A DNA stretch of 46,179 nucleotides from a virus (Duplodnaviria > Caudoviricetes). The stretch covers positions 1-46,179 of IMG/VR virus record IMGVR_UViG_3300030376_001764; one strand, written 5' to 3'. The notes beneath the pieces are model-generated. The model searched no databases. It was given only the letters and a program-made list of their open reading frames with translations, and had not been told where the DNA came from. Each line of letters starts with the position of its first letter. Within the stretch, counting starts at the first letter, position 1. The translations under genes and the position numbers were made by a program. This document shows positions 1-46,179 of the stretch, piece by piece.

Positions 1-220
1 TACTATACTACTTATAAGGCTAGTGTCACAAAAAATTAAGTCAGATATATAGGGGTATAGTGTTACCCCCTATCGTACTGATTATCAGTCTGTTACAAAA
101 ACGATTTTATATTTTACGGGTCCCCCTTTTTCTCTAGGTTTTTACGTATATACCCTTGATTTTCAGTATATTACGCCCCAGTGTTTGACTTTTTCTGTAC
201 ATGTATTATACTATTACTTA
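1..220. other. Non-coding terminus/origin-like control region
   Basis: No ORF. Contains hairpin ATAGGGGTA/TACCCCCTAT (49-73), two related YTGATTWTCAGT..TTAC sites (78-96, 156-174) and AGGCTAGTGTCACAA (17-31), which recurs at 7902-7916. Lies upstream of the first early promoter. Confidence 0.45.
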
Positions 221-224
221 TATT

Positions 225-259
225 TTACAGACAAAACAATAGTCTATTTGGATAATATA
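225..259 (+). promoter_or_regulatory. Early promoter motif copy 1
   Basis: TTACAGACAAAA-N12-TGGATAATATA; ATG at 282. Confidence 0.8.
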
Positions 260-281
260 AATGTAATTAAAAATAAAACTT

Positions 282-410
282 ATGACTTACGACATTGATA
301 CACTACGAGAAGATATCTTCACTGATTTTATACAAGAATACAATCATTTAACTAATGATGAAATATCTGAACTTGTAGATATTGAATTAAATAAAATAAT
401 TAATAGATAA
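282..410 (+). CDS. Small acidic early protein (42 aa, not in ORF track)
   Basis: MTYDIDTLREDIFTDFIQEYNHLTNDEISELVDIELNKIINR; follows promoter 1 with an A-rich leader. Confidence 0.65.
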   Translation: MTYDIDTLREDIFTDFIQEYNHLTNDEISELVDIELNKIINR

Positions 411-465
411 TGAAGTTCAGTGTTATATCTCTAACTATTTTTTAAATACTAAACAAATATACACT

Positions 466-500
466 TTACAAACAAAACTAATAACTAATTGGATAATATA
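466..500 (+). promoter_or_regulatory. Early promoter motif copy 2
   Basis: TTACAAACAAAA-N12-TGGATAATATA; ATG at 514. Confidence 0.8.
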
Positions 501-513
501 ATAAATTACTACT

Positions 514-696
514 ATGTACAAAATAAATAATCATTTCAAAACTAAAACTTATCAATTATTATCTAATAACTTTATTTCATTTAAATTTATTAAAATTAAT
601 TCTTACAATTCAAAATTAATAATTCTAAATAATTACTCAAATATAAATATAAATAAATTATTTACTAAAAACTTAATAAACTTTAAACAACTTTAA
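514..696 (+). CDS. Hypothetical early protein (60 aa, N/K/I/L/F-rich)
   Basis: ORF directly after promoter 2; the only G in it is in the ATG. Confidence 0.5.
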   Translation: MYKINNHFKTKTYQLLSNNFISFKFIKINSYNSKLIILNNYSNININKLFTKNLINFKQL

Positions 697-707
697 AATA
701 AATAACT

Positions 708-857
708 ATGTTTGAATTTACTTTTAATCTTATTAATTCAGATCCTTTTTATATAACTCACAATACTAATACTATTGACAATGAATTAATTCAATTTCTA
801 AATCAAATTGACTTTGACTTTACTAAAATAACTTCATTCACAGTTTCTAAAATCTAA
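708..857 (+). CDS. Small early protein (49 aa, not in track)
   Basis: MFEFTFNLINSDPFYITHNTNTIDNELIQFLNQIDFDFTKITSFTVSKI; AACTATG start context; stop abuts promoter 3. Confidence 0.6.
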   Translation: MFEFTFNLINSDPFYITHNTNTIDNELIQFLNQIDFDFTKITSFTVSKI

Positions 858-892
858 TTACAAACAAAACCAAACTAAACTTGGATAATATA
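858..892 (+). promoter_or_regulatory. Early promoter motif copy 3
   Basis: TTACAAACAAAA-N12-TGGATAATATA; ATG at 939. Confidence 0.8.
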
Positions 893-938
893 ATAAACAA
901 ATACTAATAAATAATAATAACTTTTAAATATAATAACT

Positions 939-1169
939 ATGCAAAATTCAATTCAATCAAAAAGATTTGTCATTCGAAAATCTCTAATCGGTCAAAACTC
1001 TATCATCGAAGTTACTTTCAAATCTGGAAAAACTTTCAAATATAATCATGACAAAGTTTATGAACTAATGAAAGACAATTTAAATAAACTAAACTGTTGG
1101 GAAAAATATAAATCTTACACTTCATCAACTTCAATTCCCAAAGTTGTACAAAATGTTGAAGTCATATAA
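939..1169 (+). CDS. Hypothetical early protein (76 aa, basic)
   Basis: ORF track; AACTATG start after promoter 3. Confidence 0.75.
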   Translation: MQNSIQSKRFVIRKSLIGQNSIIEVTFKSGKTFKYNHDKVYELMKDNLNKLNCWEKYKSYTSSTSIPKVVQNVEVI

Positions 1170-1185
1170 TTGACTTCTTCATTTT
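1158..1185 (+). terminator. Hairpin overlapping a stop codon, possible weak terminator
   Basis: GAAGTCA-TATAAT-TGACTTC followed by TTCATTTT. Confidence 0.5.
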
Positions 1186-1240
1186 AACTCGCGCGTTGAA
1201 ATGTGTACATCACGAGTATAAACAATGTTGAACAGATTAA

Positions 1241-1281
1241 AGTCACAATGGTTAATGTGAGTTCGATTCTCACTGTGACTA
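1241..1281 (+). ncRNA. tRNA-like minihelix 1 (acceptor stem + T arm; no D or anticodon arm)
   Basis: AGTCACA-ATGGTTAAT-GTGAG-TTCGATT-CTCAC-TGTGACT-A: perfect 7-bp and 5-bp stems with a canonical 7-nt T loop. Confidence 0.75.
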
Positions 1282-1306
1282 CTACTAACTTTTTAAAATT
1301 ACAATT

Positions 1307-1447
1307 ATGACTATTACTAATAAAATACAACAACTTTACAAAAAACTAGATTTTCTTCAAGACAATGACAGATGGGTTCAATACCGAGAAGTGTACAAAG
1401 AAATAACTGAACTAGAAAGATTAAGAGATGAATCATACTCAAACTAA
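1307..1447 (+). CDS. Small early protein (46 aa, not in track)
   Basis: MTITNKIQQLYKKLDFLQDNDRWVQYREVYKEITELERLRDESYSN. Confidence 0.6.
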   Translation: MTITNKIQQLYKKLDFLQDNDRWVQYREVYKEITELERLRDESYSN

Positions 1448-1453
1448 TTCGCT

Positions 1454-1594
1454 ATGACTATAGATAAAATATACAATGAACTACAATTAATAAATGAGTT
1501 TGAAGCTAATTTCAACATCACTCCACAGTCTAAAACTAGACGTGAAGAACTTACAAACAAATTACAACAACTAATGGATAATAATATAAAATAA
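1454..1594 (+). CDS. Small early protein (46 aa, not in track)
   Basis: MTIDKIYNELQLINEFEANFNITPQSKTRREELTNKLQQLMDNNIK; contains promoter copy 4 in its 3' end. Confidence 0.55.
   Translation: MTIDKIYNELQLINEFEANFNITPQSKTRREELTNKLQQLMDNNIK
1551..1585 (+). promoter_or_regulatory. Early promoter motif copy 4 (inside a CDS)
   Basis: TTACAAACAAAT-N12-TGGATAATAAT; ATG at 1597. Confidence 0.75.
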
Positions 1595-1596
1595 TT

Positions 1597-1731
1597 ATGC
1601 GTAAATTCAATCACTACACAATTCTAAAACTAGTCGTTTATGGCTATATAACCTTAGCATCACTTGGCATTATTGGCTTAATAGTTCAATTTGCAACAGG
1701 TGATTTAAACGCTGACTTTGGAATGTTCTAA
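1597..1731 (+). CDS. Small single-pass membrane protein (44 aa, not in track)
   Basis: MRKFNHYTILKLVVYGYITLASLGIIGLIVQFATGDLNADFGMF; one hydrophobic helix. Confidence 0.6.
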   Translation: MRKFNHYTILKLVVYGYITLASLGIIGLIVQFATGDLNADFGMF

Positions 1732-1742
1732 AACAAACAACT

Positions 1743-1862
1743 ATGCAAAGAGATTTAATATCTTTAATCAGATTCATTTACGCTCATGACTTAAACGAGT
1801 CAGAGCTAAATGATGACGAATATCTAACATCTTTAATAAATAACTACTATGAAAACTTATAG
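1743..1862 (+). CDS. Small early protein (39 aa, not in track)
   Basis: MQRDLISLIRFIYAHDLNESELNDDEYLTSLINNYYENL; AACTATG start. Confidence 0.5.
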   Translation: MQRDLISLIRFIYAHDLNESELNDDEYLTSLINNYYENL

Positions 1863-2109
1863 AAATATAAATTATGACTACAACGAGTGGACTACTCACA
1901 CTGGTAAATCAGCAAGTGGTTATTCATGCGAAGCTTTCGATGAGTTTCCATACTACATCGCTAGACTAACTGCAGAAACAGAAGATGGTATCAAAGAGCG
2001 TATCGATTACTTTCTTGATCACAAAGCGGAATATGAAGCTAGACGTGAACTTTCTAATAAAGCGGCTGAATCGTTTTATAACTCAATGGGTACATACAAA
2101 GGCGATTAA
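1849..2109 (+). CDS. Hypothetical early protein (86 aa)
   Basis: ORF track; tiles with neighbouring genes. Confidence 0.7.
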   Translation: MKTYRNINYDYNEWTTHTGKSASGYSCEAFDEFPYYIARLTAETEDGIKERIDYFLDHKAEYEARRELSNKAAESFYNSMGTYKGD

Positions 2110-2110
2110 T

Positions 2111-2266
2111 ATGAAAAGAGACTTATACAAATACCAAAGAGCTAGAAGCTTACGTAATCGTAAGGTTATTTCTAAAATAACTAAAGCTGAAATTGAAGCT
2201 ATAGAGCGTGAATACTACGACAGATTTAACTCAGAACTATCTTCATGGGTAGGAGAGATGTATTAA
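2111..2266 (+). CDS. Hypothetical early protein (51 aa; start moved from 1985)
   Basis: MKRDLYKYQRAR... begins 1 nt after the previous stop. Confidence 0.6.
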   Translation: MKRDLYKYQRARSLRNRKVISKITKAEIEAIEREYYDRFNSELSSWVGEMY

Positions 2267-2267
2267 A

Positions 2268-2302
2268 TTACAAACAAATAACAATATCCTTTGGATAATA
2301 TA
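2268..2302 (+). promoter_or_regulatory. Early promoter motif copy 5
   Basis: TTACAAACAAAT-N12-TGGATAATATA; ATG at 2317. Confidence 0.8.
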
Positions 2303-2316
2303 ATAAATAACAAACT

Positions 2317-2514
2317 ATGCAATCAATTAAATTCTACAAAAAATACGACACTCATCTAGCTAAAATTGGCGATACTGAGTATAAAGGCTATAATATCGGC
2401 GATCTACCTCCATCATTTGGCTTTATCACTAATGCAGCCGGACAAGAAGGTAAATCACACTGGTTTAACTACAAAGGTTTAACTTACATTGAAAAAACCG
2501 AACTGCCATGGTAG
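2317..2514 (+). CDS. Hypothetical early protein (65 aa)
   Basis: ORF track; follows promoter 5. Confidence 0.7.
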   Translation: MQSIKFYKKYDTHLAKIGDTEYKGYNIGDLPPSFGFITNAAGQEGKSHWFNYKGLTYIEKTELPW

Positions 2515-2756
2515 TTAAAAATATGAGAGATCTGCTCAACTATGTTGAAGAGCAAAAGCAAATTCGAGCTGCGGAGCATAGACGCAAGTTCGCGCATCAC
2601 GGTGAATGTGGTGGACTAACTGACAAAGAGTGGTTTTCAGTAAAACACAGTCAAAAATCTAGTTTTCCAAAAGCTAGGAAGTTCACCCATCACAAGATGT
2701 GGCGCGAAACAGGTAGTAAATATACAGTCGAACAACTAAAACAAATAGCAAAATAA
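2508..2756 (+). CDS. Hypothetical early protein (82 aa, basic)
   Basis: ORF track; coupled to neighbours. Confidence 0.65.
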   Translation: MVVKNMRDLLNYVEEQKQIRAAEHRRKFAHHGECGGLTDKEWFSVKHSQKSSFPKARKFTHHKMWRETGSKYTVEQLKQIAK

Positions 2757-2962
2757 TGAGCAAAATGAAAGAACTAGAGGATATGGCGACGTGGATCGCT
2801 GATTCTATCGACGATAGCATTATCTCTAATACAGAGTGGGCTATGGACGGAACTAGCTTTGATGAGCTTGAAGGTGATGATTACCTGCGAGCACAAGAAG
2901 CTATAGCAGCTAAAACTGTTGAAATACTATACAACAGGTGGTTTACAAACAAAACACAATAG
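2756..2962 (+). CDS. Hypothetical acidic early protein (68 aa)
   Basis: TAATG stop/start overlap; promoter 6 lies in its 3' end. Confidence 0.7.
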   Translation: MSKMKELEDMATWIADSIDDSIISNTEWAMDGTSFDELEGDDYLRAQEAIAAKTVEILYNRWFTNKTQ

Positions 2963-2977
2963 CTACTGGATAATATA
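2943..2977 (+). promoter_or_regulatory. Early promoter motif copy 6
   Basis: TTACAAACAAAA-N12-TGGATAATATA; ATG at 2998. Confidence 0.8.
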
Positions 2978-2997
2978 ATAAACAAAAACAAACAAAT

Positions 2998-3186
2998 ATG
3001 TATTGTAGATGCGGTAAATCTGTGCACCCAGTGCGAATAGACTTAGGTTACAAAACTTGTGTCGAGTGTTCAACCACTCAAACTTATAGCTATGTACCTA
3101 TCATCGAGCACAAGACAGGCAATACTATTCAAATCGTCAGCCAAGAAGTATCAGCGAGTGTGCACAGAGCTTGGCGGCGTAAGTAG
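2998..3186 (+). CDS. C4 zinc-finger protein, DksA/TraR-finger-like
   Basis: CRCGKSVHPVRIDLGYKTCVEC resembles the CxxCG..I...RL......CxxC finger. Confidence 0.55.
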   Translation: MYCRCGKSVHPVRIDLGYKTCVECSTTQTYSYVPIIEHKTGNTIQIVSQEVSASVHRAWRRK

Positions 3187-3374
3187 TTGGAAGGTGCTGC
3201 TGTTAGCGGCAGACTACATAGCGCGAGGAACTACCTGAGTTGGTAGGGTTGTGAAGCGCAAGGCGGCGGCATACTGGTCACGTTAGCGGAAATGATTATG
3301 ATTGGAAGTACGCGAAACAGAAAGAGCGGATAAATGACAATACTAGTTAACTACCAGTCCGTAACTGCTGCCTT
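3183..3374 (+). ncRNA. GC-rich structured non-coding RNA cluster of unknown family
   Basis: No ORF. Stems: GTAGT/ACTAC with CTGCTG/CGGCAG; GCGC/GCGC with CTACC/GGTAG; AAGGCGGCGG/CTGCTGCCTT with ACTGGT/ACCAGT and GTTAGC/GTTAAC. G-U pairs favour the + strand. Confidence 0.6.
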
Positions 3375-3376
3375 AT

Positions 3377-3462
3377 GGGCGTGAAATGGTTAGGGTATGA
3401 TTAAAGGCGAACTTGATTCGGCTCGATGATTACTAACGCAGGTTCGATTCCTGCCACGTCCA
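3377..3462 (+). ncRNA. tRNA-like element 2, resembling the tmRNA tRNA-like domain (G3-U70, A73)
   Basis: GGGCGTG...GCAGG-TTCGATT-CCTGC-CACGTCC-A; ATGGTTA after the 5' stem as in the other two elements; no canonical anticodon arm. Confidence 0.7.
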
Positions 3463-3467
3463 CTGTA

Positions 3468-3502
3468 TTACAAACAAAATTCATTATCTAATGGATAATA
3501 TA
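3468..3502 (+). promoter_or_regulatory. Early promoter motif copy 7
   Basis: TTACAAACAAAA-N12-TGGATAATATA; ATG at 3510. Confidence 0.8.
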
Positions 3503-3509
3503 TACAATT

Positions 3510-3755
3510 ATGAATGAAATTAAAACACTTAAACAACGGCTTAAACCAGACATCAAAGCAAAGCTTGAGTCTAATGACCGTAAATACTCCGCGGCGGTAC
3601 GCAGTTTATTTGCTAAACTAGACAAAACTAAGTTTATCAGCGACTTAACAATTGGCGATGTACGCTCATTGCATTCGTTTTCTGATACAAGTTTACACAA
3701 CCTTAATAGCTACGATCTAATGTGGTGCGAGCATTTATTTGAAGACAATGACTGA
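3510..3755 (+). CDS. Hypothetical protein (81 aa)
   Basis: ORF track; follows promoter 7. Confidence 0.7.
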   Translation: MNEIKTLKQRLKPDIKAKLESNDRKYSAAVRSLFAKLDKTKFISDLTIGDVRSLHSFSDTSLHNLNSYDLMWCEHLFEDND

Positions 3756-4023
3756 TACAACTAAATTACAAGCACACGATAAAGCTTTTGCAAATATGCA
3801 TCAGTTATCTATCGATATGGCTCAAACCAGACTTCAACTAGAAGGCAAGGTGTCAAGTATATTTGACGAAGAGCAATTACAAGCTACATTGAATTCTCAA
3901 CTAAGAGACTTCGATGCATGGAATTATATAGCAACTTTAATAGAAAAAGATTATGGAAAACACAGTTACGTTGATGAAATACTTGGGTATCAACGAGATT
4001 ACGACTTCGCGGCAGAAGGCTAA
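3748..4023 (+). CDS. Hypothetical protein (about 91 aa)
   Basis: ORF track 3739-4023; ATG at 3748 preferred over the TTG start. Confidence 0.6.
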   Translation: MTDTTKLQAHDKAFANMHQLSIDMAQTRLQLEGKVSSIFDEEQLQATLNSQLRDFDAWNYIATLIEKDYGKHSYVDEILGYQRDYDFAAEG

Positions 4024-4291
4024 TGGTACAAGAGCTTTTGAAACTCCGTTTAAAGTACGTAGAAAACCAGTGAGATTTTATTCTTACAGAAGAGGTTATG
4101 TTCGTATTGATAGAAACTGCCACTCAATGTACCAGATAAACAAGACGTATGACGTTGACTATAAGGCAGTTGGATGGGACGGTAAGTTTTACGAAGGTAA
4201 AAATAAAAAACGCATTATGATATACAATGAAGAATCTAGACTAAACTATATTCTAAAATATATACTAAAAAACTATTATAGACTTAGATGA
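3953..4291 (+). CDS. Hypothetical basic protein (112 aa)
   Basis: ORF track. Confidence 0.65.
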   Translation: MENTVTLMKYLGINEITTSRQKANGTRAFETPFKVRRKPVRFYSYRRGYVRIDRNCHSMYQINKTYDVDYKAVGWDGKFYEGKNKKRIMIYNEESRLNYILKYILKNYYRLR

Positions 4292-4767
4292 CAATTACAT
4301 TAAATGGAATAACAATGACAGATAATAAATTAAAACTAGACGAAGAGCTTGTGCAACAACTACTAGCAGAAGACAACGTTATTGAAGCTGATGACACTAA
4401 TCCAGATATCATGCTTGAGCGTATTAAAGACCATTTTGACTTTGAACTTACTGATGGTTGGGCTAAAAATCCTGACATGATGTTTTACACAGAGACAACT
4501 TCTGATGGTTATGAAGTGTGGGTTGCAACAGATGATGATCAACGACCATCAATTAATGAAGATATATACTACTATGAAAATGATTGGCTTGAAAAAATGG
4601 CTGACGCTATGACAGATGGTTTGACTATTTACTTTCAAGAACTCAACGATGATAACTATGAGTTTCAAGAAGTTGTGCACAATGTGTATGAAGAGTACTA
4701 CAATGATAAAAAACAAGAACTAATTGAAAAGCTAATCGACGACGGATATGAGTGGGAAGAAGAATGA
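4288..4767 (+). CDS. Highly acidic protein, possible DNA mimic
   Basis: About 45 D/E versus about 10 K/R by hand count; early-region location. Confidence 0.6.
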   Translation: MTITLNGITMTDNKLKLDEELVQQLLAEDNVIEADDTNPDIMLERIKDHFDFELTDGWAKNPDMMFYTETTSDGYEVWVATDDDQRPSINEDIYYYENDWLEKMADAMTDGLTIYFQELNDDNYEFQEVVHNVYEEYYNDKKQELIEKLIDDGYEWEEE

Positions 4768-5023
4768 TACAGGCCAAAAACCATTACCAAAGTGGTATGA
4801 TGGCGCTATATATACTAAATGGGAAACGGTAACTAACCCGTTTTCAGGTCAATCAGAGTTGTTATCGCCTAATGAAGTTGCGATGTATGACTTAATTATG
4901 GGTTTAACTATGACGCTTGAGCGTACAGGTTACAAATCAGAAAAGCTAATGAAAGATCACAGAAGAGGTCTTGACTGGTTTAGAGTAGCAAACCCTGAAG
5001 CATATATGACTTTGCTAGACTAG
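4748..5023 (+). CDS. Hypothetical protein (91 aa)
   Basis: ORF track; C-terminal WFR..NPEAYMTLLD. Confidence 0.7.
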   Translation: MSGKKNDTGQKPLPKWYDGAIYTKWETVTNPFSGQSELLSPNEVAMYDLIMGLTMTLERTGYKSEKLMKDHRRGLDWFRVANPEAYMTLLD

Positions 5024-5030
5024 CAACACA

Positions 5031-5070
5031 GGACGTAATGGTTAATACAAGTTCGATTCTTGTACGTCCA
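5031..5070 (+). ncRNA. tRNA-like minihelix 3
   Basis: GGACGT-AATGGTTAAT-ACAAG-TTCGATT-CTTGT-ACGTCC-A: same linker and loop as element 1, different but complementary stems. Confidence 0.75.
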
Positions 5071-5091
5071 CTAACTTTAAAATTAATTATT

Positions 5092-5298
5092 ATGCCTAAC
5101 ATGAGTTATTGCCGGTTTGAAAACACGGTAAACGACATGCAAGATTGTTTAAATGCAATCGAAGATCGTGAAGTAAACGATCTAAGCAATTACGAGGTAA
5201 GAGCTTTACAGCATTTTTTAGAGCTAGGTAAGGTTATCGTAGATTACGAAAATGATATTGAAGAAATACTAGAACAAAATGACTATCAACAGAGATAA
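5092..5298 (+). CDS. Conserved-looking phage protein (MPNMSYCRFENT...)
   Basis: Start moved from 5038; N-terminal NMSYCRFENT is a motif I recall from phage proteins. Confidence 0.7.
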   Translation: MPNMSYCRFENTVNDMQDCLNAIEDREVNDLSNYEVRALQHFLELGKVIVDYENDIEEILEQNDYQQR

Positions 5299-5479
5299 GC
5301 ATATATGGGAAGGTTGGACAGTGGGTTGTTTTATTGACGATATAGAACCTACATTTGATATGTGTGGTCCGTTTATGGACAAGCAAAGCCTTAAGCGTTG
5401 GGTTGCGCAAGAACAACCTTATTACAAAAAACATATACCAGAAGTATACAAATACTTCTTAAATAAATCAGGATTATGA
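5279..5479 (+). CDS. Hypothetical protein (66 aa)
   Basis: HIWEGWTV...QPYYKKHIPEV; ORF track. Confidence 0.7.
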   Translation: MTINRDKHIWEGWTVGCFIDDIEPTFDMCGPFMDKQSLKRWVAQEQPYYKKHIPEVYKYFLNKSGL

Positions 5480-5610
5480 AAACAATTAAACTAACAGAGA
5501 ACGATTGCATTTTTGTACACTATGTACTACGTATGTACGCTCAGCAAACACCTGGGCTTGACAGCGATGACAAAGCAGAGATAAAAGAAGTCGCAGCTAA
5601 ATTTAAATAA
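5476..5610 (+). CDS. Small protein (44 aa, not in track)
   Basis: ATGA overlap; fills the gap exactly. Confidence 0.6.
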   Translation: MKTIKLTENDCIFVHYVLRMYAQQTPGLDSDDKAEIKEVAAKFK

Positions 5611-5611
5611 T

Positions 5612-6088
5612 ATGGCAACAAGAAACTTAACAATGATTGTTGATCGCAAGCATGCGAAAAAGCACAAGGAAGGCTTTGCGGCTGATCCTAGTAACTTTAC
5701 TGACAATAGCTATGTAAACATGTACTTACACCATGATGGTTATCCTGAGTTTCAGGGTGTACAAATAGCTAATTGGTTGCACGCTAACGGCAGACAAGAC
5801 GGTAGTGCGATGGCAGCTAAGCTAGTTCACGACATGTACTATGACAGTTGCTACTTATATCCATCACCAGACATGATAGATCACCAATATACTTATATTA
5901 TTTGGTCAGGTAAAAAGATAGGTGTTTTTATCAGTTGTTATGACAATTACAACAGTGAAAATGTATTTGTACTAACGCCTGAAAAAGTAATATCACGTTA
6001 CATGTCTGATTATGAGTATACTGACTTTGCTAACGGCGAAAAAAGATGGAATGAGATGGAGTTGTATAACAATAAAAACTTTGTATGA
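5612..6088 (+). CDS. Conserved phage protein with MxTR...YxHxDGYP motif
   Basis: MATRNL...MYLHHDGYPEFQG; function unknown. Confidence 0.75.
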   Translation: MATRNLTMIVDRKHAKKHKEGFAADPSNFTDNSYVNMYLHHDGYPEFQGVQIANWLHANGRQDGSAMAAKLVHDMYYDSCYLYPSPDMIDHQYTYIIWSGKKIGVFISCYDNYNSENVFVLTPEKVISRYMSDYEYTDFANGEKRWNEMELYNNKNFV

Positions 6089-6330
6089 CTAAAAAAGAAC
6101 TAGATTATTTAGCAGAAAAGGTAGCAAGTGCTATCGTCGAAAAGATGTTTAACTCTGACGAATTTGAAGTATCTTCTCTACCTGCTGCTACAGACGAACA
6201 GATGATTGTGGCTGAAATCGCTAGACTTATGACGCTAATGTCACAGTATGAAGATACTGAAGAATACGAGAAAGCTGCTATAATCAAAAATAAAATTAGT
6301 AAATTAGAAAATATAATAAGAAAATTATGA
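6085..6330 (+). CDS. Small protein with UVR (UvrB/C) coiled-coil motif
   Basis: EEYEKAAIIKNKI matches the ExYExAAxxRDxI pattern. Confidence 0.6.
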   Translation: MTKKELDYLAEKVASAIVEKMFNSDEFEVSSLPAATDEQMIVAEIARLMTLMSQYEDTEEYEKAAIIKNKISKLENIIRKL

Positions 6331-7160
6331 TAAAACCTATGTTAGCTCATAAAGTTAATGATAAAAAAATTGACTTTACTGAGCCTGTATTTATACAACC
6401 TAAGCTTGACGGCGTGCGTTGTATCTTTACAAAAGATGGAGCTTACTCACGTACGGGTAAACAATTCCATAACCTACGACACATTGAGTTACGACTTGCG
6501 GGGTTTTTTAACTTAAACCCAGATGCGCAGCTTGATGGTGAACTATATAATCATGCTCTAAGAGACGATTTCGAGCAAATCATATCATTAGTCAGAAAAC
6601 AAAAACCAACTGACGAGGATCGTTTAAACGCGCAACATCTTATACAATACCACGTGTATGACTATATTGTTCCGTTTATTGGTTATGAAGCTAGACTTAA
6701 ATGGCTATTGTCAAATAAAGATTTGTGGTCAAATGTAGTTATACCTGTCGAAACTCACAGAGTTAACAAGTATGAAGAAGCTGCTAACATGCATTATGAT
6801 GGCTTTCTAAAACAAGGTTACGAAGGTTCTATACTAAGACTCAATGGTGCTTACGAGCAAAAACGCAGCTACAACCTACAAAAATTCAAAGACTTCAGCG
6901 ACGATGAAGCTACAATTGTAGGTTATGAAGCTGGCAAAGGTAAACGTACTGGCACACTTGGCAAGTTCTTTATGATGGACGACAACGGTATTGAGTTCGG
7001 TTGTCCACCAGGTAAAGGTTACAACTACAAAGATCTAGCTAATATACTAGATAATGTACACGACTACATTGGCAAACGTGCTACATTTACTTATTTCGAA
7101 CGAACTAAAGCAGGTAATTATCGTCACCCGCTGTTTAAATGTATTCGCGATTATGAGTAA
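6327..7160 (+). CDS. ATP-dependent DNA ligase (minimal type)
   Basis: Motif I QPKLDGVR, III LDGELY, IIIa YHVYD, IV GYEGSILR, V LQKFK, C-terminal OB fold with YRHP. Confidence 0.93.
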   Translation: MIKPMLAHKVNDKKIDFTEPVFIQPKLDGVRCIFTKDGAYSRTGKQFHNLRHIELRLAGFFNLNPDAQLDGELYNHALRDDFEQIISLVRKQKPTDEDRLNAQHLIQYHVYDYIVPFIGYEARLKWLLSNKDLWSNVVIPVETHRVNKYEEAANMHYDGFLKQGYEGSILRLNGAYEQKRSYNLQKFKDFSDDEATIVGYEAGKGKRTGTLGKFFMMDDNGIEFGCPPGKGYNYKDLANILDNVHDYIGKRATFTYFERTKAGNYRHPLFKCIRDYE

Positions 7161-7239
7161 ATTAATATGGAAACTTTATGCTGAGAATATGATTAGCGAA
7201 GAAGTAGCAAACATCTTGTTGGATAAATTATACGAATGA
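7153..7239 (+). CDS. Very small protein (28 aa)
   Basis: MSKLIWKLYAENMISEEVANILLDKLYE; overlaps both neighbours. Confidence 0.4.
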   Translation: MSKLIWKLYAENMISEEVANILLDKLYE

Positions 7240-7736
7240 ATATATTTTATCTAGATCGAGATCCTTACAAGGCTGCTAGTTATTTTTATGACAAGCATAA
7301 AGTAAAGATGATATTAGAATCAGCTCAAATGCTTTGCACAGCTCATCATGTGTGTGGTAATCCTAATGATGTACCTTATAGGCAGGCGCATCTAAACCAC
7401 CCGTCAACAATATGGGTTAGACAAAGCAGACCAAATTATTATTGGTTATACGAGCACATGATAGCATTAGGGCAAGAGTACACAAAACGCTATGGTAAAA
7501 TACATATGACTATAGATAAGTGCAAAGATGCATTACGCTTTTGTCCTGATGGTATCACTTCTGTGGTGTTTACAGAACCACCTCAATGTATGCCTGACGA
7601 ATACAAAGTACCTGGCTGTAGCATAACTGCCTATTGGAATTATTACGAACAAGATAAATATAAAGTAGCAAACAAAAATGAGCAAATCATTATACGACCA
7701 TATGATCAGCGTAAACTATATGAATATAGCGCATAA
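7236..7736 (+). CDS. Pyrimidine-dimer DNA glycosylase/endonuclease V-like family protein
   Basis: MNIFYLD...DKHKVKMILESAQML...HLNHPSTIW...EYTKRYGKIH signature. Confidence 0.7.
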   Translation: MNIFYLDRDPYKAASYFYDKHKVKMILESAQMLCTAHHVCGNPNDVPYRQAHLNHPSTIWVRQSRPNYYWLYEHMIALGQEYTKRYGKIHMTIDKCKDALRFCPDGITSVVFTEPPQCMPDEYKVPGCSITAYWNYYEQDKYKVANKNEQIIIRPYDQRKLYEYSA

Positions 7737-7777
7737 GATCAAAAGTTTTCAGAAAAAGAAACAAAAACCTAACAATA

Positions 7778-7900
7778 ATGGGAAAAACAAAAGAGTTATT
7801 TACTAAATTAAGAGAAGAAGAATTTTTAAAAGAACACATAATTGTGTGTACTTTAAAACCTGAAGAGGCTGTGACAACAGCCCCTAATAATAAGGAGTAA
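7778..7900 (+). CDS. Small protein (40 aa, not in track)
   Basis: MGKTKELFTKLREEEF... Confidence 0.4.
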   Translation: MGKTKELFTKLREEEFLKEHIIVCTLKPEEAVTTAPNNKE

Positions 7901-7915
7901 TAGGCTAATGTCACA
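7870..7915. repeat. Inverted repeat overlapping the start of the HTH gene
   Basis: TGTGACAacAGCC-N20-GGCTaaTGTCACA; right arm matches 17-31 at 14/15. Confidence 0.6.
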
Positions 7916-8528
7916 AGACAGAAACTTAAAATTACTGAATAACAACCGCATCGTGTACAGGCGAGATCCAATAACGGACAAGCCAGATGAAGTATACGAC
8001 TGGGGCGTGGTGTATCATAACGGTACATACGAGTGTTATGAATTGTTTAGAACTAGAGCTAAGATTACAACTTATAAATCTCTTAAATGGCATTTGCTTG
8101 TGTTGTGGTATTTAAACCCTCAACTTGATCAAGATAAGTTTGAGTATATTGCAATGCATTTAGTAGATAAAGCTAATGGTTTTGTTACATTTAATGTATC
8201 AGAGCAATTGTTTAAGAACATTATTTATGATGTTAGCATGTACGACTTAGAATATCCGCCAAAAAACAAACTACGTAAAGTTATATTTAACGATACATGT
8301 GGTCTTGAGGTTAGTGAAAAACTAAGTATTGTGGGTAGCATTATAGGTAGATCTAAAGCTGTAGCTGCAGATGATATCTATGATGCTATGCTAGCATTAA
8401 ATGAGATGAAAAAAACTATAACTGTTAAAAAGCTAGCAAGTTATTTTAATTGCTCAGCTCGCACTATTTATAGAAACATGACGCAAGAACTAAAGAAAGA
8501 AAAAGAACTTTTAAATTCACAATTATGA
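7908..8528 (+). CDS. DNA-binding protein with C-terminal HTH (possible replication initiator)
   Basis: TVKKLASYFNCSARTIYRNM is a clear HTH; initiator role inferred. Confidence 0.6.
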   Translation: MSQDRNLKLLNNNRIVYRRDPITDKPDEVYDWGVVYHNGTYECYELFRTRAKITTYKSLKWHLLVLWYLNPQLDQDKFEYIAMHLVDKANGFVTFNVSEQLFKNIIYDVSMYDLEYPPKNKLRKVIFNDTCGLEVSEKLSIVGSIIGRSKAVAADDIYDAMLALNEMKKTITVKKLASYFNCSARTIYRNMTQELKKEKELLNSQL

Positions 8529-8680
8529 AATATCCAGATGCAGATAAACACTTTTGGGCTAGTATGACAAAGAGTGTTATAAGAGTAGGAGGCTATTGTC
8601 TCATTTTTATTAACATTGAAGCAGCGGCTATGTTATTGATCGCAAGCGAAGTAATAGGAGTAGTAGAAGAATTAGTATGA
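8525..8680 (+). CDS. Small membrane protein (51 aa, not in track)
   Basis: MKYPDADKHFWASMTKSVIRVGGYCLIFINIEAAAMLLIASEVIGVVEELV; ATGA overlaps at both ends. Confidence 0.65.
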   Translation: MKYPDADKHFWASMTKSVIRVGGYCLIFINIEAAAMLLIASEVIGVVEELV

Positions 8681-9432
8681 AAAAGTACAACATACAAAAT
8701 TATATAAGGTATAAAGAAGATCTTAAAAAGTCTATGCCTGAAGTAAAATTTTACGATAAATATACTAGAAAAGAACTTATTGTAAAATTTCTACCTCTTG
8801 TAGAAAATTTAGCACGTAAGTTTTCAACAACTCAACAAGCATCAGGCGTTTTAAGTATAAATGACTTAATACAAATTGGAGCTGAGGGTTTAGTTAAAGC
8901 TGTTGATAAATTAACATGGGAAAAACTAAATGAATCTGAAGATATTGAAAAAACTTTAAAATCATTTTTTAGCAAACGTGTTAAAGGTGCTATACGTAGA
9001 CGTATTGACATGCACAGAGGTGACATACGTATTCCAGAGCATAAAATAAATGAAATACGTAAAAATCCTAAAGATAAAAAGATGGTTGAAATGTTTTTTA
9101 ACTCTATGTTTTTATCTATAGATGCTCAACCAACCAACGACGAAGGAGAGCAAATGATACATCAAATAGCAGATAAGTCAGAGCCATATAACATTGCTTT
9201 GCTAAACAGTTATTTGAAAAGCTTATTGTTAAAACACTTAAGTACAAAAGAATATGAGGTGTTACGATTAAGCTACGGACTTGACTGCGATAAGCATACG
9301 GCTAAAGAAATCGCAGCTAAATTAAAGATAGATGGCGTTAGTAATTACGTGCGTATAAGTGAGCTAAAAAAGCAAGCTGTACAAAAATTAATTGATAACG
9401 TCGATCACTCGCAAGTGATTGACTATCTGTAA
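8677..9432 (+). CDS. Phage sigma-70-family RNA polymerase sigma factor
   Basis: Region 2 LIVKFLPLVENLARKF...DLIQIGAEGLVKAVDK...KGAIRR..IRIP; region 4 LSTKEYEVLRLSYGL...TAKEIA...RISELKKQAVQKL. Confidence 0.9.
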   Translation: MKKYNIQNYIRYKEDLKKSMPEVKFYDKYTRKELIVKFLPLVENLARKFSTTQQASGVLSINDLIQIGAEGLVKAVDKLTWEKLNESEDIEKTLKSFFSKRVKGAIRRRIDMHRGDIRIPEHKINEIRKNPKDKKMVEMFFNSMFLSIDAQPTNDEGEQMIHQIADKSEPYNIALLNSYLKSLLLKHLSTKEYEVLRLSYGLDCDKHTAKEIAAKLKIDGVSNYVRISELKKQAVQKLIDNVDHSQVIDYL

Positions 9433-9495
9433 GTTAGTGATGTAAAACAGTATATTTATATGTAATTATATAAGTATACCAAATACCAAAACTTT

Positions 9496-10071
9496 ATGAC
9501 GTTAAACGAAAAGTTAGCAACAATACAAACTAAGTTTAAATCTAAAAAATCTAGATTTAATTCATTCGGCAAATATTACTTCAGATCAGCCGAAGACATT
9601 CTCGAAGCTATTAAACCCTTTGTTAAGGAGTTAGGTGTTACTGTTACAATTAATGAAGAATTAGTTGACACGGCAGTACTACAAAGCACAGCTACTGTAA
9701 CTGACGGGACTGACACTATAACTGCTACTGCAGTCGTAGGTGTTGATCTTGATCAGAAAGGTATGCAAATGCCTCAACGATACGGTTCAGCTTCAAGCTA
9801 CGGTAAGAAGTATGCATTAGGTAATTTATTTCTTATCGATGACACACAAGATAGTGATGCCACAAACAATCACGGTAAAACAACTAAAGATGTTAAACCA
9901 TCATTATCAGTAAACACGCAAGCGTTTACAAAGGCAACTGAATACTTAAAGTCAGGCGGTGATATAACTGCTATAACTAAAAAGTATAAAGTAAGCCAAG
10001 AGGCGTTGGCTAAATTAAAAATAGCAGAAGTTCATGGAACAAAAACAAATAGTAAACAAACTGCGCAATGA
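9496..10071 (+). CDS. ERF-family ssDNA-annealing recombinase
   Basis: FNSFGKYYFRSAEDILEAIKP...GSASSYGKKYALGNLFLIDDTQDSD. Confidence 0.85.
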   Translation: MTLNEKLATIQTKFKSKKSRFNSFGKYYFRSAEDILEAIKPFVKELGVTVTINEELVDTAVLQSTATVTDGTDTITATAVVGVDLDQKGMQMPQRYGSASSYGKKYALGNLFLIDDTQDSDATNNHGKTTKDVKPSLSVNTQAFTKATEYLKSGGDITAITKKYKVSQEALAKLKIAEVHGTKTNSKQTAQ

Positions 10072-10765
10072 TGAGGATTATTACGGGGAATTTGGTAGAC
10101 GTTATCTTAGTAATAGCGACATATCAGCTCTTTTAACTAACCCTCTAGGTTACGGTCAACCTTCGAAGCCTTCAGCAGCGTTCTTAGTTGGTGGATATTT
10201 TCACACCGCAATACTTGAACCAGATAAACTGAAAAAGTATAAAGTAGTTGAATCATCAACTAGGAACACCAAGGCTTACAAAGAGATATCAGGCGGTGAA
10301 CTATGTTTATTACAACACGAGGTAGATAAGATCGAATTGATGACAGATAAAATGTTAAGCAACGAGGTTTGCGAAGGTCTTATACGTGGAGAAAACGTAG
10401 AATACGAAGTGCCTGCAATAACACAACTTGGAACTAACAAATGGAAAGGTAAAGCTGACATAGTTAATCATGATGAAAAATTAGTGATTGATTTAAAGAC
10501 TACAGCTAACATAAACAAGTTTCAAAATAGTGCACGTATGTACAATTACGACAGTCAAGCGTACATATATAGTAAACTGTTCGGTTATGAAATGCTATTT
10601 ATTGTTATAGATAAAGAAACACATCAGATCGGATTATTTGATTGCTCAACAGGCTTTTACGAGCGTGGCTCTGATAAAGTTGAAAGAGCAAATGATGCTT
10701 ATGATTTGTTTTATAAGCAAGAAGGTTTTGATCCTTCACAATATTTTATTAATAAAACCCTTTAA
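10034..10765 (+). CDS. PD-(D/E)xK exonuclease (RecE/ExoVIII-like)
   Basis: LSNSDI...G.YFHTAILEP...KGKADIV...IDLKTT...YDSQAYIY. Confidence 0.8.
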   Translation: MEQKQIVNKLRNDEDYYGEFGRRYLSNSDISALLTNPLGYGQPSKPSAAFLVGGYFHTAILEPDKLKKYKVVESSTRNTKAYKEISGGELCLLQHEVDKIELMTDKMLSNEVCEGLIRGENVEYEVPAITQLGTNKWKGKADIVNHDEKLVIDLKTTANINKFQNSARMYNYDSQAYIYSKLFGYEMLFIVIDKETHQIGLFDCSTGFYERGSDKVERANDAYDLFYKQEGFDPSQYFINKTL

Positions 10766-10775
10766 ACCAATTAAT

Positions 10776-10955
10776 ATGGCAAGAGCAAGAAAAACTCAAA
10801 CTAAAGTATGTTCAGTATCAGGTATTGAAACAAATGTAAATAACTTTTACACGAACCAAACCCATGTTAAAGCTGTAGACAACTTACGTCGTAACTCTAA
10901 CGCAACTAAAGATCAGCTGCAGCGTATGTTTAATCAATTAAATTCTTATGTGTAA
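10776..10955 (+). CDS. Hypothetical protein (59 aa; start moved from 10638)
   Basis: MARARKTQTKVCSVSG...; TAATG coupling to the next gene. Confidence 0.6.
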   Translation: MARARKTQTKVCSVSGIETNVNNFYTNQTHVKAVDNLRRNSNATKDQLQRMFNQLNSYV

Positions 10956-11269
10956 TGGCTAGTATTATAGCAACTAGTATTGATCTTACTAAAATACCTA
11001 AAGATAAAATTATCGAAGGTAAAAAAGGTAAATACTTACCTATTACTATTACAATCAATGATGAGCCAGATCAGTTTGGCAACAATGGTCCTGTTATTGT
11101 ACAGCAAACTAAGGACGAGCGTGATGCTAAACAAGATAAAGTTTATCTAGGAAATGTAAAAGTAGTATGGACAAACGGAGACAACGTTGCGGCTGCGCCT
11201 CGAGATGGTGGGCCTGCACCTGTACAACAAGCTGCGGTCGCTCAGGCCGACGATGATTTACCATTTTAA
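10955..11269 (+). CDS. Single-stranded DNA-binding protein (Bacteroidota-phage type)
   Basis: Beta-rich core, flexible linker, acidic C-terminal tail DDDLPF. Confidence 0.7.
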   Translation: MASIIATSIDLTKIPKDKIIEGKKGKYLPITITINDEPDQFGNNGPVIVQQTKDERDAKQDKVYLGNVKVVWTNGDNVAAAPRDGGPAPVQQAAVAQADDDLPF

Positions 11270-11273
11270 TTAA

Positions 11274-12995
11274 ATGCAGACAATAGAGATCAATGGATTC
11301 TTGATTGACGAGTTCAATCAATATGGCCTAAAAGAAGGTAAGACGCAGGGTATCTGCCCCTTATGTTCACACGATAGGCAACCCAAAAATCAGAAAGCAC
11401 AGTGTGCTTCGTATGATTGGGAACGGGGTCTCGGTACTTGTCACAATTGTAGTACATCATTTCAGTTGCATACGTACCAACGTAAAGGTGCTAGTGAGAA
11501 AGAGTATGTAAGACCAACATCGCCTCCGGCTGATGAGTGGAACATACCACAAACTAAAGTAGCTGAGTGGTTTAAAACAAGAGGTATATCAGCTCAGACT
11601 CTCATTGACTTAAAAATCAGTGAGGGTCCTGAGTATATGCCACAAACCGGTAAGACCGAGAATACTATAAAGTTTAATTACTTTATGGGCGATCAACTTA
11701 TTAATGTTAAATACAGAGACGGTCGTAAAAACTTTAAGTTATACAAAGGTGCTGAAAAAGTATTTTACAATATCAATAGTATTGTAGGCTATGACACGTG
11801 TATAATTACCGAAGGTGAAATGGACGTGTTAGCTTTACATGAAGCTGGTGTTAAAAATACTATATCAGTTCCTAACGGAGCAACACTTGGAAACAATAAC
11901 CTAGATTATCTAGATAATTGTATTGATTACTTTGAAGATAAAGAAAAAGTAATACTTGCAGTTGATCAAGATGATGCTGGTCAAATGCTACAGCAAGAGC
12001 TTATACGTAGGCTCGGTGCTGAAGTATGTTTCTTAGTAACCTTTGAAGACTGTAAAGATGCTAATGAATATTTATTAAAATATGGAAAAGAAAAACTGGC
12101 AGAGCGTATTACCAAAGCCAGACCAGTACCCCTTGAAAACGTCACAACTTTCAAAGACATTGAAGATGAAGTTACTGACTTCGTTAAAAATGGTTTCAAG
12201 CCCGGTTACCAAATCGGCCTTCAGAATTTTGATGATATCTTTTCAACTTACACTGGTCAGTTTATTACTGTTACTGGTATTCCTAGTTCCGGCAAGAGTG
12301 ACTTTGTCGATCAAATGGTCGTTGGATATAACGCGAACTATGGTTGGAAGACAGCGTTTGCTAGTCCAGAAAATGCGCCAACTTATTTACATGCCCATAA
12401 ACTAATGCGTAAGACGTGGGGCGATATGCCTACGCGTTCAGACATTGGTGGCAATAAGTGGAAAGAGGTATCAGAACATGTTAATGATAATTACTTCTTC
12501 ATTGATATGGATAAGTATAGTCTTGAATCAGTGCTACGTAAAGGTGCCGAGCTTGTTAAACGTAAGGGTATTAAATGCTTAGTCATTGATCCATTCAATA
12601 AGATCAGAGATGTTGACTGCAAAACAGAAGATGTAAACAGATACACAATGGAGTATCTAACTAAGATAGAAATGTTTTGTAAGAAGTATGATGTGCTTAC
12701 GTTTATTGTAGCTCACCCAACTAAAATGTATAAAGATAGTAATGGCAAAATTGAAGAGCCAACTATGTATAACATAAAAGGTGGTGGCGAATGGTATGAT
12801 GCTAGTTACCATGGTATACTAGTACATAGAGATTATGATGCTAAAACTGTTAAAGCTAAAGTATTGAAAGTAAAATTTCAAAACTTAGGTGAGAACGGAG
12901 CTGAGGCACATTTTAAATGGGAACATAAATCAGGTCGTTTTATACCTCATGTTCTGCCTGGTATGGCAGAAGGTGAAAAAATGCCCTGGGAATAA
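11274..12995 (+). CDS. T7 gp4/Twinkle-like primase-helicase
   Basis: Zn finger CPLC...CHNC, TOPRIM (TEGEMD, DQDDAG, KDANE), SF4 helicase Walker A GIPSSGKS and LVIDP. Confidence 0.93.
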   Translation: MQTIEINGFLIDEFNQYGLKEGKTQGICPLCSHDRQPKNQKAQCASYDWERGLGTCHNCSTSFQLHTYQRKGASEKEYVRPTSPPADEWNIPQTKVAEWFKTRGISAQTLIDLKISEGPEYMPQTGKTENTIKFNYFMGDQLINVKYRDGRKNFKLYKGAEKVFYNINSIVGYDTCIITEGEMDVLALHEAGVKNTISVPNGATLGNNNLDYLDNCIDYFEDKEKVILAVDQDDAGQMLQQELIRRLGAEVCFLVTFEDCKDANEYLLKYGKEKLAERITKARPVPLENVTTFKDIEDEVTDFVKNGFKPGYQIGLQNFDDIFSTYTGQFITVTGIPSSGKSDFVDQMVVGYNANYGWKTAFASPENAPTYLHAHKLMRKTWGDMPTRSDIGGNKWKEVSEHVNDNYFFIDMDKYSLESVLRKGAELVKRKGIKCLVIDPFNKIRDVDCKTEDVNRYTMEYLTKIEMFCKKYDVLTFIVAHPTKMYKDSNGKIEEPTMYNIKGGGEWYDASYHGILVHRDYDAKTVKAKVLKVKFQNLGENGAEAHFKWEHKSGRFIPHVLPGMAEGEKMPWE

Positions 12996-13267
12996 TGCCT
13001 CCGTATTGGAAGCCTAAAAGAAAATCCGAGTGGAATATGGGTACATATGAAACTACAGAGCTAGATCATAAAGCTATTAACTGGTGTATTAGTAATGGTA
13101 TAAAAATAGCGCCGTTTGCTAAAAAGCCTGGTGAATGGTATATTGATATAACAGTAAACAATAAAACAAATCGATCGCCTCATATATATGGTAAAGATAT
13201 TATATGGGAGAAGATCTATGAATATTATAGATATTATTATGAGAAATACTTTCGAGACAGCAAATGA
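12995..13267 (+). CDS. Hypothetical protein (90 aa)
   Basis: TAATG coupling. Confidence 0.65.
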   Translation: MPPYWKPKRKSEWNMGTYETTELDHKAINWCISNGIKIAPFAKKPGEWYIDITVNNKTNRSPHIYGKDIIWEKIYEYYRYYYEKYFRDSK

Positions 13268-13880
13268 AGCTTATGAGTACTTTCACAACGAGATCATTAC
13301 AAATGGTGTTGAGTTTGCAGGTACCAAAGCTTTATTTAATATAGGGTTTACAATAGAAAATCCTACTAACAAAGTAATTACAAATAAAGAACGTAATTGG
13401 AACCAAGCTTATGCAGCTGCAGAGTGGGACTGGTATTTGTCTGGTGACCCGCGCGTTAGTACGCTAGGTAAAATATATGGTAAAATACCACCGATATGGC
13501 TACGCATGGCAGACGAGAACGGAGAGGTAAACTCTAATTATGGTTATCAGTGGAAAAGAAATAATCAGCTTGAAAATGTTATTAACATATTAAAGCAAAA
13601 CAATGAAACCAGACAAGCTGCAATTAGTATATATGACGGCAAAACAATACATCAGTATGCTCATGACACGCCGTGTACTTACGCAGTACAGTTTACAATA
13701 GTACAAGGCAAGCTGTATATGTCTGTCTATATGCGTTCTAATGATCTCTGGTACGGTTTCTGTAACGATCAATATCAGTTTGCATCATTGCAAGAAATGG
13801 TTGCAGAGAGATTAAATTTGCCTGTTGGTACATACTACCATCATGCGCATAACTTACATTTGTATAACGATAAAATATAA
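13239..13880 (+). CDS. Thymidylate-synthase-fold enzyme, probable dCMP hydroxymethylase/methylase
   Basis: DTPCT catalytic Cys; MRSNDLWYGFCND has Asp at the position equivalent to ThyA Asn177. Confidence 0.75.
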   Translation: MRNTFETANEAYEYFHNEIITNGVEFAGTKALFNIGFTIENPTNKVITNKERNWNQAYAAAEWDWYLSGDPRVSTLGKIYGKIPPIWLRMADENGEVNSNYGYQWKRNNQLENVINILKQNNETRQAAISIYDGKTIHQYAHDTPCTYAVQFTIVQGKLYMSVYMRSNDLWYGFCNDQYQFASLQEMVAERLNLPVGTYYHHAHNLHLYNDKI

Positions 13881-13885
13881 TTTAA

Positions 13886-14647
13886 ATGTATTATTTATAC
13901 CACATACCAGGTAAAAAGATAGGTGTTACACGTAATCTTAATACCCGAGTAACCCTTATGCAAGGCTATAAGGAGGGTGAATACGAAGTTCTTGAGCAGT
14001 CAGACGATATAGATTTTATATCAGACCGCGAAATAGAACTTCAAAAGTCTTATGGCTATAAGGTCGACAGAAAATTATATAAAAATTTATTTAAATCAAA
14101 TATGAATATAAACGCTACTGAACAAACGTCAACCTTTCCGTGTCCAGCTAACAAACTTAAAGGGCATCTGATGGATAACATTGGGCTAAGCTGGAAAACT
14201 CTACACGGTAAATTCGAAATCAATTCAACTACAATACCATGGATTATACATAATGCAAAGACGTCTATGTATAATAACGAGAGATGTTACATTTATAACA
14301 AAGCTTATTACGAAGCTTTCTTAGCTGAACCAGGCTCTGAAAGTATAGACGCAACTGTCTTTGATAGTATTCGTGACTGGGCTGATAAACGAGGTATATA
14401 TGATAGTGGAGATACTAAAACACAGTTTGTTAAACTTATGGAAGAAGTCGGAGAGCTCGGAAAAGCAATTCTTAAAAACGATAAAGATGAGTTTGTTGAT
14501 GCTATTGGCGATTGTATTGTTGTACTTACCAATCTTTCCCATCTCGGTGGGTTTGACGTTGAGCATTGCATCAGCAGCGCTTACGATGAGATCAGCAATA
14601 GAACTGGAGCTATGGTAAACGGAACATTTGTAAAAGATGCAGATTAA
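13886..14647 (+). CDS. GIY-YIG-like N-terminal domain fused to a MazG-like NTP pyrophosphohydrolase
   Basis: N-term YYLYH..KIGVT.NL..R...E; C-term KLMEEVGEL...DAIGD...AYDEI..R.G.MVNGTFVK. Confidence 0.75.
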   Translation: MYYLYHIPGKKIGVTRNLNTRVTLMQGYKEGEYEVLEQSDDIDFISDREIELQKSYGYKVDRKLYKNLFKSNMNINATEQTSTFPCPANKLKGHLMDNIGLSWKTLHGKFEINSTTIPWIIHNAKTSMYNNERCYIYNKAYYEAFLAEPGSESIDATVFDSIRDWADKRGIYDSGDTKTQFVKLMEEVGELGKAILKNDKDEFVDAIGDCIVVLTNLSHLGGFDVEHCISSAYDEISNRTGAMVNGTFVKDAD

Positions 14648-14933
14648 AACTAAAGACAAGATAGTACAGGCAGTACTAAGGAAGATGGACGAACGTAGTA
14701 TTATAGGCCAAGAAAAATATGGTGCTACAATGATGGAAGAGATTGAAGGTCAGGTTAAAGACTTAGATCGTTTCTTAGTTGATGTTCAAGAAGAAATAAT
14801 GGATGCGTTACTTTATATTGAAGCAGCGCGACGATGCTTGACTGATGAAATTGAAGAGGCAATGTTACGCCGAATAGATATCATAGGTCAAAACGGTAAC
14901 GAAGGTTTACATTATGATACGCAAAAAGTATAA
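14637..14933 (+). CDS. All-alpha NTP-PPase-like / nucleotide-metabolism-associated protein
   Basis: RSIIGQEKYGATM...VQEEIMDALLY (EExxD motif). Confidence 0.55.
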   Translation: MQIKTKDKIVQAVLRKMDERSIIGQEKYGATMMEEIEGQVKDLDRFLVDVQEEIMDALLYIEAARRCLTDEIEEAMLRRIDIIGQNGNEGLHYDTQKV

Positions 14934-15369
14934 GCGTAAAAAACGAGGGCCAGTACAGGCAAAGAAGATATCATATGATGGTATCAACTTTGCCTCGGGT
15001 CTTGAACGTTATATGTATATGGCTTTAAAAAAAGCAAAGATCAGAGCCAAATACGAAGGAGAAACATTTGTACTAATGAATGGCTTTCATTTTCCAAACG
15101 AGTGTTATGCTCGCCAAGCAAACGGTAAAGGTGATTATAAGAACAGAGGTTCTAAGCGTATACTACCTATTAAATATACACCTGATTTTATTGGTGATGG
15201 ATTTATTATTGAAACAAAAGGTAGAGCCAACGAATCTTTTCCAATGAGATGGAAATTATTTAAGCTATTAGTAACAAAGCAGTTCCCTGACACTGTGTTA
15301 TACAAACCACAAAATCAAGCAGAATGCGACAGAACAATACAGCTAATCCTAGAAAAGCAAAGGACGTAG
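14914..15369 (+). CDS. T7 endonuclease I-like nuclease/resolvase
   Basis: FASGLE...YE...YTPDF...IIETKG. Confidence 0.8.
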   Translation: MIRKKYKRKKRGPVQAKKISYDGINFASGLERYMYMALKKAKIRAKYEGETFVLMNGFHFPNECYARQANGKGDYKNRGSKRILPIKYTPDFIGDGFIIETKGRANESFPMRWKLFKLLVTKQFPDTVLYKPQNQAECDRTIQLILEKQRT

Positions 15370-15497
15370 CGAGACGTAAGTATGCAGAGAGACAGATCGA
15401 TAAGTTTATTAAATGGTCAGTTGATCAACGTGGTTTTTTAAAGTATAAAGATCTAATTGAACAACACAATAAACACAACATAAAAGTGTATGGCTAA
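15324..15497 (+). CDS. Small basic protein (57 aa, not in track)
   Basis: MRQNNTANPRKAKDVARRKYAERQIDKFIKW...; fills the gap. Confidence 0.5.
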   Translation: MRQNNTANPRKAKDVARRKYAERQIDKFIKWSVDQRGFLKYKDLIEQHNKHNIKVYG

Positions 15498-15624
15498 ATT
15501 AAATTTATTTGCATATAAAGAAAAATCAAAAGTGCGTAGACCAGGTGTTCACGCTAAAACAAAACATAGTAATAATAAACAAAGTAAAAATTATGTCAAA
15601 CAATACAGGGGACAAGGTCGATAA
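15490..15624 (+). CDS. Small basic protein ending YRGQGR (44 aa, not in track)
   Basis: MAKLNLFAYKEKSKVRRPGVHAKTKHSNNKQSKNYVKQYRGQGR. Confidence 0.65.
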   Translation: MAKLNLFAYKEKSKVRRPGVHAKTKHSNNKQSKNYVKQYRGQGR

Positions 15625-15754
15625 GACTTGGTCATTATCATTTGGGTTTTACCCAGGTATATTATTCGGTATGAGAACATACGAAGAACCTAAACAAACA
15701 GCGTATGTATTTTACTTGCCATTTTTCGATGTGGCATATGAAGTGTTTAAATAA
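15593..15754 (+). CDS. Small aromatic-rich protein (53 aa)
   Basis: WSLSFGFYPGILFGMRTY...YLPFFDV; TAATG coupling to nrdB. Confidence 0.6.
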   Translation: MSNNTGDKVDKTWSLSFGFYPGILFGMRTYEEPKQTAYVFYLPFFDVAYEVFK

Positions 15755-16713
15755 TGGGATTGTTTAATGAGCGCATAGCGTACAAACCGTTTGAGTACCC
15801 TGAGTATTATACTGAAGGTTGGTTAAAGCAAGCGCAGGCATTTTGGTTACATACTGAAATACCTATGCAAGGCGACATTAAAGATTGGAAAGAAAAATTA
15901 AATGATAAAGAAAAGAATCTGGTTGGAAACATACTACTCGGTTTTGCACAGACAGAGTGTGCCGTTTCAGACTACTGGACCCAGAAGGTCGTGTCGTGGT
16001 TTCCTAAACACGAGATACAGCAGATGGCAATGATGTTTGGTTCGCAAGAAACAATACATGCTGTCGCTTATAGTTATTTAAATGAAACATTAGGTCTTGA
16101 AGATTATGAAGCTTTTTTACACGAGCCAGCGACTGCTGGAAGGTTTGACAATCTGGTTAGTTATAGCGGCACCGATCCTATTGGTATTGGTAAGTCTCTT
16201 GCTGTCTTTAGTGCTTTTGCTGAAGGGGTTAGTTTATACTCTGCGTTTGCTGTGCTCTATAGTTTTCAATTAAGAAACTTACTGAAAGGTATAGGACAAC
16301 AGATGAAATGGAGTGTAAGAGATGAATCATTACATAGTAAAATGGGTTGCAAACTGTTTCGTGATATGTGTAATGAAACACCTAGTTTATTACAGGATTG
16401 TCAAGAGGATATATTAGAAGCTGCTAAGACTATGGTAGAGTTAGAAGAAAAATATATTGACAAGATGTTTGAGATGGGTGATATAGAAAATTTAAAGGCA
16501 TCTAATCTTAAGGAGTTTATAAGAAAAAGAACAAATGAAAAACTACAAGAACTTGGCTACCGAGCCTTCTTTGAAGTCAACACTAAAGCGGCTGATAACC
16601 TTGATTGGTTTTATCATCTTACCGGTGGTCATACTCATACAGATTTCTTTGCTATTCGTCCAACTGATTACTCAAAGGCTAACGAAGGCGAAGACTTCGA
16701 AGATATTTGGTAG
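15754..16713 (+). CDS. nrdB: Class I ribonucleotide reductase beta subunit
   Basis: YKPFEYP, FW..E, QETIHAVAY (radical Tyr), AEGVSLYSAF, RDESLH, C-terminal TDFF...Y. Confidence 0.95.
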   Translation: MGLFNERIAYKPFEYPEYYTEGWLKQAQAFWLHTEIPMQGDIKDWKEKLNDKEKNLVGNILLGFAQTECAVSDYWTQKVVSWFPKHEIQQMAMMFGSQETIHAVAYSYLNETLGLEDYEAFLHEPATAGRFDNLVSYSGTDPIGIGKSLAVFSAFAEGVSLYSAFAVLYSFQLRNLLKGIGQQMKWSVRDESLHSKMGCKLFRDMCNETPSLLQDCQEDILEAAKTMVELEEKYIDKMFEMGDIENLKASNLKEFIRKRTNEKLQELGYRAFFEVNTKAADNLDWFYHLTGGHTHTDFFAIRPTDYSKANEGEDFEDIW

Positions 16714-16736
16714 ACTACTAGACAAAGAAGATATCG

Positions 16737-17300
16737 ATGATATATATTAAAGACGACTTTTTACCATTACCTCTTTATAAAGAACTCGTAAACTTTTGCG
16801 ATGAGTTTAAAGAAGTAAAAACTCCAGGCAAATCTTTTTGGGTTAAAGAACTTCCATCAGAACTAACGCATTACATAGAAAGATCTTTAGAAAAGTTAGA
16901 AAATAGAGATGTTAAAAGTATATTGTGCTTTGCTAGAGAGGCTAAGCAAGGTCAAGACAATAAGTGGCGTATACATAATGATACTATAATAGAAGAACAA
17001 CAACCAGACAGAGCGATAGTATTATATGTGAAAGCCAATGAAGATAAATTAAACGGCACAGCTTTTTGGGAACATGAAAACTATGGTCATACTTACAACG
17101 AATCAAGTCCAGAAGAATTTAATCGCATGCTTACTGAAGACGCAAATAATAAATCTAAATGGAAATTAAATTCAGTTATAGGTTATAAAGATAACAGATT
17201 ATTATCTTATCCTTGTAATTATTTTCATAGTAAATATCCTAATGAATATAAAGATCAACGTATAGTTGTAGTAATGTTTTATAAATATGAAAGAGAGTAA
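16737..17300 (+). CDS. 2OG-Fe(II) dioxygenase superfamily protein
   Basis: IHND (HxD)...AIVLYV...GTAFW...NRLLSY...FHS...R. Confidence 0.75.
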   Translation: MIYIKDDFLPLPLYKELVNFCDEFKEVKTPGKSFWVKELPSELTHYIERSLEKLENRDVKSILCFAREAKQGQDNKWRIHNDTIIEEQQPDRAIVLYVKANEDKLNGTAFWEHENYGHTYNESSPEEFNRMLTEDANNKSKWKLNSVIGYKDNRLLSYPCNYFHSKYPNEYKDQRIVVVMFYKYERE

Positions 17301-17514
17301 ATTAATTGAAATGCAAAAAAAGATAGAGTCTCTTGGTAGAATAGTTGAGTTGTTACTTGGCGAAATATCAGCGATGAAAACTTTATCTTATGGCACACAT
17401 GAAACTTTAAAATTAATACCAGGCTATGAACAAGCTATCGAGCAAATTAAAGAGAAAGTGGCTGAAGAGCCTAGTGATGGAGCGTCGTCTGACACCGACG
17501 GAAAGACTAGCTAA
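17287..17514 (+). CDS. Hypothetical protein (75 aa)
   Basis: ORF track. Confidence 0.6.
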   Translation: MKESKLIEMQKKIESLGRIVELLLGEISAMKTLSYGTHETLKLIPGYEQAIEQIKEKVAEEPSDGASSDTDGKTS

Positions 17515-17704
17515 TAGATTAGGTTATATGGGGACTGGTTTTTTTGTGACTGCTCCTCATATGTTACCTGATACACCAGGTGTAGTAATATATTTTTTAG
17601 CTGGTTTGTTTTGTACGCCACAGGTTTGGGTTGCAAAGCAATGGAACTTAGTAATAGTAAACTTAAATGTAATGATAGCCTACGCGCTACTATTTTTTAA
17701 ATGA
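17477..17704 (+). CDS. Small multi-pass membrane protein (75 aa)
   Basis: Three hydrophobic segments; PQVWVAKQWNLV; start moved from 17426. Confidence 0.6.
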   Translation: MERRLTPTERLANRLGYMGTGFFVTAPHMLPDTPGVVIYFLAGLFCTPQVWVAKQWNLVIVNLNVMIAYALLFFK

Positions 17705-19470
17705 TGTGGAATAATGAATGGAAAAAAGGTGTCGACTATCCTGCTTGGGGAGACACTGATGTATATAAAAAGACTATAGCAGGAGGTTACTTATTACCAT
17801 GGGAAACACCACGTGACGCTTACATGCGTGTAGCTAGTACAATTGCTAAGCGTTTGTATAAGCCAGAACTGACAGATACTTTCTTTGATTATATATGGAA
17901 AGGTTGGTTGTGCTTAGCTTCACCAGTATTATCTAATACAGGCACTGATCGTGGTCTACCTATTAGTTGTTTTGGTATTGATGTTGGAGATAGTATAAAC
18001 GATATTGGTACAAAAAATTTAGAGATGATGTTGCTCGCAAAGCACGGCGGCGGAGTTGGCATTGGTATAAATATGATTAGACCCGCCGGCGCAACAATAA
18101 CAGGCAATGGAACATCAGACGGAGTCGTACCCTTCTGCAAGATATACGATTCAACAATACTTGCTACAAATCAAGGATCAGTTAGACGCGGAGCTGCTAG
18201 CGTCAATATCAACATTGAGCACGACGATTTTGACGAGTGGCTTGAAATACGAGAACCTAAAGGCGATGTCAACAGACAATCGCTTAACTTACATCAATGC
18301 GCAGTTGTTGGTGACAAGTTTATGCGTCGTCTTGAACAAGGCGATGCGGAAGCTAGAAGCAGATGGAGTAAATTACTTAGAAAGCGAAAGTCAACTGGAG
18401 AACCGTATATATTGTTTAAAGGAAATACTAACAAAGCAAATCCAGCAGCTTACAAAGACAACGCTTTAAAAGTACATATGACTAATATCTGTAGTGAGAT
18501 TGTATTGCATACAGATGAGTCACATAGTTTTGTTTGTTGCTTAAGTAGTTTAAACCTTACTAAATATGAAGAGTGGAAAAATACAAACCTTATACACGAT
18601 GCTATATGGTTTCTTGATGGAGTGTTGGAGGAGTTTATTCAAAAAGCTAAGGGGCTTAAAGGTTTTGGAAACTCTGTACGGTTTGCTGAGAAAGGCAGAG
18701 CACTTGGCTTGGGAGTCCTTGGTTGGCATACGTACTTGCAGCAAAACGGTATACCCTTTGAAGGATTACAAGCACAGTTCCAAACAAGACGTATATTTAG
18801 CCAAATTAAAATTGAATCTGAACGAGCGTCAAGAGCATTGGCTGAGGTTTATGGTGAATCTCTTTGGTGTCGTGGCACTGGCTTTCGTAACACTCATCTT
18901 AGGGCTGTTGCTCCTACTGTCAGTAATAGTAAGCTTGCCGGTAATGTTAGTCCTGGCATTGAGCCTTGGGCCGCTAATGTTTTCACTGAACAAAGCGCGA
19001 AGGGTACGTTCATTAGGAAAAACAAAGAACTAGAAAAAGTATTACGTAAAGCTAGTATTAATACAAAAGAAACATGGGATAAAATCATGGCTGACGGTGG
19101 AAGTGTTCAAGATATTAAAGAGCTAGATGATTGGGGCTATGTTAACAGTAGGCTAGTACGTTTGTCTGAACATGAATCGTTAGATCTAACAGGCTTTGAT
19201 AAAGTTAAAGATGTATTTAAAACCTTTAAAGAAATAAATCAATTAGAGCTTGTAAATCAAGCTGGCATACGTCAGCAGTACATAGATCAAGCTGTAAGTT
19301 TAAACTTAGCTTTTCCTTCTGAAGCTACGCCAAAGTGGATTAATCAGGTTCACATGGATGCTTGGAAGAAAGGTATCAAGACATTGTATTACATGCGCAC
19401 TGAGTCGGTGCTGCGAGGAGATATTGCTCAACAAGCTATGGATCCAGACTGCGCCGCGTGTGACGGATAA
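17701..19470 (+). CDS. nrdA: Class I ribonucleotide reductase alpha subunit (no ATP cone)
   Basis: LASPVLSN, ISCF, GGGVG, QGSVRRGA, TNICSEI, APTVSNS, KTLYY, C-terminal CAACDG. Confidence 0.95.
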   Translation: MMWNNEWKKGVDYPAWGDTDVYKKTIAGGYLLPWETPRDAYMRVASTIAKRLYKPELTDTFFDYIWKGWLCLASPVLSNTGTDRGLPISCFGIDVGDSINDIGTKNLEMMLLAKHGGGVGIGINMIRPAGATITGNGTSDGVVPFCKIYDSTILATNQGSVRRGAASVNINIEHDDFDEWLEIREPKGDVNRQSLNLHQCAVVGDKFMRRLEQGDAEARSRWSKLLRKRKSTGEPYILFKGNTNKANPAAYKDNALKVHMTNICSEIVLHTDESHSFVCCLSSLNLTKYEEWKNTNLIHDAIWFLDGVLEEFIQKAKGLKGFGNSVRFAEKGRALGLGVLGWHTYLQQNGIPFEGLQAQFQTRRIFSQIKIESERASRALAEVYGESLWCRGTGFRNTHLRAVAPTVSNSKLAGNVSPGIEPWAANVFTEQSAKGTFIRKNKELEKVLRKASINTKETWDKIMADGGSVQDIKELDDWGYVNSRLVRLSEHESLDLTGFDKVKDVFKTFKEINQLELVNQAGIRQQYIDQAVSLNLAFPSEATPKWINQVHMDAWKKGIKTLYYMRTESVLRGDIAQQAMDPDCAACDG

Positions 19471-19507
19471 AAAAAAAGGGCTCTCTTTCGAGGGCCCTTT
19501 CTTTATT
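19469..19507. terminator. Bidirectional intrinsic terminator between the convergent blocks
   Basis: A-run, AAAGGGCTCTC-TTTC-GAGGGCCCTTT, then CTTTATT. Confidence 0.85.
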
Positions 19508-19535
19508 AGGAACTGTTGGGTATGGTACGCCCATT

Positions 19536-19901
19536 TTATTTTGTTCCTATTTTATTTTTAAATATAAAGTTTTCACCTGACACAGCAAGCTTGTCAATCA
19601 CTTCAGTCTGTGTTTCTCTAAGTAGCTTTTCAAGTTTATCTTTTTCTACAACCATGCCAGCTACTTTATCTTCTAACGCCTCGTTCCTTGCTTTTAAAGA
19701 CTCTAACTCTTCAGGATTCTTACCTATGAAAGTGTATATGACGACTGATAAACTTCCGACGAGCATACCTACAATCACTTTAAATATATCGTTATTTGTC
19801 TCTGGTATTTCTTTAAAAGCTAGAAACAATAACAAACCCATTACCATAGCAAACACTGTTGCTGCGCCTACATACCCTCTTAACTCTTTATTCTTAAACA
19901 T
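19536..19901 (-). CDS. Two-TM protein with coiled-coil tail (holin/spanin-like lysis protein)
   Basis: Two hydrophobic helices; adjacent to the endolysin. Confidence 0.55.
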   Translation of the reverse strand: MFKNKELRGYVGAATVFAMVMGLLLFLAFKEIPETNNDIFKVIVGMLVGSLSVVIYTFIGKNPEELESLKARNEALEDKVAGMVVEKDKLEKLLRETQTEVIDKLAVSGENFIFKNKIGTK

Positions 19902-19910
19902 ATTTATTAT

Positions 19911-20264
19911 TTAATAAGTCCAAATAACATTTGGAGCTTTGTCCGTATCAATATCTATGTGTATAAAATTCTTGGCAATACCAATTCTATTTATACCGTG
20001 TTTTAAAAATAATTCAATAAGATTAAATCTTTCTCTACTCTCGCTGCAAGCTATATCTACAGCTAAACCTTTTAAATGAGATGATGCAGGTTTTCCTCCA
20101 ACCTTCTCATTGTGAGCTTCAGTGCGGTAACCGGAGTTAACATGTATAGGTTTGCCGTACTCATCACGTATCATATCAAGCTTGCTAAGCATTTCTTTAC
20201 TCATCATCTGCCCGCTACCTTGTATGTCAGGCGAATCAAACTCTTCATATTCAAAATACTTCAT
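19911..20264 (-). CDS. Peptidase M15 family endolysin
   Basis: SGYRT..HN..VGG...SSHLKGLAVDI...FIHID (H-x6-D...H zinc ligands). Confidence 0.88.
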   Translation of the reverse strand: MKYFEYEEFDSPDIQGSGQMMSKEMLSKLDMIRDEYGKPIHVNSGYRTEAHNEKVGGKPASSHLKGLAVDIACSESRERFNLIELFLKHGINRIGIAKNFIHIDIDTDKAPNVIWTY

Positions 20265-20266
20265 AA

Positions 20267-20671
20267 CTATTTTCCACAGGGTTCTCCTGTTGCTACGTTA
20301 ATCCAATTTTCTTTTTCAAACCAGTCACGCAACGTTGCTCCTTTTTTACGAGCACCTTTTACGTTTGACTTGCTAGATCTTTTATATTTACCTTTTGCAG
20401 CTGCATTGCGTTTAGCTGCAACTACTTTTTTCTTTTCAGACGCGCTCATTGACTTTACTTTAGCAGCAGGTAAACATACCTTACTAGTACCACCACCTTT
20501 TACTTTGCTCTTTTTTTCAAGTGGAGATGTTCTAAGTTCTTCAGCTTTTTTTAAAGCAACTTTGTTACCAGTGCCAACACCATAGTTAGCAACGCGCTGC
20601 CTCATTTTATTCGCCTCGTCTCCGTGTAGTGCTGTAGCCCAACAATGAGCTAATGGACTTTTATTACTCAT
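20267..20671 (-). CDS. Lys-rich basic protein
   Basis: VCLPAAKVKSMS...LRDWFEKENWINVATGEPCGK. Confidence 0.7.
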   Translation of the reverse strand: MSNKSPLAHCWATALHGDEANKMRQRVANYGVGTGNKVALKKAEELRTSPLEKKSKVKGGGTSKVCLPAAKVKSMSASEKKKVVAAKRNAAAKGKYKRSSKSNVKGARKKGATLRDWFEKENWINVATGEPCGK

Positions 20672-20808
20672 TTCTTTTTCTTTTTACCCATCTTACTAGG
20701 TCCACCAGCCTTAGTACATCTTACTCCCCAACCAGAGGCGTAAGCGCTAGGCCATACTTCAAATTTCTTTTTTGCTGCAGCTTTGCAGGGTCCACTAATT
20801 TTTCCCAT
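20668..20808 (-). CDS. Small basic protein with WPSAYAS motif (46 aa, not in track)
   Basis: MGKISGPCKAAAKKKFEVWPSAYASGWGVRCTKAGGPSKMGKKKKK; ATGA overlap. Confidence 0.7.
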   Translation of the reverse strand: MGKISGPCKAAAKKKFEVWPSAYASGWGVRCTKAGGPSKMGKKKKK

Positions 20809-20962
20809 GACTTTGTTTTTTAAGATCTATCCATTTACTAATCGTATAACCAATAGTTACAATCAATAAAAATATTTTTAACCCCATTTCTATATTTGTA
20901 AAAGTTGTTACGCCTAACGTTGATCCGTTGATTGCATATAGTTTTAGTTGTTGTAAATCCAT
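20795..20962 (-). CDS. Small holin-like membrane protein (55 aa, not in track)
   Basis: MDLQQLKLYAINGSTLGVTTFTNIEMGLKIFLLIVTIGYTISKWIDLKKQSHGKN; in the lysis cluster. Confidence 0.6.
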   Translation of the reverse strand: MDLQQLKLYAINGSTLGVTTFTNIEMGLKIFLLIVTIGYTISKWIDLKKQSHGKN

Positions 20963-20966
20963 TTGA

Positions 20967-23900
20967 CTATTTTTTTACTTTTCGTTTTTTTACTTTACGC
21001 TTTTTAACTTTTCTTTTCTGTGGTTTCTTTTTTTCTTCATCAATACCTATTTCCCAGTCTTGCCAACCACCAAGTAACGCTAATCTTTCCCATGTTTCAA
21101 GCTCACTATCAGACGCTTTCATAAGGTTGTTTATTTTCTTAACACCTCTGTCTATAGGTATGTTAGTTGTAGCTGATACTACATTACCAACAGCCAAATA
21201 AGCTGGATTGTCTAATCCCCAGCCACCGTTAATCATTTCGTCTTTATCCCACTTAAATGATCTTGCAGCTTGATTTATTTTAGATAATTTAGAAGATATA
21301 GGTGGGGCTATTCTTTGCAAGTCAGCACCAACCTTTTCATAGTTAGGATTATCTTTTTGTGACTCTTTAACTATACGCATTATAGCATTTTTAGTTACCG
21401 ACATGACACCACCAGCCACTCCTGTGCCTCTTAATAGAGAGTCAGCCATGCCATTAGCTATACTAATATACTTATCTTTTTTCTCTTCATCTTCTGGTTC
21501 TTCATCATCAAAAGCAAAAGCAAACAATGCTTGTTGTAACGCGTTAAACAATAAGTTCTGTACAGTAGAGTAATAAACTATTTTACTTATATTTGTTTTC
21601 CTATCACCTCTATTGTTTTTAAGATCACGTACTGACTTGTCTATTATTCTAGCATACTGTGACGGTGTGTTTTGGAAAGCTAATATTAATCTACCTAGCG
21701 GACCTGCTTGTTGCATTGATATGCGGTCTGGTCTAGCAGACTGCTGCGACTCTTCAGCGTTCTCTCTAAAATCATCAAACGCTTGAGTCTCAGCTTCAGA
21801 TTGAGACATTCCTTGTTTCATTAGAGATTTTATCCTGTTTCTATAAAACGTAGCACCGCCCGAAGCAATAGCAAAACTATCAGCAATTTGTGTAGGTGCA
21901 AAACCTAATTGTAATAATTTACTTATTACAGCTCTTGGTCCACCTTTCTTAGCCATGTCGGCAATGTCTGCTTCGTTTACATTCATACGTAATCCAGATC
22001 TTCTAGCTTTCAAGAAGTCAGAGTTTATTAATGTAGCAAAGTCTGACCAGTATTGTTTTTGATTTGCAAAAGCTTTAGCAGCAGCAAGCGGGTTATTGTC
22101 TGTGAAGTTTAAAAAGTTTACAGAAGATATTGTTTGTAGCAACGCTGACCTAGAGTTAAAGAACATGATAGCACCAATACTACCTTGCAACCAATCTGTA
22201 AATCTACCTGTTAAACTGTCATCAGAGAATCTTCTGTTACGACCAGTCTTCATACGATCTAACATATTCTCTATAGCTACACGGTATTTTTTACCGTACG
22301 CGGCTTGTAGCTTATTCATATTTTTTTCAGAGAATATAACATCAACATTGTTTTGCCATTGAGTTAAATACTTAGCTCTAACACCTGTATTTATACTTTC
22401 CTGTATGTCAGTTGTTATCGTACCAGCTGGCCAACCTTCTCTAGGTTTAGTGTATTCACCTTTTTGTATAGCAATTACTTGATCAGCAAACACTTGAAGA
22501 TCAGCGTTGTCAGCAACGTGCTCACTTAAATCTTTTAGATCTTGCTTGCTAATACCAGGAACATCATAACCTAGTTTGTTCCAAATATAAACACGCACAG
22601 CTTGCTCGCGGCTGTATGGTTCACCAGGTATTTTCTTACGTAGGTTTTTAGGTACAAAGCCTAATTGTTTTTTCAAAGCTCTGTAGTCCTGCATAACGCT
22701 AAGTCTAGCATTATCAATATCATTAACAGCTCTAGCATAAGGATCTATTAAATGTTTCTTGTACCAAGCCATTTGTGAATCACCAAGTTTACCTTTGCTT
22801 AGTGTTTCATATAACAAACCTACAAAGTCTTGAGCTGAGTATGGTATACCTCTAAACACTCTACCAAGTGACGCTCCAGCTACCTCTGCTTTTACTTTCT
22901 TGTATTCTTTTTCCGATGCAATGCCAGTTGTTTGTTCTAGTATATCGTTAAAACCTTTATCTAAAGCTTCTGACTTACTGTGTTTAACATATGCCTGTCT
23001 TACTTTTGATTTAACATCTAATACATTAAGAGCGTCTTGCACTGCTTTAACATTTTTATAAGCATCATCTGCAAAATAAAAATCATTATAACCCTCTGCA
23101 GCTTTACCTACAACCCAACGTGCTTTAGCTTCAGGTGTACTGTTACCTAATCCTACAATATTCCCAAGTGGTATATCTAGACCTATTGCTTTTAAAAACT
23201 GATGTATAGGTTCTGCAGCTGCCTGTGTTCTAGCCGTAAGAATAAATACATTATTGTTACCAAACTTTCTATTACGAGCTACGGCCTTTTCAAACATAGG
23301 ACCTTTAGCCCCTTTAGTAACTTTTTCAAACTCACTAAAATCAAACTCAGCACCTTGATCTAACAGATCTTCACCTTGTTTAGCAAACTGCTCTGCGTTT
23401 AAAACACCTTCAGTCCCGTCTGGCATAGTGTATAGTACATTAGATTTAGTTGTAGCAAGCGTGTCGTCAAAGTCCCATACGCTTATACCTTTGTTGGGCG
23501 CGTCAGCGTTACGTGAAAATCTAATTGCTTGATCTGATATAGACATAACAGCTATAGCTTCTTGCACTGGACTACCAGGAACTTGAGCCATAACTTCAAA
23601 CTGCTGGTCAGGATCAAGAGCTTCGTATGCTGTTAGTCTACCTGCCTTAACTATATCTAAGTCTGCTATTGCAGGAAACATTTGTTTAGTGACAACGTCA
23701 ACCATGCCAAACTGATCAAATGTACCTGGGTCTTCTAATCTAACACCAGGCGGTAGTTTTTTATTGTTTGATTTAGATGCCTTTAATATACTAGGAGCTA
23801 ACTTGGAAAACTCTTGTAGTTGTTGTTTAGCTTGTTGCGGCGTAATGTAACCTATTAGTTGCTGATATATAAGCTTACCTTGCTCATTAACTACAGCTTT

Positions 23901-26900
23901 ATTATTTTGTAAACTAGCAGGTACTTCTACATTATATCTTTTAGCATCAGTTATACCATCTCTAGTTCTAATGTTAGGGTTTAAAGTAAAAAACTCATTA
24001 TACTTTCTTATATCTGAAGAAGGTACTTTACTAAAATCACCTGTTTTAAATGCTTTATCTAGCGCCTGCTTTAAATACGGATGCTCTTGCGCTTTAGCTT
24101 TCCAACCTTCATATACACCATCAACAACACCTTGTGTAGGTTTACCTGTAACTTCTTGATAATAATTATTATCAGCCCATTGCAACCAATTGTTTACTAT
24201 ATTAGGATCGCCTGTTTTAAACGCTTGTAAAGTTCGTTTAGCCCAATTACCAAACTGGTAAACATGTTCTTCCCAAGTGTTTTCTTTTGGTTTTAAGTTT
24301 GTTTCTATAGACGTTACTGTAGCAAACTTTCTACCAAAACTAGTATTAGCATTCTGATTGTACAAAAGTTCACGTACTGGTATAATATTTTTAGGATCAG
24401 CTTGAACCGCTTTAAATAAAGCTTCTAGTATTAAACGTCTACCACGTTTTATAGAGTCTTTCCTTGCTTCGTTTTTACCCATGCTAGCCCTAGTCTGACT
24501 AGAAGTTGCAGCGGCTACATCTTTAACTTGCTCAAGCGACAACAACTGAACTGCTTGATCAATTTCTTTACGAACAAACTCGAGATCCATAACCTCGTTT
24601 GCTTCTAATGCTTGGTCTGTTTCTGGTATAAACCTTTGAGTTCTTTGTCTGTTTCCTATAAATCTAAAACCTCTACCTATAGCGCCACTAGTTTTTCTAC
24701 TGCCAACAGCGGAATTGCCAGCGCCAGCTACATCACCAGGTTTTATAATTTTTGTAACATCTCTACCTAAATACTTAGGTAATTCTACTGTTAAAAAATC
24801 TTTAAACTGTTTATTACCTTCAGGCGTAAACGGAAGACGTCCACCAACTATAGTTTCTATTTCAGCATTAATACCTTTTTTAGGTTTAGCTTTTGCTTTA
24901 CTAAATTTAGCACCAGCTCTAGCTCTTTCAGGTTTGATAGGTATAAGATCTTCAACCATACGGTTTCTGATGCTAGTGTTTAAAAACCCTCGTATAGTTT
25001 GACTAGTTTGATCTCTATAAATAGGTTTAACGGCTATTTGTCTAATAAGATCTAAGTAATTTTTTAATGTACCTGTTAACTCACCATCTGTATATAAAGC
25101 GTTCATTACATTATTAGGTATAAACGTAGCTTTACCAAAGTCATCTTTAGTTTTTGGTAATCTAGCAAAATCACTAGCAGCATTGTCTATTAAGTATTGC
25201 TTTATACGAGTTAAACCTTCAGCATCTTTTTTAGAGTAGTTACGTTTCTTGTCATATATAGTTTCTGGATTTACACCAAACATCTTACCGTATATCTCTG
25301 CGACAGCAACTGGTACGTTTTTAGTTTGACCAAATCTTGTAATGTCTTGACCCTCAAACGCTTTGTTAGTAGCATCTGATATTTGTTTTTCAGCTTCAGC
25401 TTTATTTTCTACACCTAAATTACTTAATACTGTATCGCTAAATATAGTTGTTTCGGTAGGTTTTCTTGGGCCTTTAGGTTTTTCAGTAACTTCAACATCT
25501 GTTTCCTCTGCTATAACGCCTCTAGCCTCTGTAACGTCCTCTGTAAACTCTTCACCTAAAACTCTATTAGATGCTTCAATAGCTCTAGCTGGTAAAAACT
25601 TATTTATGTAAGCTGCTAGCGGTACACCTGAATCAGGATCATATTCACTAATTAAATCTATTATACCACGCTGCCCTGTTTCTATTTCATCAGTAAGCAA
25701 CTGTCTATCAAACCCTGGTGCTTCAGATCTGCGCTCAACTATTTTGCTAGTGATAGGTTTAAACTGTTCTATTATTTCAAACGCTCCAGCTACACCTTGC
25801 TGATCATATATTTCTTGAACACGCTGTGAAGCCTCTTCAGATCTTGACTCTTTAATTATTTGCTCGTCGGCTTGTTGCTCCGCTTGTGGTATTAATTCAC
25901 CTTCTGCACCCTCTTCAGCTACGGCTTGCTGAGCTGTAGTAATACCACCTTTTTCTAAACTATTGTTATAATCTTTAATAAAGTTATATACGTCTCTACC
26001 TTTGTTAAACTTTACTTTAACACCAAAGTTTTTCTGTAAAGCTCTACGAACTTTATCACCTATCTTGGTGTATATACCTTCATCAAATTTAATATCACCT
26101 GTAGCTAACGCATCTGAAAACAACGTAAGCGCTTCTTCCATTTGCACTTCTATTTTGTCATCTTTATATAACTCCATGCGTTGTTTAAACTTGCTGTCTT
26201 TTATTTGATCGACATCAATTTTATTTAACTCGTCTAATAAAGCGTTACCTAAATTTATAGATGCTACTGGATTATTCTTTAAAGTTTCATACAATATATA
26301 ATGTAAAAACTCATGCGCAGCAACGTTTACAGCTTGCTCATTTAAAGCAACTTCTTTATTTATAACTATAGTGTTTGGTTTACCATCTACACCAGGTATA
26401 AAAAACCCTTGTTGACCAGCAGACTCTTTAACGTCTACGTTAGGGTTATCTTGTTTAATTAAAAAGTTTTCTACTTCTGAAGTATTATCAAATACTTCAA
26501 AATCTAATTGATCAACATCTTCTGTTTCTTTTTTAACTTTTGCTAGTTTGCCATAAAACTCTTCAGCTGTATTTCTTATGTTAAATATTTCTTGTGCAGC
26601 TTGCTCTTGCGCTGTCTCTAAACCATCTATTATACTAGCTTTCTGATCGTCAGTTAAATTGTCAGCTGCTTTAGTGGCATCGATCTCTGCGTTTACCGAT
26701 GTTAGTATATCATAGTTTTGATTTACTATTTCTATTTGTTGATCTGAAAGCGTACCCATCAAATCATCATTAGCATCTACAGCTGCAGTTAGTTTCTCTC
26801 TAATCTCTACTTGTGCAGTATTAATTGCTTTAAGTTGAGCTGCTGTTATGTTTTTAGAATATTTAGCTTTGTCTAACTGATGCAGTTCTGACAGTAAACC

Positions 26901-28529
26901 TTGTATTCTTTTGTGCTCTTGTGGTGTCTTTATAGCGTTACTAGCTTTAAGATAATCACCAGTCAATATCACACTACCAGAACCAAAAGCGCCTTTTAAA
27001 CCAGACTCAAAAGCTTCAGGCGTAAAAAAATCACCAGTTGCTTTTATAACAGAATCTCTATAGTTCATACCTTGAGAAGCGTACTGGTTAAATTGCTGAG
27101 TACTATATTGGAGCATTTCTTGGAATCCGTTTTTACCCATTACCATTGCCGTAGCCGCGTATTTTTGCTGCGCAGCCATTGGCAATCTGTTAAAGTATTT
27201 AGTAATTACTTCAAACCTAGTCCACTCTGATCCTAATTCTAAAGCTGTAGAAACTATAGCTGGTGTCATTGTAAAATTACCAGATTCTACAAGCTCACCT
27301 GGTGTTAAACCTTGTTTTTCTGCCTGTATATCTATGCTTTCATTAAGAGCGTTAGCAAATAAATTTATAAATAATCCTGGAGGTTGTTGAGCTCCTGTTG
27401 TAGCAACAGCCATTGCGCCATCAATAACCCCAGCTAATCCTCCTAAAGCATATTGAAAAACCCCATCTTTTTCTTTTAACCTATCAAACCTTTGTGTTGG
27501 TAAATAGTAAGAATCTTTTTTATTTAAATTCAATCTAGCTTGTTCTAGCTTTTTTAAGTTTTTCTTTTGTAACTCTGGCGAAACATTTTGAGTTCCAAGA
27601 AAATGCCAAAGATATTCAAACTGATCGTCAATGTTTGCAATAGTTGTTAAGCTATTACTCATCGTGTTGTATAAAGATCTAGTAAAATCTATATCTATTT
27701 TATTGTCTGCGTAAAGTCTATTGTATTGTTCTCTTCTATCTTGCTGACCTTCACTTAGTTTTTGTATAGCATCAAGACCTTCTGATGCAGTACCTAGTGT
27801 AGCAACGTTGGCTAGGTTTCTAGTTATATCATTAGCAAAAAAATTGACTATATCATTAGATATATTTTTTTCAAAGCTATTATATTTTTCTGATAATTCT
27901 TCTTTAGTTAGTTTTTTACCAATAACAGTTACCTCGTCTAGAGGTACTCCTTCAGCTCTCGTGCCTACTAGTTCACCATCTACAATAAATGGTACAGGTG
28001 CTAAGTAAGCTGCACCATCTTTAACGTAACTTCTAGACTCAGGAACAGGGACGTCAGGATTAAAAGCTTCGTCATCAAACTCTAGTAAATCATCAGCCGA
28101 AGAAATGCCTTCCTGTAATATTTGATTACGACGTTTTGTTAGTTCGTTGTATTGAAAAATACGTTTAGGTGAATCTAATGGAGTTATTTTACCATCAGTT
28201 CCTGCAATACTAGCTATACGATTATCTATTTCTCTAACGTCATTTACTCCACCTAGATCTATTACAATATCTTCTTGTGCCCAGCTAGGGTTTTTAGATG
28301 GATCAAATGGATCTGGTGATTCCGAAGAAGTATCTACCGAGTCTGATTCCGTAGTCTCGGGTGCTTGCCCGGTTGTCGGTGTTACAGTTGCACCCTTGTC
28401 CGCAACACCGTTTGTCTTTCCCTCTTCTTCTTCTACAACTTCTACAGCGTCAGGAAAAGTATCTTTAAACTCTTTTACTTTATCTTCTGGAAGATCGTAA
28501 ATAGTTTCACCAACTTTAAATGTAAACAT
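20967..28529 (-). CDS. Giant internal virion/ejection protein (2520 aa) with zincin HExxH, sigma-70 region-2-like and HAD phosphatase domains
   Basis: Last and largest of three ORFs after the tail/GNAT genes; AAHEFLH (aa about 739), YDPDSGVPLAAY (aa about 914-990), WDFDDTL...LTAR...K...FADD (aa about 1686 onward). Confidence 0.8.
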   Translation of the reverse strand: MFTFKVGETIYDLPEDKVKEFKDTFPDAVEVVEEEEGKTNGVADKGATVTPTTGQAPETTESDSVDTSSESPDPFDPSKNPSWAQEDIVIDLGGVNDVREIDNRIASIAGTDGKITPLDSPKRIFQYNELTKRRNQILQEGISSADDLLEFDDEAFNPDVPVPESRSYVKDGAAYLAPVPFIVDGELVGTRAEGVPLDEVTVIGKKLTKEELSEKYNSFEKNISNDIVNFFANDITRNLANVATLGTASEGLDAIQKLSEGQQDRREQYNRLYADNKIDIDFTRSLYNTMSNSLTTIANIDDQFEYLWHFLGTQNVSPELQKKNLKKLEQARLNLNKKDSYYLPTQRFDRLKEKDGVFQYALGGLAGVIDGAMAVATTGAQQPPGLFINLFANALNESIDIQAEKQGLTPGELVESGNFTMTPAIVSTALELGSEWTRFEVITKYFNRLPMAAQQKYAATAMVMGKNGFQEMLQYSTQQFNQYASQGMNYRDSVIKATGDFFTPEAFESGLKGAFGSGSVILTGDYLKASNAIKTPQEHKRIQGLLSELHQLDKAKYSKNITAAQLKAINTAQVEIREKLTAAVDANDDLMGTLSDQQIEIVNQNYDILTSVNAEIDATKAADNLTDDQKASIIDGLETAQEQAAQEIFNIRNTAEEFYGKLAKVKKETEDVDQLDFEVFDNTSEVENFLIKQDNPNVDVKESAGQQGFFIPGVDGKPNTIVINKEVALNEQAVNVAAHEFLHYILYETLKNNPVASINLGNALLDELNKIDVDQIKDSKFKQRMELYKDDKIEVQMEEALTLFSDALATGDIKFDEGIYTKIGDKVRRALQKNFGVKVKFNKGRDVYNFIKDYNNSLEKGGITTAQQAVAEEGAEGELIPQAEQQADEQIIKESRSEEASQRVQEIYDQQGVAGAFEIIEQFKPITSKIVERRSEAPGFDRQLLTDEIETGQRGIIDLISEYDPDSGVPLAAYINKFLPARAIEASNRVLGEEFTEDVTEARGVIAEETDVEVTEKPKGPRKPTETTIFSDTVLSNLGVENKAEAEKQISDATNKAFEGQDITRFGQTKNVPVAVAEIYGKMFGVNPETIYDKKRNYSKKDAEGLTRIKQYLIDNAASDFARLPKTKDDFGKATFIPNNVMNALYTDGELTGTLKNYLDLIRQIAVKPIYRDQTSQTIRGFLNTSIRNRMVEDLIPIKPERARAGAKFSKAKAKPKKGINAEIETIVGGRLPFTPEGNKQFKDFLTVELPKYLGRDVTKIIKPGDVAGAGNSAVGSRKTSGAIGRGFRFIGNRQRTQRFIPETDQALEANEVMDLEFVRKEIDQAVQLLSLEQVKDVAAATSSQTRASMGKNEARKDSIKRGRRLILEALFKAVQADPKNIIPVRELLYNQNANTSFGRKFATVTSIETNLKPKENTWEEHVYQFGNWAKRTLQAFKTGDPNIVNNWLQWADNNYYQEVTGKPTQGVVDGVYEGWKAKAQEHPYLKQALDKAFKTGDFSKVPSSDIRKYNEFFTLNPNIRTRDGITDAKRYNVEVPASLQNNKAVVNEQGKLIYQQLIGYITPQQAKQQLQEFSKLAPSILKASKSNNKKLPPGVRLEDPGTFDQFGMVDVVTKQMFPAIADLDIVKAGRLTAYEALDPDQQFEVMAQVPGSPVQEAIAVMSISDQAIRFSRNADAPNKGISVWDFDDTLATTKSNVLYTMPDGTEGVLNAEQFAKQGEDLLDQGAEFDFSEFEKVTKGAKGPMFEKAVARNRKFGNNNVFILTARTQAAAEPIHQFLKAIGLDIPLGNIVGLGNSTPEAKARWVVGKAAEGYNDFYFADDAYKNVKAVQDALNVLDVKSKVRQAYVKHSKSEALDKGFNDILEQTTGIASEKEYKKVKAEVAGASLGRVFRGIPYSAQDFVGLLYETLSKGKLGDSQMAWYKKHLIDPYARAVNDIDNARLSVMQDYRALKKQLGFVPKNLRKKIPGEPYSREQAVRVYIWNKLGYDVPGISKQDLKDLSEHVADNADLQVFADQVIAIQKGEYTKPREGWPAGTITTDIQESINTGVRAKYLTQWQNNVDVIFSEKNMNKLQAAYGKKYRVAIENMLDRMKTGRNRRFSDDSLTGRFTDWLQGSIGAIMFFNSRSALLQTISSVNFLNFTDNNPLAAAKAFANQKQYWSDFATLINSDFLKARRSGLRMNVNEADIADMAKKGGPRAVISKLLQLGFAPTQIADSFAIASGGATFYRNRIKSLMKQGMSQSEAETQAFDDFRENAEESQQSARPDRISMQQAGPLGRLILAFQNTPSQYARIIDKSVRDLKNNRGDRKTNISKIVYYSTVQNLLFNALQQALFAFAFDDEEPEDEEKKDKYISIANGMADSLLRGTGVAGGVMSVTKNAIMRIVKESQKDNPNYEKVGADLQRIAPPISSKLSKINQAARSFKWDKDEMINGGWGLDNPAYLAVGNVVSATTNIPIDRGVKKINNLMKASDSELETWERLALLGGWQDWEIGIDEEKKKPQKRKVKKRKVKKRKVKK

Positions 28530-28541
28530 ATTTAATTAATT

Positions 28542-30206
28542 TTATTTTCTAACGTATGGAAAAAATTGATTAGCGGCAGAACTAACAACTTTATTAGCAT
28601 CGGTATCTTTTATACCCATGGCTTGCATTAGTATTTTCTTTTTCTGAGCTGGATCCATATAAGGATATATTTCAAGTCCGCCTACTTCTATGCTTTCTAG
28701 CTCATCGTCTGTACCGTATTCATCAAGACCTTCTATACCTAGATTTCTAGCTATTCTAAGAGTACTTTGTAAGTCTGTAAGATCAGCAACATCTATTCTT
28801 TCGTCTAAGTCTTTTAGTGTTTTTTGATAATCTGCTCTTCTTATTTCACCTTCAGTAGGTTTTTTATCGTCCTCAGGTCTTTGTTTTCTACGGCGCTCTT
28901 CTTTTGTTTTAGTATAGTAAATTTTACTTTCACCAGCAATTAAAGGATTTTGTTCTTCGTACTCTGGAAACTCTTCTTTGTATCTAGCAACGTCCTGTTC
29001 TGTAGCTGTTCTAGTTTCAACCTGTTTGTTACCAAACATTCTTATTAAGTCGTTATGCTCAAGACTGTCTTTTATAAATTGTATTTGGCTAGTTTCACCT
29101 TTGCCTATCCAATCTTCTTTAGCAAAAGATTTACCTAAATTATATTTTATATACTTAAGCTGTTCGTCTAAAGGCATTTGCAATAAACCTTTAGCTTTAC
29201 TATCTAACATAGACTTGTACGTAATGTCTTCCGTAAGCATTTCTACGTTAAAGTGTCTTTCTGTGGTAACTATTTCGTCATCACCTTGAGGGTTTATTGA
29301 TATTATAGAATTAGAATTAAAGCCTTTACCTGTTGGCGTGTCTTGATCGTTAAGAAAACCAGATGTACGCAGCGCATCGTTGGTGTCAATTAATTCAGGT
29401 AATTTAGTAATTAAACCATTGCCATTAGCCCATTTGTCTACATCTCTAGACCAAATAAAATTAGCATCTGAATCTTCTAAATCATAAGCTTCTTTTAAAG
29501 ATGCCCATACATCACTATTTGTGTCCATCTGAACAGACACATTCATAATATTTTTATAGCTACCATCATCTTGTCTAACCCTTTCTAGCTTTTTATGAAT
29601 GCCACTAGACGCGTTTCTGTTTAACAATGATTCAGCTACAACTAAGTTTTGATACTCTTCTTTACCCTCACCAAGTATATCAAACCCATTAGTGCCATCA
29701 AAGTTACCTATATCAAAAGCCTTTTGCTCTTTTAAAGGTGTTAACCCGCTAATTATTTTACCTGTTTGATTTAATGTGGTTGTCTGATATGTCTGTGCAT
29801 TGTTAACTATATTAGAATAAGCTATACGCTCAGCGCTTGTTAGTTCAGGATTAAGAGCTAGTTCTGTTTGAGCGTCAATAGCACCTATACTATACTCAAC
29901 CCCATCGTGTATATATGGCTCACCGGTTTCTAACAAACCTATAGCAGTTTGTTTAAATTGCTGCAAAAAGTCTGGATCCGTTATACTAGAAGATGTTTCG
30001 TTTAAGTCTTTAAGATGTTGTAGCGTAGCTTTGTTTTTATAAAGCTGTTTAGCTTGCCTTTGTTTTTCTACTAAAGCTATTTGTTTTTGTTTAGCCTCTT
30101 GAACTTCTTTAAATATATTTGAAAAAGCATCTGAGCTTTCTTGAAAAGATTTAATATACATGTCTGCAGAGCGATCTAATATTACTTGTGGATTTCTATA
30201 ACTCAT
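28542..30206 (-). CDS. Putative internal virion protein (554 aa)
   Basis: Position between the pilot-like and giant proteins; helical N-terminus. Confidence 0.55.
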   Translation of the reverse strand: MSYRNPQVILDRSADMYIKSFQESSDAFSNIFKEVQEAKQKQIALVEKQRQAKQLYKNKATLQHLKDLNETSSSITDPDFLQQFKQTAIGLLETGEPYIHDGVEYSIGAIDAQTELALNPELTSAERIAYSNIVNNAQTYQTTTLNQTGKIISGLTPLKEQKAFDIGNFDGTNGFDILGEGKEEYQNLVVAESLLNRNASSGIHKKLERVRQDDGSYKNIMNVSVQMDTNSDVWASLKEAYDLEDSDANFIWSRDVDKWANGNGLITKLPELIDTNDALRTSGFLNDQDTPTGKGFNSNSIISINPQGDDEIVTTERHFNVEMLTEDITYKSMLDSKAKGLLQMPLDEQLKYIKYNLGKSFAKEDWIGKGETSQIQFIKDSLEHNDLIRMFGNKQVETRTATEQDVARYKEEFPEYEEQNPLIAGESKIYYTKTKEERRRKQRPEDDKKPTEGEIRRADYQKTLKDLDERIDVADLTDLQSTLRIARNLGIEGLDEYGTDDELESIEVGGLEIYPYMDPAQKKKILMQAMGIKDTDANKVVSSAANQFFPYVRK

Positions 30207-30218
30207 AATTATTTTTTT

Positions 30219-30947
30219 TTAAGCACCCCCCGTGGCTAAACCTCCAAGCACATCGCCAACACCACTAGCAACCCCACCCCAAGCAGCTGCTTTAGCTTGA
30301 TTTGAAGAAGCTTGTTGAGCTCTTGCTTGATCTTGTTGACCGGATGCTCTATCTAAATCAGCGTTAATACGATTTTCTTCGTTAGCAAAAACAAATGCTT
30401 TACCTTCTGCCTCAGCAGCCTGTACTCTTCTACCTTCAGACATGGCTACATTTTGTACTCTTTGTTGTTCTGCAATTCTTTGTTGTTGTAGGTTTGCTTC
30501 ACCTTGCGCTCTAGCTTTTTCGTTGCTAGCTTCTTGAGCTTCAATACTAGATGCAATACCTTTTTTACTTTGTAAAGCCGCTTGAGCAAGGGCAGTTGCA
30601 CCACCAGCACTAGCACCAGTCGCTCTAAGCGTGTCTAGTGTGTTTGCTAAAGCGATATCAGCTTGTTCGGCTTGCATTTCAGCTGCTTGAGTTGCTACGC
30701 CTAACTGAGCAAACGGATTACTCATTTGCGAACTTAAATCTTTAGCCATAGCCGATAAATCAGTTACGCCTTCATAAGGATTTATAACGTCACCTCTACT
30801 GGCTTTTAAACTATCTATTTCTGCTTGAGCCCTTTCAGCCGCGTTTTTAGCTCTATCAGCGGCTTTGTCAGCTTGGTTAGCTGCCACGGCTCCACCTATA
30901 ACTTTAGCGCCAATCGCTCCTACGGCTAATGCTGTTATTGCTCCCAT
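30219..30947 (-). CDS. Ala/Gln-rich pilot/ejection protein (242 aa)
   Basis: Gly/Ala hydrophobic termini flanking a long A/Q coiled coil. Confidence 0.65.
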   Translation of the reverse strand: MGAITALAVGAIGAKVIGGAVAANQADKAADRAKNAAERAQAEIDSLKASRGDVINPYEGVTDLSAMAKDLSSQMSNPFAQLGVATQAAEMQAEQADIALANTLDTLRATGASAGGATALAQAALQSKKGIASSIEAQEASNEKARAQGEANLQQQRIAEQQRVQNVAMSEGRRVQAAEAEGKAFVFANEENRINADLDRASGQQDQARAQQASSNQAKAAAWGGVASGVGDVLGGLATGGA

Positions 30948-30948
30948 A

Positions 30949-31356
30949 TTAATTAATCTTTTTAGTTACTTCATGTGATGGATTTTTATCTACTGTCCAC
31001 CCTAATTTTTCATGCATGCTAATTAAAGGTTTTGATCTACCTATAGTAAACATATACTCAACCCCATTAGCTTTACAAACTTCTTCAGCTGATTTTATTA
31101 AAAGCTCTATAGCGTCTTTTCTGTCAGCTTCTCTGTAATCTGGATTAGATACAACCCATTCAAATAAAGCTCCCTTAGAATTAGTATAATATATGAAACC
31201 TGCAGCGATAGGCACGTCTTTTTCTACAATAAGACCACCAGTACCGTTATCAGGTAAAAAATCTTTAGGTGGGTTGACCCACTCAGGCCACGCGTCCCAC
31301 CACGAGCATAATGTGTCCCAGTCGTTTTCTGTAAGTCTACGTATATTTAATTCCAT
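30949..31356 (-). CDS. GNAT-fold acetyltransferase-like protein
   Basis: LNIRRL...AAGFIY...EWVVSNPDYR...HEKLGW; position typical before podoviral internal proteins. Confidence 0.65.
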   Translation of the reverse strand: MELNIRRLTENDWDTLCSWWDAWPEWVNPPKDFLPDNGTGGLIVEKDVPIAAGFIYYTNSKGALFEWVVSNPDYREADRKDAIELLIKSAEEVCKANGVEYMFTIGRSKPLISMHEKLGWTVDKNPSHEVTKKIN

Positions 31357-31361
31357 TTGAT

Positions 31362-32924
31362 TTAATAACTTGATTCCACGTATTCAGATGATGCAGCAAA
31401 TAATTCTCTAGCAACTCCACCTTGACCAACCACTTGTGTTAGGTCGTCTGTTTCTATAGTTACAGTAGAATAATAACCTTTTACCCCTGACATACTGCCA
31501 CCAAAAACAACCTCAGCTGTAGTTGGACTGCTATCGTTTATTAAGTTAGCTACATACTTACCTTCTTTTTTATAAAAACCAGAATAAACTCTAGGGTAAG
31601 GAGGGTTTTCAACTCCAAAAACATCTTCATAACTAGCTTGCAATATAGCTTTGTTGTAGTTAGGGTTAGTTGCTCCGTTAACAAGCTGTCTAGGATCTAT
31701 TACATATTGACCTTCATCATAGCTTGTAATAGGTAAAGCTGTATCATTTACTTCAAAAGACCGGGCGCCTTTAAAACTAGATACTTCCCAGCCGGTTGAG
31801 CCTTCATAATTTATTGTTTTAAAAACTTTAGAAGCGCTTACGTTTGGGTTGAATATAAATGTTATTTTAGAGGGAGAATAAAGACCGTAAAATTTAGATC
31901 TGTTAGATTCACCAGGTTGCTCAGCATTATGCTCCCATATAGTACCGCTTTTTACAGTATAAAACTTACTTTTAATACTAAAAATTTGTTCTGGTTTGTA
32001 AGTATATCTACCAGTCCAACCTAAAACTTGTTCATCAAAAGAAAGTGTTTGATATGTATCGTCGTTAGCATCATCGCCGTCACCGCCTTCTTGAGTAGGC
32101 GTTACATTAGTACCTTGTAAGCTAAGAACATATTGCTTTGTATATATATCCCAGCCACCTATAATTTCACCTTTAGTGTTAACATCTGAGCTTATATTGT
32201 TTAGTTCATCTCTAAAGTAATCAATCATACCATAGTTAGATATCTCTGTAATACCGTCTTGAGAAAGTCTTAATATAGCATTTCTATCTTTGTCTGCAAA
32301 GTATTTTCTATAACCATATACAGCAAAGCTTTTAGGGTCTTTACTTATACCAAAATTACCAGCGTAAGGTACAATTTGACCTATAACTAATCTTAGTTGA
32401 CTTACAGCTGTAGCATCACCTTCGGCTGAATATATAGCATCTTTATCTATAAGCGCTCTATTAACTTTATTTTCTTGGAATATAATTAAGTTAGTATCTT
32501 CAGCATATAATTTTTGTATACTACCAAGAGCAGGATCAAGAGCTTTGGTTATGTCTTCACCTACACTAAACACGTTAGTATCATTAACACCTGTTCTAGA
32601 GTTGAATACGCCAGAATAAATAAGAGCTGAAATTCTAAAACTAGCGTTAGGTTCATCATCTACTAAATAAGCTTTAACGCCGTATAACATTTCAGTTTCA
32701 TTATAACCACCTTCTATACGAGATTCCTCTATAACCCAAGACTTATCAGCCTTAACTTTGTCGTTTGTTGTTGTTGTGTATATAGGAAAAGCTCCAGCCG
32801 TACCAGGCGCTACACCTGTAGATCCATTCCAAACTACTTTGTTTGGAGCAGATCCATTTGTGTCTGTAACTGTTTTTCTAAGTAAAAACGAATTATAAAA
32901 TTTAACTTCTACTACTGCAGGCAT
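31362..32924 (-). CDS. Tail nozzle/stabilisation protein, C-terminal part
   Basis: Beta-propeller-like GISKDPKSFA..G...YFAD...LRLS.DGITEIS; KVFKTI.YEG; KKEGKY. Confidence 0.65.
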   Translation of the reverse strand: MPAVVEVKFYNSFLLRKTVTDTNGSAPNKVVWNGSTGVAPGTAGAFPIYTTTTNDKVKADKSWVIEESRIEGGYNETEMLYGVKAYLVDDEPNASFRISALIYSGVFNSRTGVNDTNVFSVGEDITKALDPALGSIQKLYAEDTNLIIFQENKVNRALIDKDAIYSAEGDATAVSQLRLVIGQIVPYAGNFGISKDPKSFAVYGYRKYFADKDRNAILRLSQDGITEISNYGMIDYFRDELNNISSDVNTKGEIIGGWDIYTKQYVLSLQGTNVTPTQEGGDGDDANDDTYQTLSFDEQVLGWTGRYTYKPEQIFSIKSKFYTVKSGTIWEHNAEQPGESNRSKFYGLYSPSKITFIFNPNVSASKVFKTINYEGSTGWEVSSFKGARSFEVNDTALPITSYDEGQYVIDPRQLVNGATNPNYNKAILQASYEDVFGVENPPYPRVYSGFYKKEGKYVANLINDSSPTTAEVVFGGSMSGVKGYYSTVTIETDDLTQVVGQGGVARELFAASSEYVESSY

Positions 32925-32927
32925 TTT

Positions 32928-35900
32928 TTACTTTTTAAAATTTTTCACGTCGCTATTAGTTATATCACTACTATCAGTACTAACAGCATCAAGTGAGTCA
33001 AAGCAGGGTCCATTTATAATCATACCGTGATCATATTGTTTGTATATTTGAGGTGCTATAACTAGTAGATAAGATCCGTCTCTAGTTTGTTCTGGGTTGT
33101 TTATATTAATACCTGACGCTTCGTTATAACGATCCACTCTTCTTATTCTAGCAAAACCTTTCATGCTATTATTTGTAATTCTATCTATTATATTTTCATA
33201 TTCTTGAGTTTTTTGAAAAGGAATCAATAATTCAGGATCTGCAAACAAACCAAATATTTCATCAAAATCACTTAACTGACCTGATATTTCACTTGATTCT
33301 GCTTGAGTTTTATTTGGCGTAAATAAATATCTAGCAGCTGGAGAAGCGGAATATAAAGTTAATCCTGGAGCAAACATTGCCAAATCACATGTAGGCTCAC
33401 TGTTGCTTACACCTATTATGCTAGTTTGATATTGGTATACGTTTGTGTTAGCCATTCCTTTTAATATACTTCCGTAAGAAGCGTTTGTAAAATCTCCTAT
33501 TTCATAATTAAAACTTGTAGAAGGATCAGGACTTTGACCACATTTAGCGCCAGAAAACGTAAACGCATTGTAGTTATTGTATAAGTTTCCAAAAGCTACC
33601 CTGTACTCTCCGGGTTCGTTTAAAACAAAAATTCTACCTCCTGGACCAGGCAGCATAGCCGCGTACGTAAAAGCTTCTTCAGGGCCTGCTGTGTTTGTTT
33701 TTCCAACACTAGTAGACCCAGACATATTAATCATTCTTAATCGATTGGTTAATATATTAGATGATGGATCTTCAGCTGTCATACCTTTTAATTTAACGTT
33801 ACCGCCTGAATCTACATCGTTTTCATATAAGTTACCGTAAACGCAATTATCATCATTAACGTCTTTCGCTATAGACCAGGGTTGGTTTTCGTTTTCTCTG
33901 TATTCTATAGCTGCATACATACCAGCTTCTGTTCGTAATTCTGCGCCACCACTTTGACCTCCTGTCATAGCTTGGTTAAGTTGGCATAAAACATAAAACA
34001 TACTTGATGGGTTTTCTACTGGTTTAGACTTAAACGCTCTAGCGTAATAAACGGCGTCGTTTTCAGAGTCTTCTTCTGGACAAACTTTACCTTCAACGGT
34101 AACATTTGTTTCGTTATTTAAATTAGCAATAGTGTAACCTACTTGATTAGATTCTGGTATAACATTATAGCTATCTAAATTATCTAAATCTTCTACAAAA
34201 AACTCTACTGATCCATCACCTTGTATTAAACTTGAGTCAACACTTGTTATAGGTAAACCTACTGCAGTATTGTTTGATCTACTAATGTTACACATGTAGT
34301 CAACAAGCGAAGGTACACATATGTTTTGAACAATATCTTTATATGTTCTAGATAAACCAGTTCCGTTTGTGTCAGTAACAGTTATATCATACATATAAGT
34401 ACCAAAGTTAGGCTGAGCATCTGATGCTAATTCTACTCTGCCTCCAGCATTTCCTCTATTTATCATTTTGCTAGCTTGTAAAACTTCAGCTCTTGAATTT
34501 ATAGGTTTAGCGGCAACAGTTGTTATTCTAAATTCAGTGTTATAGCCTTGGGCGCTTGGGCCTCTAATATTGCTTATTTGATAAGTTAAACCTTCTCTAT
34601 TTCTTTCTGGGTCAGCAGAGCCGTTAAAATTTTCATAAAGTCGTAACAAAGTAGTTGCTTTATAATGTCTAGCTATTTTAGCTTCTTCTGTGCTAAATTC
34701 CAAATAAGGTTCTACATTAGTAATTTGAAAAGGAAACTCATCAGTTTCTACAGGTACTATTGTAGTAAAAACAGGACCAATAGTTTCAACCGTAAAACTA
34801 AATTGAAATTGATTCACTGGATTTATATTATCGTTTGCTGAAGGTTCAAAATAAAAATAACTTTCATCTTTTACAATAAGATCAAATGACGTACCCCCTT
34901 GTTGTTTTAATTCAATCTTAAGATCTGATCCAGTTAACTCTTTACCGTTACCATCAAAGACTGTTAGGTCTACATTACCAACAGCAAGCTTGTCTCCATT
35001 TTCATCAACAAAATAAAAATCATCACCTTTAATTAAACTATCACCAGGCGTTACGCTTTCTGGGCAAAAGAAATCAAAGTTTCTAATACCAGCAGGACCG
35101 CTAACACCTTGATCTATAGCTATGTTTAAATCTTCTATTAAACCTGATGAAGTAGTTTCCCAAAATATATCAAGTTTAGATACAGTGGGTGCTGTTTCTA
35201 AAACCGCTAAATTTTCTATTTTTAAATAACCAACATTTGAAAAAGTTAAAGTAGTTCCACTAGCAATAGTTCCTTGACTTTTATTAAATGTAACAACGTT
35301 GTTAGTTCCGTCATATAATACTACATAGGTATCGGGAGATATATTAGTACCAGTGACTAATTGACCGGGTTTTATTTCTAAACCAGCTTGGTTGTTTGTT
35401 AAATCAAAACTAGCGTCAGCAGTACCTCCAATATCAACATCAGCAGTTCCAACCGTTGTGGTAATTTTTTGGTTGTTAATACCAAACTGAAAATCAGAGC
35501 TTTGCGATGTAATAAACTCTGCTACAAAAGGATTAGAATCTGCTTTATAAAAAGAGTAAAAAGGACTAACAGGATTTGTTACAAAAATAGTTCGATCTAC
35601 AACATCTTCAAATTGACTAACGTCAAACAAATCAAATAGATCTTCTATATTATTTGTAGTAAACTCTGATCTACCTGGAGAACCGTCGTTAGCTTCAGAG
35701 AATTGCTCGTTACCATCTACAACAAACTCGTTAGCGGTGTTCATTACCCTACCATAAAGCTTCACTGAACTTCTAAAAGTTTTATCTTGAGGTCCAACTT
35801 CAGATAAATCTCTAGGTATTTTATTGATATTGTCGTTTAAAAGAGTTATAAAAGAAGTGTTTTCTTCTACAGGAGAAGCGCTTGTGGGAGGTAACGATGT

Positions 35901-37778
35901 AATATAATTAAACGGTAGATCTTTCATAGCGCCTGCAGAGTAAACATTGTAATAGTCTTGCTCTACCTGCTTAACAACTATTTTGTAACTGTACCAACCA
36001 AGAGGGTTATAGTCTACATCGTCAACATTTCCGTTATACAAACCTGGCTCACCATCTTGTCTTGGTGTAGATTTACCACCAATAGCGCTATTAAATTGTA
36101 CTTTTAAAGAGTTACCTAAAAAATTCCACATAAACTCCGAGTCGTTAGAATCTTCTTTGCTATAAGGTAAATAAACTGTGTCAGCTTTAAACCCTTCTGT
36201 AGTAGCTGTAGACTCGTTATTTGATAGTATAACCGTAGATTGTCTACCAAACTTATCAGATAAAACTACACCAACTTGATAGTTTCTATTTTCTTTTACG
36301 TTGCTAGATGGGTACTCTACAGTACCTAAACTAGAGCCAACATCATTTGCTTCTAACTTTCTTGTTGCAGAAACTTGGTAGTTGATGCCTGTTGGCGGAG
36401 TATGTTTGTCTTGAAAATTACCATATATAATTCTATTAGAAGAAACTTCTTGAGAAAAAGCTTTTACTGGTGTTTTATCATAAACTCTAACTAACTCAGA
36501 CTCAGGTAAAGTCTTGTATGGTTTAGTAGAAACATAATCAAAACTAAAATAATTAGAGCCTTGAGCTGCCGCAGCTATATCTCTAACACTAACAGTTTCT
36601 ACAACTTGTACAGCTAATGCGTCTGATTCTTTATAAATAATATCTAATTCTGATATTTTATAAGAATTTTTTATATTGTCTGCTCTATCTGGTAAAGGTA
36701 TTTGAAGCGTTATTTTGTTTACTTTATTTTTAGCAAAATCAACTACAGTGCTAGAAAAAGTTTGTTTTTCATCTCCTTCTAAAAAATAACCGTCTTGTTT
36801 CGGAATGAAACACGCTTGCGTAAATGGAGCTAGTATAGAATATTCACCATCATCAAATCTAAATCTATAGCTAAATTTAGCAAATTTATCTTCTAAAAAA
36901 TTAGGATCTCCTCGAAAATTAAATTCGTAAAAAGGGTTTGTTGAACCATCAGGTAATGTTTCAGATACAGCATCAAACATAGATGTTTGAGTGTAGAAAA
37001 AATTAAGTTGATTACCAACATCTAATGTAACTTGTCTATTAAAAGTGATTATATTTTCTGCAGAATCTACATCAGCAACTACAACTTGATCTAATTCGTT
37101 TTGTATGTACTGAGGTGAAGATAAACAAAAACCTGGTAAAACATCAGTCGTGCTATTAACATGTACGTTTATTGTGTTTTCAGCTTTTTGTGTAACTTGA
37201 ACTGGAGTGGTTATAGTAACTTGTTGGCTAGATTTATTGTAAACATTTATAGCTAAGTAAGGATTATATTTAGCTACAGATATCTGATCTTCTGTAGTAT
37301 AATAACCTAACTCTTGATCTACGTTTATTTTTCTTGGCTGATTTCTATTGTCAGTAAAAAACAATAATTGTTCTAGTAAGTTAACACCTATTATTGGAAA
37401 CTTAGGATGAAAATTTAAAAAAGCACCCTCAACAAGAAGCTCAATACCGTCTTTATCAGACCATCTAAATACATAGTTTTTAGCCTCAGGATTATATTTA
37501 GTTCCTGAGTTTAGTTGATTAGTTGTAAAAAACAAATAAACTTTACTATTAGTTTGATCTACAAAATGACCAACACAAAATAAAGTTTCGTCTACAAAAC
37601 TAGAAAAATCACCAACATTAATGTTACCTTGTATATTTTCTAACGCACCTACGTCTTCACTTTCAGATTTAATAACTTGAACGTTTACAGCATCTCTATA
37701 TTCTCCATTAGGTAAAAGCCTAGAATCTAAGTCTTTATTCATCTTAGATTTTAGGAAAGAATTTTTAACTTCAGCCAT
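32928..37778 (-). CDS. Large tail nozzle/stabilisation protein (1616 aa)
   Basis: N-terminal MNKDLDSRLLPNGEYRDAVN, LFFTDNRNQPRKIN, FSYRFRFDDGEYS, NRIIYGNF: recalled from crAss-like tail proteins. Confidence 0.7.
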   Translation of the reverse strand: MAEVKNSFLKSKMNKDLDSRLLPNGEYRDAVNVQVIKSESEDVGALENIQGNINVGDFSSFVDETLFCVGHFVDQTNSKVYLFFTTNQLNSGTKYNPEAKNYVFRWSDKDGIELLVEGAFLNFHPKFPIIGVNLLEQLLFFTDNRNQPRKINVDQELGYYTTEDQISVAKYNPYLAINVYNKSSQQVTITTPVQVTQKAENTINVHVNSTTDVLPGFCLSSPQYIQNELDQVVVADVDSAENIITFNRQVTLDVGNQLNFFYTQTSMFDAVSETLPDGSTNPFYEFNFRGDPNFLEDKFAKFSYRFRFDDGEYSILAPFTQACFIPKQDGYFLEGDEKQTFSSTVVDFAKNKVNKITLQIPLPDRADNIKNSYKISELDIIYKESDALAVQVVETVSVRDIAAAAQGSNYFSFDYVSTKPYKTLPESELVRVYDKTPVKAFSQEVSSNRIIYGNFQDKHTPPTGINYQVSATRKLEANDVGSSLGTVEYPSSNVKENRNYQVGVVLSDKFGRQSTVILSNNESTATTEGFKADTVYLPYSKEDSNDSEFMWNFLGNSLKVQFNSAIGGKSTPRQDGEPGLYNGNVDDVDYNPLGWYSYKIVVKQVEQDYYNVYSAGAMKDLPFNYITSLPPTSASPVEENTSFITLLNDNINKIPRDLSEVGPQDKTFRSSVKLYGRVMNTANEFVVDGNEQFSEANDGSPGRSEFTTNNIEDLFDLFDVSQFEDVVDRTIFVTNPVSPFYSFYKADSNPFVAEFITSQSSDFQFGINNQKITTTVGTADVDIGGTADASFDLTNNQAGLEIKPGQLVTGTNISPDTYVVLYDGTNNVVTFNKSQGTIASGTTLTFSNVGYLKIENLAVLETAPTVSKLDIFWETTSSGLIEDLNIAIDQGVSGPAGIRNFDFFCPESVTPGDSLIKGDDFYFVDENGDKLAVGNVDLTVFDGNGKELTGSDLKIELKQQGGTSFDLIVKDESYFYFEPSANDNINPVNQFQFSFTVETIGPVFTTIVPVETDEFPFQITNVEPYLEFSTEEAKIARHYKATTLLRLYENFNGSADPERNREGLTYQISNIRGPSAQGYNTEFRITTVAAKPINSRAEVLQASKMINRGNAGGRVELASDAQPNFGTYMYDITVTDTNGTGLSRTYKDIVQNICVPSLVDYMCNISRSNNTAVGLPITSVDSSLIQGDGSVEFFVEDLDNLDSYNVIPESNQVGYTIANLNNETNVTVEGKVCPEEDSENDAVYYARAFKSKPVENPSSMFYVLCQLNQAMTGGQSGGAELRTEAGMYAAIEYRENENQPWSIAKDVNDDNCVYGNLYENDVDSGGNVKLKGMTAEDPSSNILTNRLRMINMSGSTSVGKTNTAGPEEAFTYAAMLPGPGGRIFVLNEPGEYRVAFGNLYNNYNAFTFSGAKCGQSPDPSTSFNYEIGDFTNASYGSILKGMANTNVYQYQTSIIGVSNSEPTCDLAMFAPGLTLYSASPAARYLFTPNKTQAESSEISGQLSDFDEIFGLFADPELLIPFQKTQEYENIIDRITNNSMKGFARIRRVDRYNEASGININNPEQTRDGSYLLVIAPQIYKQYDHGMIINGPCFDSLDAVSTDSSDITNSDVKNFKK

Positions 37779-37784
37779 TTAATT

Positions 37785-39260
37785 TTAGTGTTTTAACCAT
37801 TTGGATTTACCTCTCATAACTTGAACTATTTGATTTAATTTCAAGTTAGACAAACGTATCTTAGCATTTCTAAGTTTAGTACTTGCTTCTCGTTTTAACC
37901 TTTGCACGACGTACTCAGGTTGATTTATTCTGCTAGCAATAACAGCGTGACTGATATAAGCATACATAGCTTCTTCTGCTAGCTTAGGTACTCTTGTTTC
38001 TAGGTTAGTTGAAAGACCGTCTGATATATATTCAAACACAATAATCTTATTAACTAAGTTTGCTGAAAAAGACATTTTACCTTCTCTTTCGTTTATGTTA
38101 AAATAACCATTTATATTTCCATACTCAGGTTCTAAGCCAAACAATTGACCATAACCAAACTCAGGCCAACCGTAATAGTATTCCCAACCTCTCTCTGGAT
38201 TGTCAGCTAAACCGTTGTCAGGATAGTTTCCTTCTAAGTAATTGTTTTGCCATCTATCCTCTACAATAGACGTGCCTGTGATATCGTTACCAAAGTTATC
38301 TTGCGTAGGTACACCTTTAGAGTCTTGCAAAGGTATTGTGTATGGATTACTAGTTAAGTTATTTGTAGGTAGTATAGGATGTTGAACACCTTGATTGTCA
38401 ACCCAATATAAGTTAACATAGTTAACGTAATCTTGTGGTAGTACTACGCTTAAGTTATGAGGTATTGTTAGCTCTTGAGAGTTAACACTTTTAAGCGTAT
38501 CATAACTAAACTCTTGCATAGCTCGCTTAGCATGAAACATTACATCAGTTCTTTTTACGCTAGGTATAAGTTTACCAGCACCAACATATGCAACTAAAAA
38601 GTTATTTATAACGTCATTTAACGTAGTATAAGAGTATGAGCCATAGTTATCTTCAACTACATTACCAAAAGCTTTCTGGTCAGTGTTAACACCGTAGTTG
38701 CCACCATCTAATGTTTTTAATTGAACTACAATATAATTGTCAGCAGTAAAAACTATAGGTTGAAGTATTTCTATAGCTGCAGTATCGCTATACGTAGCCT
38801 CACCATACAAAGCAGAATCCCAACTATACTTTTTAACATTGTTGAGCCCAGCATCTGTTATACTATTTATAACCGCGTAATTAGTATTACCACTCCATGT
38901 AGCCCCTGTGATTTTTATATAATCACCTATATTAACAGGGCCATTTAAATTAGCATCTGGAATATCAATGTAACTAACATTATTACCTTCAAATTCAGCA
39001 GTAGCTGTTGCAGAGAAGTTTATTGTATTACCAGTTACTCTATAGTTTAAAGTTTTATATTCTACCCAAGTGCCTGGTATACCATTAGAACTAGTATATA
39101 TTTTAAAGTTATTTAAAGCATACTCTTCTACGTCTGGCTTAGACGCATAAAATTTTAAGTCAGTATCAAACGTAGTTGTAAACTGTACGGTTGTGCCATC
39201 TGATCTAAAGCCTTGAGCGCCTTCGTAATACTGCCGATTGTTTTCTGTAAGTAATGACAT
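37785..39260 (-). CDS. Tail ring/adaptor structural protein
   Basis: LPQDYVNYV...EYISDGL...VPKLAEEA.Y.YI; position in the tail module. Confidence 0.6.
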   Translation of the reverse strand: MSLLTENNRQYYEGAQGFRSDGTTVQFTTTFDTDLKFYASKPDVEEYALNNFKIYTSSNGIPGTWVEYKTLNYRVTGNTINFSATATAEFEGNNVSYIDIPDANLNGPVNIGDYIKITGATWSGNTNYAVINSITDAGLNNVKKYSWDSALYGEATYSDTAAIEILQPIVFTADNYIVVQLKTLDGGNYGVNTDQKAFGNVVEDNYGSYSYTTLNDVINNFLVAYVGAGKLIPSVKRTDVMFHAKRAMQEFSYDTLKSVNSQELTIPHNLSVVLPQDYVNYVNLYWVDNQGVQHPILPTNNLTSNPYTIPLQDSKGVPTQDNFGNDITGTSIVEDRWQNNYLEGNYPDNGLADNPERGWEYYYGWPEFGYGQLFGLEPEYGNINGYFNINEREGKMSFSANLVNKIIVFEYISDGLSTNLETRVPKLAEEAMYAYISHAVIASRINQPEYVVQRLKREASTKLRNAKIRLSNLKLNQIVQVMRGKSKWLKH

Positions 39261-39263
39261 CTA

Positions 39264-40046
39264 TTAACTTTTTTTGTTTGCTTCGTTTTGTGCTACTTCA
39301 GCTGTCGCAGCTTGTATAATTTGCGGATCACGTATAACTATACCAGAGTATTGTAATATTCTAAGTATAACATTAACTTGCTCAGACTGTTCTAGTTCAA
39401 AGTTTTGAGAAGTAGATGAGTCCCAAATATAAGATCCGCCAGGTCCGTTTGTTTGAAAACCCCAATTTATATCTAAAGGTTTACGTATCATTGAAGCCTC
39501 TACAGTAGAACCTGTTGCTATACTTGTAGGTTTTATTAGTAGCTTATTACCTTCGTATAAATAGCATGGAAAATCTTCCGTAGGTCTAGTTAAAGGGGAT
39601 TTATCTATATTGTAAAAATCACTGCGTTGTAGTCTTTGCAGCTCTACTGGAAAACCAGTTAAAGGTATATATGTTATAGTACCTAGCCTGTAAAAATAAA
39701 CTTCATCTTTACCAAGTGGCTCATTATCATATTTTACATTAAAAGCAACGTTACCAATTGCTGTTGCTGGTAAGTTCCAATAATCGTTAGTGCTGTTATA
39801 CAAACAATTACCTTGCGCTTTAAAATAAGATATTTTTTCGTCTATATTCATTTGCCGATCTGCATAATCATAGTCGGCTTGTGGCACACGTAGCTGTTGA
39901 TTAAGATCATCGAAGTATTGTTCAAATATATCTAATTGAACTTGTGTAGCTGTTTTATTAAACTCATCAGGAGTTATATAACCCCGTTGTTCTTTGTTGA
40001 GTATTAGCAAAACGGTTTTATATACTGTATCTACGTTTATTGCCAT
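39264..40046 (-). CDS. Tail ring/tubular (gatekeeper-like) protein
   Basis: LNKEQRGYITPDEFN..A..VQ...YIRKP-like motif; position. Confidence 0.6.
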   Translation of the reverse strand: MAINVDTVYKTVLLILNKEQRGYITPDEFNKTATQVQLDIFEQYFDDLNQQLRVPQADYDYADRQMNIDEKISYFKAQGNCLYNSTNDYWNLPATAIGNVAFNVKYDNEPLGKDEVYFYRLGTITYIPLTGFPVELQRLQRSDFYNIDKSPLTRPTEDFPCYLYEGNKLLIKPTSIATGSTVEASMIRKPLDINWGFQTNGPGGSYIWDSSTSQNFELEQSEQVNVILRILQYSGIVIRDPQIIQAATAEVAQNEANKKS

Positions 40047-40066
40047 TTATATTTTTTTTAAGTATA

Positions 40067-40088
40067 AGGGCCCGAGTGAACGAGCCCT
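40067..40088 (-). promoter_or_regulatory. GC-rich intergenic hairpin
   Basis: Minus strand AGGGCTCG-TTCACT-CGGGCCCT; no U tract. Confidence 0.45.
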
Positions 40089-40104
40089 ATACTATTGTTA
40101 CATG

Positions 40105-40875
40105 TTATTTTAGCTTTTTCTCGATAGACTTGAAGACTTCTACGCCTTCATCTGTCTTAAAGAAAGCTGCCATAGCAGAGTATGGATTTTCATCAAATGG
40201 TACATTCATTAGTTTTTTACCATTAGACGCCCATGAAAATGATCTTTGATCTTGAGATAAATTTATAATATTAGCCTCAGTAGCTAGTATTGCAAAGTTT
40301 CTAAGTTGAACATTTTCATCTTTAGCTAGATCTAAAAACAAAGCTGGATTTTGTCTAGCAAAAACAAGTGCATCTCGTTTTAATTCTTTAGACGATAACT
40401 CACCTACTTTACTACCAACCTCAACTCTCATTATAGCTTCTAGATGTTCTAGGTTCATACCGCGAGCAGCGTTTAATGCATCAATTTGCAACTCCATAAT
40501 ATCTAATTCATTATCAGCTATTACAGTGGAGTCAAACTCTTTGTATTTCTTATCTTTTAATGGGTGATACAAAGATAATAATTTTTGCAACGCTTGATTT
40601 CTTTTAGGAACAACTAACGCTCCGTCTCTAAATAATATAGTGCCCATAGTAACCTCACCTTCTTGCTCGTCTTTAAAGCAAGAGTTCATATTTGTAGCAT
40701 ATCTAAGTTCACGCTGCGTATTTGTTTCTTCATCATACCAAAGCATAGGTACTTTCCTACTATGCTTAGAAGGTATTCTCATGGTTAAAGGTTTGTATCT
40801 ACCAACAACCATATATGTTCTATCTTTAATTTCCCAACTTTTTTTAACGTTAGGTTTTTCTTTTGTTTTTGTCAT
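40105..40875 (-). CDS. Conserved protein downstream of the major capsid gene (256 aa)
   Basis: RELRYATN...I.F.DG.L.VP...LQK.L...HP; structural-module position. Confidence 0.7.
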   Translation of the reverse strand: MTKTKEKPNVKKSWEIKDRTYMVVGRYKPLTMRIPSKHSRKVPMLWYDEETNTQRELRYATNMNSCFKDEQEGEVTMGTILFRDGALVVPKRNQALQKLLSLYHPLKDKKYKEFDSTVIADNELDIMELQIDALNAARGMNLEHLEAIMRVEVGSKVGELSSKELKRDALVFARQNPALFLDLAKDENVQLRNFAILATEANIINLSQDQRSFSWASNGKKLMNVPFDENPYSAMAAFFKTDEGVEVFKSIEKKLK

Positions 40876-40897
40876 GATATAATATAATAAAATTAGT

Positions 40898-40940
40898 TAA
40901 AAGTAATAACTACCCTCGTCAGTACAACGAGGGTAATTAC
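40898..40940 (-). terminator. Intrinsic terminator after the major capsid gene
   Basis: 9-bp stem TACCCTCGT/ACGAGGGTA followed on the minus strand by GTTATTACTTTT. Confidence 0.7.
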
Positions 40941-40954
40941 TACAAAATTTATGA

Positions 40955-42439
40955 TTACGCAACTACGTGAGTAAACAATACAAAGTTATTAGCGCCTTGC
41001 ACACACAAACATCTTTCAGATAGGAAGTTTACTTCCATCGCATCAAGATCACTTGTGAAAGCACCACCAACAGATCCAGTCAACCAAGACTTCATACGAC
41101 GATCGTCAGTTTGTGACGCTCTATATCGTACGTGTAAGAATGGGCGACGTATGTTAGTACCAAGAATTTGGTCATACACTGTCGATGTACCTGCAGGGAT
41201 TAATACTCCGTCAATAGCGCTTACACCATAAGTTGTAGCGTCTGCTTTGATAGCACCTCTTGTAGAAGCATCGTTTAGGTATTTCCAGTCAGTTTTGTAG
41301 AAGTCGTAAGAACCTCTGCGGAAACCATTGAATCCTAAATTCAACGCCATATCTTCTGAATTTTCGAAGATACCATAAGAACTACCACCACCGTAGTTTG
41401 AACCAGCGCCTTGTGGAGCGCCTACTCCAGCTAGCATATCGTCAAATCCTAGCGCAGTTTCACGATTCAAGAAAAGCATGTTTTCTTCAATAGCTCCTTG
41501 CGTGTCTAGGTTACGTAGAATAGCATCAAATTCTTCTAGTTTATCACCAGAAGCATTAAAACCTACTTCTTCGTTACCACGAGTTTGAATAGCAGCAAAC
41601 AGACCTTCTGTACCTTTAAAGCCGTTTGCAGGGTCAGCAGCGGCAGAACCAGTTGCAGCTTTTTCACCTTCAATTACTGACATTTCTAGGTAATCTTCAA
41701 AACGTAGTCTTGTTTCAGACTCAGCCTTTAAGTACCATAGATACCCTCCAGTTCCGTCTTCAGTAGCTACTTCAACCCAACCAATCTGAGCAGTGTCAGA
41801 ACCAGAAACAACATATTTGCTTCGGATAATAATTGGTGAGTTAGAAAACTGAGTAAACGAAGGGTCTACACTTACAAAGCCATCAGTTGTAGTAGCTGAG
41901 GTGTTGTTAGGTAAAGATGAACCTTTTGAATACTCAGAGCCGTATACAAACATTTTTACAGTTCCACCAAGACCAGAAGTGTCTGCAGCAGTGTAAGGAG
42001 CTACAACTACATCTCCAGTTGTTAAGTTAGAAGATATTACTACAGCTTTTAACTCATTACCAGCAGCATCTAGTAGCACTACAGTTTGGTTTACTGAAAT
42101 TACGTTTTTAACGTCTGCGGCAATAGGAATAGTAATAGTACTAGTACCCCCAGTGTTAGTACATCCGTCGTAAGCAATGTGCAAACGGTTTTGTTCAGAC
42201 CAAATTACTTGGTCAGAAGTCATAGGCATTTCAGCTCCTACCATACGTAAAAATCCAGAAAGTGTACGGTTTCCGTAGCGCTCTATTTCTTTTTCGTAAA
42301 TCTCAGGTAGATATTGTTGAGCAAATGTATCAGAATCGCCATCACCAGTACCGCCATTAAATGACAGGTAGTTAGTGTCTAGCAATTGTTGTTTTTGAGA
42401 TGGGACAATACTCCCAAATAATGGATCAATTCCAGGCAT
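40955..42439 (-). CDS. Major capsid protein
   Basis: 494 aa after portal and scaffold, followed by a terminator; QQYLPE.YE.E.ERYGNR, W.EQ.RLH, GF.GFRRG.YDFYK. Confidence 0.8.
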   Translation of the reverse strand: MPGIDPLFGSIVPSQKQQLLDTNYLSFNGGTGDGDSDTFAQQYLPEIYEKEIERYGNRTLSGFLRMVGAEMPMTSDQVIWSEQNRLHIAYDGCTNTGGTSTITIPIAADVKNVISVNQTVVLLDAAGNELKAVVISSNLTTGDVVVAPYTAADTSGLGGTVKMFVYGSEYSKGSSLPNNTSATTTDGFVSVDPSFTQFSNSPIIIRSKYVVSGSDTAQIGWVEVATEDGTGGYLWYLKAESETRLRFEDYLEMSVIEGEKAATGSAAADPANGFKGTEGLFAAIQTRGNEEVGFNASGDKLEEFDAILRNLDTQGAIEENMLFLNRETALGFDDMLAGVGAPQGAGSNYGGGSSYGIFENSEDMALNLGFNGFRRGSYDFYKTDWKYLNDASTRGAIKADATTYGVSAIDGVLIPAGTSTVYDQILGTNIRRPFLHVRYRASQTDDRRMKSWLTGSVGGAFTSDLDAMEVNFLSERCLCVQGANNFVLFTHVVA

Positions 42440-42445
42440 GATTAA

Positions 42446-43636
42446 TTATTTTTTAATTGTTATTTTTTTAACTTTAAGTTTTGAAGAATCATCGCCACTA
42501 ATAGCTTTTACTCTAAGTCCATTTACAAATACTTCGCCAGCAGATGTTTTACGCGGTTCAGTCGAAATGTTTTTTGACTTAGCCATAACGTTTTTAACAG
42601 CGTCAGCTTTTCCTTGTTCGTAGAAATGTTGAGCTAAAGTATCAGCGTTTCTAGCTGCGTACAAAGCTTTGTGATAACCTGACAAATCCGATATCTTATT
42701 TTCTTTATCTAGGAACTTCCCAATAAAATTAGTAATATCGGACTGAGCGTCAGCCACTTGCTTAGGATTTTTAACACCATACCTAAACTTTTTGTCCCCA
42801 ACGGTGAAATCAAAACCTTTGAAATCATTAGTCAAAAAGTTGTTAGTACGATCAACAAAATCATTATGCATTTGCTTTACGGCGTTTTGCTCTTCATTGT
42901 ATCGATTGAAAAAGTCTGTAGCTTTTTGTTGCTCTTGGGTTACGCCCGGTCTCAACTTGATCTCGTCGTAGTATTTACCTTTTAAGTCTTCCAAAAAGTT
43001 TTTGGCTTTTCCAACTTCTTCTTTAAACGCAATTTTCTTTTTGCGTATTTCTTTTTCGTCGTCTAACTCTTCATCGTAACTAAAGTCTTCTAATAAAAGA
43101 CTAACATCGTCATGATCAAGATGCGGTCGTGTTTGTTTATAATATTCTCTTACTAAAGTATTATTATCTACGTTAGTGTAGTCTGCATTCAATCGAACAT
43201 AATCTTCGACTGTACCACCAGTTTCTTCCATAAACGAAACTAGCTTTTCAATATTTTCAGGTAAAGACTTTTGTTCTACAACATCTTGTTTAACTTCTTT
43301 TACCTCTTCAATAGGTTTTATTTCTTCTTCCGATACCTCTTCAATAACAGAGATAGGGGACTCTTCATTTGAATCGGTGGCCCGTACTTCTTCAACCACT
43401 TCTTTGCTGTCGCTACTGTCTTCGGATTGTCCGACAATATCATCGCTTGCATCTGTGCTTTGCTCTTGAACGGCATTTTCTTCAGTTTTAATTTCTACTT
43501 TTGTAACATCTTGATATACCTCACCTTGACTGCTTGGTATTTCTATTTTAGTTACATCTTCTTTTTTACCTAAGTTCTTAGGTTTAGAAGGTTTTTTAAC
43601 TTTAAACTCACCTTCTTGTTTCACTTCTTCTGACAT
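42446..43636 (-). CDS. Scaffolding-like protein
   Basis: Acidic low-complexity N-terminus, helical C-terminus with HFYEQGKADA; lies between portal and MCP. Confidence 0.65.
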   Translation of the reverse strand: MSEEVKQEGEFKVKKPSKPKNLGKKEDVTKIEIPSSQGEVYQDVTKVEIKTEENAVQEQSTDASDDIVGQSEDSSDSKEVVEEVRATDSNEESPISVIEEVSEEEIKPIEEVKEVKQDVVEQKSLPENIEKLVSFMEETGGTVEDYVRLNADYTNVDNNTLVREYYKQTRPHLDHDDVSLLLEDFSYDEELDDEKEIRKKKIAFKEEVGKAKNFLEDLKGKYYDEIKLRPGVTQEQQKATDFFNRYNEEQNAVKQMHNDFVDRTNNFLTNDFKGFDFTVGDKKFRYGVKNPKQVADAQSDITNFIGKFLDKENKISDLSGYHKALYAARNADTLAQHFYEQGKADAVKNVMAKSKNISTEPRKTSAGEVFVNGLRVKAISGDDSSKLKVKKITIKK

Positions 43637-43667
43637 AATATAATATAATTAAATAATTAAAAATTTT

Positions 43668-46085
43668 TTATCGAGGCTCAAATTGTTCAAGCCCAAAACC
43701 TCCAAGCGAGTCATTACCAGCAGACTCAAAGTTTTTTGGTAATTCGTCGTTTTGTCTTTGAGATATCATTTCAGATTGTTGCGTTCCAATTATTCTAGCA
43801 CGCTCGTCTTTACGATTTTCTATTTCTTTCTCTTTTTCTCTTTCAACTCTAGCTTTAGCTTCAGCAAGCTGTATATTATAATTAAATTCTTCGGCCATTA
43901 ATTGTTTTTTAATTTCAGCCTCTGTTTGCATACGTTGTATTTCAAATTGAGACTTACCTTGTTCTAATTGCAATTGGCTTTCTGTTAAAGCTTGTTGTTT
44001 TTGGAGCTCTGCAAGAGCAGCTTTTTCTGCCGTCTGCGAGTTAGCTTGCGCTTGAGCTTGTATATTCTGCTGTTGTGCAGCTTGATCTCTTTCTATCTTT
44101 TGCTTACGTTTTATTTTAAGCATTTGATTAGCGAGCTTTAAATTAGATATTTCTCTAAGATCAATAATATCTTCTAAATCTATACCGCCAGTTTGTAGAG
44201 CAACTTGTATGTTTTGCTCTAACTGAGCTTTTTCTTCTTCATCTGGTTCTAGCTCTAAGAAAATACCAAACTCATGTAGGTTTAATTTTTCTATTTGTGA
44301 CAGCGTGTTTGTGTTAAACACACTTATACTGTTCATTAATGCGTTTTTAGTTAATGGGAAGTTTAACATATCAGCTGCTCGTAAGCTTATATTTTCTGCA
44401 GCTCTTACCGTTATATACATTAAAGACTGTAGTATGTGCTTTGTAGCCGTGTTTGATGCTGCCGCAGCTAGTTTTTGTAAACCAACTAAAGCATTTTTGT
44501 CTGGTTGACTACCATCTCTAGCTTCATTAAGACCAGTCACATCTCGTATCATTTGTAAGTAATATTGATACGTTTGTACTAGCGCACCTATTTTAGCTTG
44601 ACCATTTGAGGTTTGTAGCTCTTGAATAGGAACTTTGCCAGGATTTATATCACCGTCAACAGTCTTAGATCTACCAACAATACTACCAGTTTGAAAGTAC
44701 ATGTTTAAAGCTTCTTGCGGATTGTAATTTGTACCGTTGCCTAAGTCAACCTCTGCTAAACCATCAACGTCTACAAACACTCCATCTGGTACCATGCGGG
44801 CAAGTACTTGTTGTATTTTTAAATGAGTAAGTTGTATCATGTCTGCAAACCCAATACACTTGCTTACTAAACTTTCTATTCTACCCTTGTACATTCGAGG
44901 AGCAGATATAGCGTAGTTCATTTGAACTTTAGTCTGATCACTGTAAGGTCTTGTCATGTTTTCAGCTAACTCCCACTTAAGCATCTTTTCATGCCCAAGT
45001 ATTTTAGCTCCGCTATATAAAACCTCTATAGCTCTATGCACTCTTTCAAAGTTATCATTTGCTGGTGGATTAAAATCACCAGGCTTTTCTAAAGCTTTTT
45101 CTAAACCTTGATCTGTTTCTTTTATTTTAAATACTTGATTATTATAAGTTTTATATTCAAAGTATAAAACTTGGACATTATTATAGCTATCATCTTGACC
45201 CCAATAGTTTCTAGTATAATTAGAATCGCCAGGATATTTTTGTATTTCTTCTAGCTCAGAGTCAGTTAAATACGGAAATTGTTTTTTAACTTCTTCTAAG
45301 CTTACACTTTTAACTTCTCCAACATAATACACATCTTCAAAGTTAGGGTCTTCTGTGTAAGAATAAACTAAATTAGCTGGATCTACATAATCTACAGTTA
45401 CTCCGTTAGCTAAATTAAAATCTGTTTTAACGCAGCTTATACCTATAGTAACTAAATCATAAGCTAATCTTTTCTTTATTTCATCGTACTTATTGTAGTT
45501 AAATACATTTTCAATTAATTCTTCTTCAGCTATTTCTATAGACTGCTTGTAGCTTAATTGCATGTATAACTCTAGCTCTTCTTCGTTTTGAGGCAGAGCA
45601 TCTGGATTTACACTTGAATAAAAATTTTGACCCGTAGCTTTGTTTAAATTTTCTATTTGTTCTCGACTCTGCATGTCTCTTATAGCGTCGAAAACATATC
45701 TAGTTCTTTGCTTTAAAGCAAATGGATCACTAGCGAAAGATTTTATTTCATAACCTTTATCTGTCATGCCATTTACTACAATATCTACAAATTTAGATAA
45801 TACAGCAACTGGTTTCCAGTCTAAGTTTAAATAAGACAAATCACCATTTATTGATAATTCATCTTTATATTTAGCTACAGACTGTTCTCCTCTAGCATAA
45901 AGCCTTAATCTATGAAAATCTTGCCAGTTATTACCAAAACGACCACCAGCACCTAAGCCACGATCACCTCTAAACCATTCGTTTTCAATAGCTCTACCTA
46001 CTTGGAAACCATAATCCAAAGTATTCTTTTCTGCGTCTGGTACCACCTGACTGGGAAAGGAACTATTTACATTAGTATAAACCAT
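43668..46085 (-). CDS. Portal protein
   Basis: 805 aa; LRLYARGEQ, LDWKPV...KFVDIV, IRDVTGLNEARDG, C-terminal Q-rich coiled coil. Confidence 0.85.
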   Translation of the reverse strand: MVYTNVNSSFPSQVVPDAEKNTLDYGFQVGRAIENEWFRGDRGLGAGGRFGNNWQDFHRLRLYARGEQSVAKYKDELSINGDLSYLNLDWKPVAVLSKFVDIVVNGMTDKGYEIKSFASDPFALKQRTRYVFDAIRDMQSREQIENLNKATGQNFYSSVNPDALPQNEEELELYMQLSYKQSIEIAEEELIENVFNYNKYDEIKKRLAYDLVTIGISCVKTDFNLANGVTVDYVDPANLVYSYTEDPNFEDVYYVGEVKSVSLEEVKKQFPYLTDSELEEIQKYPGDSNYTRNYWGQDDSYNNVQVLYFEYKTYNNQVFKIKETDQGLEKALEKPGDFNPPANDNFERVHRAIEVLYSGAKILGHEKMLKWELAENMTRPYSDQTKVQMNYAISAPRMYKGRIESLVSKCIGFADMIQLTHLKIQQVLARMVPDGVFVDVDGLAEVDLGNGTNYNPQEALNMYFQTGSIVGRSKTVDGDINPGKVPIQELQTSNGQAKIGALVQTYQYYLQMIRDVTGLNEARDGSQPDKNALVGLQKLAAAASNTATKHILQSLMYITVRAAENISLRAADMLNFPLTKNALMNSISVFNTNTLSQIEKLNLHEFGIFLELEPDEEEKAQLEQNIQVALQTGGIDLEDIIDLREISNLKLANQMLKIKRKQKIERDQAAQQQNIQAQAQANSQTAEKAALAELQKQQALTESQLQLEQGKSQFEIQRMQTEAEIKKQLMAEEFNYNIQLAEAKARVEREKEKEIENRKDERARIIGTQQSEMISQRQNDELPKNFESAGNDSLGGFGLEQFEPR

Positions 46086-46088
46086 TTA

Positions 46089-46179
46089 TTATATTATTTT
46101 TGAAATGTAACCTGTGTTATCGTATCTTTTAAATGATATGTTAACTGGATCTCGTTGTTGTATGTTTACTGGTGTATAT
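46089..46179 (-). CDS. C-terminus of the upstream gene, probably terminase large subunit (partial)
   Basis: ...YTPVNIQQRDPVNISFKRYDNTGYISKII* ends just before the portal start; identity inferred from synteny. Confidence 0.5.
   Translation of the reverse strand, partial: YTPVNIQQRDPVNISFKRYDNTGYISKII

Follow-up and report, generated by a model that had tools for sequence, protein, structure and literature searches.

Can a bacteriophage put to use a tmRNA that has lost its message? The question is raised by an 86-nt RNA gene at positions 3377-3462 (+ strand) of a viral DNA of 46,179 nt (the whole stretch that was analysed, here called the window), in which a preliminary description had seen a tmRNA-like RNA with alanine identity and no message domain. 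The window is a virus record, 72% complete, that carries portal, virion, primase/helicase, ligase, sigma-factor and ribonucleotide-reductase genes. Its host is probably a flavobacterium, because the portal gene matched 87 GenBank phage records of which 86 are named after Flavobacterium, Cellulophaga, Tenacibaculum or Maribacter hosts. We found no SmpB gene in the 72%-complete record, so that the SmpB partner of such an RNA would have to be that of the host.

The RNA gene lies amid small early-type ORFs on the + strand. Upstream of it, an ORF of 62 aa with four cysteines (2998-3186, +), which belongs to no Pfam or PHROG family, serves as a marker of the RNA locus, in 171 or more viral stretches; its nearest named atlas cluster is zf-dskA_traR at 0.88 (DksA/TraR-type zinc fingers), a lead only. 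Between this ORF and the RNA gene, directly upstream of the latter, is a gene-free array of about three folded modules (3187-3374, +), whose content varies among relatives. A bipartite promoter-like repeat stands ahead of early ORFs in six + strand copies (227-258, 468-499, 860-891, 2270-2301, 2945-2976 and 3470-3501), all within the first 3.5 kb of the window (1-3.5 kb). Judged by position only, the copy at 2945-2976, ahead of the 62-aa ORF, would start a unit of ORF, modules and RNA, and since the next copy (3470-3501) begins 8 nt after the RNA gene, the RNA would end this early unit. The phage-encoded sigma factor (8677-9432) might read these repeats. Scans of the window for sigma-70 promoters and terminators gave counts at chance level only. 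RNA-library contigs of relatives span parts of the locus, assembled contigs showing neither ends nor level; in run X11, the RNA cover was nearly confined to 2998-3286 and excluded the 3377-3462 element (3 of 30 bins, depth 113-169, the runs having been chosen with this stretch), and such cover does not count as evidence of expression.

Much of the first reading of the RNA stands. The acceptor stem (5′ strand 3377-3383 paired with 3455-3461) has the G1-C72, G2-C71 and G3-U70 pairs that had been reported, followed by the discriminator A73 (A3462, closing the 3′ strand segment 3455-3462). The T arm (3438-3454; 5 bp with a TTCGATT loop) is perfect, as described, with 100% of cells paired and two-sided changes at 3 of its 5 pairs, and the CGAA/TTCG hairpin is present within the insert. 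It is also correct that CCA is unencoded, and that 86 nt (through A73) leaves no space for a tag frame. The absent CCA is no defect, because only 2 of 19 parsed bacterial tmRNA genes (from Bacteroidetes bins and relatives) encode it; in the family described below, 5 of 133 parsed elements do so.

Is this fold real? The stretch 3377-3462 folds at -29.5 kcal/mol (z -2.76), and none of 200 shuffles was equally stable. In a genome-mode search, the Rfam tmRNA model (RF00023) matched the whole element at 34.1 bits (E 8.7e-14), which falls below the Rfam gathering cut-off of 47 bits; the tRNA model (RF00005) gives it 14.9 bits. On the tmRNA model, each of the 15 homologues that were tested falls within 32.4-38.4 bits. 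Five members of the family in three bacterial bins reach 35-39 bits, with other short matches there (presumably tRNAs) at 28.4 bits or less. ARAGORN and Rfam, which the preliminary description had named as a check, called nothing in the window at default thresholds, and an earlier E-value scan with Rfam models matched the T arm only. Comparison of 15 flanked loci with Rfam found no family beyond tmRNA and tRNA, save a weak T-arm match, and BLAST of the element against GenBank phages likewise gave T-arm matches only.

It is in the middle helix that the first reading has to be changed. This had been drawn as a GTTAG/CTAAC helix, which single-sequence MFE favours by 3.9 kcal/mol over an alternative that begins after TTAG. 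Across 26 homologues, two-sided changes occur at none of the five GTTAG/CTAAC pairs: two are invariant and the other three are broken in 7, 13 and 9 of the 26. The helix after TTAG (GGTA/TACT in the window) has two-sided changes at all five of its pairs. Helix 2 thus probably begins after TTAG in this copy too, and the D-loop analogue, which lacks a D stem as had been stated, extends over 10 nt (3384-3393, with its GG) and not over the AAATGG first assigned to it; it is shorter than the 12-nt host-type loop and lacks the host TTGAC end. Helix 2 and a 41-nt cargo module occupy 3394-3434, and a 3-nt AAC connector (3435-3437; AAC in 50 of 51 elements, GAC in host-type tmRNAs) precedes the T arm. 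The resulting order of acceptor, 10-nt stemless loop, helix 2, 3-nt connector and T arm is that of the tRNA-like domain (TLD) of tmRNA, as laid out in the accessible part of PMC3968760. The whole-model tmRNA match, the missing D stem and 109 distinct inserts in the family all support a TLD architecture without message domain, as first proposed, and at the level of sequence the element is a real, conserved tmRNA reduced to its TLD. The preliminary description had missed the helix-2 register, the exchange of inserts, the array of modules upstream and a pair of shorter sisters.

How common is this RNA, and is its alanine identity kept? Of 57 viral loci that matched a 5′-end pattern, 36 have a complete element (the remainder being chance matches without T arm), and a 3′ pattern gave an estimated ~770 metagenome stretches, of which 117 were examined. 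The pooled set, which is biased by the search patterns, holds 131 distinct elements with G3-U70, from 52 to 178 nt long (median 90). An acceptor-free scan gave 50 matches, with paired acceptors in 37 (34 in register, 3 after a one-base shift); the 13 that were unpaired there are tRNAs or chance. The least biased count comes from a gene-anchored set, gathered through the upstream 62-aa ORF and blind to RNA sequence: among the best 80 of 171 related loci, 72 have at least 500 nt downstream, and a TLD-type element lies within 800 nt in 53 of these 72. The parser found no element in the other 19, one of which (L483) has one by the model built here. Conservation of G3-U70 in related phages, which had been set beforehand as a test, was borne out by 52 of the 53 gene-anchored elements (the exception, L549, has A3-U70) and by all 37 paired acceptors of the acceptor-free scan. 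It is also constant in the 26 homologues (26/26), while acceptor pairs besides 1-3 vary on both sides, pair 4-69 with a two-sided change in 6 of 26.

We found no ordinary tRNA with an anticodon arm among the homologues; their inserts are unrelated, so that no anticodon is conserved among the 109 distinct versions, which also hold no tag frame, and the canonical tRNA features (a D stem, a conserved 7-nt anticodon loop) are absent from element and family alike. An attachment-site remnant is unlikely, as the acceptor has its two strands, each of them conserved, and a search of four Bacteroidetes genomes, a small sample, did not find the pattern. The six pattern matches in genome bins have flanks that look like phage contigs. 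Elements L237-L240 lie on short contigs in an Aliivibrio-labelled bin and are probably misbinned phage contigs, giving no host evidence. Upstream of the match in L241 is a tandem pair of TLD-type elements, the first of which encodes CCA and lacks the AAC connector, and another viral contig (L180) has a TLD-only element of 65-70 nt with an encoded CCA and a different loop.

The gene-anchored set also bears on where the element came from. At 12 of its loci this place is taken by a host-like TLD of 77-79 nt, whose loop ends in TTGAC and whose connector is GGAA. The seven host-like TLDs that were scored all clear the tmRNA cut-off of Rfam, at 53.1-65.7 bits. In several host-like TLDs, 10-15 nt match the 3′ side of helix 2 in Bacteroidetes-type tmRNA; by itself the match is weak (E 0.06-0.2), but it lies at the homologous place. 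Intermediates (L493, L483 and L410) pair the acceptor of the window element with a TTGAC-like loop. Cultured relatives have tmRNAs as well: among five GenBank relatives searched, Cellulophaga phage phi38:1 has a full-length one (87.6 bits) and Maribacter phage Panino an annotated one. Synteny and sequence (host-like forms, helix-2 remnant, intermediates) thus support descent from tmRNA rather than tRNA, and because the host-like TLDs keep a piece of helix 2 at the same locus, we infer that the element arose from a Bacteroidetes tmRNA by loss of the message domain and then drifted. A hidden tag frame, or a full-length tmRNA with a window-type TLD, was found in none of the 131 elements of 52-178 nt; 2 of the 109 inserts have a frame ending AA-stop, both through one base change in a GNRA hairpin.

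The drift touches the loop that SmpB contacts. In all 19 bacterial tmRNAs that were parsed (of 23), the loop ends in TTGAC or TCGAC and the connector is GAC, whereas the window subtype has a TTAG loop end and an AAC connector; a canonical TTGAC-like loop end is kept in only 10 of the 131 pooled elements. In the E. coli structure, according to the accessible text of PMC8363625, SmpB touches A15, U17, C18, G19 and A334, and binding is lost with G19C. Counting the final G of TTAG as G19 preserves the key base, and leaves the loop a base too short after GG and the connector a base too long; with the 3-nt connector as register, an A stands in place of G19. Because loop end and connector have drifted, with G19 kept or lost by register, binding of SmpB by the window subtype is uncertain and cannot be assumed.

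The insert has a history of its own. Among relatives, the gene-free stretch from the ORF to the TLD consists of folded shells that are reordered and nested in one another, and out of 51 inserts, 20 have a match in the flanking sequence of other loci. The first upstream module of the window is the TLD insert in L401 and L435; the 41-nt module of the window sits within the TLD in L121, L182, L185 and L433. In 11 of the 80 gene-anchored loci this module occurs outside the TLD, frequently enclosed by another shell, and its own inner hairpins differ among loci. The insert thus belongs to a pool of folded modules, which related phages put upstream, nest in one another or slot into the TLD. The cargo is not required for the TLD, since versions of 52-60 nt exist with almost no insert (a tiny hairpin only). 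A second tRNA-like shell of about 80-100 nt, with a variable insert of its own and no G3-U70, recurs upstream of the TLD (in L134, L139, L143, L495, L496, L508, L510 and others).

By eye, the window insert resembles the 23S peptidyl-transferase loop. Three tests against the rRNA of one Bacteroidetes genome gave no support for rRNA mimicry by the modules: their k-mer likeness showed no excess (p 0.23-0.65); 2 of 47 inserts reached p<=0.1; and in the third test the window insert gave p 0.026 or 0.22 depending on the choice of boundary, while p<=0.05 (uncorrected) was reached by 6 of 30 strand pairs, most of them at places that bear no relation to one another.

The window carries two minimal sisters of the element, 40-41 nt long and anticodon-less, with the TGGTTA linker and T arm of the 3377-3462 element. 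Neither has a middle helix or G3-U70. The first (1241-1281, +) consists of an acceptor stem, a ATGGTTAAT linker and a T arm; in the second (5031-5070, +) the acceptor stem has 6 bp and A3-U70. Both are members of a widespread phage family (~190 viral stretches for one exact pattern) with varied acceptors, in which 1 of 63 well-paired members has G3-U70. Minimal elements stand right behind GOLLD in 3 of 20 loci scanned, and some lie in tRNA arrays. In a close relative (L239), the sister corresponding to that at 1241 carries an insert plus AAC, so that the long and short forms have one slot in common.

What might a TLD with cargo do for the phage? The reading that we favour, and to which we would give about an even chance, is that of an alanine-charged decoy which ties up the SmpB/EF-Tu rescue route of the host and so dampens the tagging of phage proteins, a swappable module having replaced the message domain. 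The TLD probably doubles as a stable carrier of this cargo. Early transcription would begin at the 2945-2976 repeat; the transcript would be trimmed by the RNase P and 3′ nucleases of the host and CCA would be added, as expected from tmRNA biology; charging by AlaRS would then be followed by binding of EF-Tu and SmpB. With no resume codon, the RNA could compete with host tmRNA or enter stalled ribosomes as a dead end, and competition for SmpB would lead to less tagging, as the precedent of mycobacteriophage DS6A suggests. The DS6A gene is little beyond a TLD, and tmRNA is strongly inhibited by a molecule of this sort whether or not it can be charged, perhaps through titration of SmpB, according to the available portion of PMC4131195; that of PMC11915505 states that the DS6A form inhibits endogenous tmRNA in E. 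coli. The early guess that the RNA could titrate SmpB or EF-Tu, or alter ribosome rescue, matches a published case.

Several findings speak against a decoy. The window subtype lacks the host-type loop end and connector and scores under the Rfam cut-off; minimal sisters with the same linker lack alanine identity, the orthologous L549 has A3-U70, and 19 of the 72 loci yielded no element to the parser. Moreover, the cited inhibition is independent of charging, so that plain titration leaves the strict G3-U70 unexplained. Since DS6A-type inhibition works without charging and G3-U70 nonetheless persists in this family, the RNA probably depends on EF-Tu or the ribosome as well, and this keeps alive both a scaffold and a rescue without tagging.

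The first of these, possible if doubtful, supposes that the subtype has left the SmpB pathway and become an alanylated tRNA-like scaffold and cutting signal, at which RNase P and 3′ nucleases would release the upstream modules while EF-Tu would shield the cargo on helix 2. Known tRNA-like processing signals, such as the t-elements of plant mitochondria and mascRNA, end a transcription unit with an acceptor and T arm; they are the best fit for the two minimal sisters, and lack the alanine identity and tmRNA ancestry that the window element has kept. A scaffold would agree with the place of the TLD at the end of the module array at nearly every locus, with the pool that inserts share with upstream modules, with the drift of the D-loop analogue to the tRNA-like TGGTTA common to the minimal sisters, with the gain of an insert by the 1241 sister at the same slot in L239, and with the minimal elements directly behind GOLLD. 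However, the host-like TLDs at the same place have a fixed short remnant and no cargo, versions with a tiny hairpin exist, the purine-rich loop end and geometry of the 3-nt connector are kept, and the assembled contigs, which do not show ends, gave no sign of cut sites. A bolder idea, which we think rather unlikely, is that the TLD is a natural display scaffold, charged with alanine and still on the route to EF-Tu and stalled ribosomes, whose message-domain slot is filled by recombination from nestable modules that serve as host-factor decoys or ligands. If this were true, the locus would be a mix-and-match RNA cassette for counter-defence or takeover in marine flavobacterial phages. The exchangeable insert resembles the engineered tRNA-scaffold trick.

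The second, rescue without a tag, we consider improbable. Here Ala-TLD and SmpB would enter stalled ribosomes, take the nascent chain and help recycling, adding no degradation tag, a route that has been suggested for CDS-less organellar tmRNAs and that would account for the strict conservation of G3-U70. We know of no release route without a stop codon, which counts against it, and a bulky, variable cargo reaching 133 nt would have to get through the ribosome. Selection maintains the CDS-less tmRNAs of mitochondria and plastids according to the accessible text of PMC11915505, which would favour such a rescue, but the sole tested phage-type TLD inhibited tmRNA (PMC4131195 and PMC11915505, in the parts available).

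Still less probable is a decoy for host defence enzymes that attack the acceptor end or elbow of tRNA, with the modules as decoys for other RNA-binding defences. The early-region position, the fast turnover and shuffling of modules and the several tRNA-like elements per genome would suit it, but most such decoys need no fixed alanine identity, and the modules have no excess of rRNA likeness in the one Bacteroidetes genome compared. A degenerate ordinary tRNA or chance fold is very improbable indeed, for although ARAGORN at -ps80 calls a tRNA-Gln(ttg) at 3377-3463 (one of 11 mostly noise calls), an ordinary tRNA-Gln is ruled out by the low score on the tRNA model, the missing D stem, the position of TTG in a 5-nt loop of the cargo module and the unrelated inserts of homologues.

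Returning to the TLD as a decoy of tmRNA origin, the kind of RNA is already known, from DS6A and from the CDS-less organellar tmRNAs; what is new is how large the family is, that the loop has drifted, that host-like forms occupy the same locus, and that there is a slot for cargo. The TLD-only tmRNA of DS6A (tmID 11587; JN698994, about 28478-28560) is, like the window element, phage-borne and about 80 nt long, with G3-U70, A73, a stemless D loop, helix 2 on a short insert, a T arm, no tag frame and no encoded CCA, and it scores 35.7 bits on the model built here. It keeps a TCGAC loop end, in contrast to the TTAG and AAC of the window subtype, which belongs to a large family in flavobacterial-type phages, where the insert is exchangeable and can reach 133 nt and a module array adjoins the TLD. 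With Bacteroidetes tmRNA (RF00023, including the phi38:1 copy) the element shares the acceptor identity, T arm, stemless D loop and 3-nt connector, but it lacks the message domain, pseudoknots, resume codon and tag, and its loop is 2 nt shorter. CDS-less organellar tmRNAs (mitochondrial forms and Mallomonadaceae plastid genes of about 65 bp) are, in the accessible text of PMC11915505, likewise TLDs without tag frame and under selection; they differ in being the sole tmRNA of their compartment, the mitochondrial ones with a targeted SmpB, whereas the phage form enters a cell that owns a tmRNA. In the literature outside subscription journals and supplements, we found no description of this TLD family or its modules.

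Phage TLD-only tmRNA is represented in the literature that we found by DS6A as a single case; in the marine phage group described here it is a regular feature, at 53 of 72 loci, in a family that is invisible to ARAGORN and Rfam at default thresholds. The presence of host-like and drifted forms at one locus provides a natural series on the loop bases that SmpB needs, and the same series bears on whether trans-translation is blocked, exploited or bypassed by phages. As for the exchangeable insert, it points to a pool of small RNA modules in phages.

Two other phage tmRNAs are unusual. That of phi38:1 (L468, KC821614.1, 26803-27164, -) is unannotated, and its tag frame looks unusually long and unlike a host-type tag. 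The annotated tmRNA of Panino (L469, PP540027.1, about 27557-27889) looks circularly permuted, with the T arm and the 3′ strand of the acceptor ahead of the acceptor 5′ strand and the tag region.

Follow-up and report, generated by a model that had tools for sequence, protein, structure and literature searches.

Phages start early transcription with the host holoenzyme or with a packaged polymerase, and phage-encoded sigma factors such as SPO1 gp28 are known. The sigma factors of T4 and of jumbo phages are synthesised in the infected cell and serve middle or late genes; none is described as packaged in the accessible part of the source, and T4 gp55 with gp33 provides an example of a partial sigma that works with a separate partner and the host core (PMC7824862). 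Virion RNA polymerases, among them phi14:2 gp66 and crAss001 gp47/49/50, have been proposed to start early transcription (10.1101/2020.03.07.982082; PMC10172136). In addition, a tripartite motif of phi14:2 with -35 and -10-like blocks is, according to the accessible text, transcribed by a host-type holoenzyme (10.1101/2020.03.07.982082). ECF sigmas are described as regions 2 and 4 with a connector running through the polymerase (PMC6372665), and self-processing by a zincin has been proposed for polyvalent proteins (Iyer et al., 2017, PMC5512222). The word 'sigma' is absent from the main text of the latter study, and no report of a packaged sigma was found among the open-licence papers listed in literature searches.

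Gene layout and the giant gene of the virion module

The window, by which we mean the whole virus record of 46,179 bases, is about 15-20 kb shorter than its complete relatives (60-70 kb). Its plus strand encodes small early genes followed by a ligase, an HTH gene, a 251-aa sigma factor, ERF and an exonuclease, and further along a primase-helicase, a thymidylate synthase and a ribonucleotide reductase. On the minus strand, the portal, capsid, ring and muzzle genes and two to three small genes are followed by a gene for a protein of 2520 aa. Since the closest cultured capsid and portal proteins (30-46% identity) belong to the flavobacterial phages elemo, Panino, phi38:1 and phi19:3, the host is probably a flavobacterium. 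RNA runs yielded assembled contigs only, with small shares; four of them covered 27-30 of 30 bins with sequence of relatives, and no start sites were seen. The features of the virion module are:

31362..37778, minus strand: muzzle-like tail genes (PF25729 crAss_MUZ_C, E 5.8e-11; PHROG 14478)
28542..30947, minus strand: genes for 554 and 242 aa upstream of the giant gene, candidate small cargo or channel proteins by their layout compared with crAss001 gp45-gp46
20967..28529, minus strand: giant gene for a 2520-aa multidomain protein, presumed ejected cargo, last gene of the virion module
25950..26432, minus strand: zincin-like metallopeptidase region with HExxH (HEFLH in the sequence), about aa 700-860, candidate self-processing protease
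22950..23510, minus strand: HAD-type phosphatase domain, aa 1674-1860 (PHROG 415, E 6.5e-5; DFDDT motif)

By their profile matches, the muzzle-like genes place the module among the virions of crAss-like podophages. The giant ORF was present as an earlier note on this DNA had claimed, and it is encoded after muzzle and small cargo genes, as is the ejected cargo of crAss-like phages. Its position resembles that of the virion polymerases of crAss-like phages and N4, where a large cargo gene likewise follows the muzzle gene and two genes for small cargo proteins, and in crAss001 cargo and virion-polymerase genes occupy the corresponding slot (PMC10172136). In phi38:1 the genes follow one another identically (gp97-gp101: a muzzle gene, three small ones and the giant one) and carry structural annotation throughout. 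The zincin region matched elemoF gp18, a giant protein annotated as structural, in a profile comparison (E 2.4e-9), and the 242-aa gene matched phi38:1 gp99 (E 6.4e-7). Because of this synteny with structural and cargo genes and of the zincin and 242-aa matches, the giant protein is probably packaged and ejected.

The protein shares with polyvalent proteins (PMC5512222, accessible part) its large multidomain build, the HExxH motif and swappable modules, which differ between relatives, and also contains the HAD domain. HExxH was kept in 14 of 15 divergent relatives, while the match of the zincin-like region to Peptidase_M78 was weak (E 0.18). The overall charge is nearly balanced (356 D/E, 329 K/R). 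As the earlier note had stated, no catalytic motif of an RNA polymerase is visible in the 2520-aa protein: DFDGD/DFDID-type motifs are absent, and polymerase family searches returned no match. The motif was also absent in three of five complete relatives, the other two giving chance-like matches in unrelated ORFs. In contrast to a virion polymerase, a transcription factor of the kind discussed below would need the host core and would be rifampicin-sensitive.

A predicted sigma-2 fold and a second, variable domain

Within the giant protein, the earlier note had pointed to a stretch resembling sigma-70 region 2 and, some distance further, to a possible region 4. The quoted peptides were found in place, 25190-25850 corresponding to aa 894-1113 and EIIEQFK beginning at aa 918. 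The part concerned comprises three features:

25551..25841, minus strand: predicted sigma domain 2-like fold, aa 897-993, regions 1.2-2.4 (predicted structure, weak sequence support, conservation)
25470..25550, minus strand: acidic low-confidence linker, aa 994-1020 (pLDDT <50), candidate counterpart of the connector between regions 2 and 4 of ECF sigmas
24942..25469, minus strand: dom2, aa 1021-1196, variable helical domain of type A, putative reader of an upstream element (model, co-variation)

At the level of sequence families, the proposed relationship to sigma-70 region 2 was not supported. The alignment to the phage's own sigma that had been put forward was at chance level (BLASTP E 0.30, 11/43 identical), and profile-profile comparison of the sigma-like domain gave probabilities of 1.6% and 8.8%. 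Pfam Sigma70_r2 (PF04542) did not match the fragment at E up to 1 or 10, nor any of 18 aligned members or 29 divergent versions, and in a family search of five complete relatives the stand-alone sigma was the sole sigma found. Likewise, a clear sigma-2 match was absent in the cultured relatives Panino, elemoF, the Manatee Spring record, with a marginal score, and phi38:1. With a broad profile against PDB sequences syntaxin ranked above RpoS, and with the family alignments A2 and A4 chance matches ranked first. A homolog search with alignment A4 returned 45 short proteins, all pieces of the family and none of an annotated sigma family, with one source name reading 'sigma subunit'.

The suggestion stood with regard to the fold. 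An AlphaFold2 model from a 38-row alignment consisted of two confident parts with a disordered linker between them, with a pLDDT of about 90 for residues 897-993. When this segment was compared with 48,161 chains, the first 25 of the best 50 matches listed were all sigma domains or sigma-bearing entries. The best match was SigB (8x6g_H; Z 8.7, rmsd 3.0, 86 residues) and takes in the region 1.2 helix; sigma32 (8hkc) and sigma28 (6pmj) followed with Z 8.2 and 7.9, and the first clearly unrelated natural chain appeared at Z 5.4. As Z values under about 13 are common by chance for helical bundles, the weight rests on the uniform sigma identity of the top matches and not on Z. A profile search gave sigma-K (8vjl_B) over 80 residues as the second of 23 rows (E 0.63), in an alignment free of gaps across regions 2.2-2.3, and a language-model search gave a Sigma70_r2 cluster (0.93; 126 of 256 shared features, a low count). 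In regions 2.2-2.3, whose conserved positions have roles in core binding and melting, G955 and Y963 were kept in 22/22 sequences and Y974 in 18/22 (F in three), L971 being conserved as well. Foldseek on the two-domain model gave no match at E 0.001; WhiG topped the PDB ranking and phage sigmas ranked high in BFVD. When the sigma-2 alignment was paired with Flavobacterium beta-prime 1-345 for complex prediction, the score was 0.57 and that of one control 0.51, which does not bear on core binding either way. On the strength of the model, aa 897-993 has a predicted sigma-2 fold, recognised by fold rather than by family score.

It is highly improbable, in our estimate, that the segment is a generic four-helix bundle, or part of a protein that is not ejected, and has no role in transcription. 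The Z of 8.7 lies in the chance range of helical bundles, the alignment has only 38 rows and Pfam support is absent; however, all of the top 25 rows are sigma entries, two independent weak searches led to the same family, and the gene is syntenic with structural genes.

The likeness to sigma-70 domain 2 (group 3, ECF) consists in the predicted fold of regions 1.2-2.4 and the gap-free alignment of regions 2.2-2.3, and that to ECF sigmas in two domains joined by a short connector (PMC6372665, accessible part). The linker (aa 994-1020) contains 10 D/E against 3 K/R and was net negative in 109 of 110 relatives. Unlike members of the sigma-70 family, the module is below the family cut-offs and embedded in a 2520-aa protein, and its second domain, 175 residues long, does not reach the score of a region 4. 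The fold matches of aa 897-993 included a SigI-type sigma (8i24) and an RNA-guided sigma complex (9n9q), which presumably pair a sigma-2 domain with a non-standard part for upstream targeting; both are cellular and stand-alone, unlike the embedded phage domain.

The peptide proposed as a region-4-like HTH sits within this separate domain, dom2, and that identification is unsupported: Sigma70_r4 of Pfam did not match, and profile-profile comparison with the stand-alone sigma gave E 0.55. Dom2 was modelled with confidence (pLDDT 89.8, pTM 0.86) and is basic (pI 9.0), whereas the sigma-2 domain and linker are acidic. Dom2 alone reached at best Z 3.9 against the 48,161 chains, with no sigma region 4 among the best 50 rows; Foldseek returned no match at E 0.001, and language-model matches were at most 0.84, of low recognition. 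These results are compatible with a region 4 and do not mark the fold as new. By sequence comparison, the view that dom2 is recognisably a region 4 is thus unsupported.

The relatives found numbered 1029 proteins, and clustering of the family at 50% identity gave 322 groups. Across the main family, sequences of the sigma-2 domain were 66-98% identical, whereas the types of dom2 were only 20-40% alike, and the two domains assort freely, one sigma-2 type occurring with four types of dom2. Distant genomes carry very different sigma-2-like sequences in the same slot. A sigma-2-related sequence was found there in 44/44 genomes, 42 by a broad profile into which many of these matches had been built, and two (G049, G065) by eye only.

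Early motifs and their co-variation with dom2

The window carries two classes of repeated motif and a second, stand-alone sigma:

225, 466, 858, 1551, 2268, 2943 and 3468 (within 225..3500), plus strand: seven early motifs TTACARAC-N-TGGATAATA, putative early promoters
8677..9432, plus strand: stand-alone 251-aa sigma factor, regions 2 and 4 (PHROG 351, E 1.5e-20)
7854..7879, plus strand: TAAA-N-GTRA, a motif of the second class, ahead of the HTH-sigma operon; the stand-alone sigma may target it
9443..9470, plus strand: second motif class upstream of the ERF/replication operon

The repeated early motif described earlier is real, with seven exact matches in the window compared with none in 100 shuffles. 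The copies have a fixed spacing and all lie on the coding strand ahead of early genes, and the 32 bases consist of three parts: TACAAA, a middle part and GGATAATA. This differs from phi14:2, where early transcripts are, in the accessible text, without a common upstream motif, while the early block here has seven. The box of flavobacterial sigmaA promoters, TAnnTTTG (PMC9723704, accessible part), is absent from the sense strand of the motif, in agreement with the non-host character claimed for it. A scan with the sigma-70 consensus remained at chance level (56 vs 51). We estimate about 1300 motif-bearing stretches, some of them chance. A narrow sigma-2 profile matched 15 of 33 motif-bearing records and none of 15 control records, these bearing a lone chance-like match; the C-terminal part of the giant protein was matched in 31 of the 33.

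The stand-alone sigma, also claimed earlier, was confirmed by its PHROG match, Pfam regions 2 and 4 being just below cut-off, and is present in 24 of 24 near-complete relatives. It could read invariant elements of the early motif. Copies of TAAA-N-GTRA stand before two operons, HTH-sigma and ERF, and before some late genes, both in the window and in the five complete relatives. In the window and four of these five, a TGTGAC core is found 37-40 nt ahead of the same gene of the HTH-sigma operon. In the window alone the second motif is weak (three matches against 0.41, as in 1 of 100 shuffles, with one match in a coding region), and the pattern was made after looking. With these weak statistics, the second motif class fits a cascade of two sigmas.

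For co-variation, 44 genomes were compared, including 13 relatives gathered by protein and 30 by motif, the latter derived from 33 long records picked by eye from 150 loci, of which three were dropped. Rows were left out where a short stretch contained no site (G006, G025, G032), where there was no match to the giant gene (G042, G060) or where the gene was cut by the contig end (G063); L163 and L178 were also left out. Eleven of the 44 genomes had fewer than three sites and were excluded from the AUC and AU tests. Type A of dom2 was first assigned by eye and forms a supported clade on the dom2 tree (98, 10 rows).

In the 11 genomes with type-A dom2, YAAA occupied the four bases after TACAAA at 60/60 sites and ACG occurred at 8/60, whereas the 33 non-A genomes had ACG at 138/143 sites and YAAA at 14/143. 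The rule had been set down from an initial 14 genomes; among the 30 added later, type A was found in 4/5 ACG-negative and 1/25 ACG-positive genomes. Along the giant protein, the eight ACG-negative genomes were separated from 24 ACG-positive ones with an AUC of 0.97-0.99 in windows starting at aa 1001-1151, which correspond to dom2, compared with 0.64-0.73 for sigma-2 windows. Values around the HAD domain were also raised (0.84-0.91), and other genes reached 0.82 (stand-alone sigma), 0.83 (ligase), 0.85 (denV) and 0.41 (HTH). The expectation that domain and motif co-vary was therefore borne out for the giant protein as opposed to the stand-alone sigma, by way of dom2, and not for the sigma-2 domain to which it had been applied.

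On the dom2 tree, the loss of ACG required two changes and YAAA a single one, compared with 7-8 changes instead of 1-2 on the poorly resolved sigma-2 tree. A single clade of ACG-negative genomes was rejected on the trees of the stand-alone sigma (p 0.012), the HTH gene (2.7e-5) and the C-terminal part (1.3e-5), even though the early motifs adjoin the gene of the stand-alone sigma and are more than 20 kb away from dom2, and was not rejected on those of dom2 (p 0.084) or the sigma-2 domain (p 0.085), all trees being quick ones without a mixture model. There were exceptions. G061 has a type-A dom2, yet ACG at 6/7 sites, and among the non-A genomes G012 (2/5 sites), G018 (1/1) and G068 (1/1) have sites without ACG. 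As only three contrasts are independent (sign test p 0.25) and exceptions occur, the co-variation is sharp in place but thin in independent events. By co-variation, dom2 probably reads the upstream part of the early motifs.

We consider it probable, with some reservation, that aa 897-1207 are a virion-delivered sigma, formed by the predicted sigma-2 domain and by dom2 standing where region 4 would. The ejected-sigma interpretation of the earlier note thus stands with respect to the predicted fold, the position as last gene of the virion module and the co-variation with the motif, but the co-varying part is dom2, which is not recognisably region 4.

Two other readings bear on the same data. According to the first, which appears unlikely to us, the module binds the motifs through dom2 as an activator or sigma appropriator while the host holoenzyme, or later the stand-alone phage sigma, opens the promoter, the sigma-2 fold being a tether or a competitor that displaces the host sigma. 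The motif is indeed tracked by dom2 and not by the sigma-2 domain, and phi14:2 sets a precedent with its tripartite motif transcribed by host-type holoenzyme. Also, sigma-2 versions less than 25% alike accompany an identical GGATAATA, so that one -10 element occurs with very different versions, which strict base reading by the sigma-2 domain would not readily explain; the second genome set was, however, selected on that motif. Against a mere activator, the fold of regions 1.2-2.4 is conserved in full together with its aromatic positions, the arrangement of domains and linker corresponds to an ECF layout, and the motif lacks TAnnTTTG.

On the second reading, the motif needs no more than a host sigma or the phage's stand-alone sigma to be recognised, the sigma-2 module is carried for counter-defence (as an anti-sigma sponge, decoy or shut-off factor), and the link between dom2 and motif stems from shared ancestry; we hold this to be decidedly unlikely. 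In its favour are the few independent contrasts and the non-A genomes G012 and G018, neighbours of type-A genomes on the sigma tree whose own motifs are A-like. However, shared ancestry does not agree with the rejection of one clade on three other gene trees or with the sharp AUC peak on dom2, and a separate motif class is available for the stand-alone sigma. Perfect motif copies in three bacterial chromosomes, which may also be cited in its favour, are described below.

Candidate release sites and motif copies in host chromosomes

Returning to a virion-delivered sigma as the favoured reading, the module is flanked by two similar motifs:

25842..25853, minus strand: KESR (aa 893-896), a linker motif immediately preceding the sigma-2-like domain; candidate cleavage site
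24897..24908, minus strand: KFSK (aa 1208-1211), a linker motif following dom2; candidate cleavage site

Among 110 of 141 representatives with enough flank, motifs of the K-F-S-K type occurred at most 15 residues before the sigma-2 domain in 33 (3.9 in shuffled sequences) and just after dom2 in 73 (7.1 shuffled), compared with seven between the two domains (3.2 shuffled), the pattern having been set after viewing the alignments. The motifs bracket a unit of some 315 residues, as large as a sigma factor, and judged from their placement may be self-processing sites of the zincin.

The following course of infection would result. The giant protein would be packaged and ejected into the host cell, where its own zincin domain would cut at the linker motifs and free the 315-residue unit. 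The sigma-2 domain would then bind the host's core RNA polymerase and melt the GGATAAT element, the acidic linker would thread through the polymerase as in ECF sigmas, and dom2 would recognise the upstream portion in the seven early motifs. Early transcription would reach the stand-alone sigma, which would then serve the second class of promoters.

A search of a species-genome collection for the exact non-A motif of 22 bases gave 29 stretches, mostly short or phage-like contigs. Three single copies lie in long chromosomal contigs titled flavobacteria (G084, G085, G086), and the three flavobacterial genomes have 1-2 motif sites each. The copy in G084 precedes a gene for a 293-aa TerB-domain protein between recG and parA, which was not found at full strength in 40 relatives. 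The copy in G085 is near a tRNA-linked integrase island, and those in G085 and G086 precede a short signal-peptide-like ORF. None of the ORFs beside the chromosomal copies matched the phage DNA compared. With up to three mismatches, 4/40 relatives had matches compared with 4 control matches; as this is background, the early motif does not mark a host regulon. The host copies are single and before accessory genes, and so do not provide the regulon that would be expected if a host sigma read the motif unaided. The sequence comparison supports the assignment to a flavobacterial host, and a chromosomal copy may be a host gene triggered by the phage or leftover phage DNA.

Taken further, the injected, self-released sigma of 315 residues, with its swappable and unrelated substitute for region 4, might be met by a flavobacterial trap, the promoter copy before the TerB gene in G084 answering only that sigma. 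We regard this combined scenario as doubtful; if true, such an arms race would explain the shuffling of both domains and the promoter change of one lineage.

The present analysis traces the promoter link to dom2, describes a unit of sigma size and reports copies of the motif in host chromosomes. As defined parts, the co-variation offers the fragment of 315 residues, the motif of 32 bases and a swap of specificity as a prediction. A packaged sigma, if true, would be a third route to early transcription. It would require a cargo of about 35 kDa compared with about 250 kDa, and would allow private promoters to be active before any phage protein is made.

Modules and neighbors of the giant gene

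The gene for the giant protein, the putatively ejected cargo carrying the sigma-like domain, and its surroundings comprise the following features of the window:

22950-23510, HAD phosphatase module of the giant protein
24897 to 23510, hypervariable middle region of the giant protein (aa 1212-1670)
30949-31356, GNAT-like gene of 135 aa (Pfam E 0.13)
20267-20671, lysine-rich protein of 134 aa

The hypervariable region yielded no family match and was found in just 28-67 of 120 close relatives. The giant proteins of many relatives possess extra modules, i.e., a P-loop kinase (PF06414, PF13671) or LysM domains. The GNAT-like gene is located inside the cargo cluster, in the slot occupied in the cultured flavobacterial phage phi38:1 by gp98, which is annotated as structural. 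The lysine-rich protein directly follows the giant gene and is itself followed by peptidase-like and holin-like genes. Primase-helicase, ligase and reductase are present in the window and in the related phage G061, despite the lack of a DNA polymerase match among the ORFs scanned, 28 in the window (Pfam) and 20 of 45 in G061 (PHROGs; L382-L385).

The stand-alone sigma factor and the second motif class

The gene immediately preceding that of the stand-alone sigma encodes a protein with a C-terminal HTH, which occurs in 38 of 43 relatives and does not track the early motif. The candidate target of the sigma factor, the second motif class (TAAA-N-TGTRA; TGTGAC-N3-AGC), occurs at four sites, listed here after the HTH gene:

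7908-8528, 206-aa protein with C-terminal HTH
7854-7879, second motif class
9443-9470, second motif class
40102 (-), second motif class
30 (-), second motif class

The copy at position 30 is oriented leftward, out of the record, which in complete relatives is the direction of the late genes. Two related genomes, G056 and G040, each harbor two diverged copies of the stand-alone sigma, located near the two ends of the record, and may represent chimeric assemblies.

Early-type motif copies in relatives and bacterial genomes

L343 (G050:C1:8602), related phage, replication block downstream of the stand-alone sigma gene
L347 (G054:C1:5764), related phage, same position
L434:8181 (G085:C2:160149), flavobacterial genome, near-identical
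L435:4274 (G086:C1:4274), flavobacterial genome, near-identical
L437:1501 (G089:C6:10873), small mobile-looking stretch, two mismatches
L433:8324-9335 (G084:C2:984323), flavobacterial chromosome, perfect copy of the non-A (ACG) version

In both G085 and G086 the motif precedes a short signal-peptide-like ORF; in G085, an integrase, a ParB-methyltransferase and tRNA-Met are close by, and a further copy with one mismatch occurs at C2:141676. The stretch with the G089 copy contains ORFs that, judged by eye, are excisionase-like and Rep-like. Downstream of the G084 copy lies a 293-aa TerB-domain accessory gene flanked by recG and parA, and the locus weakly matches PADLOC PDC-S48 (E 0.0004). This TerB-domain gene is a candidate for a host gene triggered by the phage.
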